DNA of 64,000 nucleotides, taken from positions 12,451 through 76,450 of the forward strand of contig JAOQII010000001.1 in assembly GCA_026134025.1 (NCBI GenBank). Direction: 5' to 3'. Position 1 is the first letter of the stretch; each line of letters begins with the position of its first letter. A program made the translations under genes and the position numbers. Source of the DNA: Candidatus Syntropharchaeum sp. (GTDB lineage Archaea; Halobacteriota; Syntropharchaeia; Syntropharchaeales; Syntropharchaeaceae). Positions 1-64,000 of the stretch are shown here, piece after piece. The notes beneath the pieces are model-generated. The model saw only the letters and a list, made by a program, of their open reading frames with translations, did not search any database and was not told the origin of the DNA.

Positions 1-103
1 CGATCTTGACCTTTTCGTCTGCTACCAGTGTGACCCCAGGGGTCTGTTCGCCATCTCTAAGCGTCGTATCAAAGAATCTAACAGATTCAACAAATAAAAC
101 GAT
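1..103 (-). CDS. 5' end of a (R)-citramalate/2-isopropylmalate synthase family gene (runs off the window); start codon unresolved
   Basis: Manual translation of the minus strand gives [34 protein letters not shown], containing the DTTLRDGEQ motif of LeuA/CimA DRE-TIM enzymes; in-frame TGA at 109-107. Confidence 0.85.
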
Positions 104-163
104 CCCTCATGAAGAATCGTCTTTCAGGGTTGTATAAATATCTTTTGAAGTTCTCGTGAAAGT

Positions 164-189
164 GTAGTATCCCTATCCCGTAGTATCCC
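164..189. repeat. 10-bp direct repeat GTAGTATCCC (164-173, 180-189) between divergent promoters
   Basis: Read directly; lies between a minus-strand TTTATA (~133-138) and a plus-strand TTTTATA (~197-203). Confidence 0.5.
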
Positions 190-315
190 AAAAGACTTTT
201 ATAGATCCGACCGTTTTAGTTCGTTTGTATCTGCTCGATTAGGTGATTCTATCTATCTTGCGTGTGGTGCGATCGGAATATACAGTCAGAAGACGGGGTG
301 TGGAATAAAGAAAGA

Positions 316-389
316 GGGCTCGTAGCTCAGTTAGGCAGAGCACCTGGCTTTTAACCAGGTGGCCAAGGGTTCAAATCCCTTCGAGCCCG
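316..389 (+). tRNA. tRNA-Lys(TTT)
   Basis: Acceptor stem GGGCTCG/CGAGCCC, anticodon arm CCTGG-CTTTTAA-CCAGG, T loop GGTTCAAATCC. Confidence 0.96.
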
Positions 390-401
390 TGGAGGTAATG
401 T

Positions 402-644
402 ATGAAGAAGGGTGTAACATTGTTGGATCATGAGATGGTCCCGAAACATGAAATACTCTCAGAGGATGAAGAAAAAGCGGTTTTAAAAAAATATAAGGCT
501 TTTAAGAGTCAATTTCCAAAGATAAAGTGCAATGACCCGATAGCTCGTGAGATCGGAGCAAAGGTTGGGCAGATAATTAAAATAACGAGGGATAGTAAAA
601 CTGCTGGTAAATCAGTAGCCTATCGTGTCGTGATAGATCAATAG
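402..644 (+). CDS. rpoH: RNA polymerase subunit H (Rpo5)
   Basis: [10 protein letters not shown]...PKI...DP...[15 protein letters not shown]; GGAGGT SD; first gene of the RNAP operon. Confidence 0.97.
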
Positions 645-661
645 ATGCAGGGGGTTTAATT

Positions 662-3600
662 CTGTTAGATAGACGTGCATTATCAAAAGCATATTTTACA
701 AAGGATAAACTTGTACAACATCATATCGACTCGTTCAATGCGTTTCTGGAGCAGGGACTTCAGGCGATCGTTGATGAGCAGGACATAATCGAGACATCGA
801 TCGAAGGGGGATCTGATCAGGACAAGTACAGAGTCTATGTGAAACTCGGCGATATTCAGGTCGGTACACCCAAGGTTAAAGAGGCTGATGGATCTAGAGA
901 AGATCTATTTCCAGCCCAGGCTCGTCTCAGAAATCTGACCTATAGCACTCCGATCACCCTCTCGATGAAGGTGGTGCGAGAGCACGCCGTGACCGGCGAG
1001 ATCGAGGAGGAACTTGAGGAGAAGGTTGAGATTGGCGAACTACCGATAATGGTCAGATCGAAAGCGTGCAACCTCAGAGGGCTCTCAGAAGCCGAAAGAA
1101 TTCGGGTAGGTGAAGATCCACTTGACCCTGGAGGATATTTCATCATCAACGGGACGGAACGGGTTGTGATAACACTTGAGGATCTGGCGCCGAATAAGAT
1201 TCTCACCGAATATGAGGTACGCTACGGAGATCGAGTCGAGATTGCAAAGGTTTTCTCACAGCGGCATGGTTACAGAGCGCTCGTTGTTGTTGAGAGAAAC
1301 CGTAAGTCGCTGCTTGAGGTTTCATTCCCATCGGTCGCTGGCAAGATCAACTTTGTGACGTTGATGCGTGCACTCGGACTTGAGACAGATGAAGAGATTG
1401 TTAACGCAGTCTCAACCGATCCAGAGATTATCAAGTTCATGATGGAGAACCTTGAAGAGGCAGGGGTTGAAACAACCGAGGAAGTGATGGACAAACTCGA
1501 AAAGAAGATAGCGGCAGGTCAGGCGAAGGAGTATCGCGAGATAAGAACGCGATACGTCCTTGACAGATACCTGCTACCGCACCTTGGGGAGGATGAAAAA
1601 TCGTACCTGAAGAAGGCATATTTCCTTGGCAGAATGGCTGAGGCATGCTTCGAGCTTGCGCTTGGGCGAAGAGGGGAGGATGACAAGGATCACTACACGA
1701 ATAAGCGACTCAAGCTATCTGGTGAGCTAATGGAAGATTTATTCAGGGTTGCGTTCAACCGCCTTATCAAGGATATAAAATACCAGCTTGAGCGGGCAAG
1801 CATGCGAAACCGAGAACTCTCGGTTGCGACCGCCATAAGATCTGATGTTCTAACAGAGCGTCTTCTTCATCCACTTGCGACTGGTAACTGGGTGGGTGGA
1901 AGAACCGGCGTATCACAGCTTCTGGACAGGACGGATTATATGTCACTTCTATCACACCTCAGGCGTCTTATATCTCCGCTATCCCGTTCTCAGCCACACT
2001 TCGAGGCGAGGGATCTTCATCCGACGCAGTGGGGAAGGATCTGTCCATCCGAGACACCAGAAGGACCAAACTGTGGTCTTGTGAAGAACTTTGCCCAGAT
2101 GGTTGAGTTATCCCGTGCTATAACCCCTATGGAGTCTGAAAAGCTTGAAAAAATGCTCAGAGAGTTTGGAATGACGCCTCTTAGCGAATCGAGATCCACT
2201 GCTGGAAATGTAGAAGCAAAATCGGCATTTCAGGCACGCGTCTTCCATAACGGGGATTTTATCGGGACACACAGTGATCCACGCAGACTGGTGAGGTTAA
2301 TCCGGGAGAAAAGACGAGAAGGAGAATTATCAACGTATATAAACATTGCATATCAGAATACAACAAAAGAGGTTGTTATAAATTCAGATCGAGGAAGGAT
2401 GAGACGACCCGTGATAGTTGTTGAGTCGGGATCGCCTCGCCTGACTAACGATTATATCGAACACCTTGCGAAAGGGAATATTAAATTTGAAGATCTTGTA
2501 GAGAATGGCTTCATCGAATACCTCGATCCTGATGAAGAGGAGAATGCGCTCATTGCTATCTACGAAGAGGATCTAACGCTCAATCATACACACCTTGAAC
2601 TCGACCCCGCGCTGATCCTTGGTATATGCGCGGGGATGGTTCCCTATCCTGAGCATAACGCCTCGCCGCGTAACACGATGGGTGCAGGAATGGTAAAACA
2701 GTCGCTCGGTGTCGGTGCTGTGAATATGAAACTCAGAGGGGATACAACGACCCATCTATTACACTATCCACAGCGTGCAATCACAAACACCCAAACGGCA
2801 ACCTCGATAGGCTTCAATGAACGACCTTCAGGTCAGAACTTCGTTGTGGCGGTCCTATCTTATGAGGGATATAATATCGAGGATGCCCTGATCTTTAACA
2901 AGGGATCGATCGAGCGTGGTCTTGGCAGGAGCCACTTCTTCAGGACGTACGAGGGGGAGGAGCATAGATACCCCGGCGGTCAGGAAGATACATTCGAGGT
3001 GCCTGATATCGAGGTAGCCGGGTGCAGAGGCAGTGAGTTCTACAGTTATCTCGATAGTGATGGTATCATAAACCCTGAGGTCGTTGTTCACCCAAACGAC
3101 GTCCTGATCGGAAGGACGAGTCCGCCTCGGTTCCTCGAAGAGCCTACTGACCTTGGTATCACCCCACAGCAGCGCAGGGAGACCTCGATCACGATGCGAT
3201 CGAACGAGATGGGAATCGTCGATACGGTAATTTTAACCGAGTCTGAGAACGGATCGAAACTCGTCAAGGTGAGCGTGAGGGATCAACGGATACCAGAAGT
3301 CGGTGATAAATTTGCATCCAGGCACGGGCAAAAGGGTGTGATCGGGTTGATCCTGCCAACGATCGATATGCCTTTTACCGAGGATGGTGTTGTACCAGAC
3401 CTTATCATCAACCCACATGCGATTCCTTCGAGAATGACGGTGGGACACGTGCTTGAGATGATCGGTGGTAAGGTCGGCTCGATGGAGGGGCGGTTCATCG
3501 ATGCAACCGCCTTCTCGGGTGAAGAAGAAGATGATCTCAGATCTGCACTTGCGAAGTTCGGGTTTGCACACACCGGAAAGGAGGTCATGTACAACGGAAT

Positions 3601-4039
3601 CACGGGTGAGCGGTTCAATGTCGATATATTCATCGGTGTGATCCTTTACCAGAAGCTATATCACATGGTCGCATCCAAGATGCATGCGCGGTCAAAAGGT
3701 CCTATACAGGTCCTAACGCGCCAGCCAACAGAGGGAAGAGCGAGAGAGGGCGGTTTGAGGTTTGGTGAGATGGAACGAGATGTCCTGATCGGATATGGTG
3801 CAGCACTGACGCTGAAGGAACGCTTACTCGATGAGTCGGACAAGGTCACGGTTCTTATATGTGAACACTGCGGCATGGTAGCGAACTTCGATAGACGGTT
3901 GAACACTGTAAACTGCCCGAACTGCAAAGCAGATACAGACATCCATTTTGTTGAGATGAGTTATGCGTTTAAGCTGCTTCTTGATGAGATGAAAGCGCTC
4001 TGTATTACGCCGAGACTCATCCTGCGGGACGCTGCATAG
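662..4039 (+). CDS. rpoB: RNA polymerase subunit B (Rpo2), single unsplit polypeptide; probable CTG start at 662
   Basis: Motifs [37 protein letters not shown]-terminal Zn ribbon; conserved N-terminus ([21 protein letters not shown]) lies in frame upstream of the ORF-track start at 839. Confidence 0.95.
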
Positions 4040-4050
4040 GGATTGATAAT

Positions 4051-6675
4051 ATGATTGCACATCCAAAGCGGATAGATTCAATAAAGTTTGGTCTCCTATC
4101 TCCAAAAGAGATCAGGAAGATGAGTGTTACGAAGATCATAACGCCTGACACCTACGATGACGATGGTTTTCCGATCGAGATGGGGCTTATGGATCAGCGT
4201 CTCGGGGTGATCGATCCAGGGCTTCGATGCAAGACGTGTGGTGGAAGACCGGGGGAATGTCCCGGCCATTTCGGACATATCGAGCTTGTTGCACCTGTTG
4301 TACATGTGGGATACGCCCGTCTTATAAGAAAGATCCTTAGATCTGTCTGCAGGTCGTGCAAGCGAGTTTTGCTTGAGAAGAAGGATCAGGATCACTTTAG
4401 CGCACAGATCAAAGAGCATCAGCGGGAAGGACAACCGATAGATGAGATCCTGAAAGAGGTTTTCAAGCGCGCCATGGCCGTAAACGTCTGCCCACACTGT
4501 GGAGAGGAACAGCTAAAGATCTTCTTTGAGTCACCGACGACGTACGAGGAGGGGGAGCACAAGCTGATGCCTGCAGATATAAGGGCGCGGCTTGAACAGA
4601 TCCCTGATAAAGATCTTCCGGTCATAGGAATTAATCCAAAGCAGGTGAGACCCGAGTGGATGATCCTGACGGTCTTACCTGTCCCACCGGTTACCGCTCG
4701 CCCATCGATCACGCTTGAGAGCGGGCAGCGGAGTGAGGACGATCTCACGCATAAACTCGTTGATATAATCCGTATAAACCAGCGGTTTCAGGAGAACCGA
4801 GAGGCAGGAGCGCCACAATTGATCATTGAGGATCTTTGGGAGCTACTTCAGTATCACGTAACAACCTACATTGATAATGAGGTATCAGGTATTCCACCGG
4901 CCCGTCATCGGAGCGGAAGACCTTTAAAGACACTATCTCAGCGACTTAAGGGTAAAGAGGGGCGATTCAGAGGGAGTCTTTCAGGGAAGCGTGTCAACTT
5001 CTCAGCACGTACCGTAATCTCTCCTGACCCGAATTTGAGTATAAACGAGGTTGGGATACCTCAGAGAATCGCAGAGGAGATGACGATAACTGAGAATGTC
5101 ACGGATAGAAACTTCAAAGCGATGGTTGAACTCATAAAGCGCGGTAGAAATTATCCTTCTGCCAACTACGTGAGAAGGCTTGATGGTAAGCGTGTGAAGG
5201 TTACATCGACAAATTTTGAGGAGCTTGCAGAGCAGTTACAGGTAGGCTGGAAGATCGAGAGACAGCTCAGAGATGGGGATATTGTCCTCTTCAACCGCCA
5301 GCCATCACTTCACCGTATGAGCATAATGGCGCACCGAGTCAGGGTGATGCCCGGGAAGACTTTCAGGCTAAATCCTGCGGTCTGCCCCCCATATAACGCA
5401 GATTTTGATGGCGATGAGATGAACCTCCACGTACTCCAGAACGAGGAGGCACGGGCAGAAGCAAGGATACTGATGGACGTCGAAGAAAATATACTCTCAC
5501 CACGCTTTGGTGGGCCTGTCATCGGTGGAATACACGATCACATCTCAGGTCTTTATCTTCTGACGCGAAGTGGAACGAGGTTCGATGAGAACGACGTGCT
5601 TGAGCTTCTGAGACACTCCAGGATCACTGATCTGATCGAACCGTCGTTTGGTGAAGGGGACAAGCCCTACTGGAGCGGAAAGGATATCTTCAGCATGATA
5701 CTCCCAGAAGGGTTCAATGCAACGTTCGAGGCAGAGATATGTCATAACTGCGAGGTTTGCCTCAAAGAGCGATGTGAGCATGATGCTTATGTTGTGATAG
5801 AGAACGGCAGACTTTTGAGAGGTACGATCGATGAGCGTGCGATTGGGGCGTTCAAGGGAAAGATCATCGATAGGATCACGAAGGAGTATGGTCCGGATCG
5901 TGCGAGAAGGTTCATCGATGATGCGACAAGCCTTGCGATACGGGCGATCACGAGGTTGGGATTCAGTTTCGGGATAGATGATGAGGATATTCCACCCAGT
6001 GCACAGAAGCAGATACAGGCGTCGATCATTGCAACAGAAGAACAGGTGGCTCAGCTTGTAGATGCATACGATAACAATGAGCTTGAGCCTCTACCCGGTC
6101 GATCGGTCGAGGAGACGCTTGAACTTCGGATAATGCAGGAACTTGGAAGGGTGAGGGACGCTGCAGGAGCGATTGCAGGAGAGTATCTTGGTATGGATAA
6201 TACCGCGGTTGCGATGGCACTCTCTGGTGCGAGGGGGTCGATGATGAACTTGACGCAGATGGCTGGATGTGTGGGGCAGCAGTCAGTTCGTGGTGCCAGG
6301 ATCACGAGAGGCTACGAAGGAAGAACGCTCCCGCATTTCGAGCGCGGAGATCTCGGTGCAGCGGCACATGGCTTTGTCAAATCCTCGTACAAAAAAGGCT
6401 TGAGCCCAACCGAGTTCTTCTTCCACGCGATCGGTGGAAGGGAAGGACTGGTCGACACAGCGGTTAGAACATCACAGTCAGGGTATTTCCAGCGGAGGCT
6501 CATAAACGCACTCCAGGATATCGAAGTGAAGTATGATGGTACGGTACGAGAAACGCGGGGCATGATCGTCCAGTTTGAGTACGGTGAGGATGGCGTTGAC
6601 CCATCCAGAGGTGATTACGGAAAATCGATCAACATTGACAGAATAATAGAGCTTGCAACTTGTGGGGATGATTGA
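4051..6675 (+). CDS. rpoA1: RNA polymerase subunit A' (Rpo1N)
   Basis: Catalytic NADFDGD, CPGHFGHIEL, GREGLVDTAVRTSQSGY. Confidence 0.98.
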   Translation: MIAHPKRIDSIKFGLLSPKEIRKMSVTKIITPDTYDDDGFPIEMGLMDQRLGVIDPGLRCKTCGGRPGECPGHFGHIELVAPVVHVGYARLIRKILRSVCRSCKRVLLEKKDQDHFSAQIKEHQREGQPIDEILKEVFKRAMAVNVCPHCGEEQLKIFFESPTTYEEGEHKLMPADIRARLEQIPDKDLPVIGINPKQVRPEWMILTVLPVPPVTARPSITLESGQRSEDDLTHKLVDIIRINQRFQENREAGAPQLIIEDLWELLQYHVTTYIDNEVSGIPPARHRSGRPLKTLSQRLKGKEGRFRGSLSGKRVNFSARTVISPDPNLSINEVGIPQRIAEEMTITENVTDRNFKAMVELIKRGRNYPSANYVRRLDGKRVKVTSTNFEELAEQLQVGWKIERQLRDGDIVLFNRQPSLHRMSIMAHRVRVMPGKTFRLNPAVCPPYNADFDGDEMNLHVLQNEEARAEARILMDVEENILSPRFGGPVIGGIHDHISGLYLLTRSGTRFDENDVLELLRHSRITDLIEPSFGEGDKPYWSGKDIFSMILPEGFNATFEAEICHNCEVCLKERCEHDAYVVIENGRLLRGTIDERAIGAFKGKIIDRITKEYGPDRARRFIDDATSLAIRAITRLGFSFGIDDEDIPPSAQKQIQASIIATEEQVAQLVDAYDNNELEPLPGRSVEETLELRIMQELGRVRDAAGAIAGEYLGMDNTAVAMALSGARGSMMNLTQMAGCVGQQSVRGARITRGYEGRTLPHFERGDLGAAAHGFVKSSYKKGLSPTEFFFHAIGGREGLVDTAVRTSQSGYFQRRLINALQDIEVKYDGTVRETRGMIVQFEYGEDGVDPSRGDYGKSINIDRIIELATCGDD

Positions 6676-8055
<1,380 letters not shown>

Positions 8056-8056
8056 G

Positions 8057-8323
8057 ATGGATATGGATCGAGCACTCAAGATTGCAATGAGAACAGGCAA
8101 GGTCTTAATAGGCGCAAAAGAGGCTATAAAATCGGTTAGAAGTGAACGTGCAAAGGTTATAATTGTATCAGCAAACTGCCCCTCTTCGATCAGGGAGAAC
8201 TTAAGAGGTGTGCCTGTAAAAGAGTATGAAGGGCTTAATACAGAGCTGGGAACCGCGTGTGGAAAGCCATTCCCGGTATCTGTTGCAACGATTATAGATC
8301 CGGGAGACTCGGGTCTTGCATAA
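8057..8323 (+). CDS. rpl30e: 50S ribosomal protein L30e
   Basis: TGKVLIG...ELGTACGKPF..IIDPGDS; conserved position; start adjusted to ATG 8057. Confidence 0.93.
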   Translation: MDMDRALKIAMRTGKVLIGAKEAIKSVRSERAKVIIVSANCPSSIRENLRGVPVKEYEGLNTELGTACGKPFPVSVATIIDPGDSGLA

Positions 8324-8354
8324 TTTTATATAAGAAGCTTATGAGGAATGAAAC

Positions 8355-8783
8355 TTGACGGTAATACTGGATACCGATGGGATGCGATATATCGCACTAT
8401 TTGAGAGTTCTACAGGGGCGACGGTGCGTGATTGTATCGTCGATCGGGAGAATGATCGGTTGATATTTGTTATCAAGCAGGGTGAGATGGGGCTTGCCAT
8501 CGGTAAGAGAGGGGAGAATATAAATAGACTCAGAGATATGATAGATAAGCAGATTGAGGTCGTGGAATACTCTGACGACGTCAGCGAGTTCATCTGCAAT
8601 GGGTTCCAGCCAGCACCCATAAAAAACGTGAAGATCATTGAGAAGAATGAGAGGCAACTTGCCTATATCGAGGTATCGAAGAAGGATAAAGGTCTCGTGA
8701 TAGGGAAGAATGGCAGGAACATCCAGAAAGTTAAAACGCTTGCAAATCGGCATCACAATATCGATGACATACTGGTGGTTTAA
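8355..8783 (+). CDS. nusA: Archaeal NusA (KH-domain)
   Basis: Two KH motifs ([18 protein letters not shown]); conserved operon position. Confidence 0.93.
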
Positions 8784-9211
8784 TGGGAAAAGGAAAGTAC
8801 GCGGTTAGAAAGATTAAGAAAGATCGAAAGAAGTTCAGATGGAGCGATCGAAAGTACATGACTCGTGCGCTCAATCTCAAGAAGAAGGTAGACCCGCTGG
8901 AAGGTTCACCCCGCGCTCGCGGTATCGTACTCGAGAAGCTCGGGATTGAGGCAAAGCAGCCAAACTCTGCAATAAGAAAAGCAGTGAGGATTCAGCTTAT
9001 AAAGAATGGTAAGCAGGTTTCTGCATTCTGTCCTGGCGATGGTGCGATCAGTTTCATCGATGAGCATGATGAGGTTACGATAGAAGGTATCGGAGGTATG
9101 ATGGGCGGTGCTTATGGGGATATTCCAGGTATCCGTTACAAGGTTATTGCTGTGAACAATATGTCGCTCCGAGAGATGGTTCTCGGACGGCGAGAGAAGC
9201 CGATGAGGTGA
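8783..9211 (+). CDS. rps12: 30S ribosomal protein S12
   Basis: [21 protein letters not shown]. Confidence 0.97.
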
Positions 9212-9798
9212 TTCTGGTGGCAGAAAAAAAATCAGATATGGACCCTTTCCTCGTATTTGGCAAATGGAGCATGGAAGATATCGAGTTCAAAGATCTGGGG
9301 ATTGACCGATGCATTGGTCTTGAAAGTTTCATCGCGCCGTATTCCGGAGGTGTAAAGAAGCGGTTTGATAAGACCAGAGTACCGATCGTTGAGCGGCTCA
9401 TAAATGTGATGATGCGGGGAGAACATAATACAGGCAAGAAACATAAGGCATATAATATCGTTAAAGAAGCGTTTGAGATCATCGCTGAGCGAACGAAGAA
9501 GAACCCTGTACAGCTTTTGATTACCGCGATCGAGAATGCAGGACCAAGGGAGGAGATCGTGAGACTGAAGTTCGGTGGGATATCAGTCCCAAAATCTGTA
9601 GATACTGCACCTTTGAGGCGGATTGATCAGGCGCTCATGAACATCGCAAAAGGTGCAAAACGGACATCTTTCAAGAGCAGACGATCCGCGAGTGAGTGCC
9701 TTGCCACAGAGATTATTGCAGCGGCGAACTATGATGTTAAGACGTTCTCGATCGGAAGGAAAGAGGAGAAGGAACGTATCGCAAAGGCAGCTCGATGA
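9208..9798 (+). CDS. rps7: 30S ribosomal protein S7
   Basis: [41 protein letters not shown]. Confidence 0.96.
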
Positions 9799-11555
9799 AC
9801 CCAGAGGGAAATCCACTCCTGGATAAATCTGAGAAGGAGATCCATAAGATCATCCAGGAATCTAATATAACAGTTGCAAAGAGCTTTTCTGATCTTGTGC
9901 GCTCCTCGCTTGGACCTTTAGGCGCACACAAGATAATCATCGATGAAGATGGTTTTATAATCGTCACAAGGGACGGCAGGACGATCTTCGATAACATCTG
10001 CGTGGATCATCCGATAGAAGGGATGATGCTTGAGCTATCCATGTTACAGGATGATATAGCTGGTGATGGTACAACATCGGTCGTAATCCTTGCAGGTGAA
10101 CTTCTCACCCGTGCACAGGAGCTTCTGGAGAAAGGGCTCCACCCATCAAATATCGTAAACGGTTACACGCTGGCGATGCATGAGGCAACGCTTATCCTGA
10201 ACGAACTTGCAGTCGCCGTTTCCTCAGAAGAGAAAAAAATTCTGCTTCAGATCGCGAGAACATCGCTGAATAGCAAGATCCTTGCAGGCTACCGCGATCT
10301 ATTTGCAGATATGGTGGTCGAGGCTGTATTGAGAACCCGTGATGATAGAAACATCTATTTTGAGTCCTCAACAGGTGGGAGCATACGTGACATCTACCTC
10401 TTCAATGGAATGATCCTTGAGAACAGAACACTGGTCCCTCACATGCAGAGCAGTATCCAGGACCCGAAGATACTTCTCCTGAACTCGAAGCTCAAGCTCC
10501 AGGATGCCAAACATAGGCTTGGGGGTGCGGTCGATCTCTTACTTGAGGCAGGACAGATAACACGGATGCACATGGCAGAGTTTGCGATCTACAGTGAGAT
10601 CGTACAGAAGATCGGAGAACTGGGTGTTAATGTGGTCTTAAACTCACGCAAGATGGATCCTGTGGCGATGGACTTCTTCAGGAAGGCTGGTATCTTCGCG
10701 GTTCGAAATCTTCCTTCTGAGAACCTGAGGCGAATCGCGGACCTGACTGGTGGAAAAATCATCTCTGAGTTTGGCGAAATTGGTGAAGATGACCTTGGAT
10801 CTGCAAACTCGATAAAAGAAGAGCAAATTGGTGATCACAGATTTATCCTGATTGAAAAGGAAGATTCACCTGTTTTAACAGTTATGATCCGTGGCGGGAC
10901 GAAACAGATGGTCGATGAGGTCAAAAGAACCTTGAATGACGCGATCCAGACGACGATTCATACGCTTGAGGATCGTCATATCCTGCCAGGCGGCGGTGCG
11001 ATCGAGGTTGAGGTTGCATCACGGCTCAGGAAGTATGCATACACGATAGAATCGAAAGAGCAGCTTGCAGTACTTGCATTTGCAGATGCCCTTGAATCTA
11101 TACCGAAGATCCTCGCGATAAACTCAGGTATGGATCCGATCTCAACCCTGATCTCGCTCAAGCAGGAGCATGCAGGCGGTGAGATCTCGGCAGGCATCGA
11201 TGCAGAAGGAGAACTCATCGTTGATACCATCGAGCGTGGGATCATCGAGCCACTTGGAATGAAACGGCAGGTGATTCATGGTGCTGCAATGACCGCTATA
11301 ATGATCTTGAGGGTCGATGACTTCATTCCACGAAAAGATCTGGAGAAGAGAAAAGCCGATCTTACAAAGGAGGATATAAAGGTTGCGTTGAAGTCTGATA
11401 AGGACGTCGAGGACGCTTACAGAGATGCGGTCAACCTCTTTGGGAGGAAGAATGTCCGTGACATGGTCAAGGTCTATGGTTGGGAGAGTGTGCCGCGCGT
11501 CCTGAATAAATGGTATGGAAAAGAGGTTCATAAGCCGCTTACAACACCCGAGTGA
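9795..11555 (+). CDS. Divergent group II chaperonin (thermosome-like) subunit with C-terminal extension
   Basis: SSLGPLG, GDGTTS, GLHP, PGGGAIE, AFADALESIP, GIIEP, ILRVDD; ATGA overlap with rps7 stop. Confidence 0.9.
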   Translation: MNPEGNPLLDKSEKEIHKIIQESNITVAKSFSDLVRSSLGPLGAHKIIIDEDGFIIVTRDGRTIFDNICVDHPIEGMMLELSMLQDDIAGDGTTSVVILAGELLTRAQELLEKGLHPSNIVNGYTLAMHEATLILNELAVAVSSEEKKILLQIARTSLNSKILAGYRDLFADMVVEAVLRTRDDRNIYFESSTGGSIRDIYLFNGMILENRTLVPHMQSSIQDPKILLLNSKLKLQDAKHRLGGAVDLLLEAGQITRMHMAEFAIYSEIVQKIGELGVNVVLNSRKMDPVAMDFFRKAGIFAVRNLPSENLRRIADLTGGKIISEFGEIGEDDLGSANSIKEEQIGDHRFILIEKEDSPVLTVMIRGGTKQMVDEVKRTLNDAIQTTIHTLEDRHILPGGGAIEVEVASRLRKYAYTIESKEQLAVLAFADALESIPKILAINSGMDPISTLISLKQEHAGGEISAGIDAEGELIVDTIERGIIEPLGMKRQVIHGAAMTAIMILRVDDFIPRKDLEKRKADLTKEDIKVALKSDKDVEDAYRDAVNLFGRKNVRDMVKVYGWESVPRVLNKWYGKEVHKPLTTPE

Positions 11556-11575
11556 TGGGGGTGGGAGATCATACC

Positions 11576-12499
11576 CTACATAACCCACCAGACCAGCCCT
11601 ATCGTAATCACCTTTGCCGCCATGCTGCTTGCATAGTTGATCGCGGCCATCCTGACCCCGAGTTTCCCAAATAGCGAGAGGTAGATCGAGAGGCTGTACC
11701 TGATGTAGATCAATGTTATCACGATCATACTGCCGATAAGAAGTGTGAGTATCGCCTCCTTTGGTGTTATAATCCTTTCTGCAAGGAACGATCCCAGGAT
11801 CGCATATCCAACCGAGTAATGGACGAACTGTCCAGCCAGGGCTGTAACACACTCACCAGGGATGCCAAGTAGCCTTAAAAGCGGATCAAAAAGAGGGGCG
11901 ATCTGATCCATCATTCCATGATCGAGTAAGAAGCCGATCGCAGGTATGGTGATTATGAGGATCGGGATTATCCTTTTAAGCGTTGGATACGATGCTTTGA
12001 TGCCTTTTCTGATGATATTTCTGCTCAAGATGAGCTTCTCAGGTGAATTGTTCTCGATCTGAAGTGTGCGTGGTGGAAGGACTACTTTTGAATAGACAAA
12101 TGCCCAGAGGGTCTGTATGAAGGCTGCAAAGAGATTAAGCATGACATAGATGCCACCCACAACAGGACCAAGGATCACGAGTGCGACCGGTGCCTGCACC
12201 CTGAAGAGCGACTCCCCTAAAACGATCGGGAATGTCCCCATCACAACGGTTATTATCGCTTCCCGATCTGTGATCTCGCCCCTTCTGTAAAACTCGGCAA
12301 GTGTTGATTTGCCTGCGGTTGCGGAGAGAAGCGTTGTGAAAAGCGATATTACGCAGACTTCTGGGAGATTGGATGCTTTGCAGAGTGGTTTTACAAGCGG
12401 AGAGAGTTTTGATGGGATGTTTGTCTCAACAAGAATATTTGCAAGCGTTACACCTATTGTAACAAGGATTACACTCTGTACAAGATATTTTACGAGCAT
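11576..12499 (-). CDS. Polytopic membrane protein, nucleoside-recognition (gate) domain-like
   Basis: Many hydrophobic segments; two repeats of PL...(N/G)(L/I)P..C typical of gate-domain proteins. Confidence 0.6.
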   Translation of the reverse strand: MLVKYLVQSVILVTIGVTLANILVETNIPSKLSPLVKPLCKASNLPEVCVISLFTTLLSATAGKSTLAEFYRRGEITDREAIITVVMGTFPIVLGESLFRVQAPVALVILGPVVGGIYVMLNLFAAFIQTLWAFVYSKVVLPPRTLQIENNSPEKLILSRNIIRKGIKASYPTLKRIIPILIITIPAIGFLLDHGMMDQIAPLFDPLLRLLGIPGECVTALAGQFVHYSVGYAILGSFLAERIITPKEAILTLLIGSMIVITLIYIRYSLSIYLSLFGKLGVRMAAINYASSMAAKVITIGLVWWVM

Positions 12500-12783
12500 A
12501 CATCCCTTATTGAACCTGTAGTCGACTCAGCACTCAGATCATCGAGCTTGAAGTATCTTGCCCTGAACGCGTCTGCGAGCTCCTTTCCTGTGCCAGGATC
12601 GAGTAGCCCATCGCTTGTATCGATCAGAACTGTTGCGATCTTATCGTCCCCAATTGAGGTGGCAAGTTCCTTCACTTCCTCGATCGGATTTTTAGAAGAT
12701 ATATCCACGTTCGCCCTCCCATCAGAGATCAGTACAATGAGAGATGATATTGTTTCTGCGATTGTTACGGAAGATGGGGTTAT
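12490..12783 (-). pseudogene. C-terminal remnant of a chelatase subunit D-type VWA domain
   Basis: Frame reads LIVLISDGRANVDIS...VLIDT...GKELADAFRARYFKLDDL; truncated upstream by in-frame TAA at 12786-12784, with no MIDAS or AAA part. Confidence 0.7.
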
Positions 12784-12807
12784 TTATCCAGAATCTTTTC
12801 CAAAGGG

Positions 12808-13662
12808 TCAAATCCCCAAAACCTTCCTTGCATTCTTCTCAAGGATCAGTTCCTTAACCTCATCGCTGAACCCAAGTTCGTCGAAGCTTTGAAGCCATCT
12901 TGCAGGATCGATGAAGGGATAGTCTGTACCAAAGAGACATTTCTCCTTTAGAAGCCCTCCTGCATACCTGATCAAGACCTCTGGAAAGTACTTCGGAAGC
13001 CAGCCCGAGAGATCGAGGTAGACATTCGCCTTATGCATACAGATCGCGATCGACTCGTCCTGCCAGGGCCACGATGGGTGAAGCCCGATTATCGTGAGTT
13101 CAGGAAAATCTGCTGCAACATCATCGATGTAGATCGGTCTTGCATACTTCAGCTTCACCCCATCACCGCCAGGTGCACCGGATCCTGCCCCGGTCATCCC
13201 GAGATGGAACTGAACAGGGATCTCAAGTTCAACACATTTCTCATAGATCGGATAGAAACGCCTATCATTCGGGAAGAATGCCTGCATCGCCTGCTGAAAC
13301 TTAACACCACGGAGTCCAAGATCCCTTACTGCGACCTCAAGGTCTTTGAGCGCGACCCTGCCTTTCCACGGATCAACCGATGCGAAACCGATGAAACGAT
13401 CTGGAAATCTATCAACCATGCCTGCGATATATTCATTCGAGGTCTTTGGAAGCCCTGTTGCGGTCTCTGCATCCCATGCAACAAGAACCGCCTTTGCGAT
13501 TCCCGCCCGATCATACTCCTCGATCATATCCTCGATCGTCTTTGGCTTGTTTGAGATCCCGAAGTATTCAGCAGCGTGTCGCATGTACCTGCCACCGCTT
13601 ATCGTGGAGAACTCCTCGGTCGGTGGATGTGCATGGATATCTATAAGCTTTATCAGCGACAT
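12808..13662 (-). CDS. Amidohydrolase_2 family metallohydrolase (resembles beta-ketoacyl-CoA hydrolases)
   Basis: IDIHAH, GFASVDP, FHLG, HPSWPWQDE, YLDLSGW.PKYF, LFGTDYP. Confidence 0.85.
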   Translation of the reverse strand: MSLIKLIDIHAHPPTEEFSTISGGRYMRHAAEYFGISNKPKTIEDMIEEYDRAGIAKAVLVAWDAETATGLPKTSNEYIAGMVDRFPDRFIGFASVDPWKGRVALKDLEVAVRDLGLRGVKFQQAMQAFFPNDRRFYPIYEKCVELEIPVQFHLGMTGAGSGAPGGDGVKLKYARPIYIDDVAADFPELTIIGLHPSWPWQDESIAICMHKANVYLDLSGWLPKYFPEVLIRYAGGLLKEKCLFGTDYPFIDPARWLQSFDELGFSDEVKELILEKNARKVLGI

Positions 13663-14810
13663 ACATCTCCAAGGATTGCCCTGCTTATTATAACCTTCTC
13701 AACCTCTTTCGTGCCCTCGTATATCTCGATGACCTTTGCCGCGCGGTAGAATCGCTCAACGTCATACTCGTTTATGTACCCATACCCACCATGCATCTGG
13801 ACAGCTTCATCAACGACTTCAACGCCCACCCGTGCCGCATTCCACTTTGCCATCGCTACAAGCTTTGGATCGATCCGGTTCTCATCTATGGATAACGCTG
13901 CCCGGTACAGGAGCGTTCTTGCAGCCTCTATCTTTGTTGCCATCTCTGCTACTTTAAACTGGTTTACCTGGAATGCCGCAACAGGCTTCCCGAATATCTC
14001 ACGTTTTTTAATATGATCGATCGTTTTCTCAAAAGCACCCTGTGCAAGCCCAAGCCCCTGCGCTGCGATCTCAAGACGACTCCGATCAAAGAAATACATG
14101 ATATTTTTGAAACCCTCTCCACGCTCGCCGATCAAGTTCTCTTTTGGAACTCTCAGATCGCTGAAAGTCAGATCCGCAGTATCAGATGCCCTTATGCCCA
14201 TCTTGCCCTCACACCGCTCTGCCTCAAACCCGGGTCGGTCTGTCTCAACGATGAAGGTACTGTGGCGTCTGTGTATGCTCGTTGCATCAGGGTCTGTCAC
14301 ACACATTACAAGCAGATAATCTGCAACAGATCCGTTCGTGATGAAGGTCTTTGATCCGTTTATTATCCATTCATCACCATCAAGCACTGCCTTTGTGCTC
14401 ACGGCACCTGCAACGTCACTTCCTGCATCAGGATCTGTTATCGCGATCCCTGCTATCTTCTCGCCTGAACATAGTGGTGGGATATACTTCTGCTTCTGCT
14501 CTTCTGACCCAACGGCAAGCAGCGTTGTGCACCCAAACGTCGTCGAGAATAGAGAGAGTGCAATCCCCGGATCAACCCTCGAAAACTCCTCAGCAACGAT
14601 TACATCATCGAGAAAACCAAGTCCAGCGCCTCCATATTCCTCAGGTATGTAGATGCCTATAAACCCAAGCTGTGCTGCTTTCTTAATAATATCCCTTGGG
14701 TAGATCTCATCACGATCGTATTCCTTTGCTACATCCGCGATCTCACCCTCTGCAAACTCCCGCGCAGCCTTTCTAATGTCCTTCTGTTCTTCCGTAAGCT
14801 CGAAGTTCAT
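13653..14810 (-). CDS. Acyl-CoA dehydrogenase
   Basis: IPEEYGGAG, ITDPDAGSD, INGSKTFITNG, KMGIRAS, QMHGGYGY, IYEGT. Confidence 0.95.
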   Translation of the reverse strand: MNFELTEEQKDIRKAAREFAEGEIADVAKEYDRDEIYPRDIIKKAAQLGFIGIYIPEEYGGAGLGFLDDVIVAEEFSRVDPGIALSLFSTTFGCTTLLAVGSEEQKQKYIPPLCSGEKIAGIAITDPDAGSDVAGAVSTKAVLDGDEWIINGSKTFITNGSVADYLLVMCVTDPDATSIHRRHSTFIVETDRPGFEAERCEGKMGIRASDTADLTFSDLRVPKENLIGERGEGFKNIMYFFDRSRLEIAAQGLGLAQGAFEKTIDHIKKREIFGKPVAAFQVNQFKVAEMATKIEAARTLLYRAALSIDENRIDPKLVAMAKWNAARVGVEVVDEAVQMHGGYGYINEYDVERFYRAAKVIEIYEGTKEVEKVIISRAILGDVCR

Positions 14811-14910
14811 CCTCGATTCACCGTCCCGATCTCACATTTTCCGCCCATTCTTAAATATTTTTTGAATAAATACTATAATTATAATATATAATCACACTAT
14901 TTATCCAGAG

Positions 14911-16305
14911 CTACATATCAGCAAACTCCCCTTCAAGCATCTTTATCGCAAAGTCGATTCCGAGTTTGTACCGATCTTCCATTCGCGCTCTCGCCTCACG
15001 AAGGCTTTCTATCGCCCTCCTATCCCCGAAATACCCAAGCCCCAGCCCTGCAGCACCAGCAATCTCCATATTTTCTGAACTCAGAAGCTCAAGAAGGGTA
15101 TTATACGCAGCCTCAACGCCTTTCATCTCCGTTAGACAGTTTATCGCAGCAAACCTGTTTCTCGCGTTCTCAGATCCTGCATTCATAATCTCAGCTTTAA
15201 GATGTGGGACCATCTCCTCGCCTGATTCAATAATTCTCTCTGCAAAAGCACCAACGATTTTATCATCAAAGAGTTTCAATCCATCGACCATCGCCTTCTT
15301 TGCCAGATCACCTTCAATCTTTGATAGAATCTCTGGAGCACTTTCTGAGATGGGATCGCCCCTTAAAATAGCCGTTCTGAGATACAAAACCGCATCTTCG
15401 CCGAGCTCAACGATCTCTTCGATCTCACCACCTTCAACAACAGCACAAGCTTCTGAATCTGGATCGAACTTGCCAGATTCAAGCTCTTTGATCTCGTTTA
15501 CACGCCATCGCAGATTATCGAAACTATCCTGGCTGACAAATCGATTCCATGGTTGTCTCTCATCTCCATTGTAATCCACCGCGAGTTTTATTCCTTCTTC
15601 TGCAATTTCTAAAGCTTTATCATATTCTGAATCTTTTATCAAGCCCTCGATGAACTTTACACGACTTAAAAGATCTTCTGGATAGTGTGATACAATATGA
15701 TCTCCGATCGCAATAAGCTCATCGATCCTGTTATCCTTATCAAAGAGTGCCATTAGATTGATAAGGGCTGTATAATCGAGGGGATTTACCTCCAGAACTT
15801 CATTAAACTCCTTTTCAGGATCGTTTACTGGAATGTATCCAGTTTTAAGATAATTTTCAAGCGTATCAATGACTTCTTCTCCGCTTGATTCTTCAAGAAT
15901 TGAGATAGCACGATTCATATCTGCTATCTCTCGTTTTATAAGGTAATAGTCCCTGCTCCTCTCTTCAAGATGGCTACAGATATCTTCCCCACGCGCTGTC
16001 AGATCTTCAAGCCTCTTTTTGAGTGTCTCAACCCAGATCGGATCATCCACCCCTCCCAGGTTCTTGATCCTCGAACCTGCTTCGATCTCATCAAGGGTAT
16101 CGATAATCTCACGAGATATCACTTCCCATGCTCCATTCTCCATCGTTCCAATGTCGATCGGCTTAAAATCCTTAATTAACTCAATTATTTTAAACATTCG
16201 CGCTGCAAAGACCTTTTGCGAGTCATTCCCACGTTTTCGAAGCAGCCTAAGCCCCCTCTTAACCTCTTTCTTCAACTTCTTCACTGCCATTGGATCACGT
16301 TCCAC
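14911..16305 (-). CDS. Acidic helical-repeat protein (TPR-like middle, HEAT/PBS-lyase-like C-terminus)
   Basis: LEVNPLDYTA, YDKALEIAEEGI (TPR-like); AAGLGLGYFGDRRAIESL (HEAT/PBS-like). Confidence 0.6.
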   Translation of the reverse strand: MERDPMAVKKLKKEVKRGLRLLRKRGNDSQKVFAARMFKIIELIKDFKPIDIGTMENGAWEVISREIIDTLDEIEAGSRIKNLGGVDDPIWVETLKKRLEDLTARGEDICSHLEERSRDYYLIKREIADMNRAISILEESSGEEVIDTLENYLKTGYIPVNDPEKEFNEVLEVNPLDYTALINLMALFDKDNRIDELIAIGDHIVSHYPEDLLSRVKFIEGLIKDSEYDKALEIAEEGIKLAVDYNGDERQPWNRFVSQDSFDNLRWRVNEIKELESGKFDPDSEACAVVEGGEIEEIVELGEDAVLYLRTAILRGDPISESAPEILSKIEGDLAKKAMVDGLKLFDDKIVGAFAERIIESGEEMVPHLKAEIMNAGSENARNRFAAINCLTEMKGVEAAYNTLLELLSSENMEIAGAAGLGLGYFGDRRAIESLREARARMEDRYKLGIDFAIKMLEGEFADM

Positions 16306-16408
16306 GAGATGTAATTCCTAATACTAAAAAATATTTTCCTGAATATTGAAGGAGTGATGATGACCAGATCACACTCTCAGGGAGAGATTAAAAATATAAA
16401 AAAGTGAC

Positions 16409-16594
16409 TTAAGTTCTTTTTGCGCCGACAATACTGTTTTTTTTCCGCTGTATCTTCCTTCTAACTGCACCTTTTGCATTATAACGCTGGCAGGGTCCAG
16501 GTTTCTTATATTTGGACTCACCTTCAGGGACAAGTCGTATCTTTCCTTTCCTGTTTTTTATCTGAATCCAGTGGATGCTACCTGTCTTTCCCAT
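16409..16594 (-). CDS. Small basic protein, DUF5350-like
   Basis: MGKTGS..W..IK.RKG.IRLVP...KPGP.QRY; GGTGTGA SD; follows pfdB. Confidence 0.7.
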   Translation of the reverse strand: MGKTGSIHWIQIKNRKGKIRLVPEGESKYKKPGPCQRYNAKGAVRRKIQRKKNSIVGAKRT

Positions 16595-16618
16595 CGATCA
16601 CACCTGCACTTTTACAAT

Positions 16619-16984
16619 TCAAACCGCACCCATGCCCTGAACACCGCCAAGAGCCTGTTTAACCTGCTCCTGAAGCTGCTGGAAGCGTTTCTGGATACGT
16701 TCATCCTGCCGCTCAATCGTTTTCAACCTGAGATCAAACGTCTCCTTTTTCTCAACAAGATCTGAATGTACGCTTGCTTTATCCGATTTTATAAGAATTT
16801 CACCGACATTTCGATAGATTACACTATCATCCCCAACTTTCTCAAGTTCTTCAAGTGCACCATCTATCTCCTTTAACATCATCGTGATCTGAGACTTCTG
16901 CATGGCAAGCGACTGTGCCTGCTGCTGTAGTTGCTGTAATTGTGCAATCTGATTCTGAAGCTGGGGGGATATCTCCTGACTCAT
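16619..16984 (-). CDS. pfdB: Prefoldin beta subunit
   Basis: ISPQLQNQIAQLQQLQQQ...IYRNVGEILIK, coiled-coil hairpin. Confidence 0.95.
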   Translation of the reverse strand: MSQEISPQLQNQIAQLQQLQQQAQSLAMQKSQITMMLKEIDGALEELEKVGDDSVIYRNVGEILIKSDKASVHSDLVEKKETFDLRLKTIERQDERIQKRFQQLQEQVKQALGGVQGMGAV

Positions 16985-17230
16985 TTAAATCTCACACTCC
17001 AATAGATCTATCATCTCTTCTGCAATCTTGACGAGCCTTAGCCATGTATTTATCGATGCCCTTGCACTCACAAGGTCTTCTGCATCGATTACAAGCTTCA
17101 AGCCTGGATCGACTTTGACCAATGTAATACTTGAACGTTCTGATGGGGCAGTCACACACTCAGGACGTATCGCCTCGTAGATGGCTACCGCATCCGGGTA
17201 TGGTATCTCACATTCAATCACTGTTCTCAT
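16985..17230 (-). CDS. pcc1: KEOPS complex subunit Pcc1
   Basis: [33 protein letters not shown]; start adjusted to ATG 17230, overlapping the rpoP stop. Confidence 0.88.
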
Positions 17231-17364
17231 TCTGCTTTTACCGTCTTGACCATTGTGGGACGCTGTTTTATGAGGATGCGATGACCACAATAGTTGCACC
17301 TTATCCCAGGCGACCCGTAATCGATCTCAACGAGATATTTACACTTTGCACAATAATATCCCAT
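17227..17364 (-). CDS. rpoP: RNA polymerase subunit P (Rpo12); absent from ORF track
   Basis: Manual translation [45 protein letters not shown]; C4 Zn ribbon; canonical rpoP-pcc1-pfdB order. Confidence 0.93.
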
Positions 17365-17436
17365 ACTCACACCCTGTTGGTTCAACCTAATTATTGCCCA
17401 TCCATTTTATAAACCTTGCTGTGCCACACTTCTCTG

Positions 17437-17997
17437 ATGTCAGATAAAATACGAGCCTTCATTGCGGTGGATATGCCCATCGAGATACAGACCGCGATCA
17501 GAGACCTCCAGCAGGGATTGAATATCAGTGGGGTTAAGCCCGTCAACCCATCCCTCATCCACGTAACGCTCAAGTTTCTCGGCGAGACACCCCAAAAAAA
17601 GATAGAAAAAGTTTGCAGAGTGCTTGATTCAATTGACGTGCCGCGTTTTGAGGTGCATGTGAAAGGTGTGGGCGTCTTTCCAAAACTGAAGAACCCGCGC
17701 GTTGTCTGGGTCGGGCTTGAGGATGATTCGAACCTCCAGCAAATTGTGGGTATGCTTGAGGAAGACCTATCAAAGCTCGGATTTGAGCGTGAAAGAAAGA
17801 AGTTCTCCTCACATCTGACCATAGCAAGAGTCAAGCGGGCAGGAAAAGAGGAACAGTTGATGGTAGCAGATTTTGTGAGAAATAACAGTGACTTTAACGC
17901 TGGAACAGTTCTCATAAACGAAGTCAAGCTTAAAAAGAGCGTTCTAACCCCACAGGGACCGATATACTCGGACATCCATACAAAAGAACTTAAATGA
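17437..17997 (+). CDS. thpR: RNA 2',3'-cyclic phosphodiesterase (2H family)
   Basis: RAFIAV, HVTLKFLGE, PRVVWVG, HLTIARVK, GPIY. Confidence 0.93.
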   Translation: MSDKIRAFIAVDMPIEIQTAIRDLQQGLNISGVKPVNPSLIHVTLKFLGETPQKKIEKVCRVLDSIDVPRFEVHVKGVGVFPKLKNPRVVWVGLEDDSNLQQIVGMLEEDLSKLGFERERKKFSSHLTIARVKRAGKEEQLMVADFVRNNSDFNAGTVLINEVKLKKSVLTPQGPIYSDIHTKELK

Positions 17998-20290
17998 GCG
18001 ACCTTGACCATGCTCTGGCAATATCCTCATTTGAGAGCTCAAGAATATCCTTTCCATCAGACGTTATCACGAGCTTCGAACCTCCAACCTCTCCGATCAC
18101 TTTTGCTTCTGTTTCTGAGATGAACTTATCAAGGTATTTGCGCTCAACCTCAAGAACCCATCTTGAGTTTGACTCTGAGAATAAGAGATAATCGGGGCGC
18201 ATTGAACCCATAACTCCAATATCAACCCTTGCACCGATCATAGAACCGATCACCATCTCGGATAGCGAAACCCCAAGTCCACCTTCTGATAGATCGTGGC
18301 AGGATACGATCGCACCGGATGCAATTCCATTGAGTATCTGATCCATCAGTGATCTAAGATGAGTGGGATCTGTTTCTGGAACGAGTCCACCGTCAACACC
18401 ACGCATCCTTAGGTATGCAGAACCTCCAAGCTCAGATCTGGTCTCGCCAAGAATACAGAGTGCATTTCCCTCTCTTTTAAGATCTGAGGTTATAACAGAG
18501 CGTACGTCATCGATCAGACCCACACCAAGTATCACAGGCGTTGGAGGTATTGGGCCCCGGGGTGTCTCATTGTAGAAGCTCACATTTCCCGATACAAACG
18601 GCACCCCAAGTCCTTTTGCCATGAATCCAAGTCCTCTACATGCTTCTCTAAAAGTGCCCATCCGATCTGGTTTTTCAGGATTTCCAAAGTTAAGGCAATC
18701 TGCAAATGAGTGTATACGTCCGCCGACCGCTGTGATATTTCTACAAACCTCATCGATCGCAGAAGCAGCGCCCCAGAATGGATCAAGCTTTGTGAGTGCA
18801 GGATTTACATCAGATGCAATCACAAGTCCCCTGAATGAGTCTTCGACCGGTTTTATCACCGCTGCATCCTGATGTGTCTCATATCCCAATCTACCCTCGA
18901 TCGGTTTGAGGATCGTGGCACCTCGCACCTCGTGGTCATACATGTGGATTATCGAGGCACGACTACAGATATTTGCTGAGGATAAAAGTCCGAGAAGTGT
19001 CTCTCCATAATCATCGGGTTCATCGAGCAGAAGCTCTGCGCCAGATGCGGTTGTGTGCCCCTCAATAACGGCACATTCACGCTCATAAACAGGGGGCGTC
19101 GTTAGAAGATCGAGATCCAGATCGAGTATCATCTCGCCGTTATACCAGATTATAAGCTTTCGCTGTGGGATTGCACCACCAACAAGCGTTGCCTCAAGGT
19201 CCCACTTATCAAATATCTCAAATACTTTCTCCACGTTGGAGGGAGGAACTGCGAGCATGAATCGTTCCTGTGATTCTGAGACCCAGATTTCCCATGGCGA
19301 AAGCCCCTCTTCTTTAAGCGGCACATGATCAAGTACAATCTGTGCACCACATCCACCTGAATTTGCCATCTCGGTCACAACACAGGATAAACCCCCACCA
19401 CCGAGATCCTTCATACCATGCAACAGTCCCAGCTCGTTTACCTCAAGGCATGCGTGAATCAGTGGTTCTTTTGTGATTGGATCGCCAAGTTGAACCGATC
19501 CTATCGACGTCTCCTCAGAACTCGAATCAAGTTCACAAGATGCAAATGTCACACCGTGAATCCCATCTCGACCGGTCCTGCCACCAACAAGTATCAATGC
19601 ATCCCCTGGTTCTTTCACCGCGCTTCTTATGATATTCTCACGTCTCGCGATGCCCACACACCCCACATTGACGAGGCAGTTGCCGATATAACCCTCATCA
19701 AAGTACACCATTCCTGCCACGGTCGGTATTCCAACCCGGTTCCCGTAATCACTGATTCCCGCAACAACCCTTGATAGAAGGTACTTTGGATGTTTGACGC
19801 CAGGTGGAACTCTCTCATAATCAAGATCAAGGGGACCAAAGAAGAGTGGATCGATGAGGGCGACAGGTTGTGCTCCCATACAGACAACATCCCGCAGGAT
19901 TCCACCGATACCTGTTGCAGCTCCACCATAAGGTTCTATCGCAGATGGATGGTTGTGAGATTCAAGAGCAAGGACGTAAGCATGATCTTTATCAAATTCA
20001 ACGACACCTGCATCTTCTGATATGATGAGGATATTCTGGGGAGCTTCAATTCCAAAGATGAACTCTTCAAGTGTCGATCTTGAGCTTTTATAACAGCAAT
20101 GTTCAGACCAGTTCTGGGCGATCGACTGAAGTTCTATATCACGAGGATTTCTATTTCTATCTTTAAAATAAGACTGTATCCGCCGCATCTCATCAAGACT
20201 CAGGGCAAGCCCAAGTTCATCGCTTATCTTCACAAGCTCGTCATCCGATGCTTCATTCAATCTGATCTCTTTTATGTAGTCGGGCATCAC
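17990..20290 (-). CDS. purL: Phosphoribosylformylglycinamidine synthase subunit PurL
   Basis: WSEHCCYKS, ESHNHPSAIEPYGGAATG, SESQERF, LNFGNPE, SGNVSFYNE. Confidence 0.97.
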   Translation of the reverse strand: MMPDYIKEIRLNEASDDELVKISDELGLALSLDEMRRIQSYFKDRNRNPRDIELQSIAQNWSEHCCYKSSRSTLEEFIFGIEAPQNILIISEDAGVVEFDKDHAYVLALESHNHPSAIEPYGGAATGIGGILRDVVCMGAQPVALIDPLFFGPLDLDYERVPPGVKHPKYLLSRVVAGISDYGNRVGIPTVAGMVYFDEGYIGNCLVNVGCVGIARRENIIRSAVKEPGDALILVGGRTGRDGIHGVTFASCELDSSSEETSIGSVQLGDPITKEPLIHACLEVNELGLLHGMKDLGGGGLSCVVTEMANSGGCGAQIVLDHVPLKEEGLSPWEIWVSESQERFMLAVPPSNVEKVFEIFDKWDLEATLVGGAIPQRKLIIWYNGEMILDLDLDLLTTPPVYERECAVIEGHTTASGAELLLDEPDDYGETLLGLLSSANICSRASIIHMYDHEVRGATILKPIEGRLGYETHQDAAVIKPVEDSFRGLVIASDVNPALTKLDPFWGAASAIDEVCRNITAVGGRIHSFADCLNFGNPEKPDRMGTFREACRGLGFMAKGLGVPFVSGNVSFYNETPRGPIPPTPVILGVGLIDDVRSVITSDLKREGNALCILGETRSELGGSAYLRMRGVDGGLVPETDPTHLRSLMDQILNGIASGAIVSCHDLSEGGLGVSLSEMVIGSMIGARVDIGVMGSMRPDYLLFSESNSRWVLEVERKYLDKFISETEAKVIGEVGGSKLVITSDGKDILELSNEDIARAWSRSLI

Positions 20291-20312
20291 ACATCATTAG
20301 ATCTCCACCCTT

Positions 20313-21269
20313 TTAAAGGTGGCGAATCGATCTTGTGAGAATTAAAAGAATGAGAATCGCTCCAAAAATCTCAAAGCCAGGTTGTGCAGGTGTTTGCCCG
20401 CTGCTACCACTCGTTGAGCCAGATGATGATGAACCAGAGCCACTTGTCCCCTCTTCTCTGATTACAACATCTTCAAGTTCGCCGATCCTGATCGTGGTGT
20501 TTCCAGGTTCGTTGCCGAGCGTTTCATCGTTAAGCGTGAAAGTAACCTCTGCTTCTTCGCCATGGTCTAATCTGATGGTGCTGGTAGATTCAACCTCAGT
20601 ACCATCCACCATCAGATAGACCCTCTCATCTTTCCAGTTACCTTTCCCCCCAAGATTGGTAACATTAACCTTGACTGTCACGCTCGATCCAACCGTTGAT
20701 GGGTTTGGATCGATGGTGAGATCGGAATACTGGTAATTGGTTGGTGGGTATAGCGTTGCCCCTTTCTCTGCATATACCGTGATGTAAGGTGTTCTCCCAA
20801 TTACCCTGCCTCCTGCATTGTTATCTTTTGCTGTAATCCTGAATCTGTATTCTCCCTGAAGATCTTCATCTGATGATATACCAAATGAGATGGTCGCGTA
20901 TGTTCGCTTTGTCTGTGATTTATCATCGTTTGTCATGTAACTTGATGATGCGCTCGCTGTGAAGCTCTGTCCAGGAGGGTCGGGTGGTTTTGTACCGACG
21001 AGTTCAAAGCTTATTGATGGTTTGTATTCATCCGTATTCAGATCTCTCGAGGTGGTTCCGCTTGCCTCTACATAGATCTTCACCGTGGATCCAAGCGGAA
21101 AGTGATCGTTGTAATGTGCTGAGTAGTTTTTATAGCCATAGACATCTGTGCAGACAACCGCAACAACTCCACCGTCTCCAACTATTCTATCTGATGCCGC
21201 GGCAGGTATCTGTGCCATCAGCAGGAGGATACCCAGACCGAAGATAATTGTATGATATTTTGTGACCAT
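20313..21269 (-). CDS. Surface protein: signal peptide, Ig/CARDB-like domains, Ser/Gly linker, PGF-CTERM anchor
   Basis: N-terminal hydrophobic signal; VTVKVNVTNLGG (CARDB-like); C-terminal QPGF + hydrophobic helix + basic tail. Confidence 0.8.
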   Translation of the reverse strand: MVTKYHTIIFGLGILLLMAQIPAAASDRIVGDGGVVAVVCTDVYGYKNYSAHYNDHFPLGSTVKIYVEASGTTSRDLNTDEYKPSISFELVGTKPPDPPGQSFTASASSSYMTNDDKSQTKRTYATISFGISSDEDLQGEYRFRITAKDNNAGGRVIGRTPYITVYAEKGATLYPPTNYQYSDLTIDPNPSTVGSSVTVKVNVTNLGGKGNWKDERVYLMVDGTEVESTSTIRLDHGEEAEVTFTLNDETLGNEPGNTTIRIGELEDVVIREEGTSGSGSSSSGSTSGSSGQTPAQPGFEIFGAILILLILTRSIRHL

Positions 21270-21421
21270 GATCTCACCATGTAAATATAAAGTTGCACTT
21301 TACATATAATATATGTTTCTATTTATGAAAATAAAATATCTAAATATTGAGTATTTTATTGATAACATAAATTTGATGATTGCAGTAATAGATATAACCA
21401 ATGAGGAGAAGGTATATATTT

Positions 21422-21731
21422 GCGGGCTAGTCCGGGGTGTTCGACGTGCCCTGTAACTCGAAATCGTCGATATGCGAGGGACGAAGCTCCGGGAAGACGT
21501 TGTTTCTGCCACTTCAGCCTGGATCTCCAACAATGAGATCTCGTCCTGTAGGGCTGGCGGTGAGATGGTGGCTAACCGGAGGGTTTGTCATCACTTTTCG
21601 CCAGGGAGATCGGTCGAGGCCCGGAAGGGAGCAGGCTTACCTTGGACGTTCGGCGCTTACGGGGGTGCGAGATCGAGGCGGAATCCAGTCAAACTGGGTG
21701 GCGGAACAGCGGCGACCTGGGGCGTGCCCGC
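21422..21731 (+). ncRNA. ffs: Archaeal SRP (7S) RNA
   Basis: Pairing ends GCGGGC/GCCCGC, Alu-domain TGTAAC, helix-8 motif GGCCCGGAAGGGAGCAGGC, ~310 nt. Confidence 0.92.
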
Positions 21732-21803
21732 TTTCGTCCATCATAAAAAAAGTCTTAAATAAATCGTGATATAAATATAAGAATGAGATAAATGTGGTAT
21801 GAG

Positions 21804-21888
21804 GTCGGGATAGCCCAGCGGCCTAAGGCGGTGGATTGCTAATCCATTGTCCCATCGGGACACGAGGGTTCGAATCCCTCTCCCGACG
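21804..21888 (+). tRNA. tRNA-Ser(GCT)
   Basis: Acceptor GTCGGGA/TCCCGAC, anticodon loop TTGCTAA, long variable arm, GGTTCGAATCC. Confidence 0.96.
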
Positions 21889-21905
21889 TCGGAGTGTGTA
21901 TAAAT

Positions 21906-22406
21906 ATGGACAGGGAAGTATTAGAAAACCCGGTTGTATATAAGTACTTCAAGAGCCTGATCGGTGATGATGGATTAAAGGTGCTTGAAGTGATACCTGA
22001 TAGCGAGATAACGGATGAAAGGATAACCGAACTCGTTGGTCTTGACCTGAATACAGTGCGAAGAACACTTTATATCCTGTATGAAAGTAGATTGATGAAA
22101 TATCGACGAGAGAAGAGCGAAAACAGCGGCTGGCTCACATATTACTGGCAGATTAAGGTTGACGAACTCGATCGTGTAATAAACGATGAAATCGAGAAAC
22201 TCAAAAAGATTTTAGAGCAGAAACTTGAGTTTGAAGATAGTAATGTCTTTTATTCATGTAAATACCATTCAGTAAGGTTTGTATTTGATGATGCAGCGCA
22301 ATTTGGTTTTAAATGTCCCTACTGTGAAGAGTCGCTTGATTATGAGGATAACAGTTTAGTGATCGATGCGATTAAACGTAAGCTATCTGAATTGGGAAGT
22401 TTTTGA
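21906..22406 (+). CDS. tfe: Transcription factor E alpha
   Basis: TDE...LNTVRRTLYILYE, SGWLTYYW, FKCPYC Zn ribbon. Confidence 0.95.
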   Translation: MDREVLENPVVYKYFKSLIGDDGLKVLEVIPDSEITDERITELVGLDLNTVRRTLYILYESRLMKYRREKSENSGWLTYYWQIKVDELDRVINDEIEKLKKILEQKLEFEDSNVFYSCKYHSVRFVFDDAAQFGFKCPYCEESLDYEDNSLVIDAIKRKLSELGSF

Positions 22407-23414
22407 GTGAACAGAGATGTTTGCCTCGAGATCTTGCGAAATGCTGGGTGTAATAGTGAAGTAATACAGCATTCGGTCGCTGTAGCGGATCTGGCGCTTG
22501 AGATATGCGATACGCGATGGAAGGATCTGGCAGATCATGAACTTATCGAGGCTGGCGCACTGCTGCACGATATAGGAAGATCGAGAACCCAGGGAATTCA
22601 TCATGCCGTGGTTGGGGCAGCAATCGGGCGGGAACTCGGGCTTGATCCACGACTTGTTCTGATAATAGAGCGGCATATCGGAGCAGGCATAACCCAGGAT
22701 GAGGCAGAAGCATTAGGACTTCCTGCAAAGGATTATATACCGGAGACGATCGAAGAGAAGATCGTTGCACACGCTGATAACCTCGTGGATGGCACAGATA
22801 GGATCACGTTCGATGAACGGATCAGACAGGTAGAGGAGAAACTCACGGCATCGCACGTCAATCGAATGATCAAGCTTCACAACGAGGTCTGTGGCAGAGA
22901 ACCCGATATCGCGATTTTCTGGGGTTTTGCAAATATAAAAGATGTGAAGTACCTGATGAACGAGATTTCGAAGCTCGAACAGGATCATAATCTTGCTATA
23001 CAGATTGTTGGTGCAGCATTTGTGGCAGGTGAGGGGCACGTAATATCAGCGGTTAAGAAAGCGATCCGTTCGATAAGGGAGGAAAAGGCGATCGCATCCA
23101 ATCTGGGTCTCGAAATTCTTCTATATCTTGCTGGAACGCGTAATATCAGCAAAGCCCTGAAAATCGGAGTTAAAGAGGGTAGAAGCGATGTTGTGGTGTT
23201 GATCATCGGTGATACAATCGAGGATGGTATTAAGGAGAAAGTCTTTGAACTTCTCTCATTTGAGCCTTCTGCCATTGCAAGCTTTGACGAGGGTAGAAGG
23301 AATCGTTTAATAGAATTTTTTGAGATAACAGCAGAAGAACTTGCCTCTGTGGGTGAGAATAAGCTCGAAAAGCTTGTAATGGAACGAGTTGCACTCCTCG
23401 ATCTGACTAAATGA
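22407..23414 (+). CDS. HD-domain protein (TIGR00295-like) fused to KEOPS subunit Cgi121
   Basis: N-half HS..VA, LLHDIGR, HAVVGA, HIGAG, ADNL; C-half HV.SA..KA, LEILLYLAGTRNISKAL.IGVKEG, ERVALL. Confidence 0.85.
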   Translation: MNRDVCLEILRNAGCNSEVIQHSVAVADLALEICDTRWKDLADHELIEAGALLHDIGRSRTQGIHHAVVGAAIGRELGLDPRLVLIIERHIGAGITQDEAEALGLPAKDYIPETIEEKIVAHADNLVDGTDRITFDERIRQVEEKLTASHVNRMIKLHNEVCGREPDIAIFWGFANIKDVKYLMNEISKLEQDHNLAIQIVGAAFVAGEGHVISAVKKAIRSIREEKAIASNLGLEILLYLAGTRNISKALKIGVKEGRSDVVVLIIGDTIEDGIKEKVFELLSFEPSAIASFDEGRRNRLIEFFEITAEELASVGENKLEKLVMERVALLDLTK

Positions 23415-23555
23415 AAATTTCGAAATTTAACAATATGGATATTAAATTAAATTTCGTTAGAGTTAACAAAAAAATCGATGATAACCCTGCAAAAGCTTTA
23501 CAGAAACTTTTCCCTGTAGATATATTTAAATACCTGTATGTTCAAAGGGTTGTTA

Positions 23556-23614
23556 AGGAGATTTGGCATCCATCCATCCCCTCAGTATTTGTTTTGCGGT
23601 GCCAAATTTCTCCT
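23556..23614. other. 15-bp hairpin with 27-nt loop (candidate sRNA or rps8e 3' structure)
   Basis: AGGAGATTTGGCATC pairs with GGTGCCAAA(TT)TCTCCT; TATATTTAAATA about 25 nt upstream on the plus strand. Confidence 0.45.
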
Positions 23615-23638
23615 ATCTTTATCTGGATGTGAATATTT

Positions 23639-24016
23639 TTATCCTATCAGAACCGCGTTTATGACACCGTCCTGCCCCGGTCTCCCGGTCACAACCGCAT
23701 CACCAAGTTCTGTCTTTATCACAGCACCTCGGGTTATGATGTTACGCCTTACATAGTGCGGGTTTGCCGGGTTATCGACCACCGTCTCGATCTTTGCCTT
23801 CTGAGTCTTACCACTCGTTTTATCTGTTACATTTGCATATAAACCTCTAAAAAGCTTGACCTTTCTGTTTCCACCACGAACCCGCTGTACTTTTTTTCTC
23901 TCCTCTCCAATATGGGTGGTGGTGCTCGGTCTCCCAATCTCAAACTTCTTCTTACCACAACTTCGCTTGTATCTGCCACCTGATGGCTTTCGTTGTGATC
24001 TACCCTGCCACTTCAT
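23639..24016 (-). CDS. rps8e: 30S ribosomal protein S8e
   Basis: [42 protein letters not shown]. Confidence 0.97.
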
Positions 24017-24127
24017 AATAAATCTCCGTTTATACCGACTGTGAGGGTATATTTAATAGTTTGTATGAGACGTTTTATAAGGTTGCAGGAGAAGTATAAA
24101 GGTGATCAGGACGCGAGGTATCATAAG

Positions 24128-24967
24128 ATGGTCGAGCAGAGATCAATAACCAGGGAACTTGTTCTTTTATTTGAAGAGCATGAGAAGGAACTCATCGATC
24201 TATGGATGACGAAGATGAAGCAGCTCAAACTCATCAAAGGGCTTTCAGATGATGAACGGGAGCAGGAGTTTAGAAATATATATCGTGCAAGTCTTAGCGC
24301 GTTCAAAACAGGAGATTACAGCGAGGTTGAGAACTATACAAGCAAGATAGCAAAGCGAGGCGCGCTGCAAGGCATACCGGTAGACGAGATTCTCTTAAGT
24401 TTCCTGAAGCTTCGTGATGTGCGCCTCAGAAAACTGTTCATAACCTACCAGGGCGATCTCGCAAAGCTTCTTGAGGCGCTCGACTGCTTTGAGAAAGTCT
24501 CAAACAGGATCTTCTCAATCTTTGTTCTGGCACTGATAAGAGAGCGAGAGGAGACGATTCATGAGCAGCAGCGCGCCTTGCTTGAACTCTCAACACCCGT
24601 ACTCCAGCTTCGGGATGAGGCACTGGTGGTCCCATTGATCGGCGTGATCGATTCAGAAAGGGCATCGAGGATCGTGGAAGAGCTGCTTCAAAGAATCGTT
24701 GAGACGCAGGCCTCGGTTGTTGTGATGGATATGACTGGTGTTCCTATCATCGATACAGCGGTCGCAAACCACATACTAAAAACCGTACAGGCTTCAAAGC
24801 TCCTTGGGGCTGAGACGATACTCACAGGAATAAGTCCTGCAAATGCACAGACGATCGTAACGCTGGGAATTGACCTTTCCATGATTCGTACGAGAAGCAC
24901 GCTTCGAGAAGGGATCAAATTAATGCATACAATGCTTGGATTGGAAATTCGAAGGAGGGATGAGTAA
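24128..24967 (+). CDS. rsbR: Stressosome RsbR-like protein (helical sensor domain + STAS)
   Basis: ELSTPV, PLIGVIDSERA, DMTGVPIIDTAVA, LLGAETILTGI; start adjusted to ATG 24128. Confidence 0.88.
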   Translation: MVEQRSITRELVLLFEEHEKELIDLWMTKMKQLKLIKGLSDDEREQEFRNIYRASLSAFKTGDYSEVENYTSKIAKRGALQGIPVDEILLSFLKLRDVRLRKLFITYQGDLAKLLEALDCFEKVSNRIFSIFVLALIREREETIHEQQRALLELSTPVLQLRDEALVVPLIGVIDSERASRIVEELLQRIVETQASVVVMDMTGVPIIDTAVANHILKTVQASKLLGAETILTGISPANAQTIVTLGIDLSMIRTRSTLREGIKLMHTMLGLEIRRRDE

Positions 24968-25323
24968 TGATTATTCCGATACTCAAGATCGGTGATGTAC
25001 TGATCGTAACACTTCAGAGTGAGCTTACTGATCGTGAGGTTGAGGAACTGAGCCACGACATCCTTGATAAGATAAATAAAGTCGGGGCAGAAGGGGTTAT
25101 AATCGATATAACCGCCCTAAAAGTCGTTGACAGTTTCATGGCGAGATCCCTCAATTCGATAGCAAGTGCTGCGACACTGCTCGGTTCAGAGGTTGTCGTG
25201 GTTGGCATCCAGCCAGCAGTTGCACTGACGCTCGTGGAACTGGGGCTCAGGGTAAGCTGGGGCGTCAAGACCGCACTGAACCTTGAGAAAGGACTTGAGA
25301 TCCTCAAGAAGGAGCGAGCTTAA
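24967..25323 (+). CDS. rsbS: Stressosome RsbS (STAS)
   Basis: IPILKIG, IDITAL.VVDSF (phospho-Ser site), GIQPAVALTLVELG, TALNLEKGL. Confidence 0.92.
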   Translation: MIIPILKIGDVLIVTLQSELTDREVEELSHDILDKINKVGAEGVIIDITALKVVDSFMARSLNSIASAATLLGSEVVVVGIQPAVALTLVELGLRVSWGVKTALNLEKGLEILKKERA

Positions 25324-25336
25324 GTGAGGATTAAGG

Positions 25337-25735
25337 ATGGACGAACAGATGATCGAAGTGAAGAATGATACTGACATAATTCGTGTAAGGCGTATTGTTC
25401 GAGAGATGGCAGTTGAGATCGGATTTGGAGAGCTCGATCAGACACGAATTATAACCGCGATCTCGGAGCTTACCCGCAACATAATCGTTCATGCAAGTTC
25501 TGGAAAAGTTTTGATCAAGGAAGTTCAGAAAACCGGGAAGAGAGGTATTGAGATTACCTGTGCAGACGAAGGACCTGGAATCGTTGATATCGAGCTGGCA
25601 CTCAAGGATGGTTATACAACGTCAGGCGGTCTCGGGATCGGGATGACCGGGGCGAGGCGGTTGATGGATGAGTTTAAGGTGGAATCTGTCGTAGGAAGTG
25701 GCACCACGGTGATCGTGAAGAAATGGATGAAGTGA
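25337..25735 (+). CDS. rsbT: Ser/Thr kinase RsbT (GHKL fold)
   Basis: TAISELTRNI, DEGPGI, DGYTTSGGLGIG, RLMDEF, GTTV. Confidence 0.92.
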   Translation: MDEQMIEVKNDTDIIRVRRIVREMAVEIGFGELDQTRIITAISELTRNIIVHASSGKVLIKEVQKTGKRGIEITCADEGPGIVDIELALKDGYTTSGGLGIGMTGARRLMDEFKVESVVGSGTTVIVKKWMK

Positions 25736-26307
25736 AGCTGGGTGTTGCAACGCGCCCAACTTTGGGTTACGTTGAAAATGGGGACGGATACTTCATTGAG
25801 CGGTGGGATGATAAACTATTTCTTGCGGTATTCGATGGTCTTGGGCATGGTTCGGTAGCAGCAAAAGCATCAGAAATTTGTCTTACTACACTTAAGAAGA
25901 CCTATACAAAGGACCTACCCACGATCTTCAGCGTCTGCGATCATGAACTTAAGCGGACAAGGGGGGTTGTTATGGGTATCGCCCTCATCGATCTCTCAAG
26001 ACGCGCTTTAAAATATGCTGGCGTGGGCAACATCACAACGAAAGTTATGGGACCTCGGCAAAGTACGCATCTCATCTCGATGGATGGAATTGTGGGATAC
26101 AACCTTCCAAGGATCAGGATCTTTCCATACCAGCTCGAGAGAGGAGATCTTCTCATAATGCACTCAGATGGGATCTCATCCACAAGCCTCTCAAAGTACC
26201 CGCGCGAAAGGATGAGAAATTTTGACCCCCAGCGTGTTGCAGACGAGGTCCTGAATGGCTATGCTAAAAAAGAAGATGATGCGACGATACTGATCGCCCA
26301 TATCTGA
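25723..26307 (+). CDS. rsbX: PP2C/SpoIIE-type phosphatase, RsbX-like
   Basis: NGD, DGLGHG, TRG, GVGNI, GIVG, HSDGI, DDATIL. Confidence 0.85.
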   Translation: MDEVKLGVATRPTLGYVENGDGYFIERWDDKLFLAVFDGLGHGSVAAKASEICLTTLKKTYTKDLPTIFSVCDHELKRTRGVVMGIALIDLSRRALKYAGVGNITTKVMGPRQSTHLISMDGIVGYNLPRIRIFPYQLERGDLLIMHSDGISSTSLSKYPRERMRNFDPQRVADEVLNGYAKKEDDATILIAHI

Positions 26308-26406
26308 AACTGATCATAGACCCTGATCATCGTGGTGAGTACCTTTATATAGAAGTGCATCAAGAAAGTATGCTATGCTTCAGGTGATATAGAGGAGGTA
26401 GAAAAA

Positions 26407-26703
26407 ATGAGTAAGTGGTTATGGCCCCAACCAAACAAGAAAAATTGGCTCGTCATCACAGATGAGAAGAAAGGAACGATAAAAGTATACAACGAGAAAG
26501 GCGAACTTTTGACCGATAAAACAAACCTGAGTGAAGTTGTGGTGAAACTGATCGAGAAGAACTTCTTTGATACAGTCGGTGTAAAGCTCTCTGAACTTGG
26601 TGAACCTCTAAACCCCGCAATGGAAGGTTTTGAAAGGGAAGAAGAGAGCAAAGAGACTGTAAAGAAATCTGGCTTCAAAGAGCCGGATCCGATGTTTGCT
26701 TGA
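26407..26703 (+). CDS. Hypothetical protein
   Basis: 98 aa ORF with GAGGAGGT SD and upstream TTTATATA box. Confidence 0.65.
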   Translation: MSKWLWPQPNKKNWLVITDEKKGTIKVYNEKGELLTDKTNLSEVVVKLIEKNFFDTVGVKLSELGEPLNPAMEGFEREEESKETVKKSGFKEPDPMFA

Positions 26704-26705
26704 TA

Positions 26706-28037
26706 TCAATAACCGAGCACCTCAATGATTTTTTTAACTTTTGAGGTGACTTCCAGTCCTTTTCTGCCGGTTATTCTCACCATAGCTTCCTTGCCGATCC
26801 CACCTTTATCATAGATCACATCAGGGATAGTCCTGAGCTCTTTTATTACAGACTCAACGCCCCAGTCCATCGTTTTCACACCTTCTGGCTCATCTTCCCG
26901 CTCAAAAGCTGCTGATTCGAGTCCAATATCAGAACAGGCGTTTATTATTTGCTCACTGTATCGCATGTTAAAGCATGCTCGCATATCAGGATCGAATCGC
27001 ATCAGCGCAAGAACAATCCGCGCGATATGGTCACTCGCCCCAAACTCGATCGGGCCAACCTGAATCGCAGCATCACCGCATCTTACGATCCTGCCACGTA
27101 CCGCTGCAACATCATCTATTCCTTCTGCATCAGGAATCGCAACCGCGAGGTTTGATCCAACCTCTGGCAGAAATGTGGCGATATCGAGTTTTAGAAGCTC
27201 AGCCACGGCACCTTTTAGATCCTCAAGTACGATGTAACGTTCGGCAGCATTTATCAAGCGTTTTGACTGGTTGATAGGCAAGAATCCAGATCCTACAGGA
27301 TAAGCATTTTTGATAGCCTCTGTAACAAAGCGCTTTGCAAATATCGCAGCATCAAGAAGATCTTCTCCATGGAAAAGATTCACCGCTAAAGCTGCTGTGT
27401 ATGTACAACCTGTCCCGTGAAAATCCCCTCCAACGAGATCCATCCCCTCACCAATTGAGCTAAACTCCCCATCACGATCGAGGAGAAGATCAATACCATC
27501 GAGATGTCCTCCAGTTATTATCACATTTTCTGCGCCGATCTTTTTTATCGCAACCGCAGCCTTCTTTGCAGCCTCGATATTTCTGATCCTGAGATTGGTG
27601 AGTTTCTCTGCCTCAAATATGTTTGGTGTTACAAGGTAAGAATGCGCCACAAGTTCCTTCTTCAGATCCTCTAACGCCAGTTCATCGAGAAGCGCTCCAT
27701 CTGTCGAGGATCTTATGACTGGATCGAGTATTAGGGGTGTGTTAAGCCCGGATAGTTCCTCAGCGATTACCTTGATAACATCAGATCCGCCGACCATCCC
27801 AACTTTAACGAGGGCTACCTGCATGTCATCTATGATCGCTCGAATCTGTGACCTGATAACCTCTACCGGTAGATCAAACCGACTGATGAAGCTTGACGTG
27901 TTCTGGGAGGTCACCGATGTTATGACAGAGACGCCGTATACACCAAGGACCTGAAACGTCTTGAGATCTGCCTGAATACCTGCGCCTGCAGAAGGATCAG
28001 AGCCCCCGATCGTTAGAAGAACCTCCCGGCGCGGCAT
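26706..28037 (-). CDS. thiDN: Bifunctional HMP/HMP-P kinase and thiamine-phosphate synthase (ThiD-ThiN)
   Basis: GSDPSAGAGIQADLKT, TPN..EA, HGTGC; C-terminal PEVGSN, FGASDH, GGIGKE. Confidence 0.93.
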   Translation of the reverse strand: MPRREVLLTIGGSDPSAGAGIQADLKTFQVLGVYGVSVITSVTSQNTSSFISRFDLPVEVIRSQIRAIIDDMQVALVKVGMVGGSDVIKVIAEELSGLNTPLILDPVIRSSTDGALLDELALEDLKKELVAHSYLVTPNIFEAEKLTNLRIRNIEAAKKAAVAIKKIGAENVIITGGHLDGIDLLLDRDGEFSSIGEGMDLVGGDFHGTGCTYTAALAVNLFHGEDLLDAAIFAKRFVTEAIKNAYPVGSGFLPINQSKRLINAAERYIVLEDLKGAVAELLKLDIATFLPEVGSNLAVAIPDAEGIDDVAAVRGRIVRCGDAAIQVGPIEFGASDHIARIVLALMRFDPDMRACFNMRYSEQIINACSDIGLESAAFEREDEPEGVKTMDWGVESVIKELRTIPDVIYDKGGIGKEAMVRITGRKGLEVTSKVKKIIEVLGY

Positions 28038-28041
28038 CGTA

Positions 28042-28896
28042 TCAGTAATCAATCTCGCCATCGTAGATGATATTGGCTTTGCCTGTCAGGTATGCACCAT
28101 CCTCTGTAAGTGTCACTTTGAGCACTCCACCAAGGGCACGGACAGTGACCTCTCTTGAAGGATCGATCATCTTCAGCTTCTCCAGTGCGTATACAGCAGC
28201 GGTTGCACCTGTGCCGCATGATAATGTCTCGCCCACGCCGCGTTCATACGTCCTGATATCAAAGTCATTTAGATCATTCACCTCAACAAACTGGACGTTT
28301 GTCCGGCGTGGGAAGGCATCATGGTTCTCGATGAAACTACCAAGACTATCGACGTCTGTTCCATAGAGGTTATCGACAACAGAAACAGCATGTGGGTTTC
28401 CGATGTTGAGAGCCGTTATCTTGATCGTTCCGATCTCATCGTTTACATACAGATCTGTATCGATCGCAAAATCCCCATTCCCTTCCATCGGGATGAGTTT
28501 TCGCTCAAATTCCGCTCTCCCCATCAGGACCCTCACTTCTTCGACAACTCCATCATTTACGATTACCTCAGGTGTGATCACGCCTCCAAGTGTCTCGACG
28601 GTTATCTTCTTCTCCTTTACGATACCGCGCTCATAGACATACTTTGCAAAACATCTCATCCCGTTACCAGACATCTCTGCCTCAGAGCCGTCCGGGTTGA
28701 ATATCCGCATCTGCACATCACAGATACCTGAAGGAGATATAAATATCACCCCATCTGCACCAATAGAGAATTTTCTCTCACAAACACGCTTTGCGAACGT
28801 AGCTTTATCTACCTCTGGGATAACTTCGCCATCCATCTCATCTATTATGATAAAATCGTTGCCAGTACCCTCTACCTTCGTAAATTTAACTTCCAT
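28042..28896 (-). CDS. dapF: Diaminopimelate epimerase
   Basis: GTGNDF, IGADG, NPDGSEAEMSGNG.RC, GNPH, ERGVGETLSCGTGA. Confidence 0.92.
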   Translation of the reverse strand: MEVKFTKVEGTGNDFIIIDEMDGEVIPEVDKATFAKRVCERKFSIGADGVIFISPSGICDVQMRIFNPDGSEAEMSGNGMRCFAKYVYERGIVKEKKITVETLGGVITPEVIVNDGVVEEVRVLMGRAEFERKLIPMEGNGDFAIDTDLYVNDEIGTIKITALNIGNPHAVSVVDNLYGTDVDSLGSFIENHDAFPRRTNVQFVEVNDLNDFDIRTYERGVGETLSCGTGATAAVYALEKLKMIDPSREVTVRALGGVLKVTLTEDGAYLTGKANIIYDGEIDY

Positions 28897-28921
28897 ATCT
28901 CGATTCCTCCCTTAGAGAATA

Positions 28922-29560
28922 CTATACATCTTCCGATACAAGCTCAGTAAATACAAGTGTTCCAGAAATCTTCTTGACCTTGACCTTGACGACGTCGCCT
29001 TTCCGGTTGTAGGGGATGTAGAAGAGGTACTTATCCATCCTTGCAATCCCATCGCCTTTACGCCCAACATCCTCGATCTTGAGCTCATAGATGCCACCGA
29101 CCTCTACAAGAGGTGCTTTTTCAACCTTCTTCTGCCTGCTTCGCTTGAGTATTGAACGATGAGCACCACAGGCATCACATTCAAGCACCATGATTCGTCC
29201 GTTCTTTATCAGGTGTGTATCAGGACCGCCGCATTCAGAACAGATGACATACTCTTCAAGATATGAATCAAGGAGGTTTTCTACATTCTGGGGGCTGAAC
29301 TTTCCCTGAAAGATCGCTCTGCTACCTTCTATCTTTCCTGCGGTACCAAGCTCCCTCAAAAGATATTTCATAAGATGGTCTCGGTCGCGGTTGATGTAGT
29401 CGACGATCGCCCCAAAATTATCGAATATCGATGTCTTACCTTCGATGAATACGCTTGGTTTTGGCATCGTGAACCTCGATGTTGTATCAACGATTCTCGG
29501 GACGCGTTCTAAAGCCCTATCAAGCAATCCTATGTATTCTTCACTGCTTTCTGCCTCCAT
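28922..29560 (-). CDS. eif2b: Translation initiation factor aIF-2 beta with C-terminal TRAM domain
   Basis: LLRELGTAG, YVICSECGGPDT, CDACGA; TRAM IEDVGRKGDGIA. Confidence 0.94.
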   Translation of the reverse strand: MEAESSEEYIGLLDRALERVPRIVDTTSRFTMPKPSVFIEGKTSIFDNFGAIVDYINRDRDHLMKYLLRELGTAGKIEGSRAIFQGKFSPQNVENLLDSYLEEYVICSECGGPDTHLIKNGRIMVLECDACGAHRSILKRSRQKKVEKAPLVEVGGIYELKIEDVGRKGDGIARMDKYLFYIPYNRKGDVVKVKVKKISGTLVFTELVSEDV

Positions 29561-29600
29561 CCTGCAAACCTCTTTTTTTATCCACAATTTATAAATTAAG

Positions 29601-29770
29601 TGGGGCTGGTGCGATTCGAACACACGATCGACGGGTCTCTCCGATTATCAGTGCTCCAACGGGTCATCATTATCCTGAAAGATCGCGTCCGACCTTCTCG
29701 ATTCAGTAGACCCATTGTTCATCATATTACCGCTGGAGCCCGTCGCCATTCCTGACTAGGCCACAGCCCC
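29601..29770 (-). tRNA. tRNA-Trp(CCA) with ~96-nt intron at 37/38
   Basis: Acceptor GGGGCTG/CAGCCCC, anticodon arm ACGGG-CTCCAG|A-CCCGT interrupted by intron, T loop GTTCGAATC. Confidence 0.93.
29637..29732 (-). ncRNA. Intron-encoded box C/D guide sRNA of pre-tRNA-Trp
   Basis: Two ATGATGA (C, C') and two CTGA (D', D) boxes; guides TGGGTCT and TTGGAGC are complementary to the host anticodon arm. Confidence 0.88.
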
Positions 29771-29897
29771 TCCAACAATTCTTACTATACTTCTTTCTAA
29801 TTATATCTTTCGCAGGGCATGATCATTTCCTTACAGCCACATAGAAAGCTTCATATAAATACAGAGAGGTATTGTAAGAAAAGAGACGTGATATCGA

Positions 29898-30821
29898 ATG
29901 GAAGTTGAGAGTAAGACTCCAATATCTGATAAATTTGGATTTATTGGCTCGCTTTTAGCGTCTTTCATACTCTTGTCTTTTACGATATACTCGTTTATCA
30001 TCGATTTACTTGTGGAGTTTGACCCCCATGGTATCCTTGTTGATGTTATCTTTCTCTTCATCGCCTTTGAGGTTGGCTTCTTCGCGTTTAAAACCTTTGG
30101 AAAGGTGATGTACTATGAGAAAGTCGTCGATGCCTCTTTTGAGAAGGGGATTTACAGGCGGCTCGAGCCGGTCTTAAGGAGAATTGCAGAAGTCGGGGTT
30201 GAAATAGACGAGGTGAAGGAGGATGTTGATCTTCTAAACCGCAAAGTAGCAACGATCATGGAGGAACAGGCGAAGAGGTCCCCTGAAACAATCGCACCAG
30301 GGGTTCCATCAAAGTTTGCGACAAAAACAACACTCTTAGCGATCTTAACGATGGCTGGTTTTCTCTATGTGCTCGAATTTCCGATCGGTGTGGTTCATTA
30401 CGTAACACTTCTTTTCTATATTGTATGGTGGTTATTCCTCACAAATGAATTAGAACTCTTTGAAGAGACCATTGCATGGGTATTTATAGCAGTCCCGATA
30501 CTCGCAGTCCCGATAGGTGCAATCTTTCTCCATGCACTCTTCAGCCTCAATGCGATGATTGGTATACTCTTCGGAGGTCTTGCAGTCTTTGTCTTTCTCT
30601 ACTACTCCTGGGGGCTATACATTACGAAAGGTGTATTCCCGTTAAGTTTGCCTGCTTTTGAACTCCCAAAAAGAAAGGAACAGGGTGTGAAGGTGCAGGA
30701 TAAACTCGCGCCAATAGGTGTATTGAGCGAGAAGAAGGCCCTGATCATAAAGGGTGCAGACGCGATTATCCTTCTCCTGCTTTTTTTATTGTTTGCGATC
30801 ATCGCCTACCTCCTCCTATAG
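29898..30821 (+). CDS. Hypothetical membrane protein with internal coiled coil
   Basis: About 7 hydrophobic segments; heptad stretch IDEVKEDVDLLNRKV. Confidence 0.7.
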   Translation: MEVESKTPISDKFGFIGSLLASFILLSFTIYSFIIDLLVEFDPHGILVDVIFLFIAFEVGFFAFKTFGKVMYYEKVVDASFEKGIYRRLEPVLRRIAEVGVEIDEVKEDVDLLNRKVATIMEEQAKRSPETIAPGVPSKFATKTTLLAILTMAGFLYVLEFPIGVVHYVTLLFYIVWWLFLTNELELFEETIAWVFIAVPILAVPIGAIFLHALFSLNAMIGILFGGLAVFVFLYYSWGLYITKGVFPLSLPAFELPKRKEQGVKVQDKLAPIGVLSEKKALIIKGADAIILLLLFLLFAIIAYLLL

Positions 30822-30826
30822 AGGTT

Positions 30827-31738
30827 CTAAAACGCATCGAGTAGATCCTGCTCTGTTATAATTCCAAGAAGCTGTTCATCCTCTACTACAGGTAGGGCAC
30901 CTATATTATGCTTCATAATCAGTGCGGCAACATCCCCAAGCATTGAATCCGGGGTTGTCGTTATTATCTTCTCGTGCATGATAATCTCAACGGGCAAGAG
31001 CGATGCCTCACGGAGATCGCCTGTTATGAGCTTCTCGAATATCTCTCCGCTTGAGATATACTGGATTATATCAGTCGACGTCACAAACCCGATGAGCTTT
31101 TCGTCATCATCTGTTATGGGGACACGGTGAAACCTGTTTCCAACCATGATCTTTGCGATTTTATGAATCGAGGTTTTCACATTTGCTGTTGTAATCGAGC
31201 GGTTCATGTAGTCGGATACAAGCTTGATACCTATCGCCTCGTTATTGCTGACCTCCTCGACAAAGTCTCTCACCGTGACAATTCCGATCACCGTACCAGA
31301 TTTATCAGTTATCGGAACTGCTCCAACCCCTTCTGCCTTCAGGACATCTATTGTCTGATGTATCGAAAAATCCTGATTGATTGAGATTGGATTTTCACTC
31401 ATAATCTCCCGAACCTCTGCATTTATCCCTGCAATGATGTTACGATCGTACTTTCCCACAAGTAACTGGTTCTTTTCGCCACCACCCATGAAATCGATTA
31501 TATCCTGGCTTGTCACGATTCCAAGCAGGTGATTTGTACCAGCATCTGTAACAGGAAGCCTCCTGCATTCATAATCTGCCATCGTCCTGACAGCACCCAT
31601 TATCGTCATCGTCGGAGGTACGGTCACGACATCTCGCGTTGCGAGGCGCATGATCTCTCCAGTGTGTTCTGAACGCCGTTGATTGAAGTCAATTCCACCT
31701 TTATCCCGGATATACTTCTCATGATTACCTCTATTCAC
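30827..31738 (-). CDS. CBS-domain protein (4 CBS)
   Basis: RRLPVTDAGT, GIVTSQDI, GALPVVE, GIITEQDL. Confidence 0.9.
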   Translation of the reverse strand: MNRGNHEKYIRDKGGIDFNQRRSEHTGEIMRLATRDVVTVPPTMTIMGAVRTMADYECRRLPVTDAGTNHLLGIVTSQDIIDFMGGGEKNQLLVGKYDRNIIAGINAEVREIMSENPISINQDFSIHQTIDVLKAEGVGAVPITDKSGTVIGIVTVRDFVEEVSNNEAIGIKLVSDYMNRSITTANVKTSIHKIAKIMVGNRFHRVPITDDDEKLIGFVTSTDIIQYISSGEIFEKLITGDLREASLLPVEIIMHEKIITTTPDSMLGDVAALIMKHNIGALPVVEDEQLLGIITEQDLLDAF

Positions 31739-32475
31739 CCAATCACCGCCCTTATCAAATCATACCTATCTATAATTCCAATAAGTCGCTCTTTATCCAA
31801 AACAGGAAGCCTACCAATATCATACTTTAACATCAACTCAACCGCCTCATTGAGTCTTGAATCTGGCGAGACCGAATGGACCGTTGTGGTCATAACACGC
31901 TTAACAGGAGGGGGGTTAGCCTTTCCAAGCTTCGATCTTGCTCTTATCAGATCTCTCCGCGTGAGAATGCCAACAAGCTTATCTTTTTCATCAAGCACAG
32001 GGAAACCAGAATACCCATATTCAGCCATATTAGAAGCAGCGATTGAGATGGGATCATCTGTTTTTAGTGTCCTGACCTTTTTGGTCATTATTGAGCCCAC
32101 AGATGTATCCGATGCCCTGGAGGGAAGTGCACGAAGCAGATCCTTGAGATTGACAATTCCAACAAGTTTACCGTCCTCTGTAACTGGAAGCTCATCAAAC
32201 TCCCCCTCAATCATCCGCTTTGCAACATTGTTGAGATCTTCATCAGCACGTGCGGCATACCCTTCTCTGATAAACCCTTTCACCGTCACGTTCGACTTGG
32301 TTGCCGCTCTGAGCTTCAGGATATCCTCGTCAGTTATAATACCAAGGAAACTCCCCCTGTCATCAACGATGGGAAGTACCCTTAGACCACGATCACGGAT
32401 GATCTGGCGAGCTTTCGTTAGATATTCGTCCTCACGAAGAGAGATAACGCTCCCCATTATATCTTTTATATTCAC
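31735..32475 (-). CDS. CBS-domain protein (4 CBS)
   Basis: LPIVD, GIITDED, GFPVLD, GRLPV, GIIDRYDL. Confidence 0.9.
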   Translation of the reverse strand: MNIKDIMGSVISLREDEYLTKARQIIRDRGLRVLPIVDDRGSFLGIITDEDILKLRAATKSNVTVKGFIREGYAARADEDLNNVAKRMIEGEFDELPVTEDGKLVGIVNLKDLLRALPSRASDTSVGSIMTKKVRTLKTDDPISIAASNMAEYGYSGFPVLDEKDKLVGILTRRDLIRARSKLGKANPPPVKRVMTTTVHSVSPDSRLNEAVELMLKYDIGRLPVLDKERLIGIIDRYDLIRAVIG

Positions 32476-32493
32476 GCTATACCTCCAGACTTT

Positions 32494-33075
32494 TCATTCT
32501 ACCTGGAGTTCTTCGCGGCAGGTCTCACAGAGCATCATGCCACCCACTACCTCGAGATTGCTTGAGAACGTCCCACAATTTTCACAGATCCCCTGTCCTG
32601 TTCCATACTCAGAGATCTTTTCTGGCATACCTTCGTGTAAGAAGGCGGTGTCTGAGTTCATCTCAATAAGATCGGTCAGAATTGTATTCATCCCTGTGCA
32701 GGTGACGATTATATCAACATCTGCGACAATCCCAACAAGTTTCCCATCCTCGATAACGGGCATCTTGCGGATGCCGCGTCTGTACATATTCTTTGTGACC
32801 GTGTTCAGATCTTCTAAAGGTGTTGTAGTTATAAGCGGCGAGGTCATTATCTCCTTTACAGGCGTGGAATTTGGACTCTTTTCTTTTAGTATAACATTTC
32901 GCACAATATCGCCATGTGTTACGATCCCAACAGGTTTTGTCGATTCAAGGATAATCACGCTGTCCACGTTTCGATCCTCCATAAGCTTTGCTATCTCTCT
33001 CACCGTTGCACCGGTCTCTGCTACCACAACATCCCTTATCATGATGTTTTTTACCGCGAGTCGCGTATCCATCAT
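32494..33075 (-). CDS. CBS-pair protein with C-terminal Zn ribbon
   Basis: VKEIMTSPLIT, RKMPVI; GICENCG...LCETCRE. Confidence 0.9.
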   Translation of the reverse strand: MMDTRLAVKNIMIRDVVVAETGATVREIAKLMEDRNVDSVIILESTKPVGIVTHGDIVRNVILKEKSPNSTPVKEIMTSPLITTTPLEDLNTVTKNMYRRGIRKMPVIEDGKLVGIVADVDIIVTCTGMNTILTDLIEMNSDTAFLHEGMPEKISEYGTGQGICENCGTFSSNLEVVGGMMLCETCREELQVE

Positions 33076-33305
33076 TTCAAGTGACCTCCCTAATATATCA
33101 TTAACGACTCAGGAGTTAATAAAAGTGTGTATCGCAAACTGAGTGTGTAATCTGATATTTATTTCGCACTATCAGATGATCAAAGAGTTCAGAGAAACAG
33201 GCGAAAGTGGAACCTGCGGTAAGGATAAAGCACCCTCGAATGGAAAGAGAGAGCGGTTTGCTTTGGAGTCGTTCTCATAAGAAAAGATATTTTGAACTCA
33301 CTCAT

Positions 33306-33992
33306 TCAAAGCTCGATTGCCCCTTTATCAATCGCATCCTTTGCTGCATTCTTCTCTGCTCGCTGGATATTTTGACCCGCTCCCCTGCCAAGTTCACGTC
33401 CTTGAATCCTTACAATGACCTCGAAACGCGAATCAGACTCGATATCACCCTCCGAGACAACGATATACTGAGGAATCCCGATTCCCTGCTTCTGAAAATA
33501 CTCCTGAAGCATGCCTTTGTGGTTCGGTTCAATTTCCTTATCGAGCTTATCGCCCAAAAGATCAATTAAAACCTTTCTTGTCTCATCAAATCCAAAATCC
33601 AGATAGATTGCACCGATTAAAGCCTCGAAGACACCTGCCATTACCCTGACACTCTTCGTCTTATCCGCACCCAGAAGCAGAAACTCCTCGACCCCGAGCT
33701 TTTCTGCAATATCTGCCAAAGTCTCGTTATTCTCAATTCCAGCCTTTCTTATCGTCAGATCTCCTTTTGAATCCGTCGGGAATCGCCTGTAAAATTCCTC
33801 GCTCAGTATGAGCTTAAGGACGGCATCACCGAGAAACGCAAGCCGCTCATTGTTGCCAGGCGTTGAGCCTTCGAGATTGAATGAGCTATGTGTAAAAGCG
33901 TCCTCGTAAGGAGTTATATCTTTATCCTCAAGGTCAATTGGGAATCTCTTCTCGATGAACTCCCTTATAACATCCATTCTATCTTTTGCCAC
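33306..33992 (-). CDS. rnc: Ribonuclease III family protein with dsRBD
   Basis: AFTHSS, NERLAFLGDAVL, FEALIGAIYLD, KGMLQEY.Q, GRG..I..AE..AA. Confidence 0.88.
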   Translation of the reverse strand: MAKDRMDVIREFIEKRFPIDLEDKDITPYEDAFTHSSFNLEGSTPGNNERLAFLGDAVLKLILSEEFYRRFPTDSKGDLTIRKAGIENNETLADIAEKLGVEEFLLLGADKTKSVRVMAGVFEALIGAIYLDFGFDETRKVLIDLLGDKLDKEIEPNHKGMLQEYFQKQGIGIPQYIVVSEGDIESDSRFEVIVRIQGRELGRGAGQNIQRAEKNAAKDAIDKGAIEL

Positions 33993-34083
33993 TCAAAAAT
34001 TCCTCGTGTTTTCGCTTTGCATTCTCAAGCACCTTCAGGATGTCGGATTCTGCATTCTCTGAGATTCTACCTATCCTGTATCC
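33979..34083 (-). pseudogene. Start-less 34-codon open stretch, probable 3' gene remnant
   Basis: GYRIGRISENAESDILKVLENAKRKHEEFLSGKR*, protein-like, overlaps the rnc start and begins right after the ACAD TAG. Confidence 0.4.
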
Positions 34084-35628
34084 CTAAAAGAGGTCATCTC
34101 TGTCAACCCAATCAGGGATATATCTGTACCAATCTATCGGCTTTGCATCCTGTAATCCCTTAAAAGTTGCTCTTGCAAGCTTTATATCACCTTTTCTGCC
34201 TCGGTAGGAGATAGCAAGCCCTTTATCCTCCAGTTTCTCAAGGGTTTTGGAGATGCTTTCAAGCGATGCCCCCGACTCCTCAACCAAATCTTCTATCGCC
34301 ATGTATAGCCCTGGGTTAACCCGGTAGTTCTCGGCTAAAAGCTCAAGAAGCGTATCCTCTCTTATCTCACCGTTTCCAGATGCATTCCCCTCGTAGAACC
34401 CATGCGTCATCGGAACGCCAAGCTCTTCATTGATCTTTCGTCTTGGTGCTTTCAGAAGCGGTTCAAGCGCGTTTAAGCCGAAGCGATAGATTACAACCTT
34501 CATGATCTCGCTTGTTGTGGGTGCAAGCTGTGTGATCTTTCCGTTTCTAACATAAGACTCAACAGGGTAGAATTTTGTAAGCCCATCCCCGCCCATGAGC
34601 TGTGTCGCCTCAAGGAAGACCTTCATCCCCTCCTCGGTATTGAAGTACTTTGCGATCGCTGCATCAAAGGCAGGATCTTCCCCGAGATCAAAGAGGTGTG
34701 CTGCATGGTATGTCAGAATGCGTGAAGCCTTGTACCGCACGATGATATCCGCGAGCTTGAACTGGTTTGTCGGAAGATCGATCGTAGGAGCTTTGAACTG
34801 AACCCGCCTTTTTGTATGGAAGAGTGCATACCGCAGGGCTTCTGAGATCCAGCCAAGTTGATTTGCAGATGCGAGTGTCCGCTCGTAGTTTGCCATTCCC
34901 ATCAGAACCTTCCAGCCCTCGCCCACCTCACCGATCATCTGATCTTTCGGCACCCTCACATCGTTAAAGTCAAGATACCCGTTGTAGATGTTATCAAACC
35001 CGATAAGCTCGTTTATACGCTCAATCGTGAATCCAGGTGTTCCAGCTCGTATAAGTACCATCGAGAGGTGCTTATGACGTTTGATCAGTTCTGGATCATC
35101 TGATGTTTTAACAAGAAGCATGTAGAAATCGGATACGCCAAGTGATGTAATGTATCGTTTCTTACCGTTTATTACAATCTCATCACCATCTATTCTACCT
35201 GTCGTCTCCATCGCTGCTGCATCGTTCCCAACATACGGCTCTGTTACGGTGAGTGAACCAAGATACTCGCCAGCTGCCATCTTTGGAAGTAGCTCTTTCT
35301 TGAGTTTGTCTGAGCCGAATTTGAGTATCATTCTGGCATCACACATCGTGACAACGTACTGCATACTGATCTGTCCAAGCCTTGCAAGCTCTTCGATGAC
35401 GATACACGAGCCTGTATAACCGTAATCTGAAAGTTTACCACCGTATTCTTCAGGAATTATTGTCCCAAGCCATCCACGCTCTCCCGCTTCCTTTAAAAAC
35501 TCCAGCGGGTATTTTCGCTTCCAGATAAGCTCCTCAGACCTTCCAATCCTCTCATCGACAAATGCCCTCACATCACGAGAAAGCTCGATCTGCGTATCAC
35601 TCCACCAGGGATATGTATTTATCTCCAT
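34084..35628 (-). CDS. Acyl-CoA dehydrogenase with C-terminal winged-helix-like domain
   Basis: IPEEYGG, TEPYVG.D, INGKKRYIT, RRVQF, QLMGGDG; ~120 aa extension with IEDLVEESGASLESISKTLEKLEDKGLA. Confidence 0.85.
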   Translation of the reverse strand: MEINTYPWWSDTQIELSRDVRAFVDERIGRSEELIWKRKYPLEFLKEAGERGWLGTIIPEEYGGKLSDYGYTGSCIVIEELARLGQISMQYVVTMCDARMILKFGSDKLKKELLPKMAAGEYLGSLTVTEPYVGNDAAAMETTGRIDGDEIVINGKKRYITSLGVSDFYMLLVKTSDDPELIKRHKHLSMVLIRAGTPGFTIERINELIGFDNIYNGYLDFNDVRVPKDQMIGEVGEGWKVLMGMANYERTLASANQLGWISEALRYALFHTKRRVQFKAPTIDLPTNQFKLADIIVRYKASRILTYHAAHLFDLGEDPAFDAAIAKYFNTEEGMKVFLEATQLMGGDGLTKFYPVESYVRNGKITQLAPTTSEIMKVVIYRFGLNALEPLLKAPRRKINEELGVPMTHGFYEGNASGNGEIREDTLLELLAENYRVNPGLYMAIEDLVEESGASLESISKTLEKLEDKGLAISYRGRKGDIKLARATFKGLQDAKPIDWYRYIPDWVDRDDLF

Positions 35629-35692
35629 AATCTCACCACCAATAGTCTCCTGGTGTATCTTATTTAGATCTTATCATCTCTGAGCTTCAAAA

Positions 35693-38482
35693 CTACCTGT
35701 AAAGCAGATCAAACTTATCTCCTTCAATCTCTGCATGCGCGGCCGCGAGTCTTGCGATCGGAACTCTGTATGGTGAGCAGCTGACATAATCTATCCCTGC
35801 ACTGTTGCAGAACTTGATCGATCGTGGCTCACCCGCCTGTTCACCACAGACACCGATCTTTATATCAGGTCTTGTCTTTCTCGCCCACTCGATCGTGACG
35901 AGCATCAGCCTGCCAACACCTCTGACATCGAGTATCTCAAACGGGTTGTCCTGCAGTATCCCCCGCTCATTGTAGAGTGGCAGAAACTTGCTCTCTGCAT
36001 CCTCGCGTGAGAACGAGAATGTCGCCTGTGTGAGGTCGTTTGTCCCAAACGAGAAGAAGCTTGCAACCTCAGCCAGCCTCCCTGCCCGCATGCACGCCCT
36101 GACAACCTCGATCATCGTACCAAACTTATACGCTACCCTGACACCTCTTGCCCCTTCAATCTCGCTGGCCACACGCTCTACTATATCATGAACCCACTTG
36201 AGCTCCTGAGCAGTGCAGACCTGTGGAACCATAATCTCCGGAGAAACCTCCAGTCCTTCCTTTGCCACCTCAACTGCAGCCTCCAGTATCGCTCTGATCT
36301 GCATCTCGTATATCTCGGGGTACGTGATACCTATCCTCACCCCTCTGTGTCCGAGCATTGGATTGACCTCTGAAAAGGCAGCAATCTTCTCCAGCGCATG
36401 TTCTTTTGAGCTTATGAGCATATCAAGGAGTTCCTTGTCCTCAAGCTTTATCACATCGCATATGATCTCCTGTATCTGTGGAAGGTACTCAAATAACCTG
36501 TAATCCAGGACTTTTGTGAGATTTGGCGCAGCTTCAAGCTTATTCAGGACTGCCTTTAACTCTAAAAGCATCTGGAGTTCCCTCTCAATATCTTCGGTTC
36601 GTGGCAGAAACTCATGCAGGGGTGGATCCAGAAGTCTTATCGTAACTGGCAGATCCCGCATCACCCTGAATATCGCTATAAAATCTTCCCGCTGCATTGG
36701 AAGTAATTTGTTGATCGCACTCTTTCGCTCTTCTTCTGTCTCAGCCATGATCATCTGCTGAATCACAGGGAGCCGCTCTGGCAGATTGAACATGCGCTCT
36801 GTCCTGCAGAGACCCACGCCCTCACAGCCAAACTTCACGGCAAGTGCTGCGTCTTCTGGCGTATCGATGTTTGTCCTGACGCCAAGTTTCCTGATCTCAT
36901 CCGCCCAGTTCAGGAGCGTGAAAAGTTCATCTGAGATATCAGGCTCGATCATATCGACCTCGCCCAGAAATACATTGCCACCGCTTCCATCGATGGTTAT
37001 AATATCATCCTGTCTTATCGTAACATCACCGATCCTTGCAAACCCAGCTTCCTCATCGATCAGGATCTCTTCTGCACCACAGACACAGGGTTTGCCCATC
37101 GCCCTTGCAACAACAGCAGCATGGCTTGTCTTCCCACCGCGACTCGTCAGTATCCCCTGAGCAGCAAAGAAACCATGAATATCCTCTGGCTTCGTCTCAG
37201 TCCGCACCAGTATTACTTTTTGCGCCAGTTTTCCACGTTTATCTGCCTCATCGGCATCAAAGATAGCCCTACCAGTTGCAGCACCCGGGGAGGCTGCGAT
37301 CCCTTTTGCAACAGGTGTTGAGGTATCATTTGGATCGATACGCCGATGCATCAGTTGCTCGATGACATCAGGTTTTACCCTGTGAACCGCCTCTTCTTTT
37401 GTGAGAAGTCCTTCTTTCACCATATCAACCGATGTCCTGACCCATGCATTTGGCCCCAACTTTCCGTTTCGAGTTTGAAGGATATACAGCTTCCCTCTCT
37501 CGATTGTGAACTCAAAATCCTGAACTTCAGAATATCTCTCTTCCAAGATTTTTCTAACTTTCAGCAACTCATCATACATTGCGGGCATCTCTTTCTTGAG
37601 CTCAATTATTGGCTTCGGCGTTCTAACTCCCGCAACAACATCCTCGCCCTGGGCGTTCAGGAGGTATTCACCATACAGGACATTCTCACCTGTGGAAGGA
37701 TCTCTGGTGAAAAGAACACCTGTTGCTGAGGTATTTCCCATATTACCAAAGACCATTGTGCAGATATTCACCGCGGTGCCGTTGGCGATATCTTCTGTGA
37801 TATTGAACTCCCTTCTATAGTCGATCGCTCTTCTACCATTCCAGGACTCGAAGACTGCTTTAATCGCAAGCTCCAGTTGTTTAAATACATCTGATGGGAA
37901 GTCTGCCTTTGTCTCTCGCCTGCAGATCTCCTTGTAGTCTTTTACCAGACTTTTGAGAGATTCAACATCGAGTTCATGATCATACTGGACTCCTTTCTTC
38001 TTCTTGTACTCATCCAGAATATCGTAAAATTCTTTCTCATCCAGACCCAGTGCAATATTGCAGAAGAGTGCTATAAATCGCCTGTACGCATCATACGCAA
38101 AGCGTTCATCACCCGTAGCATCTGCAAGACCCTGGACCGTTGCATCGTTCAATCCCAGATTCAGGATCGTATCCATCATACCTGGCATCGAGACCGCTGC
38201 GCCAGATCTTACAGATACGAGAAGCGGATTCTTCACATCTCCAAATCTCTTACCAGTGAGCTCTTCACATACTTTTATATTCTCCTTAACCTCGTCAAGA
38301 AGCCCCTCTGGAAGTTTGTTCCCATTTTTAGAATATTCAAGGCATGCTTCGGTTGTGATAACAAATCCAGGTGGAACTGGAAGCCCGATCTGCGTCATAT
38401 CACAGAGTCCAGCGCCTTTACCACCAAGCAAACGTTTGTTTGTACCATCACCTTCGGTGAACAGATATACAAATTTAGTCAT
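35693..38482 (-). CDS. ppdK: Pyruvate, phosphate dikinase
   Basis: LGGKGA, VSVRSGA..SMPGMMDT, GGKTSHAAVVAR, SFGTNDLTQ, GVCGE. Confidence 0.97.
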   Translation of the reverse strand: MTKFVYLFTEGDGTNKRLLGGKGAGLCDMTQIGLPVPPGFVITTEACLEYSKNGNKLPEGLLDEVKENIKVCEELTGKRFGDVKNPLLVSVRSGAAVSMPGMMDTILNLGLNDATVQGLADATGDERFAYDAYRRFIALFCNIALGLDEKEFYDILDEYKKKKGVQYDHELDVESLKSLVKDYKEICRRETKADFPSDVFKQLELAIKAVFESWNGRRAIDYRREFNITEDIANGTAVNICTMVFGNMGNTSATGVLFTRDPSTGENVLYGEYLLNAQGEDVVAGVRTPKPIIELKKEMPAMYDELLKVRKILEERYSEVQDFEFTIERGKLYILQTRNGKLGPNAWVRTSVDMVKEGLLTKEEAVHRVKPDVIEQLMHRRIDPNDTSTPVAKGIAASPGAATGRAIFDADEADKRGKLAQKVILVRTETKPEDIHGFFAAQGILTSRGGKTSHAAVVARAMGKPCVCGAEEILIDEEAGFARIGDVTIRQDDIITIDGSGGNVFLGEVDMIEPDISDELFTLLNWADEIRKLGVRTNIDTPEDAALAVKFGCEGVGLCRTERMFNLPERLPVIQQMIMAETEEERKSAINKLLPMQREDFIAIFRVMRDLPVTIRLLDPPLHEFLPRTEDIERELQMLLELKAVLNKLEAAPNLTKVLDYRLFEYLPQIQEIICDVIKLEDKELLDMLISSKEHALEKIAAFSEVNPMLGHRGVRIGITYPEIYEMQIRAILEAAVEVAKEGLEVSPEIMVPQVCTAQELKWVHDIVERVASEIEGARGVRVAYKFGTMIEVVRACMRAGRLAEVASFFSFGTNDLTQATFSFSREDAESKFLPLYNERGILQDNPFEILDVRGVGRLMLVTIEWARKTRPDIKIGVCGEQAGEPRSIKFCNSAGIDYVSCSPYRVPIARLAAAHAEIEGDKFDLLYR

Positions 38483-38559
38483 ATTTATCCCCCCTTCTTC
38501 CTGTTTATTTATGTTTATATATTATAAATATTTTGGTAGATGATGACCAGGTGGCAGGT

Positions 38560-39678
38560 TTAGCTCTGATGAGAGGGTCTTAAACCTTTTTTCAGTACCT
38601 CTTCGATCAGATCGAGCGGTGCATCACTCTTGAAACCTGTTCCCGAAAAGTGAACCCCTGTGGCTTCAAACCCGAGGTCTCGAAGTTCCTTGATGAGATA
38701 ACCGATCTTTGATGGTGTCACGCCAAGTCGCTTGCAGAGTACATGATGATCATAGAAGAACGGAAGGTCCATCTCACCTGAAAGGCGTTCAAGAAGCTTC
38801 ATCTCTTCAGATCGCCTCCTGAATCCTGATGCTTCGAGATAGTGAATGGCTTTAGCTGCGATATCCTCGCTGAATATCCTTCCAAGATACATGGGGCCTG
38901 TAAACTTAAGTCGTCCTCCACACCTCAAACAACGGCGTGGTGCTGCACCAAGAAGATCCTGCACCGCCTCCCTGAAACCGCATCCAGAACAGTGAATTAT
39001 GTATCCCATCTTCGCTATCACGTGATCGGTTTTTCTCGCTCCAGGTTCAATCTCGATAATCAGCCTTATGAAGTGACGCTTTGCGTAGCATAATATCGGG
39101 TGCAATCCCTTCTCATGTCGCATAAGATCCCTTGCAACCCTTCCAAGAAGAATCCTCAAGCCCACCTCACGGTGATACTCTGTGTTAAGCCCAACAGCAT
39201 CGTACTTCTGTATCCCTCCGCGGTGTGACCCGCATAGAGGTGCGGTATCGGTTGCTGTAACAAGAAGAAATCGCCTCACAGAGAAGGATGCCGCATCAAG
39301 TATCCATGATGGAGAGCCGAAAGGATCAAGATCGACAATATCATACCGCCTCTTAAGGAGTGAAACTCTACAATCCTCGTTCAAAACCTCTGCATCAACC
39401 CTATTCAGCCTCTTATTTTCGAGTATGCAACCAAAAGCTTTTTTACTTCTGTCATTGAGCGTAATATCTCTGAGTCCAACCTCCCTTGCAACCCTTAACC
39501 CCCTTACCCCTGATGCTGCAAGTGCATCGATGTAGGAAAGCTCATCTCTAAGACCCAGGGCGTTCAGTGTGGCTACATCAATATCCCTCGTCACCTCCAT
39601 CTCAGGGTTGTAGAAGACCTTGCCATCTGCAGGAATTTTTAGCTGTATCCTCCCCTCAGAAAAGACGTTCCAGCTCAT
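38560..39678 (-). CDS. trm1: tRNA (guanine26-N2)-dimethyltransferase
   Basis: VFYNP, DALAASGVRGLR, DLDPFGSP, VTATD, EVGLRIL. Confidence 0.94.
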   Translation of the reverse strand: MSWNVFSEGRIQLKIPADGKVFYNPEMEVTRDIDVATLNALGLRDELSYIDALAASGVRGLRVAREVGLRDITLNDRSKKAFGCILENKRLNRVDAEVLNEDCRVSLLKRRYDIVDLDPFGSPSWILDAASFSVRRFLLVTATDTAPLCGSHRGGIQKYDAVGLNTEYHREVGLRILLGRVARDLMRHEKGLHPILCYAKRHFIRLIIEIEPGARKTDHVIAKMGYIIHCSGCGFREAVQDLLGAAPRRCLRCGGRLKFTGPMYLGRIFSEDIAAKAIHYLEASGFRRRSEEMKLLERLSGEMDLPFFYDHHVLCKRLGVTPSKIGYLIKELRDLGFEATGVHFSGTGFKSDAPLDLIEEVLKKGLRPSHQS

Positions 39679-40651
39679 CCGCGTACCTTAAGGTTAGATC
39701 TCTTGTGCGTTCGCCCATCCAGCTTTTTTTGATGAACGCTGGATATATCGCAAGCCTTTCTTTCAGCCTGTGTGGAGCAATTAACTTCTCAAGCTCCTTT
39801 ATGATCGGCCATGGGGCTTCAGGATTTATGTAATCCAGGGTGAGGCTCGATATTCCGCCAAGATCATTGGCACCGCATTCGATGAGCCTCTCAAAAGATG
39901 TGAGGTTTGGTGGAACCTGTATCGCGACGTCCTCTGGGAGTATACGTCGTGCCTCAACCACCGTATCCCTCATCTCATCAAAGGTGGGTGGGGTGCACAT
40001 CGACATCCTTGTATAGGGCTTTGGATGGAAGGGCTGGATTATTACCTCCTGGATATGCCCAAACTCCTCGTGAATCCGTGCAATCTCATTTAAAGAGTTG
40101 ATCCGATCCTCCTTTCTCTCACCAATGCCGACAAGTAAGCCTGTCGTAAATGGAATCCTGAGCTTACCTGCGTTCTCGATCATCTCAATTCTGAGTGCAG
40201 GATCTTTACCAGGCGATCTTTTGTGAGCTTCGATCTTTGCCGTCGTCTCAAGCATGAGACCCATACTTGCATTGAAAGGTTGCAGACGCTTTAGATCTTC
40301 ATAATCCAAAATCCCTGGGTTGCTGTGTGGAAGAAGCCCCTCATCTATCGCCATTTTGCAGAGTTCGATCAGATAATCTGTCATGCTTGTGTACCCAAGC
40401 TCATTTAATAGGAGCTTACCTGCATCTGTCTTCTCTATTTGCTCCCCGAATGTAAATAACGCTTCCTTTTCACTACCCCTTCGTGCCAGAATGGCTCTAA
40501 CCTCATGAGGTGGCATCAGATAGGCTTCACCGCTCTCAAAAGTTCTCTTAAATCCACAGTATGCGCAATCGTTCCTGCAGAGGTTTGTAACAGGTACGAA
40601 TATGTTCTTTGAGTATGTAACGGTAGATGGATGCATAGGTTTATACCCCAT
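39656..40651 (-). CDS. cofG: FO synthase subunit CofG (radical SAM)
   Basis: TYSKNIFVP.T..CRNDCAYCGF, SMGLMLET, IPFTTG, QVPPNL, DYINPE. Confidence 0.95.
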   Translation of the reverse strand: MGYKPMHPSTVTYSKNIFVPVTNLCRNDCAYCGFKRTFESGEAYLMPPHEVRAILARRGSEKEALFTFGEQIEKTDAGKLLLNELGYTSMTDYLIELCKMAIDEGLLPHSNPGILDYEDLKRLQPFNASMGLMLETTAKIEAHKRSPGKDPALRIEMIENAGKLRIPFTTGLLVGIGERKEDRINSLNEIARIHEEFGHIQEVIIQPFHPKPYTRMSMCTPPTFDEMRDTVVEARRILPEDVAIQVPPNLTSFERLIECGANDLGGISSLTLDYINPEAPWPIIKELEKLIAPHRLKERLAIYPAFIKKSWMGERTRDLTLRYADELERLF

Positions 40652-40669
40652 TCGTGACTCATAAATCTT

Positions 40670-41830
40670 ATGGCTCGCAAAATTGGTTTCTCCACGATAT
40701 CAATTCATGGGAGGGAAAGACGGAAGCAACCTTATGGATCGCTTGTTGAACCGATCTTTCAGAATACGACCTTTCTGCTTGATGATCTCAAAGATCTTGA
40801 AGGCATCATAGCAGGGCATGGGTTCATCTATACCCGTGTCGGAAATCCAACCCAGATGATACTTGAAGAACGCATGGCACACCTCGAAGGTGGTGAGTCG
40901 GCCCTTGCGTTTGCATCTGGTATGGCAGCGATCGCATCAACGATGATGACACTACTTAAGAAAGGAGACCACATCATATCAGATGAGGTAATTTATAGTT
41001 GCACCCACGATCTCTTTGATGGGTTCGCGTCAAGACTGGATATCGATGTAAGCTACCTCGATCTATCAGATCCATCGAACCTTGAGGGTGCAATAAAAGA
41101 GAATACAAAGCTTATATTCTTTGAGACCCCTGCAAACCCGACGATGAAGCTTGTTGACATTAAAAAAATTTCTAATATTGGAAGAGAGCATAATCTGAGG
41201 GTTATAGTGGATAATACGTTTGCAACACCTTTTATCCAGCGTCCGCTTGAGCTTGGAGCTGATATCGTCATTCACGCTGCAACGAAGTATCTCTGCGGAC
41301 ATGGTGATACGATCGGAGGCGTTCTTATTGGGGATCAGGAGCTTGTAAACTCAGTTAGAGGAGGAGGTTTGAAGGATTTTGGAGGGTGTATAAGTCCGTT
41401 CAATGCATGGCTTCTCATTCGTGGGTTGAAGACGCTCGGTGTTAGGATGAAAGAACATACCAAAAACGCAAACGAGGTTGCACGCGCACTCGAGGAGGAG
41501 GAATCGGTTGAGTCGGTTCTATATCCAGGGCTACCATCTCATCCACAGTATGAGCTCGCAAAGGAGCAGATGAAGTACGGTGGAGGGATGCTCGCGTTTC
41601 TCATGCGAAGTGAGGATGATGTCAGGCGGCTTCTTGGCAGGGTCAAGCTGTGTTCGCTTGCGGTGAGTCTCGGAAGTGTTGAGACGCTGATTGAGCAACC
41701 TTACTCAATGACGCACAGGGGCTATCCAGAGAAGGAAAAGCTTGGGATAGATGCGCGGCTTGTCAGGCTCTCTGTCGGGCTTGAAGATGTAGAGGATATC
41801 ATAGCAGATCTCAAGGATGCGATGGAATGA
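40670..41830 (+). CDS. PLP-dependent trans-sulfuration enzyme (methionine gamma-lyase/cystathionine gamma-synthase family)
   Basis: YTRVGNPT, FASGMAAI, ETPANP, DNTFATP, ATKYLCGHGD, AVSLG, RLSVGLE. Confidence 0.9.
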   Translation: MARKIGFSTISIHGRERRKQPYGSLVEPIFQNTTFLLDDLKDLEGIIAGHGFIYTRVGNPTQMILEERMAHLEGGESALAFASGMAAIASTMMTLLKKGDHIISDEVIYSCTHDLFDGFASRLDIDVSYLDLSDPSNLEGAIKENTKLIFFETPANPTMKLVDIKKISNIGREHNLRVIVDNTFATPFIQRPLELGADIVIHAATKYLCGHGDTIGGVLIGDQELVNSVRGGGLKDFGGCISPFNAWLLIRGLKTLGVRMKEHTKNANEVARALEEEESVESVLYPGLPSHPQYELAKEQMKYGGGMLAFLMRSEDDVRRLLGRVKLCSLAVSLGSVETLIEQPYSMTHRGYPEKEKLGIDARLVRLSVGLEDVEDIIADLKDAME

Positions 41831-41916
41831 TCGATGAAATCTACGATTAACCAGTTCGATTTCTTTTTTTCACATTCGAGAAACTTCATATACCTCCATG
41901 ACGAGATGCAGAATAA

Positions 41917-43041
41917 ATGATGGAAGATGGTATACCATTTGAGGAGGTTCTCAGCGAACTTGAGGCGTTTAAAAGTAGGGATCTGAGTTATAAACGGATA
42001 CTCAGTTCGATGTGTACGGACCCACATCCGATCGCCAGAATCGCACATAAACTATTTCTGGAGACAAATCTTGGAGATCCCGGGTTATTCCCGGGTGCAA
42101 AGGCGATGGAAGATGAGGCGATCTCGATGATCGCAGATCTACTCGGCGACAGTAGTGCAACCGGTTACATCACAACTGGCGGCACAGAGTCGAATATACA
42201 GGCGATAAGAGCCTTCAGGAACGCGTCAAAGAATGAGAGAGGGAATATCATCGTTCCACATTCTGCTCACTTCTCATTTGATAAGATCGGAGATCTACTA
42301 TCTCTCGAGGTCAGGAAAGCAAGACTCGATAGCAGTTTGAGGGTTGATCCCGCCGAAGTTGAGGGGCTCATCGATGATAAGACGATCGGGCTTGTCGGGA
42401 TTGCAGGAACGACCGAGTATGGCAAGATCGACAGAATCGAGGATCTCGCCAGAATCGCACTTGAGCATGATCTTTTTCTCCATGTCGATGCTGCCTTTGG
42501 TGGTTTTGTTATCCCATTTCTCGATTCACACCCTCCTTTTGATCTATCGGTGGAAGGCGTCTCATCGATTACGATCGATCCACATAAGATGGGAATGAGT
42601 ACAATACCAGCAGGAGGACTCCTCTTTAAAGACGAGAGGCTTTTAGATTCTCTCTCAACACCAACGCCGTATCTCACGTCGAAGAGACAATTCTCGCTCA
42701 CAGGAACAAGAAGTGGTGCTGCTACTGCTTCGACATACGCGGTCATGAAGTATCTCGGATTTGGGGGTTTCAAACGGATCGTTGATCGCTGTATCTCGAT
42801 GACAAGAAATATCATGAATGTTGCGGCATCGTTTGGTATCAAAACACCGGTTGCGCCAGATATGAATGTCCTGACACTTGAGATCGAGAACCTCCAGGAA
42901 GTTATAAAAGCGCTTGAACAATCAGGGTGGAAGGTCTCTGTTACAAGAGAGGGTTTTATGAGGCTCGTTATAATGCCCCATCTAACAGAACCCATCATCG
43001 ATGAGTTTCTATACGATCTTAAAGATGCAACAGGAAACTGA
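41917..43041 (+). CDS. mfnA: L-tyrosine/L-aspartate decarboxylase
   Basis: LSSMCT.PH, NLGDPGLFPG, GGTESN, HVDAAFGG, IDPHKMG. Confidence 0.93.
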   Translation: MMEDGIPFEEVLSELEAFKSRDLSYKRILSSMCTDPHPIARIAHKLFLETNLGDPGLFPGAKAMEDEAISMIADLLGDSSATGYITTGGTESNIQAIRAFRNASKNERGNIIVPHSAHFSFDKIGDLLSLEVRKARLDSSLRVDPAEVEGLIDDKTIGLVGIAGTTEYGKIDRIEDLARIALEHDLFLHVDAAFGGFVIPFLDSHPPFDLSVEGVSSITIDPHKMGMSTIPAGGLLFKDERLLDSLSTPTPYLTSKRQFSLTGTRSGAATASTYAVMKYLGFGGFKRIVDRCISMTRNIMNVAASFGIKTPVAPDMNVLTLEIENLQEVIKALEQSGWKVSVTREGFMRLVIMPHLTEPIIDEFLYDLKDATGN

Positions 43042-43972
43042 TTACAGGATCGATATCCAGCACCTTACAGAACTGATCGATGCAAGAGGTGCAAAATCCG
43101 TAGGCCTTCAGCTTCCAGAAGGACTCTTAAGGCGTGCCCGCTCAATCTCAAAGGAGATACAAAACCGGTGTGATATCCCTGTCATCATCTCAGGCAGGGG
43201 GTGTTATGGTGCGTGCGACATCGATACAGCGCTTTCAGAAATGGTCGATCTTTTATTCCATTTCGGGCATTCTGGTGAAGACCGTGAGAATATAGTATTT
43301 GTTGAGGTGCGATCAAAGGTCAATATTTGTCCTGTCGTTCAATCTGCGATTGCGTACCTTGAAGGAGATAGAATAGCACTTGTTACAACGATCCAGCATG
43401 TTGAGATGATCGAAGAAGCAAAAAAGATCCTTGAAACGGCTGGAAAAGAGGTTCTCATAAGATGTGGTTCTGGAGATGGTTTGAGATATGAGGGGCAGGT
43501 TCTTGGCTGTAACGCATCTGCGGTCGATCCTCGATCTGATGAGGTTCTTTTCATCGGAACAGGGCTCTTTCATCCGAAGGGGATCGCATCCCTGATTGAA
43601 AAAAAAGTCGTGGCAGCAGATCCATACACAAAAAATATCGAGTTGATAGACCCTGAACCTCTGATAAGGAGAAGATGGGTTTTTCTGGAAAAGGCGCTCG
43701 ATGCTCACCACTTTGGGGTTATTTTATCACCAAAGATCGGGCAATACAAACAAAATGTGGCTGATGAGATCCTGAAAAGTGCAAGAGATCACGATATCGA
43801 GGCGCATCTAATTCTGCTCGATGAGATACGAGAGGATGCGCTGATAAATCTGGGAATGGATGCCTACGTCAATACAGCCTGCTGCAGGATTGTGGACGAT
43901 ATGAGGAAGGTCATACTCCTAAATCCAGATGAGTTTGCCAGACTTCTTCGAATGCGGGATAGGATGGGATGA
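43025..43972 (+). CDS. dph2: Diphthamide biosynthesis protein Dph2
   Basis: LQLPEGL, CYGACD, HFGH, GQVLGC, FHP, NTAC. Confidence 0.92.
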   Translation: MQQETDYRIDIQHLTELIDARGAKSVGLQLPEGLLRRARSISKEIQNRCDIPVIISGRGCYGACDIDTALSEMVDLLFHFGHSGEDRENIVFVEVRSKVNICPVVQSAIAYLEGDRIALVTTIQHVEMIEEAKKILETAGKEVLIRCGSGDGLRYEGQVLGCNASAVDPRSDEVLFIGTGLFHPKGIASLIEKKVVAADPYTKNIELIDPEPLIRRRWVFLEKALDAHHFGVILSPKIGQYKQNVADEILKSARDHDIEAHLILLDEIREDALINLGMDAYVNTACCRIVDDMRKVILLNPDEFARLLRMRDRMG

Positions 43973-44778
43973 TACGGGTTGCACTGAAAGTGGGCTATAT
44001 CGGGTCGCGCTATCACGGCTTCCAGATCCAACCCGATCTTCCGACAGTTGAGGGCGAACTTCTTGATGCCCTGAAATCGTGCGGATGCATAGCTGATAGG
44101 ATAGATTCAAGGTTTGCTGCATCTGGCAGGACAGATCGTGGTGTTCATGCCAGAACTCAGGTAATAGCCTTCGATACAGATAATTACAGGTTAACAGTGC
44201 CGAGGATTATTAATACAAAGCTTCCAGAAGATATCTGGGTCTGGGCAAGATCTGAGGTTGACCCTTTCTTTGATCCAAGAAGGGATGCGCTTTACAGGGA
44301 ATATCGCTATTTTCTTTATGGGGGGTCGCTTGATTTGAACCTGATGAATGAGGCATCTAAGCTTTTTACAGGTGAACATGACTTTTCAGGTCTATCAAAG
44401 CGAGGAGAAGAGAGTTCAACGATCAGAAAGGTTCATAAGATCGATCTTAAGAAGAGCGGTGATCTTATAATCTTTGATATACGTGCGGATGCATTTCTCT
44501 GGCAGATGATACGGAGGATCGTGGGCGCGCTGGTCCTGATAGGTGAGGGAGAGCGGGATTGTACCTGGATTGAAAGGATACTTGGTGGTGAGCCTGCTTC
44601 GATCACCCCGGCACCCGCAGAAGGGCTGGTACTCAATGATGTCTGTTATGATGGGATCACATTTGCGGTGGATCAGTATGCATATAGTCAGATGAAAAAT
44701 GCTCTTGACGGACTTTTCAGGCAGTATACGGTCTTTGGTGCTGTTGTAAAGGCGATGGGTGATAGCGAGCCTGATTGA
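43969..44778 (+). CDS. truA: tRNA pseudouridine(38-40) synthase
   Basis: GFQIQP, SGRTDRGVHA, GEHDF, FLWQMIRRIVG, APAEGL. Confidence 0.94.
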   Translation: MIRVALKVGYIGSRYHGFQIQPDLPTVEGELLDALKSCGCIADRIDSRFAASGRTDRGVHARTQVIAFDTDNYRLTVPRIINTKLPEDIWVWARSEVDPFFDPRRDALYREYRYFLYGGSLDLNLMNEASKLFTGEHDFSGLSKRGEESSTIRKVHKIDLKKSGDLIIFDIRADAFLWQMIRRIVGALVLIGEGERDCTWIERILGGEPASITPAPAEGLVLNDVCYDGITFAVDQYAYSQMKNALDGLFRQYTVFGAVVKAMGDSEPD

Positions 44779-45020
44779 ACCTTCTGCCCCACAAATGTCA
44801 CCACCAGCAACGAGCTTTGCAGTTGCTCCTGAAAGCGTTGATATATGTATCGAGGATATTTGCACCTTTCAAAATGACATCTCCTTGTTCCATGTTGTCT
44901 GCTACATCAAAGATCGCTCTGGCGTCCTGTACCTGTTTACAGGTATCAAGCCACTTCTCCAACAGGTGCTATGTGAATGTATTTCTCCTCCAGCAAATCC
45001 TGTGTGTAGATAGTACAAGC
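44760..45020 (-). pseudogene. Decayed, internally deleted fragment of a conserved hypothetical gene
   Basis: Two protein-like pieces in different frames: IFDVADNMEQGDVILKGANILD and ISTLSGATAKLVAGGDICGAEGSIRLAI. Confidence 0.5.
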
Positions 45021-45034
45021 TGAATTATAAAGGT

Positions 45035-46489
45035 TCAATACGCTTTCACCTCAGTGATCCTATCAACGACGTCCATCGCTGTAAGCCCGTATCCATACTC
45101 CTTGAATGCGAGATCACCTGCAGCACCGGATACAAACGCGGCAGCAGAAGCAGATTGAAGTGGATCATCACAGATCGCATAGAAGCTTCCGACTATCCCT
45201 GAGAGCACATCCCCAGTTCCACCAACCGTCATACCCGCGTTACCACTCCTGTTCATCCTTAAATTAACCCCATCGGATATTACATCCTCAACACCTTTCA
45301 TGAGCATCGTGAGATTGTTTTGCCTTGAAAAATCCATAACAAATGCTCGAAGATCACCCTTAATCTCGACTCCCATCTTGGATAACTCACCCCTGTGTGG
45401 TGTTATGATGATATCCCGCTTCTTTGAGGGTAGATCAAGTGCGTATAAACCATCTGCATCGAGAACAAGCTTTTCTGAGACGTTGATGATCGATCGCATA
45501 AGATCAAGTGTCTCACGATCAGATCCTGTTCCCATACCCAGAACCGTAACATCATGGTGCTCGATGAGATCACGTATCAGACCAAGATCTTCCTGAACAA
45601 GAATATCAGATGATAACGGCTTGACGATCAGGTTTGGTGAGAAGGATGCAACTACTTTAGCAACACTATCTGGAACAGCAAGCGTTACCCAGTCTGCACC
45701 GTTTTTCAGTGCTGCAAGCGCGGATAACGCAGGTGCACCGGCAAAAGGTCCCCCTCCAATGATCAATACCCTTCCATTATCCCCTTTGTGGCTTGTTTTA
45801 TCTCGCCTGATAACCACTTCAAGATCGCCAGGTCCTGTAAGTACCTCAAAGAGCGGCGGAATCCCGATATCTTCAACGACGATCTCGCCTGTGAACTTCT
45901 TTGCCAGATCCTGGAGTAATCCCAGCTTTGGACGGTGTAATGTCACGGTGAGATCCGCCTTAACGGCCATCTTCGAGTTACCTGTTTCCGGATCCAGGCC
46001 AGAAGGAATATCCACCGCAATTTTGAAAGCTTTTGAGCTGTTTATAAGATCTATAAGCCCTTTTGCTGGTTCTTTTATCTCGCCTGATACTCCTGTACCA
46101 AGGATCGCATCAAGAACTATATCTGCACCCATCAAAGCTTCACTCACACCCTTGAGCTCTGAAGAATCTCTGATCTCTCTGAGCTTGAAGCCGCTTCTCT
46201 CGAGTATTTCCCAGTTTGCCCTCGCCTCGGCTGTTCTTATCTCACCCGAGCTTCCTGAGAGAATCACCTCCACCTCAAAGCCCGTGAGATGACGCGCTGC
46301 AACAAACGAATCTCCACCGTTATTTCCCCTTCCTGCAACGATTACGATCTTTCCACCATCAAACCTCGACTTTATCGTATGAGCAATCGCTGATCCTGCA
46401 TTTTCCATCAGCTGAATTGGTAAAAGACCGTAATATGCAGCGTTTCTATCGATCCTCTTCATATCACGGGGTGTTATTGGTGATCTCAT
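45035..46489 (-). CDS. nnr: Bifunctional NAD(P)HX epimerase/dehydratase
   Basis: LMENAG, GRGNNGGD, DAILGTG, VDIPSG; SHKGDNG, TPH.GE, GGTGDVL. Confidence 0.94.
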   Translation of the reverse strand: MRSPITPRDMKRIDRNAAYYGLLPIQLMENAGSAIAHTIKSRFDGGKIVIVAGRGNNGGDSFVAARHLTGFEVEVILSGSSGEIRTAEARANWEILERSGFKLREIRDSSELKGVSEALMGADIVLDAILGTGVSGEIKEPAKGLIDLINSSKAFKIAVDIPSGLDPETGNSKMAVKADLTVTLHRPKLGLLQDLAKKFTGEIVVEDIGIPPLFEVLTGPGDLEVVIRRDKTSHKGDNGRVLIIGGGPFAGAPALSALAALKNGADWVTLAVPDSVAKVVASFSPNLIVKPLSSDILVQEDLGLIRDLIEHHDVTVLGMGTGSDRETLDLMRSIINVSEKLVLDADGLYALDLPSKKRDIIITPHRGELSKMGVEIKGDLRAFVMDFSRQNNLTMLMKGVEDVISDGVNLRMNRSGNAGMTVGGTGDVLSGIVGSFYAICDDPLQSASAAAFVSGAAGDLAFKEYGYGLTAMDVVDRITEVKAY

Positions 46490-46506
46490 GCTCGATTCCT
46501 CAAACT

Positions 46507-48384
46507 TCACATCTTTCCAACAAACCTCGGACGCCTCGATAAAAGCACAGGAAGCGATAATGGCTTATACGGCATCTCACCCTGTTCAACCTCAAGCATC
46601 TTCTTAAGCTCATCCACCGTCATCTTTACCCGCTTTGGCTTCTTCAAGCTCGATTCTTTTCTCACCGTTACCGTTAGAACACCTTCCTCGCGCTCACGTT
46701 CTCCGATAACCACAACATAAGGCACCCACTCACGCCCTGCAGATCTAACCTTCTTTCCAACGGTCTCATCACGATCATCGATATCAACCCTGAAAGGAAG
46801 TCTGGATGCAATTTCAACCGCGTAATCAAGCTGTTGATCTGATACGGGTATGATCCTCACCTGTGTCGGCGAGAGCCAGAATGGAAGCATTGGGAGCTTG
46901 ACACCACTTTCTGTATCCATACTCGCCCTCTCAAGCAGCGCATAGATGCACCGTTCGATCGCACCAGATGGCGAGCAGTGAAGGATTGTTGGTTCAACCT
47001 TTGCATTCTCAGAATCGATGTAGGTTATACCATATCGACCGGCATTCTCAACGTCGATCTGAACGGTGGAGAGTGCGCTTGCCTTACCCAGGCAATCGAT
47101 GAAGTTAAACTCAAACTTCAGTACAAAGTAGAAGAACCTTTCATCCCAGATCTCGACAAGCACAGGTTTATCGAGCACAGCTGCAAGTCCATTTATGAAA
47201 TCCCTGTTCTCATCATAGAAGCCCTGTGTGAATCTTATTCCAACCTCATAGTCCGATGATTCGAGCCCGATCTCAGCTAAAACGTCTATGCACATCCTGT
47301 ACTGATCCTCGAACTCACGGATAGCCTCATCCATATCCTTACAGAGCGTGTGCATATCCGGCATCGTGAAGCTTCTGAGCCTTCTCAGTCCCACAAGTTC
47401 ACCACGCTGTTCCCTTCTGAAGCTGTATCGTGTAAGCTCGATCATCTTCAGTGGAAGATTCCTGTAAGAAATGCTCATATCGTGGTTCATCAAAAACTGC
47501 CCAAAACATGCTGCAAAGCGTAAAAATAGCTCTTTATCTTTTTTATCCCCTATAACTCTATACTGTCGTGCTGGGAATCGCTCAAGATACTTTTTAAGGG
47601 TTGGATGATTCGAATCATACATGATAGGCGTCTCGACCTCCATCGCACCACTCTTAACCGATCTGGAGAGTACAAGTTCCTCAAGAAGCCCTTTTATGAG
47701 TCGTCCGTTTGGGTAGTATCTCAGATTACCTGGATCAGACCCTTCCTCATAGTCTGCAAGCTCAAGTCGCCTCATAAGCTCAACATGCGGCGGAGGTATA
47801 TCTACAACCCTGTTTTTTGAGATCTCATAGTCAAAAAAGGCTTTTAATCCATCATAACCCCCGAAATCAAATTTTTCTGGCTCAACGATATCACCATCTG
47901 GGGTTAATACCATGATCCTCGATACAGCTTTCTCCTCTGCTTCAAGTGCACCTGTAAGCTTCTCCACAGGTCTTATCGTCCTTGATAGCTCTGAGAGCGG
48001 GTGTCCCTTGCATCTGATCGAGAATGCCTTGTACCATCCAAAGGGAGCTCGCATAAGATCGAAATCATCTTTAAGTATCTCTTCCATCCTTTTAAGAGCA
48101 TAAACAGCGGTATCAGGGCTTGAAAGGCTGGAACTTAGATGTGCATACGGATAAAGAACGATTCTATCTGTATTGACCTTCTCTGAAACTTCTCTGATCT
48201 CAGAAACCGCATCATCAACAACAGCATCGATATCTCCTTCATCTTCCTTCTCAACCGCGATAAAGACCGCAAGCACATCATCCATCCTGCCAGACTTTTG
48301 TGCATCTTCGATCTCTTCTGCAACTTTTGTCTGTCGCTTAACCTCATACTCAAGATAATCCGAGTGTACAAACATTAACTGCAT
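46507..48384 (-). CDS. thrS: Threonyl-tRNA synthetase (archaeal type with editing domain)
   Basis: [52 protein letters not shown]; start adjusted to 48384. Confidence 0.97.
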
Positions 48385-48385
48385 C

Positions 48386-49366
48386 TTAAACCTCCGAGAT
48401 CTTTGATAGGAGTGCCTCAAGCTGTATCCGCTCATTCGCACCCTCAATGATTCTCATATCAAAATCAGCCATGATCAGGATAACCTCCTCAAGTTGTTTA
48501 CTGAGGGGACAGTCACCTGATGTGATTCTGTCATGTATCATATCAATCACCTCGTATCCTGTAAATCCACTATCTGCGGTCAGCGCCTCGATCATCTTTG
48601 CAACCTCTACAAAATCACCACTGAGACTGAGTGATAGCAGCTCATCGATTTTATCATCCCTGATCTCTGGAAGCTTGCCTGCGAGTGAATAATATTGTAG
48701 CGCATAGATCGCTTGCCCCAGGCTCCCTGATGCACGGGATATAATCGTCTGAAGCGTCTTTTCATCAAAGGTCAACCCCTCTTTTTCCATAATCTTTTTC
48801 AGGTGCTCCTCGATAAGCTCATCCTCGATTTTGCCAAGATACAGATTCAGCGCTCGTGATCTCAATGGTGGAATAATCTTTGAAGGTCTTTTGGTTGTGA
48901 ATATAAACCTGCATGTGCGATTGTATCGCTCTATCATTCTTCTTAACGCCTGCTGTGCATCGAGGGTGAGTGCATCGGCATTTCTGAAAAATATAATCTT
49001 GAAATCGGCATCAATTGGCATCAGCGAGGCATACTCGTTTATCACCTCCTTGAATGTCTCAATAACCGGTTTATTCTTCTCATAGAAGTGCTCAAATCTC
49101 GGATCAGCCTCAAGGTATGCTTTTCCTCGATTGAAAAAGTCAGATGCATCTATCTCGGTCAGGTTATCCTCAAACCCACCTCCATAGATACCTTTTGCAA
49201 TCAGATACACGAGTGTGCTCTTTCCCACACCCTCTCGTCCATGAAATAGCAGGTTCGGGATAGTTCCTGCCTCAACATACGACCTGATCCTGTTCACAAC
49301 CGCCGATTGCCCCAGAACCTCATCGAAGGATTTGGGTCTGTATTTATCAATCCAGACCTCACTCAA
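48386..49366 (-). CDS. Replication factor C small-subunit paralogue
   Basis: [39 protein letters not shown]; Walker B degenerate (IIFFRNAD). Confidence 0.85.
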
Positions 49367-50084
49367 ACTGAATCCCCTCCAGATCCCGCACACCATCTGC
49401 TTTCAGCATAAACTCACACGACTCTCCCTCAGGAAGTGATCTGTGCTTTCTTATTATCGCTCTTCGCTTCCCCCCACCGATCTTTTCAAGCTCCAGAACT
49501 GTTTTTGATGCGTATTCAAATATCAAACCACCGATGGGACACAGTCTATCGTTATCGATATCTGTATAGACCTGATTTGTTACAACAACCGCAAGATCGT
49601 CCTTTCTTGCAAGCTCGAGGAGTGTGATCATCTGTGATCCAAGCTGACGCCTCAGCATCTGTCCTCGCTCGTCATCAAGCTCAAGGCGGTAGAACATCGT
49701 TGCAGAATCGAGCACCACGAGACCGATATTTCCTCCAAGTTTCTTAAGATCTTCGATCGCGCTCTGCTGTTCGAGGAAATTGACCGGTTCAAAGATCATG
49801 ACCTCACGCGCGATCTTCCTGTAATCTTCTCCTGCAATCTGCTTGAACCGTTCAGGCGATAAACCTTCTGTATCGATGTAAACCGCCTTTCTACCTCTTT
49901 TAACACACTCGACAACAAGCTGGATACAGATATTTGTCTTACCGGAGCCTGGTTCACCATAGATCTGCGATACCGCTCCTGCCTCAAATCCACCACCGAG
50001 AAGGCGATCCAGGCTCCTGCACCCTGTCTGTAGCCGCTCAATCACCGCCTCAAGCTCAGAAGAAGATGATGGTTCCATTTTCAC
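49359..50084 (-). CDS. radB: DNA repair protein RadB
   Basis: LDRLLGGG, YGEPGSGKT, YIDTEG.S.ER, TNQVY, KHR motif. Confidence 0.93.
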   Translation of the reverse strand: MKMEPSSSSELEAVIERLQTGCRSLDRLLGGGFEAGAVSQIYGEPGSGKTNICIQLVVECVKRGRKAVYIDTEGLSPERFKQIAGEDYRKIAREVMIFEPVNFLEQQSAIEDLKKLGGNIGLVVLDSATMFYRLELDDERGQMLRRQLGSQMITLLELARKDDLAVVVTNQVYTDIDNDRLCPIGGLIFEYASKTVLELEKIGGGKRRAIIRKHRSLPEGESCEFMLKADGVRDLEGIQFE

Positions 50085-51163
50085 CTTATAAACTTTGTAT
50101 CAAACCCTCGCTCACTCAGGATCTCGCGAGTAAGACCCTTCAGAACAACATCTGCAAACCCAAGATCTGAAACCGTCTTTGAGCCTGTGAGAAACATCGC
50201 GACCCTGAGCTCCTCGAGCACCTTGCTTATATGATCCACAACCGCATCCATACCTCGAAGTGCTGGTTCAATCAGGGGCAAACCCATTCCACAGACCGTT
50301 GCACCGAGTGCGATCGACTTTGCTATATCAATTCCGCTTCGTATACCCCCTGTTGCAACCACAGGAATGCCAAAGTCCCTGCACTCAACGATCGAGACGG
50401 TTGTCGGTATTCCCCAATCCCAGAAAGCCTCTCCAAGCCGCTCTTTTATCCTGTTATCCTCTGCTCTCGCGCGATAAACCTCAATACCTGCCCAGCTTGT
50501 CCCCCCAACGCCTCCAACATCGATCGCAGCCACACCTGCCTGATAGAGCATATATCCAACTTTATGCGAGATGCCAGCACCTGTCTCCTTGACGATCACA
50601 GGTATATCAAGTTTCGTGCATATCCTGTTGATCGCTGTGATACACCCAACTGCGTTGACATCCCCTTCTGGCTGTATCGCCTCCTGCAGGAAGTTCAGGT
50701 GTATCGCTACCGCATCGGCATCGATCATATCCACAACCCGTTTCACACCATCGATACCGTACTTTGCAAGCTGAGGAGCTCCGATATTTGCATATACAAA
50801 CGCATTCGGGGCATAATCCCTCACAACCCTGAACGAATCCTCCTGAGCTGGATCTTCGAGTGCTGCACGCTGGCTTCCAACGCCGATGCCGATGCCGAGC
50901 TTTTCTGCTGCCATTGATAGGTTGCGATTGACCTCCATTGTATCAGGATGACCACCTGTCATCGATGTGATCAGGAGCGGGCATCGGAGTTCCCTTCCAA
51001 GAAATCTCGTTGTAAGGTCGATCTCGGCCATATCGATCTCAGGGAGAGCGTTGTGTATCAGAAGAACATCCTCGAAAGAGTGTGTGCGGTGTTCTACATC
51101 CTCCTCTGCACATAACCTCAGATGATCGAGCTTTCGCTTTGATGTTTCATTCAATCTTAGCAC
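50081..51163 (-). CDS. fni: Type 2 isopentenyl-diphosphate isomerase
   Basis: RKLDH, MTGG, GVGSQR, HLNFLQE, VKETGAG, GGTSW, DWGIPT. Confidence 0.96.
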
Positions 51164-51214
51164 CCTTTTTTGTCTTTAGATGAAATTAACAGGATAGGTT
51201 AAAGTCTTTATGCA

Positions 51215-53638
51215 TCATCTCAAGAGAAAACCTCCGAGATCTTGCTCGCTCCTGATATCATAGAGGTAGTGAACCGTCCCTTTTATGATCCTCAATGCTG
51301 CATAAAGAATTAAAAAGGCGTAAGCGATGGATATGACGAAAAAGAGGATGAATAGGTATAACCACTCTCTTTCAAGATCGTTTCTTTCTTTATCTGTGTC
51401 TTCAAGCAGCAACATCTCTCCTGCAATCCTGTATCGTTTTGAGGCATCTTCAAGGTGCGAGATGGCGGTACTGTACTTTTCATGGGCGGTGTCATAGTTG
51501 TAGGGATTCAAAAGGATGCGCCTGTTCCCGATTGCTGTAAAATCTTCCTCTTTTGCATCCTCGATGAGCTTCTCTGCGGTAAAACGTAAGTTCCCTGCAT
51601 CACTCACAAGATCATCGTGGAGTGAAACCATCAGTTCGTAGTTACGCCTCGCATCCCTTCGATCGGCTTCATTTCCGAGGAGTGTGTAGATCAGTTCTGC
51701 GTTACGATAGGCTCTTGCAGCGTGGTTCGCATCTTCACCCTCCTCCAGATGCGTTATATCACCCAATTCTGCCGCTTCTCTAATAGATGCACTCATATCA
51801 TCGGCGGTAGATGTAATAACGCCCACCTCGTAGTGGAGAACTTCATCGAGAAGATCTGTGGCGGCATCCCGGATATTCAGGGCATAGGAGCGGATCTCTT
51901 CATCCCAGATCTCTGAATGTGAGACGATCGTATCACTCGTGACCCATGCACCAACAGATTCTGTGACCGCCTCATCAAAGAAGCCACCCTCAAGCGATCC
52001 AAGCGCCTTATCGAGCGTCGTGATCAGGGTGCCTGTACTTCGTATCAGAACGATCAGCTTTTTCCAGTCATCAGAACTGGGACCTGGATCTTCTTTCTCA
52101 ACCCGATTAAGGATGTAAATAGCGTTCTGGAGTGCGGTATCTGCCTGCGAAAATTTAGCGACAAGCTCACTACCCCTCAGATCCTCGAACTCGCTTTTTG
52201 TCATTGAGATATTTATCGGTATGATCTTTGCTGCGATTTTAAGCGGTTTTTCACCTGCATTAAGGGATGTAATCTTCCCATCCCATGTATAGGGTCCTGG
52301 AACAGCCTCCAGCCCGGGCTGAATGGTTATCGTAATATTTCTCGACTCACCAGGAGGTATATCCTCAAAACCATCCTCTTTGAGTGCAGTAAGCCAGTCA
52401 GCATGTGCACCACTCTTTGAAAATGCGATACGTCTTACAGATTTATAGTTATAGATCTCAGTCAGGCTGATCATATATGATCGGTTCTCATACATCCCCT
52501 CTTTAAACTCAAGCGAGCCAAAATCGATACTTGAATGAGATAAAACAAATCCAACTGGCCAGCGTATCTCAATGTCAATATCTGTTTCCTTCTTACCCGC
52601 ACTACCGGCATCCACACGTATCACTGCTGTATGCTCACCCTCAGATGCGTCATAAAACGCGATAACTCGTATCTTTACCTTCTTCGTGCTCTTTCCAGCA
52701 ACCGAACCTGAAGGATTATCGATCTTGATATTGATCCCTGCAGGAAGCTCGATGACCCTTGCTTCAAAATTCATCGTCTCATCCCCCTCATTTCTGACCA
52801 TAAGATCGATCGTGCGTTCATAGGTTGCAACCGTTCCCCGTTTTTTATCAAAGCTTATCGTCAGTGACTTATCATACAATTGTCCAAGTTTTGGGGGCAT
52901 CAGAATATAGGCATCGATTTTTATGCTTGCAGAGCCTGCTACATCGGTTGAGATCGAGAATGTCCATGAGTAATCGTTGTGATCTGGTGTGCCCGGGCTT
53001 AACTCAAATGTTACATCCCTGGATGAGCCTGCAGGAATCACGAAAGCATCGGGGCTAACCGTGACCCATTCGTTCCCGCCAGTTTGTGAGATCGTTACAG
53101 TCACATCTTTATAGCCAAGCACCTCGCTTATCGTGACCAGCCTTGATGGATTATCATACCGATGAATCGTGCCAAAGTCGATCTGAGTATCACTGACTGC
53201 AATCTCTGCAAAGTAGATCACATCAATACTGACCGTCAAACTCTCATCACCAACATCGAGTGTGAAAGTCTCCAGACCTTCTGCCGTTTCGGGAGATACC
53301 ACTGTGTGGAGTGTTATCGTCGTTGATTCACCGTAAGCAAGGCTGAAAGAGGAGGCATCTGGGGTTATCGTCACAGTGTCTGTGCTCACAGATCCGATAC
53401 TCCCGCTCACTGTTACGTTAGGATCTGGATTTATGTTTGTGATCGTGAAAGTCGAGTAATCATCATAATAGGCGGTACTTTTCGGTTGATTGAATGAGAA
53501 GCTCAAATCGATCGTCGATGGATTCACCGATATATCTGCCGCTTTCGCCCCGCTGCATAAAAGCATCGAGAGCATCAGAAGTCCGATAACTGTTATAAAG
53601 CATCTAAGATATGAGTTCTTCACCCAACCTCGTGTCAT
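51215..53638 (-). CDS. Large surface protein: signal peptide, ~4 Ig-like beta domains, helical region, C-terminal TM anchor
   Basis: Signal ending CSGAKA; repeated IDFG/IDLS strand starts and IPAGSSR/IPPGESR turns; helical region then one TM. Confidence 0.75.
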   Translation of the reverse strand: MTRGWVKNSYLRCFITVIGLLMLSMLLCSGAKAADISVNPSTIDLSFSFNQPKSTAYYDDYSTFTITNINPDPNVTVSGSIGSVSTDTVTITPDASSFSLAYGESTTITLHTVVSPETAEGLETFTLDVGDESLTVSIDVIYFAEIAVSDTQIDFGTIHRYDNPSRLVTISEVLGYKDVTVTISQTGGNEWVTVSPDAFVIPAGSSRDVTFELSPGTPDHNDYSWTFSISTDVAGSASIKIDAYILMPPKLGQLYDKSLTISFDKKRGTVATYERTIDLMVRNEGDETMNFEARVIELPAGINIKIDNPSGSVAGKSTKKVKIRVIAFYDASEGEHTAVIRVDAGSAGKKETDIDIEIRWPVGFVLSHSSIDFGSLEFKEGMYENRSYMISLTEIYNYKSVRRIAFSKSGAHADWLTALKEDGFEDIPPGESRNITITIQPGLEAVPGPYTWDGKITSLNAGEKPLKIAAKIIPINISMTKSEFEDLRGSELVAKFSQADTALQNAIYILNRVEKEDPGPSSDDWKKLIVLIRSTGTLITTLDKALGSLEGGFFDEAVTESVGAWVTSDTIVSHSEIWDEEIRSYALNIRDAATDLLDEVLHYEVGVITSTADDMSASIREAAELGDITHLEEGEDANHAARAYRNAELIYTLLGNEADRRDARRNYELMVSLHDDLVSDAGNLRFTAEKLIEDAKEEDFTAIGNRRILLNPYNYDTAHEKYSTAISHLEDASKRYRIAGEMLLLEDTDKERNDLEREWLYLFILFFVISIAYAFLILYAALRIIKGTVHYLYDIRSEQDLGGFLLR

Positions 53639-54554
53639 AAAGATCCTTTCTCCACCTGGTAACGCGTCGATATGTTATAAACGTCAGAACTGCAAGAAGA
53701 GCGAGGTATGCAAGAAGCACCTTCAGTATCGCGATAATCATCTCATTGTACGTCTCATTTATATCCGTCTCAAGCTCCTCTATCGTTTCGAGTTTTCTGT
53801 CTGAATGTAACTCATAGATCTTTTTTCCGCTGTAAAAATTATCTCTTGCTTTCAATACCTCCATGAATCCAGAAGTGAGACCAAAAAACCCTGGAGGATG
53901 ATGCTCTGCGTTATCAAGGTGTACGCCTGCGGCATCTATGAACGAAGCTGCATCCTCCATATCTTTCTCATAGATCCGTCTGGTTCTCGCTGATTCAAAC
54001 CTCATACGGCTTGAATCCGTGAGAAGATCGCCTTTTCTGTATGCATCAGAGCTTATGGACATATACTCGATCCTGACAGCCGTCTCCTTCTCGATCCTTG
54101 AGGCAGACTCGAAGAACTCACCTTCTTTTATGTAAAATCGCTCAAGTGCAAGTTCCAGAAGAAGCGGGATTCCATTTGAAGAAGCCTCATCATATCCTGC
54201 AAGAAGGCTTATCGAGCTGTTTACATCATCTGCCATCCTGAGAGCTTCTATGTGAGAAGCAGGGTCGTCGTCCACGTCCGTCATCGCTTCAAATTTATCG
54301 AGAATCTCAAGAAAGAGATCAACCCATTCTGATGTTACTAACGTAACCTCTGATCCATCCATTCCCTGTATAGTCGCCTGAACTCTGGTCTTTGCAAGGA
54401 ATAACTCACTGTAATCCTCAAAGAGTGATGGCTTATCAATCGCCAGCAGGTCTGTCAGGATCTCGCGTTTTGTTGCATCAGATCCATCAACAGGCGTGAT
54501 AGTGGAAAGAACGAGTATCAGGATGAGAAATACGGGAATCAGGTGATAACGCAT
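53604..54554 (-). CDS. Secreted helical protein with C-terminal TM anchor
   Basis: Signal MRYHLIPVFLILILVLSTITPVDG (start adjusted to 54554); acidic helical body; TM and short tail. Confidence 0.75.
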   Translation of the reverse strand: MRYHLIPVFLILILVLSTITPVDGSDATKREILTDLLAIDKPSLFEDYSELFLAKTRVQATIQGMDGSEVTLVTSEWVDLFLEILDKFEAMTDVDDDPASHIEALRMADDVNSSISLLAGYDEASSNGIPLLLELALERFYIKEGEFFESASRIEKETAVRIEYMSISSDAYRKGDLLTDSSRMRFESARTRRIYEKDMEDAASFIDAAGVHLDNAEHHPPGFFGLTSGFMEVLKARDNFYSGKKIYELHSDRKLETIEELETDINETYNEMIIAILKVLLAYLALLAVLTFITYRRVTRWRKDLYDTRLGEELIS

Positions 54555-54591
54555 CAAAAACTTTATGTCCCACATCTTTAAATGGATATGT
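54555..54591. promoter_or_regulatory. Overlapping divergent promoters (probably leaderless on both sides)
   Basis: CAAAAA-CTTTATGT about 24 nt before GTG 54592 (+); TTTAAA at 54577-54582 about 23 nt before ATG 54554 (-). Confidence 0.55.
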
Positions 54592-55467
54592 GTGGCAAGA
54601 CCCATTCTCATCGCTGGCATCGGGACTGCTGGAGGCCGCCTGCTTGATGCACTATGGCGTTACCATCCAGGGATGAAAAAAATCGCAGATAGCGTTACAA
54701 TCAGCCACAAATCGCCTGAAAGTGAAGAACTTTTCAAAAAACATCTCAAGAATGGCGTGAAAAACGTCTTCCTTCTTGCAGGACTTGGAGGGGAAATTGG
54801 AGGAACTGTGACACTGGATCTTGCGAAAATAGCGAAAGATGCAGGTTTTCATCGATATGTCGTTGGTATAATTCCAGCAACACGAAGAACAGATCGTGAT
54901 TCGATCAATCGGGCATTCAAAGCTCTCAATGAACTTAAAACGAGGGCAAATGGTGTGATAATCGTTGACAACGAGAAACTATCTCATCTCCCCTATTTTG
55001 AGAACTACTATGATCAGTATAACGAGTATGTGGCATCGATCCTGAAGGATATATTCGAGGCACAATCGATCGATGAGGTGCTCAAATGCCTTTCATTTGA
55101 GGGGGAAGCAGGCTATGCTGCGGTTGCGCGTTCATCAGAGCTTACAAAGGGGTTACTTGGTTATATTATCCCGATAATCCCACACCATGAGATCGACATA
55201 AGGACGATGCTCAGAGTTGCACTTGAGAAGTTAACCGTCTTTGATGACCCGATTGGATCGGTGAAGGGTGCTGCATTAATAAATGTCCCGGAAGAAAGGG
55301 TTGATACGATCGATCAGGCGCTGGTGGAGGATCTCATGCAGAGATATACCACGAGGTCAACGATCGATATCAGGAAGACGAGACGCAATATCGTATCGAT
55401 AACAGTGATCTTTACGTACCCATTTGAGGAATTCAAAGCACATAAGCAGATTGGTGGGCGAGTATGA
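54592..55467 (+). CDS. Degenerate tubulin/FtsZ-superfamily protein (CetZ-like)
   Basis: T1 AGIGTAGGRL, altered T4 AGLGGEIGG, VVGIIP, N...AL.EL, IIVDNE; start adjusted to GTG 54592. Confidence 0.75.
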   Translation: MARPILIAGIGTAGGRLLDALWRYHPGMKKIADSVTISHKSPESEELFKKHLKNGVKNVFLLAGLGGEIGGTVTLDLAKIAKDAGFHRYVVGIIPATRRTDRDSINRAFKALNELKTRANGVIIVDNEKLSHLPYFENYYDQYNEYVASILKDIFEAQSIDEVLKCLSFEGEAGYAAVARSSELTKGLLGYIIPIIPHHEIDIRTMLRVALEKLTVFDDPIGSVKGAALINVPEERVDTIDQALVEDLMQRYTTRSTIDIRKTRRNIVSITVIFTYPFEEFKAHKQIGGRV

Positions 55468-56693
55468 GGCGGTATGGGATAATCGGATCGATATTATTCG
55501 GTATTTTAATCCTCATTGGAATTCTCCTGCTATTTGGTACGGGATCGGATCTTGCGATAACGTTGATCCTGCTTCTAATCCCTGTGATGGTAATCGTATC
55601 GTTTTTCATAATCTACCTGACCGAAGTGCGCGGAAAAAGTATTAAAACCCGGGTGCTTGAGCGGGATCTTAAGCGCATCGCTCACAACCTGATCGAACTT
55701 TTGCGGGAGCTTTCCAACTTTGAAAACCAGTATCACATCGTCACAGGGGGATTCAGGGATGAACTTAGCGCCGTAAAGGCAGATCTATCCTCGATCGGGT
55801 GTCTTGTAAACGGTGAAGTCCATTTTGATAAAGCGAAGCTTAAAAAGGCGAGATCTTCTGATATCGAGGAGATCAAACTGAAGATTGAGAGTATCAAAGA
55901 TCGATACGAACCAACGATCTATGGAAAGGTCATTGAGCAGGGAGAAAGGTATCTCGATCGTTTGAGAGAGCTTGAAGCAGCGGGTTACAGAGGGATAGGC
56001 GATCAGATGAGGCGTATTGAAGCGATGATCCTGGAAGATATTGAGATCGATATCCTGAACCTCGCCCACTTTTTGGGTGATCTGACCTCGATCTTTGATG
56101 ACGCGATCGAATCTTCGCTTTGTGAGGTGAAAGCAGTGGAATCAGGCTCAAAGACGATAAGGGATCGTTCAAGGATCAGGACTGATATCAAGATTGCAGA
56201 GCAGAATATGGAGCGGGGAAACTATGATGCTGCCGCGGGCATCCTCAGGAATGTGATGGAACGCATCATCGATGAGACCGCTGATGGGTTCAATCAGTAC
56301 AAGGAGATGCTGCTGGAGATGGTCGGCGTCGTTAAAAAGGTCGCAGATGGTGAGAAAGTTCGTGCGATAGAGGCGAAGATCGAGCATACAGACTCCCCAT
56401 CACAGCAGAATATATTGAAAGAGTGCGAAGCAGAGTTGCGAGTTACAGCCATCGAGACCCTTGAAGCGATTTATGAGAATATATTCGATCTTGAAGCAAA
56501 GATAAGAGATAAGGAACCATCATCTGAAGAGTATCCTGTCGATTACTGGGGAGCCGATCGGATGCAGGATGTTCTTGATCTACAAACGATCGAGCAGCTC
56601 GGTGAGTTTATGCTGAGGTATGAAGCACTCATCGAAGATGCAAACTCCAGGTTGGAATATGACCGGGACAGGCTGGATGTTATCAGCAAATAA
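55464..56693 (+). CDS. Membrane-anchored (2 N-terminal TM) long helical/coiled-coil protein
   Basis: Two hydrophobic helices then ~350 aa charged helical sequence; ATGA overlap with previous gene. Confidence 0.75.
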   Translation: MRRYGIIGSILFGILILIGILLLFGTGSDLAITLILLLIPVMVIVSFFIIYLTEVRGKSIKTRVLERDLKRIAHNLIELLRELSNFENQYHIVTGGFRDELSAVKADLSSIGCLVNGEVHFDKAKLKKARSSDIEEIKLKIESIKDRYEPTIYGKVIEQGERYLDRLRELEAAGYRGIGDQMRRIEAMILEDIEIDILNLAHFLGDLTSIFDDAIESSLCEVKAVESGSKTIRDRSRIRTDIKIAEQNMERGNYDAAAGILRNVMERIIDETADGFNQYKEMLLEMVGVVKKVADGEKVRAIEAKIEHTDSPSQQNILKECEAELRVTAIETLEAIYENIFDLEAKIRDKEPSSEEYPVDYWGADRMQDVLDLQTIEQLGEFMLRYEALIEDANSRLEYDRDRLDVISK

Positions 56694-56733
56694 ATTTAAA
56701 CGATTAACGTGTATCTAACTTGAGGAGATATTC

Positions 56734-57171
56734 ATGGATGCACTCAGCATTATCACACTGATACTAATTGTTGTATTCGTTCTTGAGATTGTCATCATGC
56801 TTTTGAGACTGGAAGTTGAGAAGATGCTGCTTCTGTTTCCGATTATCGGGGTGATCTTTCTCTCGATTGCATTTGTATTGAATGAATACAGCGATCGCTA
56901 CTTCACATCTCTCTCTGAAGCTGCGATCTTTGCGCTTGTCTATGGCACGATCATAATCGGGGTTCTGCTTGGTTTAATCGGTATTCTGGTCTGGTTCAGG
57001 GGCGAGAAGAGTTCAAAAGGGGTTCTTGCCCAGGCACGAACGATGGATAGCGTTGTTGGCGGCGTCGAGAGTGAGATAAGAGAGGGTGAGCGAGAGCTTG
57101 CCTACTTTGCCGATGAACTGGAAGAGATGCGAGAGCGAACAAGATCCTATGAATTACGTGGGGGCAAGTGA
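56734..57171 (+). CDS. Small 3-TM protein with C-terminal coiled coil
   Basis: GAGGAG SD; three hydrophobic helices; VESEIREGERELAYFADELEEMRER. Confidence 0.75.
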   Translation: MDALSIITLILIVVFVLEIVIMLLRLEVEKMLLLFPIIGVIFLSIAFVLNEYSDRYFTSLSEAAIFALVYGTIIIGVLLGLIGILVWFRGEKSSKGVLAQARTMDSVVGGVESEIREGERELAYFADELEEMRERTRSYELRGGK

Positions 57172-59759
57172 GTATGGATGTGGCTGAGAAAGAAGACACG
57201 ACAAACAGACTCATCATCGGAATAGGGGGGCAGGGTAGTAAGATCGTAAATAACATACTGAGCATCCTGAAAAGTGATAGAATACCAAGAAATGAGGAGT
57301 TTCTGATCATTGATACAGATCAGGCATCTGCAAATGCATGCACAGAGATAGAGGAGCGTAGAAAGATCGTGCTCTCAAGGCCCGATACGGTCGTTATGAA
57401 GAACGTGAATCGATGGCTCCCAGATCCATACCTGATGGCAGCAGGGGCGGGATGTGGTCAGCACAGGATATACGGGAGAGCAATGTACAACGTCCACAGG
57501 GAGCGCATCATGAATGCGATAGGCTCTGCCACTTCAGACCTTCGTAACCGTACGGGTGGCAAGGACTTTCTGATCCTGATGGTATCTGCGCTCGGTGGTG
57601 GCACAGGTTCGAGCATGCTTCTTGACATCGCGATCGATATACGAGACTGGATAACAAAGCAGTTTGGATCCGGTCCTCTGATCTTCGGGATAACGATCCT
57701 GCCATCAAGCAACGAATCAGGTTTACCGATGGGAAATGGATATGCAACCTTAAAGGAGCTTCATTTTCTGATGTCACACCAGCAGGACATGATAATCGAG
57801 GATAAAAACTACTCAAACCCATTCAAGATCGTATTCCTGCTTGGGAGGGATCTACAGGGTCAGAATAGAGATGACGAGCTTGAGAGGGCGATTTCACGGT
57901 TTCTGCTCGATCTCGGATTTGTCCCAGGTGGTGGCATCGAGGCAAAGGGCAAATGGCTCGATCTAAACGATCTCCAGAACCGTGCAAGAGAGTATGAGAG
58001 CCGATTCTCAACGCTTGGATACTATGAGTGCGTCTTTCCGGCCGATAAACTCCAGCTTTACTATGAGATCGAGGATGAGATTCCAAGAATGCGTGAGAAG
58101 CTTGTCGAGATCGATGCGAGGCTCGGTGAGATCCGTGATAAGACCGAATCCAAGCGCATCGAACTCCAGGGACTTGAGGCGAAGATAAGTGAGATCCAGC
58201 GAGAGATGGACGCCTACGAATCAAAAAAGGGAATATTTTCATATATTAATCGAAAAGCACTATCAGATGCAAAGAGCAGGCTTGATCGTGCCAGGAGAAA
58301 GCTATCTGAGCTTAAGGAGGATGATTTCAACCTTGAGATCCGCACAAACGACCTCGAAGAGACTCGCAGAATGGTGGAGCAGGATATCGAGAAGTTGAAG
58401 GCGATCAAGAACAGGACGCTGAGGGAGATTACCTCGCCGTTCAACACAAGAAGTTATCACCAGATCGAGCTCACAGAGGATGAGGTGAAGCAGCTAAAGA
58501 AAGATCGTGAAGACCTGAAGAACCTCTCATTCCTGGAGATTATGCGAAAACTTGGGCGAGAGGAGGAATACTTCAGGTGGACACACGCACCGATCAACCA
58601 GGGTGATATCATTTTCAACCCGATGGTGAACTACCGTCCATCGGTCGAGAACGCATCAACTGCAAAGTACTTCGAGACGCTGAACAGGTACGGCTTCCTC
58701 GCACTGGATGCACAGGGCAATGTGATAAATGAGGAGGAGAAGTTCGGGCACTTTGTGGCGGTCCTGAGCAGCAGGATGGATAACTTCGATGATGCGAGGC
58801 TCGGTGACACTGCTTTCAGGAGTATGGTTACAGAACGCTTTGCAAAGGATGCCGACATCCTGAAGCTCAACACACCCGCACGCCTTCACAGTTTCGCGAT
58901 TTACACGCTCATGATCGGTCTTCAGCCATGGCAACCTGCCCCCGATCTTCCACCAAGACTAAGGGAGCTTGAGTGGCTTGGGAAGGCGTATGACACGAGC
59001 GATCTCTCCAAATTGCAGCGGCACCATTCGCTCTTCTATGGGACACCAAAGCCGTTCTCGGTGATCACAGGGATTGACTACAAACCAGGCGAAGACGACT
59101 TAAACCGCGAGAATGTGACAGCTTTCTGGAAAGATTACGAGATCATCGAAGAGAGAGCGATCTGGACAACGGTACCAATCCTGCTTGCATCAGCTTTAGA
59201 CTCCTTTGATCGCCTCATCTCAAGTATCGAGATGGCAGAAGCGATAAAAGATATGCGCATACCTGAAAGCTTCTCGATTGCAAATATAACGATGCTGGTA
59301 CAGGATCTTGAGAATGCCAGCCTTAAGATCGATAAACTTCAGGAGGGGCTCGAGGAAGGGTACAAAACCTACCTCTCAATCGATAAAAACTTTAAAGATA
59401 CGATAGAGAAGTTAAAAGGTGCAAAAGCCTTTGAAGATGGTGACAGATTACTCAGAATGCTGAATGAAACCTACAGAGACGTTGAGATCCTGATCGATGT
59501 CATCGATAACCTTTCCAAAAGCTTCAATGACGAAGTCCAGACTGCGATACACAACGTACAGGACTTTCTTGGAAGAATCCCCTCAGAAGAGACAACTTCA
59601 AGCGTGATACGCCACATTGCTCAGGCAAACAGTGAGATCGAGAAGATCAACATGGGCACAAAGGATGCGATAAGGCTCATGAAGGAGCTTGGATCACCTC
59701 TTGCAAAGATCCTGCTCCTGTTGAAGGATCTAAGAGATATAATGGAGCGTGCAGAATGA
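57168..59759 (+). CDS. Large tubulin-like GTPase (Tubulin_2/FtsZl-like) with long coiled coil and helical C-terminal bundle
   Basis: T1 IGIGGQGSKI, IIDTD, T3 GAGCGQHR..GR, T4 ALGGGTGSS, NGYATLKEL, T7-like LDLNDL; heptads at ~aa 295-420. Confidence 0.85.
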   Translation: MSMDVAEKEDTTNRLIIGIGGQGSKIVNNILSILKSDRIPRNEEFLIIDTDQASANACTEIEERRKIVLSRPDTVVMKNVNRWLPDPYLMAAGAGCGQHRIYGRAMYNVHRERIMNAIGSATSDLRNRTGGKDFLILMVSALGGGTGSSMLLDIAIDIRDWITKQFGSGPLIFGITILPSSNESGLPMGNGYATLKELHFLMSHQQDMIIEDKNYSNPFKIVFLLGRDLQGQNRDDELERAISRFLLDLGFVPGGGIEAKGKWLDLNDLQNRAREYESRFSTLGYYECVFPADKLQLYYEIEDEIPRMREKLVEIDARLGEIRDKTESKRIELQGLEAKISEIQREMDAYESKKGIFSYINRKALSDAKSRLDRARRKLSELKEDDFNLEIRTNDLEETRRMVEQDIEKLKAIKNRTLREITSPFNTRSYHQIELTEDEVKQLKKDREDLKNLSFLEIMRKLGREEEYFRWTHAPINQGDIIFNPMVNYRPSVENASTAKYFETLNRYGFLALDAQGNVINEEEKFGHFVAVLSSRMDNFDDARLGDTAFRSMVTERFAKDADILKLNTPARLHSFAIYTLMIGLQPWQPAPDLPPRLRELEWLGKAYDTSDLSKLQRHHSLFYGTPKPFSVITGIDYKPGEDDLNRENVTAFWKDYEIIEERAIWTTVPILLASALDSFDRLISSIEMAEAIKDMRIPESFSIANITMLVQDLENASLKIDKLQEGLEEGYKTYLSIDKNFKDTIEKLKGAKAFEDGDRLLRMLNETYRDVEILIDVIDNLSKSFNDEVQTAIHNVQDFLGRIPSEETTSSVIRHIAQANSEIEKINMGTKDAIRLMKELGSPLAKILLLLKDLRDIMERAE

Positions 59760-60784
59760 AGAAAAAAATGAAGAAGACGCTTCTGATAGCGTTTGTACTC
59801 TTTTACTTCCTGAGTGGTAGTGTTGCGGCCCAGGATATCCTGAGGATTGATGAGGCAAAGTCATACGTCATCGATATGCACACAGGTAGTAAGATTCCGT
59901 ACTCCGATTTCATAGATAGCGAACAGCTTGAAGGGCATGACCTTGAGTTTCACATCGCAATCGAGAAGACGGATAATCCGATATCTGATGAGTACGTCCT
60001 GGAGCTTCGGACGAACCTTGAAGATCCTGAATGGCAGTATGGCCAGGATATCTATACATCTGCCACAGTCATTACCTGGAAGGGAGAAGCGGAGCATGCA
60101 CTCACTCCCCCAACGATAATTCTCGCTGGAACTGTTCCCGAAGCCGTGATACAGGTCAGAGAGCCTAATTTTGAGTCCGTGGATCTCACAGGAATTGGGA
60201 AAAAGAGAGTGTATGTGACGTTGACGATCGGAACCACAACAGATGGCAGTACGCTAAAACGAGTCGTGCAGAAGCTTGTACCGTCCATGGAATTTTACGC
60301 AACAAGTGAGGCTCTAAATGATGCAGGAGAGGAGATGGAAGCAAATCTTGCAAGTGCGAGTGAAACAATCGGCGAGAGTGAGCTTGAATCGAACATAAGA
60401 CGTCTCTATGAAGAAGGGCATCCAGGATGGGCATTAATTCTCTCAGAGGATTACAAAGCACTATCTGAGGATATAGCTCCGCCCCCGGTCCTCCTTTATG
60501 TTATTCTCGCGATCGTACTTGGTATCATAGTCGGTGGTGGCTTTGTCTATGCATTGAAGGGTAAGGAAGGTGGAGTTGACATGGCGGCACTCGCTTCTGA
60601 GCTTAAAGAGGTCTCATCCACCATCGAAGATACTTCACGATCGATAAACAGTATTGCCACAAAACTTGCACGGATAGAGGGATCAGAGGAGAGGGATGCT
60701 GGTAGAGAACTGATGAAGATGCGCGGAAGACTGAATGAATCAGCGAATCAGATCCGATCTGTGGGGGACAGGTTGAGGGAATGA
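59756..60784 (+). CDS. Single-pass membrane protein: signal peptide, extracellular beta domain, TM, cytoplasmic coiled coil
   Basis: Signal ending SVAA; TM LLYVILAIVLGIIVGGGFVYAL; heptads LASELKEVSSTIEDTSRSINSI. Confidence 0.75.
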   Translation: MKKKMKKTLLIAFVLFYFLSGSVAAQDILRIDEAKSYVIDMHTGSKIPYSDFIDSEQLEGHDLEFHIAIEKTDNPISDEYVLELRTNLEDPEWQYGQDIYTSATVITWKGEAEHALTPPTIILAGTVPEAVIQVREPNFESVDLTGIGKKRVYVTLTIGTTTDGSTLKRVVQKLVPSMEFYATSEALNDAGEEMEANLASASETIGESELESNIRRLYEEGHPGWALILSEDYKALSEDIAPPPVLLYVILAIVLGIIVGGGFVYALKGKEGGVDMAALASELKEVSSTIEDTSRSINSIATKLARIEGSEERDAGRELMKMRGRLNESANQIRSVGDRLRE

Positions 60785-61671
60785 CCCAGTTGGAAGAGGC
60801 AAAAAGCTACTTTGATGAGGGGGTTCGTGCATACAGAAGTGGGGATCTGAATAAGGCAGAAGAAGCGTATAGAGAAGCGATACGTCTTGATGAAAGTTTT
60901 GCTGAGGCACACAACAATCTTGGGTTTCTATTATTTGAATTGGGCCGCTACAGAGAGGCTGAATATGAACTGCGAGAAGCTGTAAGGTTCGATGAAAGTT
61001 ACGCGGATGCACATAACAACCTTGGATTCTTTTTATACCAGCTTGGAAACTATGACGAAGCGGAAAAGGAGTGCAGAGAAGCTATAAGTCTCGATCCAGC
61101 CTATGCCGACGCGTATAACAATCTGGGAAACATTCTTTTTGAGAGCGGGAAATACAGCGAGGCAGAAGAAGCGTATAGAGAAGCGATACGTCTTGATAGT
61201 AACCTTGTAATCCCCCGAAACAACCTTGGATTTATGTTGTATCAGACCAGACGCTACAGGGAGGCGGAGGAGGAATACAGGGCGGCGATTGAGATTGATC
61301 CTGAATTTCTCGATCTCCATTACAACTACGGGCTTCTCCTGTTTGCGATGGGTAGATATAATGAGGCACTCTCCAGATACAAAGAGGTTGTGAAAATCGA
61401 TCAAAATAACGCGAAGGCTCACATCAACCTCGGACTTCTATCAAAGCGTCTGGAGATGTACAGAGAAGCCGAAGAGGCGTACAGGAGAGCCATTGAGATA
61501 GATTCCAACCTTGCAGAGGCGCATAACAACCTGGGAGTTCTGCTATACGAGCTTGGACGGTATGAAGAAGCTAAAAAAGAACTTAAAGAGGCGATAACGA
61601 TCGATCCTCATTACAGGGAGGCACAATACAATCTCATCAATCTCTTTGGAGATCTCGGTGATGAGCGATAA
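60781..61671 (+). CDS. Tetratricopeptide-repeat protein (~8 TPRs)
   Basis: 34-aa repeats AEAHNNLG..L..LGRY.EAE..YREAI.LDP; ATGA overlap with previous gene. Confidence 0.92.
   Translation: MTQLEEAKSYFDEGVRAYRSGDLNKAEEAYREAIRLDESFAEAHNNLGFLLFELGRYREAEYELREAVRFDESYADAHNNLGFFLYQLGNYDEAEKECREAISLDPAYADAYNNLGNILFESGKYSEAEEAYREAIRLDSNLVIPRNNLGFMLYQTRRYREAEEEYRAAIEIDPEFLDLHYNYGLLLFAMGRYNEALSRYKEVVKIDQNNAKAHINLGLLSKRLEMYREAEEAYRRAIEIDSNLAEAHNNLGVLLYELGRYEEAKKELKEAITIDPHYREAQYNLINLFGDLGDER
60854..61197 (+). repeat. Identical 38-bp direct repeat (60854-60891, 61160-61197) inside the TPR gene
   Basis: AGGCAGAAGAAGCGTATAGAGAAGCGATACGTCTTGAT twice, 306 bp apart (three 102-bp TPR units). Confidence 0.85.
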
Positions 61672-61673
61672 GA

Positions 61674-62423
61674 TCACCCAACGTTGCTCATATACGCCCT
61701 CACCAGTGGCTTTAAGATCCTGTTTGCCAAGATAAGATGCCTCTGTGCATTTCTGAAGTGGTTGTTGGCATCACGAAACTCATCCCTCTCATAGCGCCTT
61801 ACACCCTCGTTGTACTCATCACGTGCAGATTCGACGTGGTAGTTAAATCGAGAAAGACGCTCTCTAAGGTCAGAAACATCCTCGCCCCTCTCCTCAATTG
61901 CATTGATTCGCGCATCCATTGCAGTTGAGAACGTTTCCATCTGATCTATCCTGCTACCAAGCTGATGATGTGCGATAAATCCTATACTGTATCTTGTATC
62001 TCCCTTAATATCAATCCAGAGGGATCTCGCTCTCTTTGCAACCTCCAGAACCTCTTCTTTCGTCTCACAACCTTCAAGTTCTACTTTTAACGCCTCAAGT
62101 TCATTTATATCTTGCTGAAGATCTGAAGAACCGAGACGAGGATTTGCACCCTGCTCCTCAAGTACCTCGATCCTCGCCTTTACCGCTTCAAGGTATGCGA
62201 TCAGGTAATTTAAAGCCCTCTCGATATACGCCTTAGTCTCTTCTATCTGGCCATAATCTGGATCTGATCGCTCAAATTGCTGGTATTTACGCTTTGCGTC
62301 GAGATACTTGGCCCGATGATGGTTCTCAGATGCTGATGCGGTAAGTGGCGTAAGTGCTGTTAAGATGAGAATGGATGCGAGAAAGATAGATCCTACCTTT
62401 AAAATCCCTGATCCTGGTTTCAT
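61674..62423 (-). CDS. Secreted all-helical/coiled-coil hypothetical protein
   Basis: Signal ending LTASA; amphipathic helices throughout. Confidence 0.7.
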   Translation of the reverse strand: MKPGSGILKVGSIFLASILILTALTPLTASASENHHRAKYLDAKRKYQQFERSDPDYGQIEETKAYIERALNYLIAYLEAVKARIEVLEEQGANPRLGSSDLQQDINELEALKVELEGCETKEEVLEVAKRARSLWIDIKGDTRYSIGFIAHHQLGSRIDQMETFSTAMDARINAIEERGEDVSDLRERLSRFNYHVESARDEYNEGVRRYERDEFRDANNHFRNAQRHLILANRILKPLVRAYMSNVG

Positions 62424-62456
62424 CTTGCCAACCTGCCCTAACTTAAATAATATAAT

Positions 62457-62485
62457 GGGCGGGAGAAGATAAATACTTCCCGCCC
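62457..62485 (-). terminator. GC-rich hairpin between the two secreted-protein genes
   Basis: GGGCGGGA(GA)AG...CTTCCCGCCC inverted repeat 12 nt after the stop at 62498. Confidence 0.5.
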
Positions 62486-62497
62486 GCTTGCACTCGA

Positions 62498-63037
62498 TTA
62501 TTCGACTGCAACAAGCTCCAGTTCCACACCTGCTTCCTCGTATGGCTCAATCGAAGGGTCGGTCCATCGTTCCCAGTTATCCTTGGCCCAGTCACCAGCA
62601 CCTCTTATTATCGCCATGCCTTCGCCTTTCGCTGCAAGCCTGCCGTTACCTCTGGCAAAGATTACCATATCCTCACCCTCGAAGACCGCGACACCCTTGC
62701 CGCGATAGATCGTAACAAGAGGACCAAGCTCTATCACCCTGCCATCTCCGTCTGTTATTACTTCGATATCACTACCTATCACGACAAGGCGTCCGATGCC
62801 ACTGAAAGTAGCGATGCCAGTGCCCTCGAGAAGTGCACGACCCCTGCCCTCTGCATATATCCAGCCATCTCCTGCCACAAGTTCCTCACCTGCTGCATCA
62901 CATATGCCATCACCGTCTTCGTCGACAAAGTTCGCATTCATACCGTTCCCATTTCCCTGCCATGCAGCAGCACTTCCTACAAACATAGATGCTGCTACAA
63001 GGCACGCCACTACTATACTCACTTTCAATCTTTTCAT
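62498..63037 (-). CDS. Secreted Gly-rich beta protein with DxDxDG calcium-binding-like motif
   Basis: Signal MKRLKVSIVVACLVAASMFVGSAAA (start adjusted to 63037); FVDEDGDGICD; repeated G.G.A...G.G strands. Confidence 0.7.
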   Translation of the reverse strand: MKRLKVSIVVACLVAASMFVGSAAAWQGNGNGMNANFVDEDGDGICDAAGEELVAGDGWIYAEGRGRALLEGTGIATFSGIGRLVVIGSDIEVITDGDGRVIELGPLVTIYRGKGVAVFEGEDMVIFARGNGRLAAKGEGMAIIRGAGDWAKDNWERWTDPSIEPYEEAGVELELVAVE

Positions 63038-63236
63038 ACACACATTCCTCCGTTTCGTTTTGGGATTTGTACCCAAAGAAAGCGTGTATTTTGAATAAAA
63101 TAAAGATACTTTAAGAAAACAAAAAATAAAAGCTTTAAAACGGTTTAAAATACTTTAAGAAACTTTATGGCTGCTTTTTAAACTTCACACAAGACGGTAA
63201 AAAGATTTAAAAGTATTCCTGAAGTAGCCACTTTTA

Positions 63237-64000
63237 ATGCAGGAGAGACGATTCACAGGCGAGATCAATCCATCGATGACGGGTGAAAAGGCGACCCTTA
63301 AAGGATGGGTCCACGAGATAAGAGATCTTGGTGGGATTATGTTCTTAATCCTCAGAGATAGAGAGGGTTTTGCCCAGATTACATTCCCTAAGAAGAAGAT
63401 TGATCCCGATCTTCTCGAAGTTGCCAAGCGCATTTCAAGAGAGAGCGTGATCACGGTTAAAGGAACAATTCAGGAGGATAAGCGGGCGCCAAATGGATAT
63501 GAGATCATACCAGAGGGGATTACGGTTTTGAATCCTGCCAACTCGCCGCTGCCGCTTGATACAACCGGAAAGGTTGGGGCTGAGCTTGATACGAGACTCG
63601 ATTCACGTTTCATGGACATTCGAAGACCTGAAGTTCTCGCGATATTCAGGATAAGGGATAAGGTACTTACTACAACTCGCAACTTTTTAAATGAGCATGG
63701 TTTTATTGAGATAAACACGCCGAAGATCGTCGCAACTGCAACCGAAGGTGGGACCGCCCTATTTCCAATTACATACTTCAATAGGGAGGCGTTCTTGAGC
63801 CAGAGTCCTCAGCTATTCAAACAGATCATGATGGGAGCAGGACTTGATCGCGTCTGGGAGATCGCTCCGATATTTCGTGCAGAGGAGCATGATACAACCC
63901 GCCACCTCAATGAGGCAACATCGATCGATATTGAGGCTTCTTTTGTGGATTACGAGGATGTGATGGTGCTACTCGAAGATCTAATCGCAACCCTCTATAC
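63237..64000 (+). CDS. aspS: Aspartyl-tRNA synthetase (archaeal type), 5' part; runs off the window
   Basis: Manual translation [10 protein letters not shown]...[22 protein letters not shown]...ATEGGT.LF...[10 protein letters not shown]...FRAEEH.T.RHLNE. Confidence 0.95.

Follow-up and report, generated by a model that had tools for sequence, protein, structure and literature searches.

A citramalate synthase-family gene lacking a canonical in-frame start in a genus of uncultured archaea, with leaderless initiation and a +1 frameshift as a candidate route to its expression

In the bacterial gene for release factor 2, prfB, a Shine-Dalgarno (SD) element stands 3 nt before a CUU codon whose tRNA re-pairs on UUU at the stop codon. 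Initiation at a near-cognate codon with an SD element (class AUU, AUC, AUA, CUG) is exemplified by Escherichia coli infC, and the expression of amino-acid operons is regulated by leader-peptide attenuation. Section 7 of a 2021 review (PMC8211752) mentions the antizyme +1 frameshift, cites hungry-codon frameshifting and, with respect to recoding in Archaea, contains a single proven example, a −1 shift, and names no cellular gene with a +1 shift. The proven example (PMC8211752) is a −1 shift on A-AAA-AAT in fucA1 of Saccharolobus solfataricus, accompanied by rare codons and a stem-loop; this arrangement is strain-specific, and full-length relatives of fucA1 are common. Part of another publication (PMC8459731) addresses initiation on leaderless mRNAs, which strongly prefer AUG, also in E. 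coli and in haloarchaea. In this mode of initiation, as stated in the same part of PMC8459731, near-cognates, AUC among them, are drastically weaker, and output falls with every nucleotide added to the leader, short leaders being inhibitory. Recoding in Archaea is nearly unexplored. Among titles and abstracts, neither a citramalate synthase made by frameshifting nor a +1 cassette on a leaderless message was found described, and a natural hungry-codon +1 shift acting as an on-switch was likewise not found.

The window analyzed here is a stretch of 64,000 nucleotides (G000:C1:12451-76450) from Candidatus Syntropharchaeum sp., the genome G000 being a MAG of 98 contigs that is 92.5% complete. The other two species of the genus, which consists of uncultured vent and sediment archaea, are represented by G001 and G002, and their enzymes share 83% protein identity with that of G000. 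An enzyme frame of 490 codons (G000:C1:11087-12556) occupies the minus strand and runs out of the window past position 1. From TGA 109-107 onwards it reads GGG ATC GTT TTA TTT GTT GAA TCT GTT AGA TTC TTT GAT(70-68), and the catalytic motif DTTLRDGEQ, read directly from the sequence, is encoded at 70-44. The initial annotation had remarked that this frame offers no start ahead of the motif, an observation that proved correct in every detail: ATG, GTG, and TTG are all absent from the 12 enzyme-frame codons preceding DTTLRDGEQ, and the earliest canonical in-frame start is a GTG that lies 43 codons into the frame, beyond the catalytic motif. In a different frame of the same strand, ATG(110-108) AGG GAT CGT TTT ATT TGT TGA(89-87) constitutes a short ORF. 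Readthrough of the TGA from an upstream start was considered and rejected, as no start codon exists upstream and G001 carries an additional in-frame stop further upstream of the equivalent of TGA 109-107. The 3′ end of the 16S rRNA of this genome, to which the SD-like element in Table 1 refers, is ...GGATCACCTCCT (contig C21). Judged by its sequence, the gene cannot be expressed by standard rules; it looks like an essential gene of biosynthesis, and the way its translation starts is non-standard and conserved.

Table 1. Features around the 5′ end of the gene, in window coordinates.
Feature	Position	Strand	Remark
BRE/TATA-like box AAAAGATATTTATA	133..146	(-)	TTTATA at 138-133; conserved in 3/3 species
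Seven-codon out-of-frame ORF (MRDRFIC)	87..110	(-)	probably at the 5′ end of a leaderless mRNA
TGA closing the enzyme frame upstream	107..109	(-)	overlaps the ATG as ATGA
Shine-Dalgarno-like GAGGGATC	101..108	(-)	GAGG and GATC can each pair with the 16S 3′ end if one rRNA base is bulged; conserved in the genus
Interval in which the proposed +1 shift must fall	86..107	(-)	enzyme frame open only from 106; short-ORF stop 89-87
CimA/LeuA-family frame, 5′ part	1..106	(-)	continues to G000:C1:11087
ATC, sole near-cognate enzyme-frame start ahead of the motif	101..103	(-)	rival start site
Enzyme-frame TTT at the position of the sister family's TTG start	92..94	(-)	nucleotide comparison, 3 genus versus 4 sister-family loci
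Out-of-frame TTG	91..93	(-)	11 nt after GAGG; opens the third-frame ORF

The enzyme frame harbors the Pfam domains HMGL-like, HCS_D2, and LeuA_dimer. The HMGL-like TIM-barrel domain (PF00682, 238.8 bits) extends over residues 9-261, and the C-terminal LeuA_dimer regulatory domain (PF08502, 128.8 bits), of a kind that homocitrate synthases do not possess, over residues 356-489. The NCBIfam model NF002085, which describes the isopropylmalate/citramalate subfamily, scores 590 bits against a cut-off of 517. Orthologues at 59-66% identity come from Methanothrix, Methanococcoides, Methanolobus, and uncultured Halobacteriota; most of them are named (R)-citramalate synthase (NCBI, UniRef, JGI) and some 2-isopropylmalate synthase. 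The genome also encodes a second paralogue with 45% identity and an ordinary ATG start, which the LeuA models favor over the start-less gene (722 versus 590 bits for NF002085 and 527 versus 471 bits for NF002086). An assignment to CimA agrees with the names of the orthologues that are 60-66% identical and with the existence of a separate LeuA-type paralogue, and CimA appears likelier than LeuA. In G000 and G002, ileS follows on the same strand at a distance of about 1.3 kb downstream, but G001 and the sister family carry it on a different contig. As support for a connection to isoleucine this linkage was discarded as too weak.

The arrangement is common to all three species of the genus and to two further strains on metagenome contigs, which are identical at the site; the block shared by G001, G002, and the two metagenome strains is ATGAGGGATCGYTTTATTTGYTGA. 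The out-of-frame ATG, whose conservation in orthologues had been put forward as a check, is likewise present in 3/3 species of the genus. Among class orthologues from 30 genomes, a canonical start precedes the motif in 27, and the three without one are exactly these three species. A scan of metagenomes yielded three close loci only, all of them strains of two known species, and a scan of genome contigs yielded 12 loci, all distant. At the protein level there are two further clusters, P0003 and P0005, with 88% and 83% identity. When the leader motif was sought in 79 genomes of the class, it occurred only at this gene, in three genus and two sister-family genomes, apart from one chance match with one mismatch; upstream of other genes no recurrence of the motif was found.

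The 3′ end of TTTATA is separated from the ATG by 22 nt in G000 and by 23 nt in G001 and G002. SD-led starts are widespread in G000: in a crude survey, 717 of 1391 ORFs have a start preceded at 3-12 nt by a GAGG or GGAG core, with a mode of 8 nt. In SD-less ATG ORFs of the same genome, TTTAWA peaks at a spacing of 23 nt (11/444), other spacings accounting for 0-5 cases and mostly for 0-3. Of the ATGs located 21-25 nt after TTTAWA, 102 of 318 in G000 and 99 of 304 in G001 open ORFs of 100 codons or more, compared with 39/227, 41/242, 60/277, and 36/239 at control spacings. It follows from this enrichment that a leaderless gene class exists in the genome, and the out-of-frame ATG has the spacing of that class. 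No SD was found 4-12 nt before this ATG; the GGTGA of G001 and G002 sits 13-14 nt away. The proposal that the ATG behind TTTATA is leaderless is strengthened by a spacing that coincides with the peak of SD-less ATG genes and by the conservation of the ATG itself. A leaderless start at the out-of-frame ATG is therefore plausible, the start of transcription being placed by its distance from the box.

In all four genomes of the sister family, GAGG is followed, after 9-10 nt, by TTG GTT AAY TTT TTT GAY, and the proteins are called from that TTG as MVNFFDTT.... The genus has TTT exactly where the sister family has this SD-led TTG, which suggests that the SD-led start has been lost in the genus. The two bases before GAGG are AT, GT, GC, or AC in the sister family and always AT in the genus, and the position equivalent to the ATG reads ATG, GTG, GCG, or ACG in the sister family. 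A conserved box of the AAAAGATATTTATA type is found 32-34 nt from that position in the sister family, a spacing that would fit a leadered, SD-led TTG start, as opposed to 22-23 nt in the genus. The comparison implies that about 10 nt of leader have been lost, so that the ATG now lies where transcription should begin. Two genera of the sister family keep the leader GAGGGATCGCTTT nearly as well; in one of them ACG takes the place of ATG, and the region is untranslated. Since the leader is conserved where it is not translated, nucleotide conservation there needs no coding explanation, and some constraint at the nucleotide level evidently acts on the leader as well.

From the A of the ATG through the TGA, 22 of 24 columns are invariant among the three species, as compared with 3 of 22 in the adjoining 22 nt upstream, and the conserved block begins precisely at the A of the ATG. 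The two variable sites, CGT/CGC and TGT/TGC, are synonymous third positions in the short ORF and second positions (Val/Ala) in the enzyme frame. In the six codons that precede GAA, every enzyme-frame third position is invariant (6/6), as against 163/482 across the rest of the gene. This pattern would fit a short ORF that is translated as far as its Cys codon, on only two substitutions in three species, with a chance probability of about 0.1.

Initiation at the AUG, the +1 shift, its site, and its efficiency are what we infer from this arrangement. The promoter is so near that transcription would probably begin at or beside the out-of-frame ATG. Ribosomes would then initiate on the 5′-terminal AUG and translate at most seven codons (MRDRFIC), and a fraction of them would slip by +1, before or at UGA 89-87, into the enzyme frame, in which GGG 106-104 would be the first usable codon after the shift. 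A full-length enzyme made in this manner would carry 2 to 7 short-ORF residues at its N-terminus. Leaderless initiation at the ATG with an obligatory +1 shift inside the short ORF is the reading we prefer, and in our estimation the case for it is evenly balanced. As the simplest canonical route into the enzyme frame, a +1 event, first suggested by the initial annotation, is supported. The precise site of slippage is a separate matter. At AGG_G (107-104), tRNA-Arg CCU fully re-pairs on GGG, and the common codon GAT comes next. At UUU_A (TTT_A, 98-95), the site favored by the initial annotation, tRNA-Phe GAA keeps 2/3 pairs and AUU follows. Re-pairing is weaker at AUU_U (ATT_T, 95-92; Ile anticodon GAT), and at TGT_TGA_A (92-86) the shift would take place at the stop in the manner of antizyme, as UGY (Cys anticodon GCA) cannot re-pair in +1. 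TTT-ATT is not singled out by the comparison, given that the block is near-invariant and that AGG_G, ATT_T, and TGY-TGA are equally or better placed. The substitution pattern mildly favors the UGY_UGA_A site, and the evidence as a whole supports the need for a shift better than it supports any particular slip site.

Several features that might assist a shift were looked for in the short ORF, its surroundings, and the genome. With regard to codon usage, no rare-codon pause was found, none of the seven short-ORF codons being unusually rare; ATT stands at 17.8 per 1000 and, with a share of 20%, ranks last among the Ile codons. No stimulatory RNA structure that beats shuffled sequences was detected (folding z 0.04 and −0.22), and the consensus fold had no covariation support. 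A palindrome, GAATCT-GTT-AGATTC, was examined and dismissed because its register is not kept in G002. An SD spacing of the prfB kind was not observed, GAGG not lying 3 nt before any re-pairing codon. No odd anticodon loop of the kind expected for a frameshift-suppressor tRNA was seen among the 41 tRNAs of a set that is incomplete (no Tyr, no Trp, one CAT anticodon). Within the genome the architecture stands alone. Elsewhere, the layout of a TATA box, an ATG 21-25 nt further on, a short ORF, and a long +1 frame is not enriched, with 10 instances at leaderless spacing versus 6-7 in the controls; among leaderless-spacing short ORFs with a long +1 frame, only one other has a late canonical start.

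Of the competing explanations, the one that survives best has translation begin at the near-cognate ATC of the enzyme frame (103-101), decoded as Met, which requires no frameshift and would reduce the short ORF to a by-product or decoy. This ATC is the sole one-mismatch codon in the enzyme frame and is conserved in 3/3 species. Its standing depends in part on what happens at other genes, for which whole-genome stop-to-stop frames of G000 and G001 were compared (1473 reciprocal-best pairs, 819 of them coding-like). For 67 of the 819 pairs, both genomes show 10 or more aligned codons ahead of the first canonical start, although many of the 67 are antisense or otherwise spurious frames. In three genes, a Pfam domain begins before the first canonical start is reached, and a conserved SD accompanies a near-cognate codon; written as SD, spacer, and start, they are a biotin ligase-like gene (GGAGGTG-TAAAG-ATC), a DUF63 membrane protein gene (GGTGATC-TT-CTG), and a RibD_C reductase gene (GGGTGAT-GACCG-ATT). 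Two further near-cognate genes in the same genomes are plausible, namely a 458-aa aminotransferase-like gene with an ATC start and a small HSP20-like gene with an ATA start. The codon that immediately precedes this ATC of the biotin-ligase gene is ATG in G002. These archaea thus do initiate on the near-cognate codons ATC, ATT, and CTG in other genes. Such use elsewhere in the genomes raises the prior for ATC 103-101 and makes it a serious candidate, and to this extent the non-canonical ATC start that had been listed as an alternative gains weight.

The spacing of the SD, however, tells against it. The ATC sits 1 nt after GAGG (0 nt after GAGGG), whereas the starts of the control genes lie 7-9 nt after the SD core. 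If the 5′ end of the message is at the ATG, the ATC is placed behind a 7-nt leader without a usable SD, and short leaders and non-AUG codons both reduce leaderless initiation according to the relevant part of PMC8459731. Moreover, the out-of-frame AUG 7 nt upstream would compete with the ATC; selection against it would be expected, yet it is conserved. Synonymous sites after the ATC are frozen (6/6) while two second positions vary, and two genera of the sister family, which start at TTG, have kept the ATC as well. Taken together, we consider initiation at this ATC somewhat unlikely. The cassette of about 45 nt would hold either a +1 shift right after leaderless initiation or an ATC start without a usable SD.

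That ribosomes begin, guided by the SD, at the out-of-frame TTG (93-91) and reach the enzyme frame by a −1 shift appears very improbable. TTG belongs to the canonical starts, accounting for 107 of the 717 SD-preceded ones in the crude survey, and at 11 nt after GAGG it is one base off the TTG of the sister family. However, no slippery heptamer lies downstream, and the conserved residues V/F-R-F/L-F-D show that the enzyme frame is read from about position 82, which would leave no more than three or four non-slippery codons for the shift. In addition, the third-frame ORF opened by this TTG is conserved in neither length nor sequence, comprising 23 codons in G000 and 11 in G001 and having no stop in the stretch read of G002. 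A correction at the RNA level, by polymerase slippage or by editing that removes one U, is more improbable still: known cases of transcriptional slippage need much longer homopolymers, and the T runs at this site are just 3-4 long.

It is hardly credible that the gene is decaying, or that its product is a truncated protein made from the internal GTG without the catalytic motif. Gene callers did pick that GTG in all five protein clusters with 83-100% identity in a large protein database (445-447 aa). Yet the frame is unbroken across 490 codons in three species, and dN/dS of codons 7-43, before the GTG, is 0.07-0.19 among these species (proportional synonymous differences 0.54-0.69), as low as in the remainder of the gene (0.07-0.09). 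The enzyme frame also retains the family pattern hydrophobic-R-hydrophobic-F-D, in which AGA and AGG replace each other synonymously. Purifying selection acts on the N-terminus, which must therefore be translated in the enzyme frame, and the gene is functional. A sequencing or assembly indel in the T run that hides an in-frame ATG, an alternative already raised by the initial annotation and one that a 98-contig MAG with TTTT at the site might invite, is refuted and retains next to no probability, since Logan contigs of 4/4 runs from four studies (one run maybe being the source sample) span the site as independent assemblies with no gap and no differing letter, the same frame relation holds in three species and two more strains, and the shorter T run of G001 (CGC TTT) leaves the frames unchanged.

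That the shift senses isoleucine is an attractive speculation without support in the evidence. A scheme in which an obligatory +1 shift is the only route to citramalate synthase in the genus, with an efficiency set by the Ile codon or by the decoding of UGA, seems to us distinctly unlikely. If it were true, a shortage of charged tRNA-Ile would switch on the first enzyme of isoleucine synthesis translationally, and the gene would represent the first cellular +1 recoding in Archaea as well as an amino-acid sensor that operates without attenuator or riboswitch. As for annotation, every gene call of the genus in the large protein database lacks 43-45 residues including the catalytic motif; with such truncated calls, pathway reconstructions would score isoleucine synthesis as broken or doubtful. 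The ATC, ATT, and CTG starts in several housekeeping genes affect gene calling across the lineage.

When set beside the systems described so far, the proposed +1 layout appears to resemble prfB and antizyme, but without their defining stimulators. As in prfB, a short upstream ORF ends in UGA, the product is encoded in the +1 frame without a start of its own, and the short ORF contains, further upstream, a G-rich element that resembles an SD. In contrast to prfB, the UGU/UGC before the UGA cannot re-pair, the SD-like element is 12 nt away, and the short ORF has only seven codons and is probably leaderless; furthermore, the archaeon has a single release factor, so that no autoregulatory logic is obvious. 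Antizyme combines a +1 shift at UGA without P-site re-pairing with the sensing of a metabolite, and the UGY-UGA-A candidate would act likewise. It differs from the present case in being eukaryotic, stimulated by polyamines, and equipped with a downstream pseudoknot, whereas no structure was found here and no link to a ligand is known. With hungry-codon shifts and attenuation, the locus shares a short leader ORF that carries a codon for the end product (one ATT) before a biosynthetic gene, although the Ile codon is single and neither a terminator nor an antiterminator is present. Near-cognate starts of the infC type have counterparts in the in-frame ATC and in the ATC, ATT, and CTG starts of the same genomes, from which this locus departs in its SD spacing of 0-1 nt versus 7-9 nt. 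Like fucA1 of S. solfataricus, finally, it would be an archaeal cellular gene split over two frames and expressed by recoding; unlike in fucA1, the direction would be +1, the split falls right at the N-terminus, and fixation extends to the whole genus.

The citramalate-synthase-type gene is not alone in this genus in having a frame that opens without ATG, GTG or TTG, as exemplified by a biotin-protein-ligase-like gene on the same contig. Its frame lacks canonical starts over the first 107 codons in the Candidatus Syntropharchaeum sp. genome (G000) and over the first 64 in a second species (G001), and the Pfam domain begins already at residue 44. A perfect Shine-Dalgarno (SD) sequence, GGAGGTG, is followed by a 5-nt spacer and a conserved ATC, and in the third species (G002) an ATG lies one codon ahead of the ATC position. 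Judged from these sequences, the gene likely starts at ATC (or AAG). In the DUF63 and RibD_C genes, the Pfam domains start 5′ of the first canonical start and the SD is conserved together with CTG or ATT. Gene callers will cut both of these genes, as well as the two further near-cognate candidates in G001, too short.

Only one other case in G000 combines a TATA box, an ATG, and a short ORF over a +1 frame with a late canonical start. This frame, on contig C29, comprises 345 codons with its first canonical start at codon 44, and is absent from the conserved G000–G001 pairs.

Coordinates of features in G000 and related genomes
Feature	Location	Strand	Remarks
DUF63 gene	G001 L113:16574-17467	+	G000 orthologue on C34
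RibD_C gene	G001 L138:1141-1806	-	G000 orthologue on C12
Near-cognate candidate, ATC	G001 L140:4221-5594	-	
Near-cognate candidate, ATA	G001 L095:2869-3276	+	
Biotin-protein-ligase-like gene	G000:C1:1021-1848	-	outside window
Orthologue	G001 L122:7916-8740	+	
Orthologue	G002 L165		
TATA box, 22 nt, ATG, 2-codon ORF	G000:C29, offset 477	-	overlaps long +1 frame
Palindrome GAATCT GTT AGATTC	window 74-88	-	perfect 6-bp arms, 3-nt loop
Two genes 3′ of synthase gene	L074:634-3816; L074:3827-4735	-	G000:C1, same strand as synthase gene
tRNA-Lys(TTT)	window 316-389	+	
80-aa ORF	window 402-644	+	putative RNA polymerase subunit H, by sequence
RNA polymerase B-like ORF	window 839-4039	+	1066 aa

The synthase gene heads its transcription unit, since the tRNA-Lys and both ORFs beyond it are transcribed divergently; this tRNA is very deeply covered in sequencing runs by sequence from many organisms. 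Downstream, a pfkB-family kinase gene separates the synthase gene from that of isoleucyl-tRNA synthetase (TIGR00392, 1003 bits), about 1.3 kb away. G002 keeps this order, and G001 and the sister-family genomes G007 and G003 carry the synthase and synthetase genes on separate contigs. ARAGORN, run on all of G000 without intron search, found 41 tRNAs, among them a single CAT anticodon and no tRNA for Tyr, Trp or Leu-TAA; these gaps are probably due to introns or missing contigs.

The palindrome, whose first base is the final base of the TGA closing the short out-of-frame ORF (MRDRFIC), is retained in G001; G002 has instead a distinct hairpin of 5 bp in a different register. Neither hairpin is better than shuffled controls. 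The leader GAGGGATCGCTTT(A/G)TTGG (window 92-108, minus strand) is near-identical in two sister-family genera (L007, L010), where it constitutes untranslated 5′ UTR. Pairing with the 16S 3′ end does not account for the portion past GATC; a regulator might bind there.

Follow-up and report, generated by a model that had tools for sequence, protein, structure and literature searches.

What might an archaeal cell build from an unusual tubulin-like GTPase that is paired with membrane and cell-surface proteins? The question is raised by a cluster of eight genes in the 64,000-nucleotide stretch of DNA analysed here (the window). We find that seven of them, g1 to g7, form a real, conserved and functionally linked module, probably a cytoskeletal machine attached to the membrane, of a kind that has never been studied. 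The eight genes, taken from the list of open reading frames, are the following:

51215..53638, minus strand: g1, candidate surface protein, 807 amino acids (aa)
53604..54620, minus strand: g2, candidate surface protein, 338 aa (probably ~316 aa)
54565..55467, plus strand: g3, second tubulin-superfamily protein, 300 aa (~291-300 aa)
55464..56693, plus strand: g4, predicted membrane protein, 409 aa
56734..57171, plus strand: g5, predicted membrane protein, 145 aa
57168..59759, plus strand: g6, predicted tubulin-like GTPase, 863 aa
59756..60784, plus strand: g7, predicted membrane protein with an ectodomain, 342 aa
60781..61671, plus strand: g8, TPR protein, 296 aa

These frames, their strands and their arrangement in two divergent units with mostly overlapping junctions reproduce the original prediction, as do the membrane topologies, for which we used Kyte-Doolittle hydropathy. 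Overlaps of 4 nt are found at the g3/g4, g5/g6, g6/g7 and g7/g8 junctions and one of 35 nt between g1 and g2, and g4 is separated from g5 by 40 nt. As annotated, g2 and g3 overlap at their starts by 56 nt; because orthologues begin at query residue 21-43, the true start of g2 is probably near 54554, and orthologue alignments place that of g3 at the GTG at 54592, its likely start. The location is chromosomal, and housekeeping genes flank the module.

Whether the genes belong together was judged from gene neighbourhoods. In 8 of 12 loci of other genera, g1 to g7 keep both their order and their orientation, at 32-66% identity, although the flanking genes differ; the clustering therefore lies far beyond chance. 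Synteny across genomes had been proposed as a check, and the set is indeed syntenic across ANME-1 genera, at least eight of them, with unrelated flanks. Where the module is split over two loci, all of its parts remain in the genome: g1-g2 and g3-g4 lie apart from g5-g6-g7 in genomes G024 and G036, and g1-g2 lie apart from g3-g7 in G001. The original prediction of a linked set of eight genes built on two tubulin-superfamily proteins is therefore retained for g1 to g7 and abandoned for g8. The latter matches TPR families in Pfam, and was rejected as a member since a g8 homologue stands 3' of g7 in none of the 24 loci with enough flank. The g7/g8 junction varies between close strains, with all four compared sequences running into an alternative after position 60781, and one near-identical strain is without 61100-63500. 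In the near-identical genome G001, a gene for a PKD-domain surface protein is inserted directly behind g7.

The gene whose product we consider central is g6, which matches the Pfam family Tubulin_2 (PF13809) with 96 bits (cut-off 27) and has a signature of the GGGTG(S/T)G type. Its sequence identifies it as a probable FtsZl1/Tubulin_2-type GTPase with intact GTP-binding loops. Its regions are as follows:

residues 15-299: N-terminal GTPase domain, with T1 GIGGQG and T4 GGGTGSS
residues ~292-421: long helical hairpin, from a low-confidence model
residues ~427-660: central domain, conserved
after the central domain: C-terminal helical region

T1 and T4 are invariant among the aligned g6 relatives in two alignments, and column identity is 0.89-0.99 over most of the N-domain (residues 41-300). 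Secondary structure was taken from a model of low confidence (pLDDT 55), whose long helices, along with weak matches to coiled-coil families, underlie the coiled coils predicted for the cluster. Membrane remodelling was predicted for the operons of FtsZl1, which corresponds to Tubulin_2, by Makarova and Koonin (2010; PMC2875224), and the available part of that paper shows that systems of this kind, in which an FtsZl1 operon includes lineage-specific membrane proteins, were already predicted then. Features given there for FtsZl1 recur here: the N-domain resembles FtsZ, a long coiled-coil or helical stretch follows, the C-terminal part is helical, the operon encodes many lineage-specific membrane proteins, and canonical FtsZ is present elsewhere in the genome. 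More specifically, three canonical Tubulin-family genes (open frames of 385, 387 and 391 aa) lie on other contigs, and these division-type genes comprise two FtsZ and one CetZ-like gene. Our literature search found no experiment on any FtsZl1 protein.

Unlike classical FtsZl1 operons, the module lacks partners of the vWA, Ser/Thr kinase, P-loop GTPase and OmpA types, and has instead the conserved g5/g7 pair and a second tubulin-superfamily protein. That no vWA, kinase or extra GTPase gene is visible in the cluster had been noted at the outset, and Pfam and NCBIfam searches likewise gave no match to a vWA, kinase or P-loop GTPase family. Classical FtsZl1 operons unrelated to the module are carried by other Halobacteriota families; the ~1050-aa classical FtsZl1 loci of other families of the same phylum (9 loci) have none of g1-g5 or g7. 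Together with relatives of ~870 aa, g6 forms its own deep branch, whose members share 21-35% identity, and a search among 1.84 billion gave 42 g6-like cluster representatives at E<=1e-30.

Two membrane proteins, the small polytopic g5 and the bitopic g7, accompany g6 throughout, and g5-g6-g7 is an invariant triad that forms the core of the module. Hydropathy gives g5 three transmembrane (TM) segments and a charged cytoplasmic tail of ~55 aa. It lies directly 5' of g6 in 29/29 loci, and in all five distant lineages its position is taken by a polytopic protein of 173-220 aa with a charged tail (g5 against these counterparts: hhalign probability 88%, E 3e-6). On the other side, g7 has a signal-like N-terminus, an ectodomain of ~210 aa with a juxtamembrane GHPGWA motif, a TM segment at 236-269 and a helical cytoplasmic tail of 73 aa, the segments again being based on hydropathy. 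It stands 3' of g6 in 31/31 loci, and homologues lie 3' of the distant g6-like genes at loci L120, L122, L126 and L127 (hmmsearch E 1e-27 to 1e-39). No Pfam family matched g7, and every named homologue is annotated 'hypothetical'.

The second tubulin-superfamily protein, g3, matches Pfam Tubulin (PF00091) with 38 bits (cut-off 33, E 2.7e-9) over profile positions 96-187 only. Its AlphaFold2 model (pLDDT 78, pTM 0.81) nevertheless predicts a complete two-domain FtsZ/CetZ fold, and Foldseek against the PDB returned FtsZ and CetZ at E ~1e-14 and TM 0.6-0.72, the best TM, up to 0.72, being to CetZ2 (4b45). Phage TubZ, of a type of tubulin relatives that segregate plasmids and phage genomes, is at rank 25 among these fold matches. 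The T1 glycines are invariant in the g3 alignment, and DN and N positions of later loops are kept. It differs from CetZ and FtsZ in its degenerate T4 G-box, which lacks conservation and in ANME-1 varies or is shortened, in its length of ~300 aa and in the absence of a C-terminal tail. Described beforehand as degenerate and CetZ-like, g3 is indeed degenerate, but the specificity for CetZ was not borne out, as FtsZ and CetZ match about equally weakly (family profile against the PDB: FtsZ 1.6e-6, CetZ2 5.3e-6). The gene is always encoded with g4, lies beside the g6 triad in most loci and is adjacent in 16/23 loci; a relative of 404 aa is encoded near the distant triad at L122.

The remaining genes, together with g3, are lineage-specific additions to the triad. 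In g4 a TM hairpin at the N-terminus (2-57) is followed by a charged cytoplasmic region of ~350 aa; no Pfam or NCBIfam family exceeds the cut-off, HMM searches detected none beyond ANME-1 and the sister family, and orthologues (36-43% identity) are adjacent in 17/25 loci. The protein g2 appears secreted and helical, with a signal-like N-terminus, a C-terminal TM segment at 291-320 and a conserved cytoplasmic tail; it matched no Pfam or NCBIfam family, and its orthologues (44-48% identity) are adjacent in 14/20 loci. Also with a signal-like N-terminus, g1 has Ig-like domains at about 146-454, then a helical region, a C-terminal TM segment at 757-787 and a conserved cytoplasmic tail of ~20 aa. 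The Ig-like matches in Pfam and NCBIfam are mostly below cut-off (choice-of-anchor D, 29 against 45 bits), NPCBM_assoc being the sole such Pfam match above it (25.7 against 24.4 bits). Orthologues of g1 are syntenic (37-41% identity) and adjacent in 12 of the 15 loci with enough flank. Its N-terminal half, the outer Ig-like part, is the least conserved region of the module, and its tail is conserved, as are the cytoplasmic tails of g2, g5 and g7. The conserved short tails of g1 and g2 fit trans-membrane coupling.

In the phylum sample the module is found in 43 of 401 genomes and in two families only, the methane-oxidising ANME-1 (Methanophagales) and its sister family, and in these it is inherited vertically. 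Between the two families g6 shares 63-66% identity, versus 57-60% for ThrRS of the same genomes, which puts g6, judged by sequence identity, on par with ThrRS in conservation, and the g6 tree groups genera (10 label changes against a minimum of 9, one of them due to a faulty row). Of the 55 ANME-1 genomes sampled, 14 were without a match, among them genomes of 98% and 92% completeness, so the system is dispensable; in five genomes without g6 (79-98% complete) we looked for g3 and g7 and found neither, and a positive control matched in all five. The system is not limited to the groups that the original prediction had suggested: other uncultured archaea, among them records labelled Altiarchaeales and Thermoplasmatota, also have the triad, at 21-35% identity, and another tubulin-superfamily gene lies near it in four of the five distant lineages. 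Across archaea the system is patchily distributed, as would also be expected of an accessory or conflict system.

Our preferred reading, to which we give a probability of roughly 55%, is that g1 to g7 constitute one membrane-spanning, vertically inherited system, driven by g6, that most likely organises or remodels membrane and envelope. In such a system g6 would be the engine, assembling in a GTP-dependent manner on the cytoplasmic side of the membrane, where the cytoplasmic tails of g5 and g7 would hold it, with the ectodomain of g7 presumably facing outward. Rather than forming a second polymer, g3 probably serves g6 as a non-hydrolysing partner, cap or adaptor. The core would be extended in this lineage by the helical 2-TM protein g4 and by g1 and g2 as secreted, C-terminally anchored surface proteins. 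Roles could include the patterning of a wall or sheath, cell shape, vesicles or protrusions. Because two FtsZ genes and a CetZ-like gene are encoded elsewhere in the genome, we rejected cell division as the role.

A related concept is FtsZ with its membrane tethers, which are SepF in archaea and FtsA/ZipA in bacteria: here too a cytoplasmic tubulin-superfamily GTPase would rely on dedicated partners to stay at the membrane. Unlike those tethers, the putative ones of the module would be integral membrane proteins with ectodomains, and there is no SepF-like gene in the module. Polymerisation of g6 is not assured: the available part of the 2010 paper (PMC2875224) describes T6-H7 and the C-terminal domain, both needed for FtsZ filaments, as unidentifiable in FtsZl1, and in our profile comparison the g6 central domain did not resemble the C-terminal domain of either g3 or the other tubulin family.

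Less probable, at about one chance in five, is that the cluster serves immunity as a conflict system, in which g1, g2 and g7 would be surface sensors that signal through the membrane to g6, with g3, as an effector assembling in an NTP-dependent manner. As far as the available part of Kaur, Burroughs, Iyer and Aravind 2020 goes (PMC7159879), bacterial operons of tubulin and coiled-coil proteins with vWA and TM partners are classed in this way; those GTPase-centric systems, described from firmicutes and actinobacteria, share with the module tubulin domains fused to coiled coils, sometimes two per operon, and membrane-bound partners with extracellular domains. The patchy distribution and the ANME-1 genomes without a match would suit such a function, as would the variability of cluster junctions even between near-identical strains, the fast evolution of the outer Ig-like domains of g1 and, at the distant locus L127, a BrxL-like Lon protease-subtilase fusion encoded two genes 5' of the triad. 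However, of the GAP1-N2/DO-type GTPase, vWA, HSP70 and FNIII that define the systems in that part of the paper (PMC7159879), none was matched in the module, nor were effector domains in the cluster, and PADLOC gave no defence model beyond weak coiled-coil/TPR noise. Moreover, a viral contig collection yielded no relative, the flanks are housekeeping genes, and the module's conservation and inheritance look housekeeping-grade: g6 equals an aminoacyl-tRNA synthetase in conservation, and its tree tracks genera.

Somewhat less probable still is that the tubulin-like proteins localise a site rather than determine shape. They would then serve as a scaffold that positions or assembles a surface structure or a cell-cell contact site, for example a patch for adhesion to a syntrophic partner or to the next cells in a chain. 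The Ig-like domains on surface proteins, the PKD-domain gene of G001 and the conserved tails of g1 and g2 are consistent with this, and CetZ1 of Haloferax is reported, in the available parts of the sources, to influence how the motility machinery is placed and assembled (PMC13644373; 10.1101/2024.05.02.592137). Against it, neither the module nor its neighbouring genes matched any adhesin, pilus, archaellum, cytochrome or secretion family. Furthermore, the triad also occurs in the lineages labelled Altiarchaeales and Thermoplasmatota, which are not, to our knowledge, known to share the ANME-1 way of life.

A TubZ-type role in DNA or plasmid segregation, or a mobile-element function, is very improbable: the phage TubZ fold match of g3 and the Tubulin_2 genes on Borg elements (available part of PMC9879509) speak for it, but the chromosomal site lies between housekeeping genes, the partners are membrane and secreted proteins with no DNA-binding adaptor found, no relative turned up among viral contigs and the inheritance pattern is vertical. 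A further observation concerns the C-terminal end of the ANME-1 g6 orthologues, which consists of a variable linker and a conserved short peptide, the latter being absent from the window's own g6. FtsZ ends alike, in a variable linker followed by a conserved C-terminal peptide.

All eight open reading frames (ORFs) of the original prediction were found at the places it had assigned to them, and hydropathy reproduced its membrane topologies. The genes, hereafter g1 to g8, are arranged as follows:

51215-53638, minus strand: g1, anchored surface protein
53604-54620, minus strand: g2, anchored surface protein
54565-61671, plus strand: g3 to g8, encoding a FtsZ/CetZ-fold protein (g3), a 2-TM protein (g4), a polytopic membrane protein (g5), an 863-aa FtsZl1/Tubulin_2 GTPase (g6), a bitopic surface protein (g7) and a TPR protein (g8)

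Start and stop codons overlap by four bases at g3/g4, g5/g6, g6/g7 and g7/g8. The likely starts of g2 and g3 are only about 10–37 nt apart in the window (54555-54592) and about 100 nt apart in the corresponding loci of ANME-1 (Methanophagales). A scan with a sigma-70-type promoter and terminator model, which is ill-suited to archaea, returned fewer sites than shuffled sequences. The window flanks are housekeeping in character, with ThrRS, RFC, a RadB-like gene and a type-2 IDI-like gene on one side and AspRS on the other. Directly past g8 lie two minus-strand ORFs, 61674-62423 (249 aa) and 62498-63076 (192 aa), each with an N-terminal hydrophobic segment; neither has a Pfam match or is conserved beside these genes in relatives.

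Orthologues of g6 with 61–71% identity are present in 23 of 41 related genomes. In a phylum-wide sample, 43 of 401 genomes carry g6, and the positive genomes fall into two families, the window's own (the window genome and one of two others) and ANME-1 (41/55), with none among the 343 genomes of other families; the unmatched ANME-1 genomes include ones that are 98% and 92% complete. No relative was found in viral contigs. The predicted neighbourhood extends well beyond a single genome: the order and orientation of g1–g7 are kept in 8 of 12 fetched loci, where g8 and the flanks are not conserved. Adjacency to g6 was then counted in 35 loci from different species genomes, using only loci with enough flank.

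Identity to the window copy in the fetched loci, and loci in which the gene lies beside g6
g1: 37-41%; 12/15
g2: 44-48%; 14/20
g3: 32-37%; 16/23
g4: 36-43%; 17/25
g5: 41-47%; 29/29
g6: 63-66%
g7: 47-50%; 31/31

The gene g8, which had been counted as a member of the set, lies beside g6 in 0 of 24 loci and drops out. Loci devoid of g1–g4 represent a split arrangement; in two such genomes (G024 and G036) the block g1 g2|g3 g4 is on another contig, and in a genome near-identical to the window's (G001) g1-g2 retain the left flank of the window while g3-g7 are located elsewhere. In five genomes lacking g6 (79–98% complete), g3 and g7 were unmatched too, and the same g7 profile, as a positive control, matched 5/5 positive genomes. 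Between the two families g6 is at least as conserved as ThrRS (57–60%), with a column identity of 0.89–0.99 over most of the GTPase domain (residues 41-300); the least conserved part of the module is the outer half of g1. A quick maximum-likelihood tree of g6 groups by genus, with 10 label changes against a minimum of 9 (the G001 row in this tree is a wrong ORF, a PKD protein, and is to be disregarded). These results show that membrane, surface and cytoplasmic proteins are inherited together as a set, at whose centre stands a GTPase subject to very strong purifying selection.

To what extent the joins are stable was assessed with contigs from four public DNA runs placed on window positions 49000-63500. 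One contig of run X1, which may come from the source sample, covers 54271-60650 and bridges g2|g3 as the window does. In run X5, which contains a strain about 98.5% identical, long contigs depart at 54567 and 54585, in agreement with the arrangement of G001, and 61100-63500 is missing. Alternative sequence appears before 60658 and after 60781 in all four runs. These alternative contigs indicate that the g2|g3 and g7-g8 joins both vary among close strains, making the membership of g8 doubtful on that ground too. The g2|g3 spacer is the breakpoint at which the ~98.5%-identical strain holds g1-g2 and g3-g7 at separate loci. Directly behind g7, G001 carries an insertion (L023 4131-8741) of a 139-aa gene and a gene for a 923-aa PKD-domain surface protein. 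A duplicate of the final ~45 codons of g7 bounds the insertion, and a different TPR-like gene comes after it. From the loose ends at 60658 and 60781 in the four runs, forms with and without this insertion both exist in nature.

The central protein, g6, matches PF13809 (Tubulin_2) over residues 15-299 with 96 bits (cut-off 27), which places it in the FtsZl1 family, and it was also recovered in a whole-genome family search. It has the GTP-binding signature of the family, GGGTG(S/T)G, along with the T1 glycine loop: its T4 GGGTGSS and T1 GIGGQG motifs are invariant among 12 orthologues (alignment A2), and 35 family members share the G-G-T-G core with few or no exceptions (alignment A5). A segment LDLNDL is conserved throughout the wider family and may correspond to a T7 loop. 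The AlphaFold2 model built from the 12-row alignment reached a mean pLDDT of only 55, too poor for a fold search; at this low confidence it suggests that residues 292-351 and 357-421 form long helices and that the C-terminus is helical as well. Weak matches to coiled-coil families point the same way, and the picture is compatible with the FtsZl1 architecture. In the ESM Atlas the central part of g6 scored 0.77 at most. A reading of the central domain (422-665) as a displaced tubulin C-terminal domain was unsupported: compared by hhalign with the g3 family and with the further tubulin family described below, it gave less than 1% probability. Complex prediction of full-length g6 (35-row alignment) with the g7 tail (268-342), run without controls, scored 0.00 against a mark of 0.32 and counts neither for nor against binding.

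The second tubulin-like protein, g3, matched the Pfam Tubulin GTPase model over the last half only (38 bits, cut-off 33). Its predicted structure (pLDDT 78, pTM 0.81) has the two-domain tubulin/FtsZ fold. In a Foldseek search both domains of this model aligned with structures of FtsZ and CetZ (E ~1e-14, TM 0.6–0.72), and CetZ1, CetZ2 and M. thermophila CetZ were among the top matches alongside many FtsZ structures. A profile from alignment A1 searched against PDB sequences retrieved Aquifex FtsZ (1.6e-6) and H. volcanii CetZ2 (5.3e-6); by sequence, g3 appears about equally distant from FtsZ and CetZ. The window copy retains only a glycine-rich variant of the G-box in place of the intact T4 G-box of CetZ and FtsZ, and in ANME-1 orthologues the box is variable and three residues shorter (A1). 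A word-based homologue search with g3 returned 4 close relatives only. As close paralogues g3 and g6 were rejected, whole-profile hhalign aligning the T1 region only, at 5% probability; against a deeper profile of the g6 N-domain, the alignment reached 63% in the T4-T5 region. The window genome encodes a CetZ-like protein and two FtsZ paralogues at other places, so g3 and g6 are additional to them.

Among the membrane and surface partners, g2, g4, g5 and g7 have no family match in Pfam or NCBIfam, g1 has several Ig-like matches of which just one is slightly over cut-off, and g8 is a TPR protein by family match. The conserved parts of g7 include its ectodomain, a juxtamembrane GHPGWA motif and a 73-aa cytoplasmic helix; in g5 the charged tail is conserved. 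Both g1 and g2 end in conserved cytoplasmic tails of ~20 aa (window 51215-51280 and 53604-53665) with a common pattern, acidic, glycine-containing and of the form D-x3-5-G-E/D-x-hydrophobic, which may be a shared docking motif. By hhalign g4, g2, g1 and g7 are mutually unrelated, and a relationship of g2 to the helical C-terminal half of g1 was dismissed after neither BLASTP nor hhalign showed similarity. ESM Atlas searches with g7 led to unnamed clusters, mostly labelled Bathyarchaeota (0.93), a lead only.

When 1.84 billion representatives were searched exhaustively with HMMER, 243 proteins proved related to g6, and 42 of these reached E<=1e-30. Full-length proteins (845–985 aa) number about 30 and are only 21–35% identical to g6 and to one another; named members are labelled Altiarchaeales and Thermoplasmatota. 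We retrieved metagenome loci of five such distant lineages (L120, L122/L123, L126, L127 and L129). Directly upstream of the g6-like gene, all five encode a small polytopic protein with a charged tail, which aligns with g5 at 88% probability (hhalign, E 3e-6). Directly downstream, four of the five encode a g7 homologue (E 1e-27 to 1e-39) and the fifth a protein with the same topology as g7. At these loci g1, g2 and g4 have no detectable homologues. A 404-aa relative of g3 is present in one lineage (L122) and is closer to the CetZ-like gene of the window genome (1.3e-6) than to its FtsZs. In four of the five lineages, a further tubulin-superfamily family of 425–461 aa, with a GxGECGR-like T1 and an intact T4 G-box (SAGGGTG), lies less than ~5 kb from the g5-g6-g7 triad:

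L120:3372-4757, minus strand: 425–461-aa tubulin family
L122:1473-2774, minus strand: 425–461-aa tubulin family
L126:13953-15302, minus strand: 425–461-aa tubulin family
L129:4008-5285, minus strand: 425–461-aa tubulin family

This family is absent from the window genome and from the three ANME-1 genomes checked. In two lineages its gene is followed by one for a homologous protein of ~290–300 aa.

Within the tubulin superfamily no branch is more divergent than FtsZl1/Tubulin_2, and the two published predictions for its proteins, membrane remodelling and immunity, are incompatible. The family was described in 2010 by Makarova and Koonin (PMC2875224), whose paper predicts a role in remodelling membranes and points to membrane partners specific to each lineage. 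The FtsZl1 operon of 2010 contains a vWA-domain protein, often with a Ser/Thr kinase, a divergent P-loop GTPase or OmpA partners, whereas Pfam and NCBIfam searches (E<=1) matched none of vWA, kinase, P-loop GTPase or OmpA in g1–g8, bearing out the lack of vWA, kinase and GTPase genes noted in the original prediction. PF13809 itself occurs in 82 of 401 phylum genomes. Classical FtsZl1 loci (~1050 aa) in other families of the phylum have different neighbours and none of g1-g5/g7, profile HMMs of which found nothing at nine such loci. In portions of Santana-Molina et al., 2023 (PMC9871819), Tubulin_2 proteins serve solely as an outgroup, and CetZ-like proteins of Halobacterota and Altiarchaeota are reported with coiled-coil neighbours. 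Our literature search found no paper on the module in ANME-1 and no experimental work on FtsZl1; the operon supplements of the 2010 and 2023 papers, outside the search, may show related neighbourhoods. With g6 as its FtsZl1 member, the g1-g7 module is of a known but uncharacterised kind, and it differs from the 2010 operon also in its fixed g5/g7 pair and a second tubulin-fold gene.

Our main reading, to which we assign a probability of roughly 0.55, is that g6 would assemble at the membrane and be held there by the tails of g5 and g7, in this lineage also by g4 and the g1/g2 tails, with g3 as a non-hydrolysing partner, and that the module has a role in the envelope or membrane. A more far-reaching version, which we put forward as speculation, is that the triad and a partner tubulin paralogue (g3, or elsewhere the 425–461-aa family) might constitute an ancient trans-envelope cytoskeleton of archaea that has so far gone unrecognised. 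In this picture FtsZl1 would assemble beneath the membrane, driven by GTP, and integral membrane proteins would couple the assembly mechanically to the outer surface; in ANME-1 the system might pattern the rigid cylindrical envelope or cell-cell contacts.

The main rival is a GTPase-centric conflict system, which, in the account given by Kaur et al., 2020 (PMC7159879), has a core GAP1-N2/DO-type TRAFAC GTPase with vWA, HSP70 or FNIII partners and effector domains. The patchy range of the module, its dispensability and its strain-variable junctions would all suit such a system, but the defining components are lacking, none of these families being found in g1–g8 with Pfam and NCBIfam; conservation is of housekeeping grade and the inheritance pattern vertical, and we regard this rival as unlikely. 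PADLOC gave no defence-model match save weak coiled-coil or TPR similarities. A single case bears on it: two genes upstream of the triad, L127 (1166-3886, plus strand) encodes a 906-aa protein in which a subtilase is fused to a BrxL-like Lon protease with a BREX-type ATPase domain (E 1.6e-104).

The original prediction had envisaged a cytoplasmic tubulin polymer linked through membrane coiled coils to surface proteins. Its observations stand and its interpretation does in part: a membrane-held assembly is kept in our main reading, and a role in scaffolding a surface structure or a site of contact ranks as a weaker, doubtful alternative. A TubZ-like role in segregation is highly improbable, since TubZ systems place a small TubR-like DNA-binding adaptor and a centromere beside the tubulin gene on a plasmid or phage, whereas the module has membrane and secreted neighbours, a chromosomal housekeeping context and no relatives found on viral contigs.

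If a trans-envelope cytoskeleton were confirmed, archaea would have a third functional class of tubulin-superfamily machinery, next to the division rings of FtsZ and the shape filaments of CetZ. The module offers a clean, vertically inherited version of FtsZl1, free of vWA, kinase and GTPase partners. Its three-gene core is fixed, its membrane topology is defined, and the GTP site of its second tubulin-fold protein has decayed; in this small protein set, polymerisation, membrane tethering and tubulin-paralogue pairing are open to direct tests. ANME-1 are methane oxidisers of key importance that have not been brought into culture, and next to nothing is known of their cell biology and envelope; any connection of the module with envelope architecture or cell contacts would be relevant to the way their consortia are built.

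Three further observations concern g6 and its relatives. In run X4, the summed contig depth over window 57228-57711 rises to 163, compared with ~3–8 in the other bins of that run, which we take to mean that contigs of other, more abundant organisms map (at least 90%) to the conserved GTPase-domain DNA. In L133 (2862-5266, plus strand) the g6-like gene is in two ORFs of 291 and 482 aa, perhaps through a frameshift, decay into a pseudogene or misassembly. Finally, the window g6 and its near-identical relative lack a terminal peptide seen in ANME-1 orthologues (L014:8978-11671 and others; A2 columns ~875-919), which run 30–45 aa past the window protein; their extension is an acidic, variable linker that closes with a short conserved ELPDLSL-like peptide, presumably reminiscent of the C-terminal tether-binding peptide of FtsZ.
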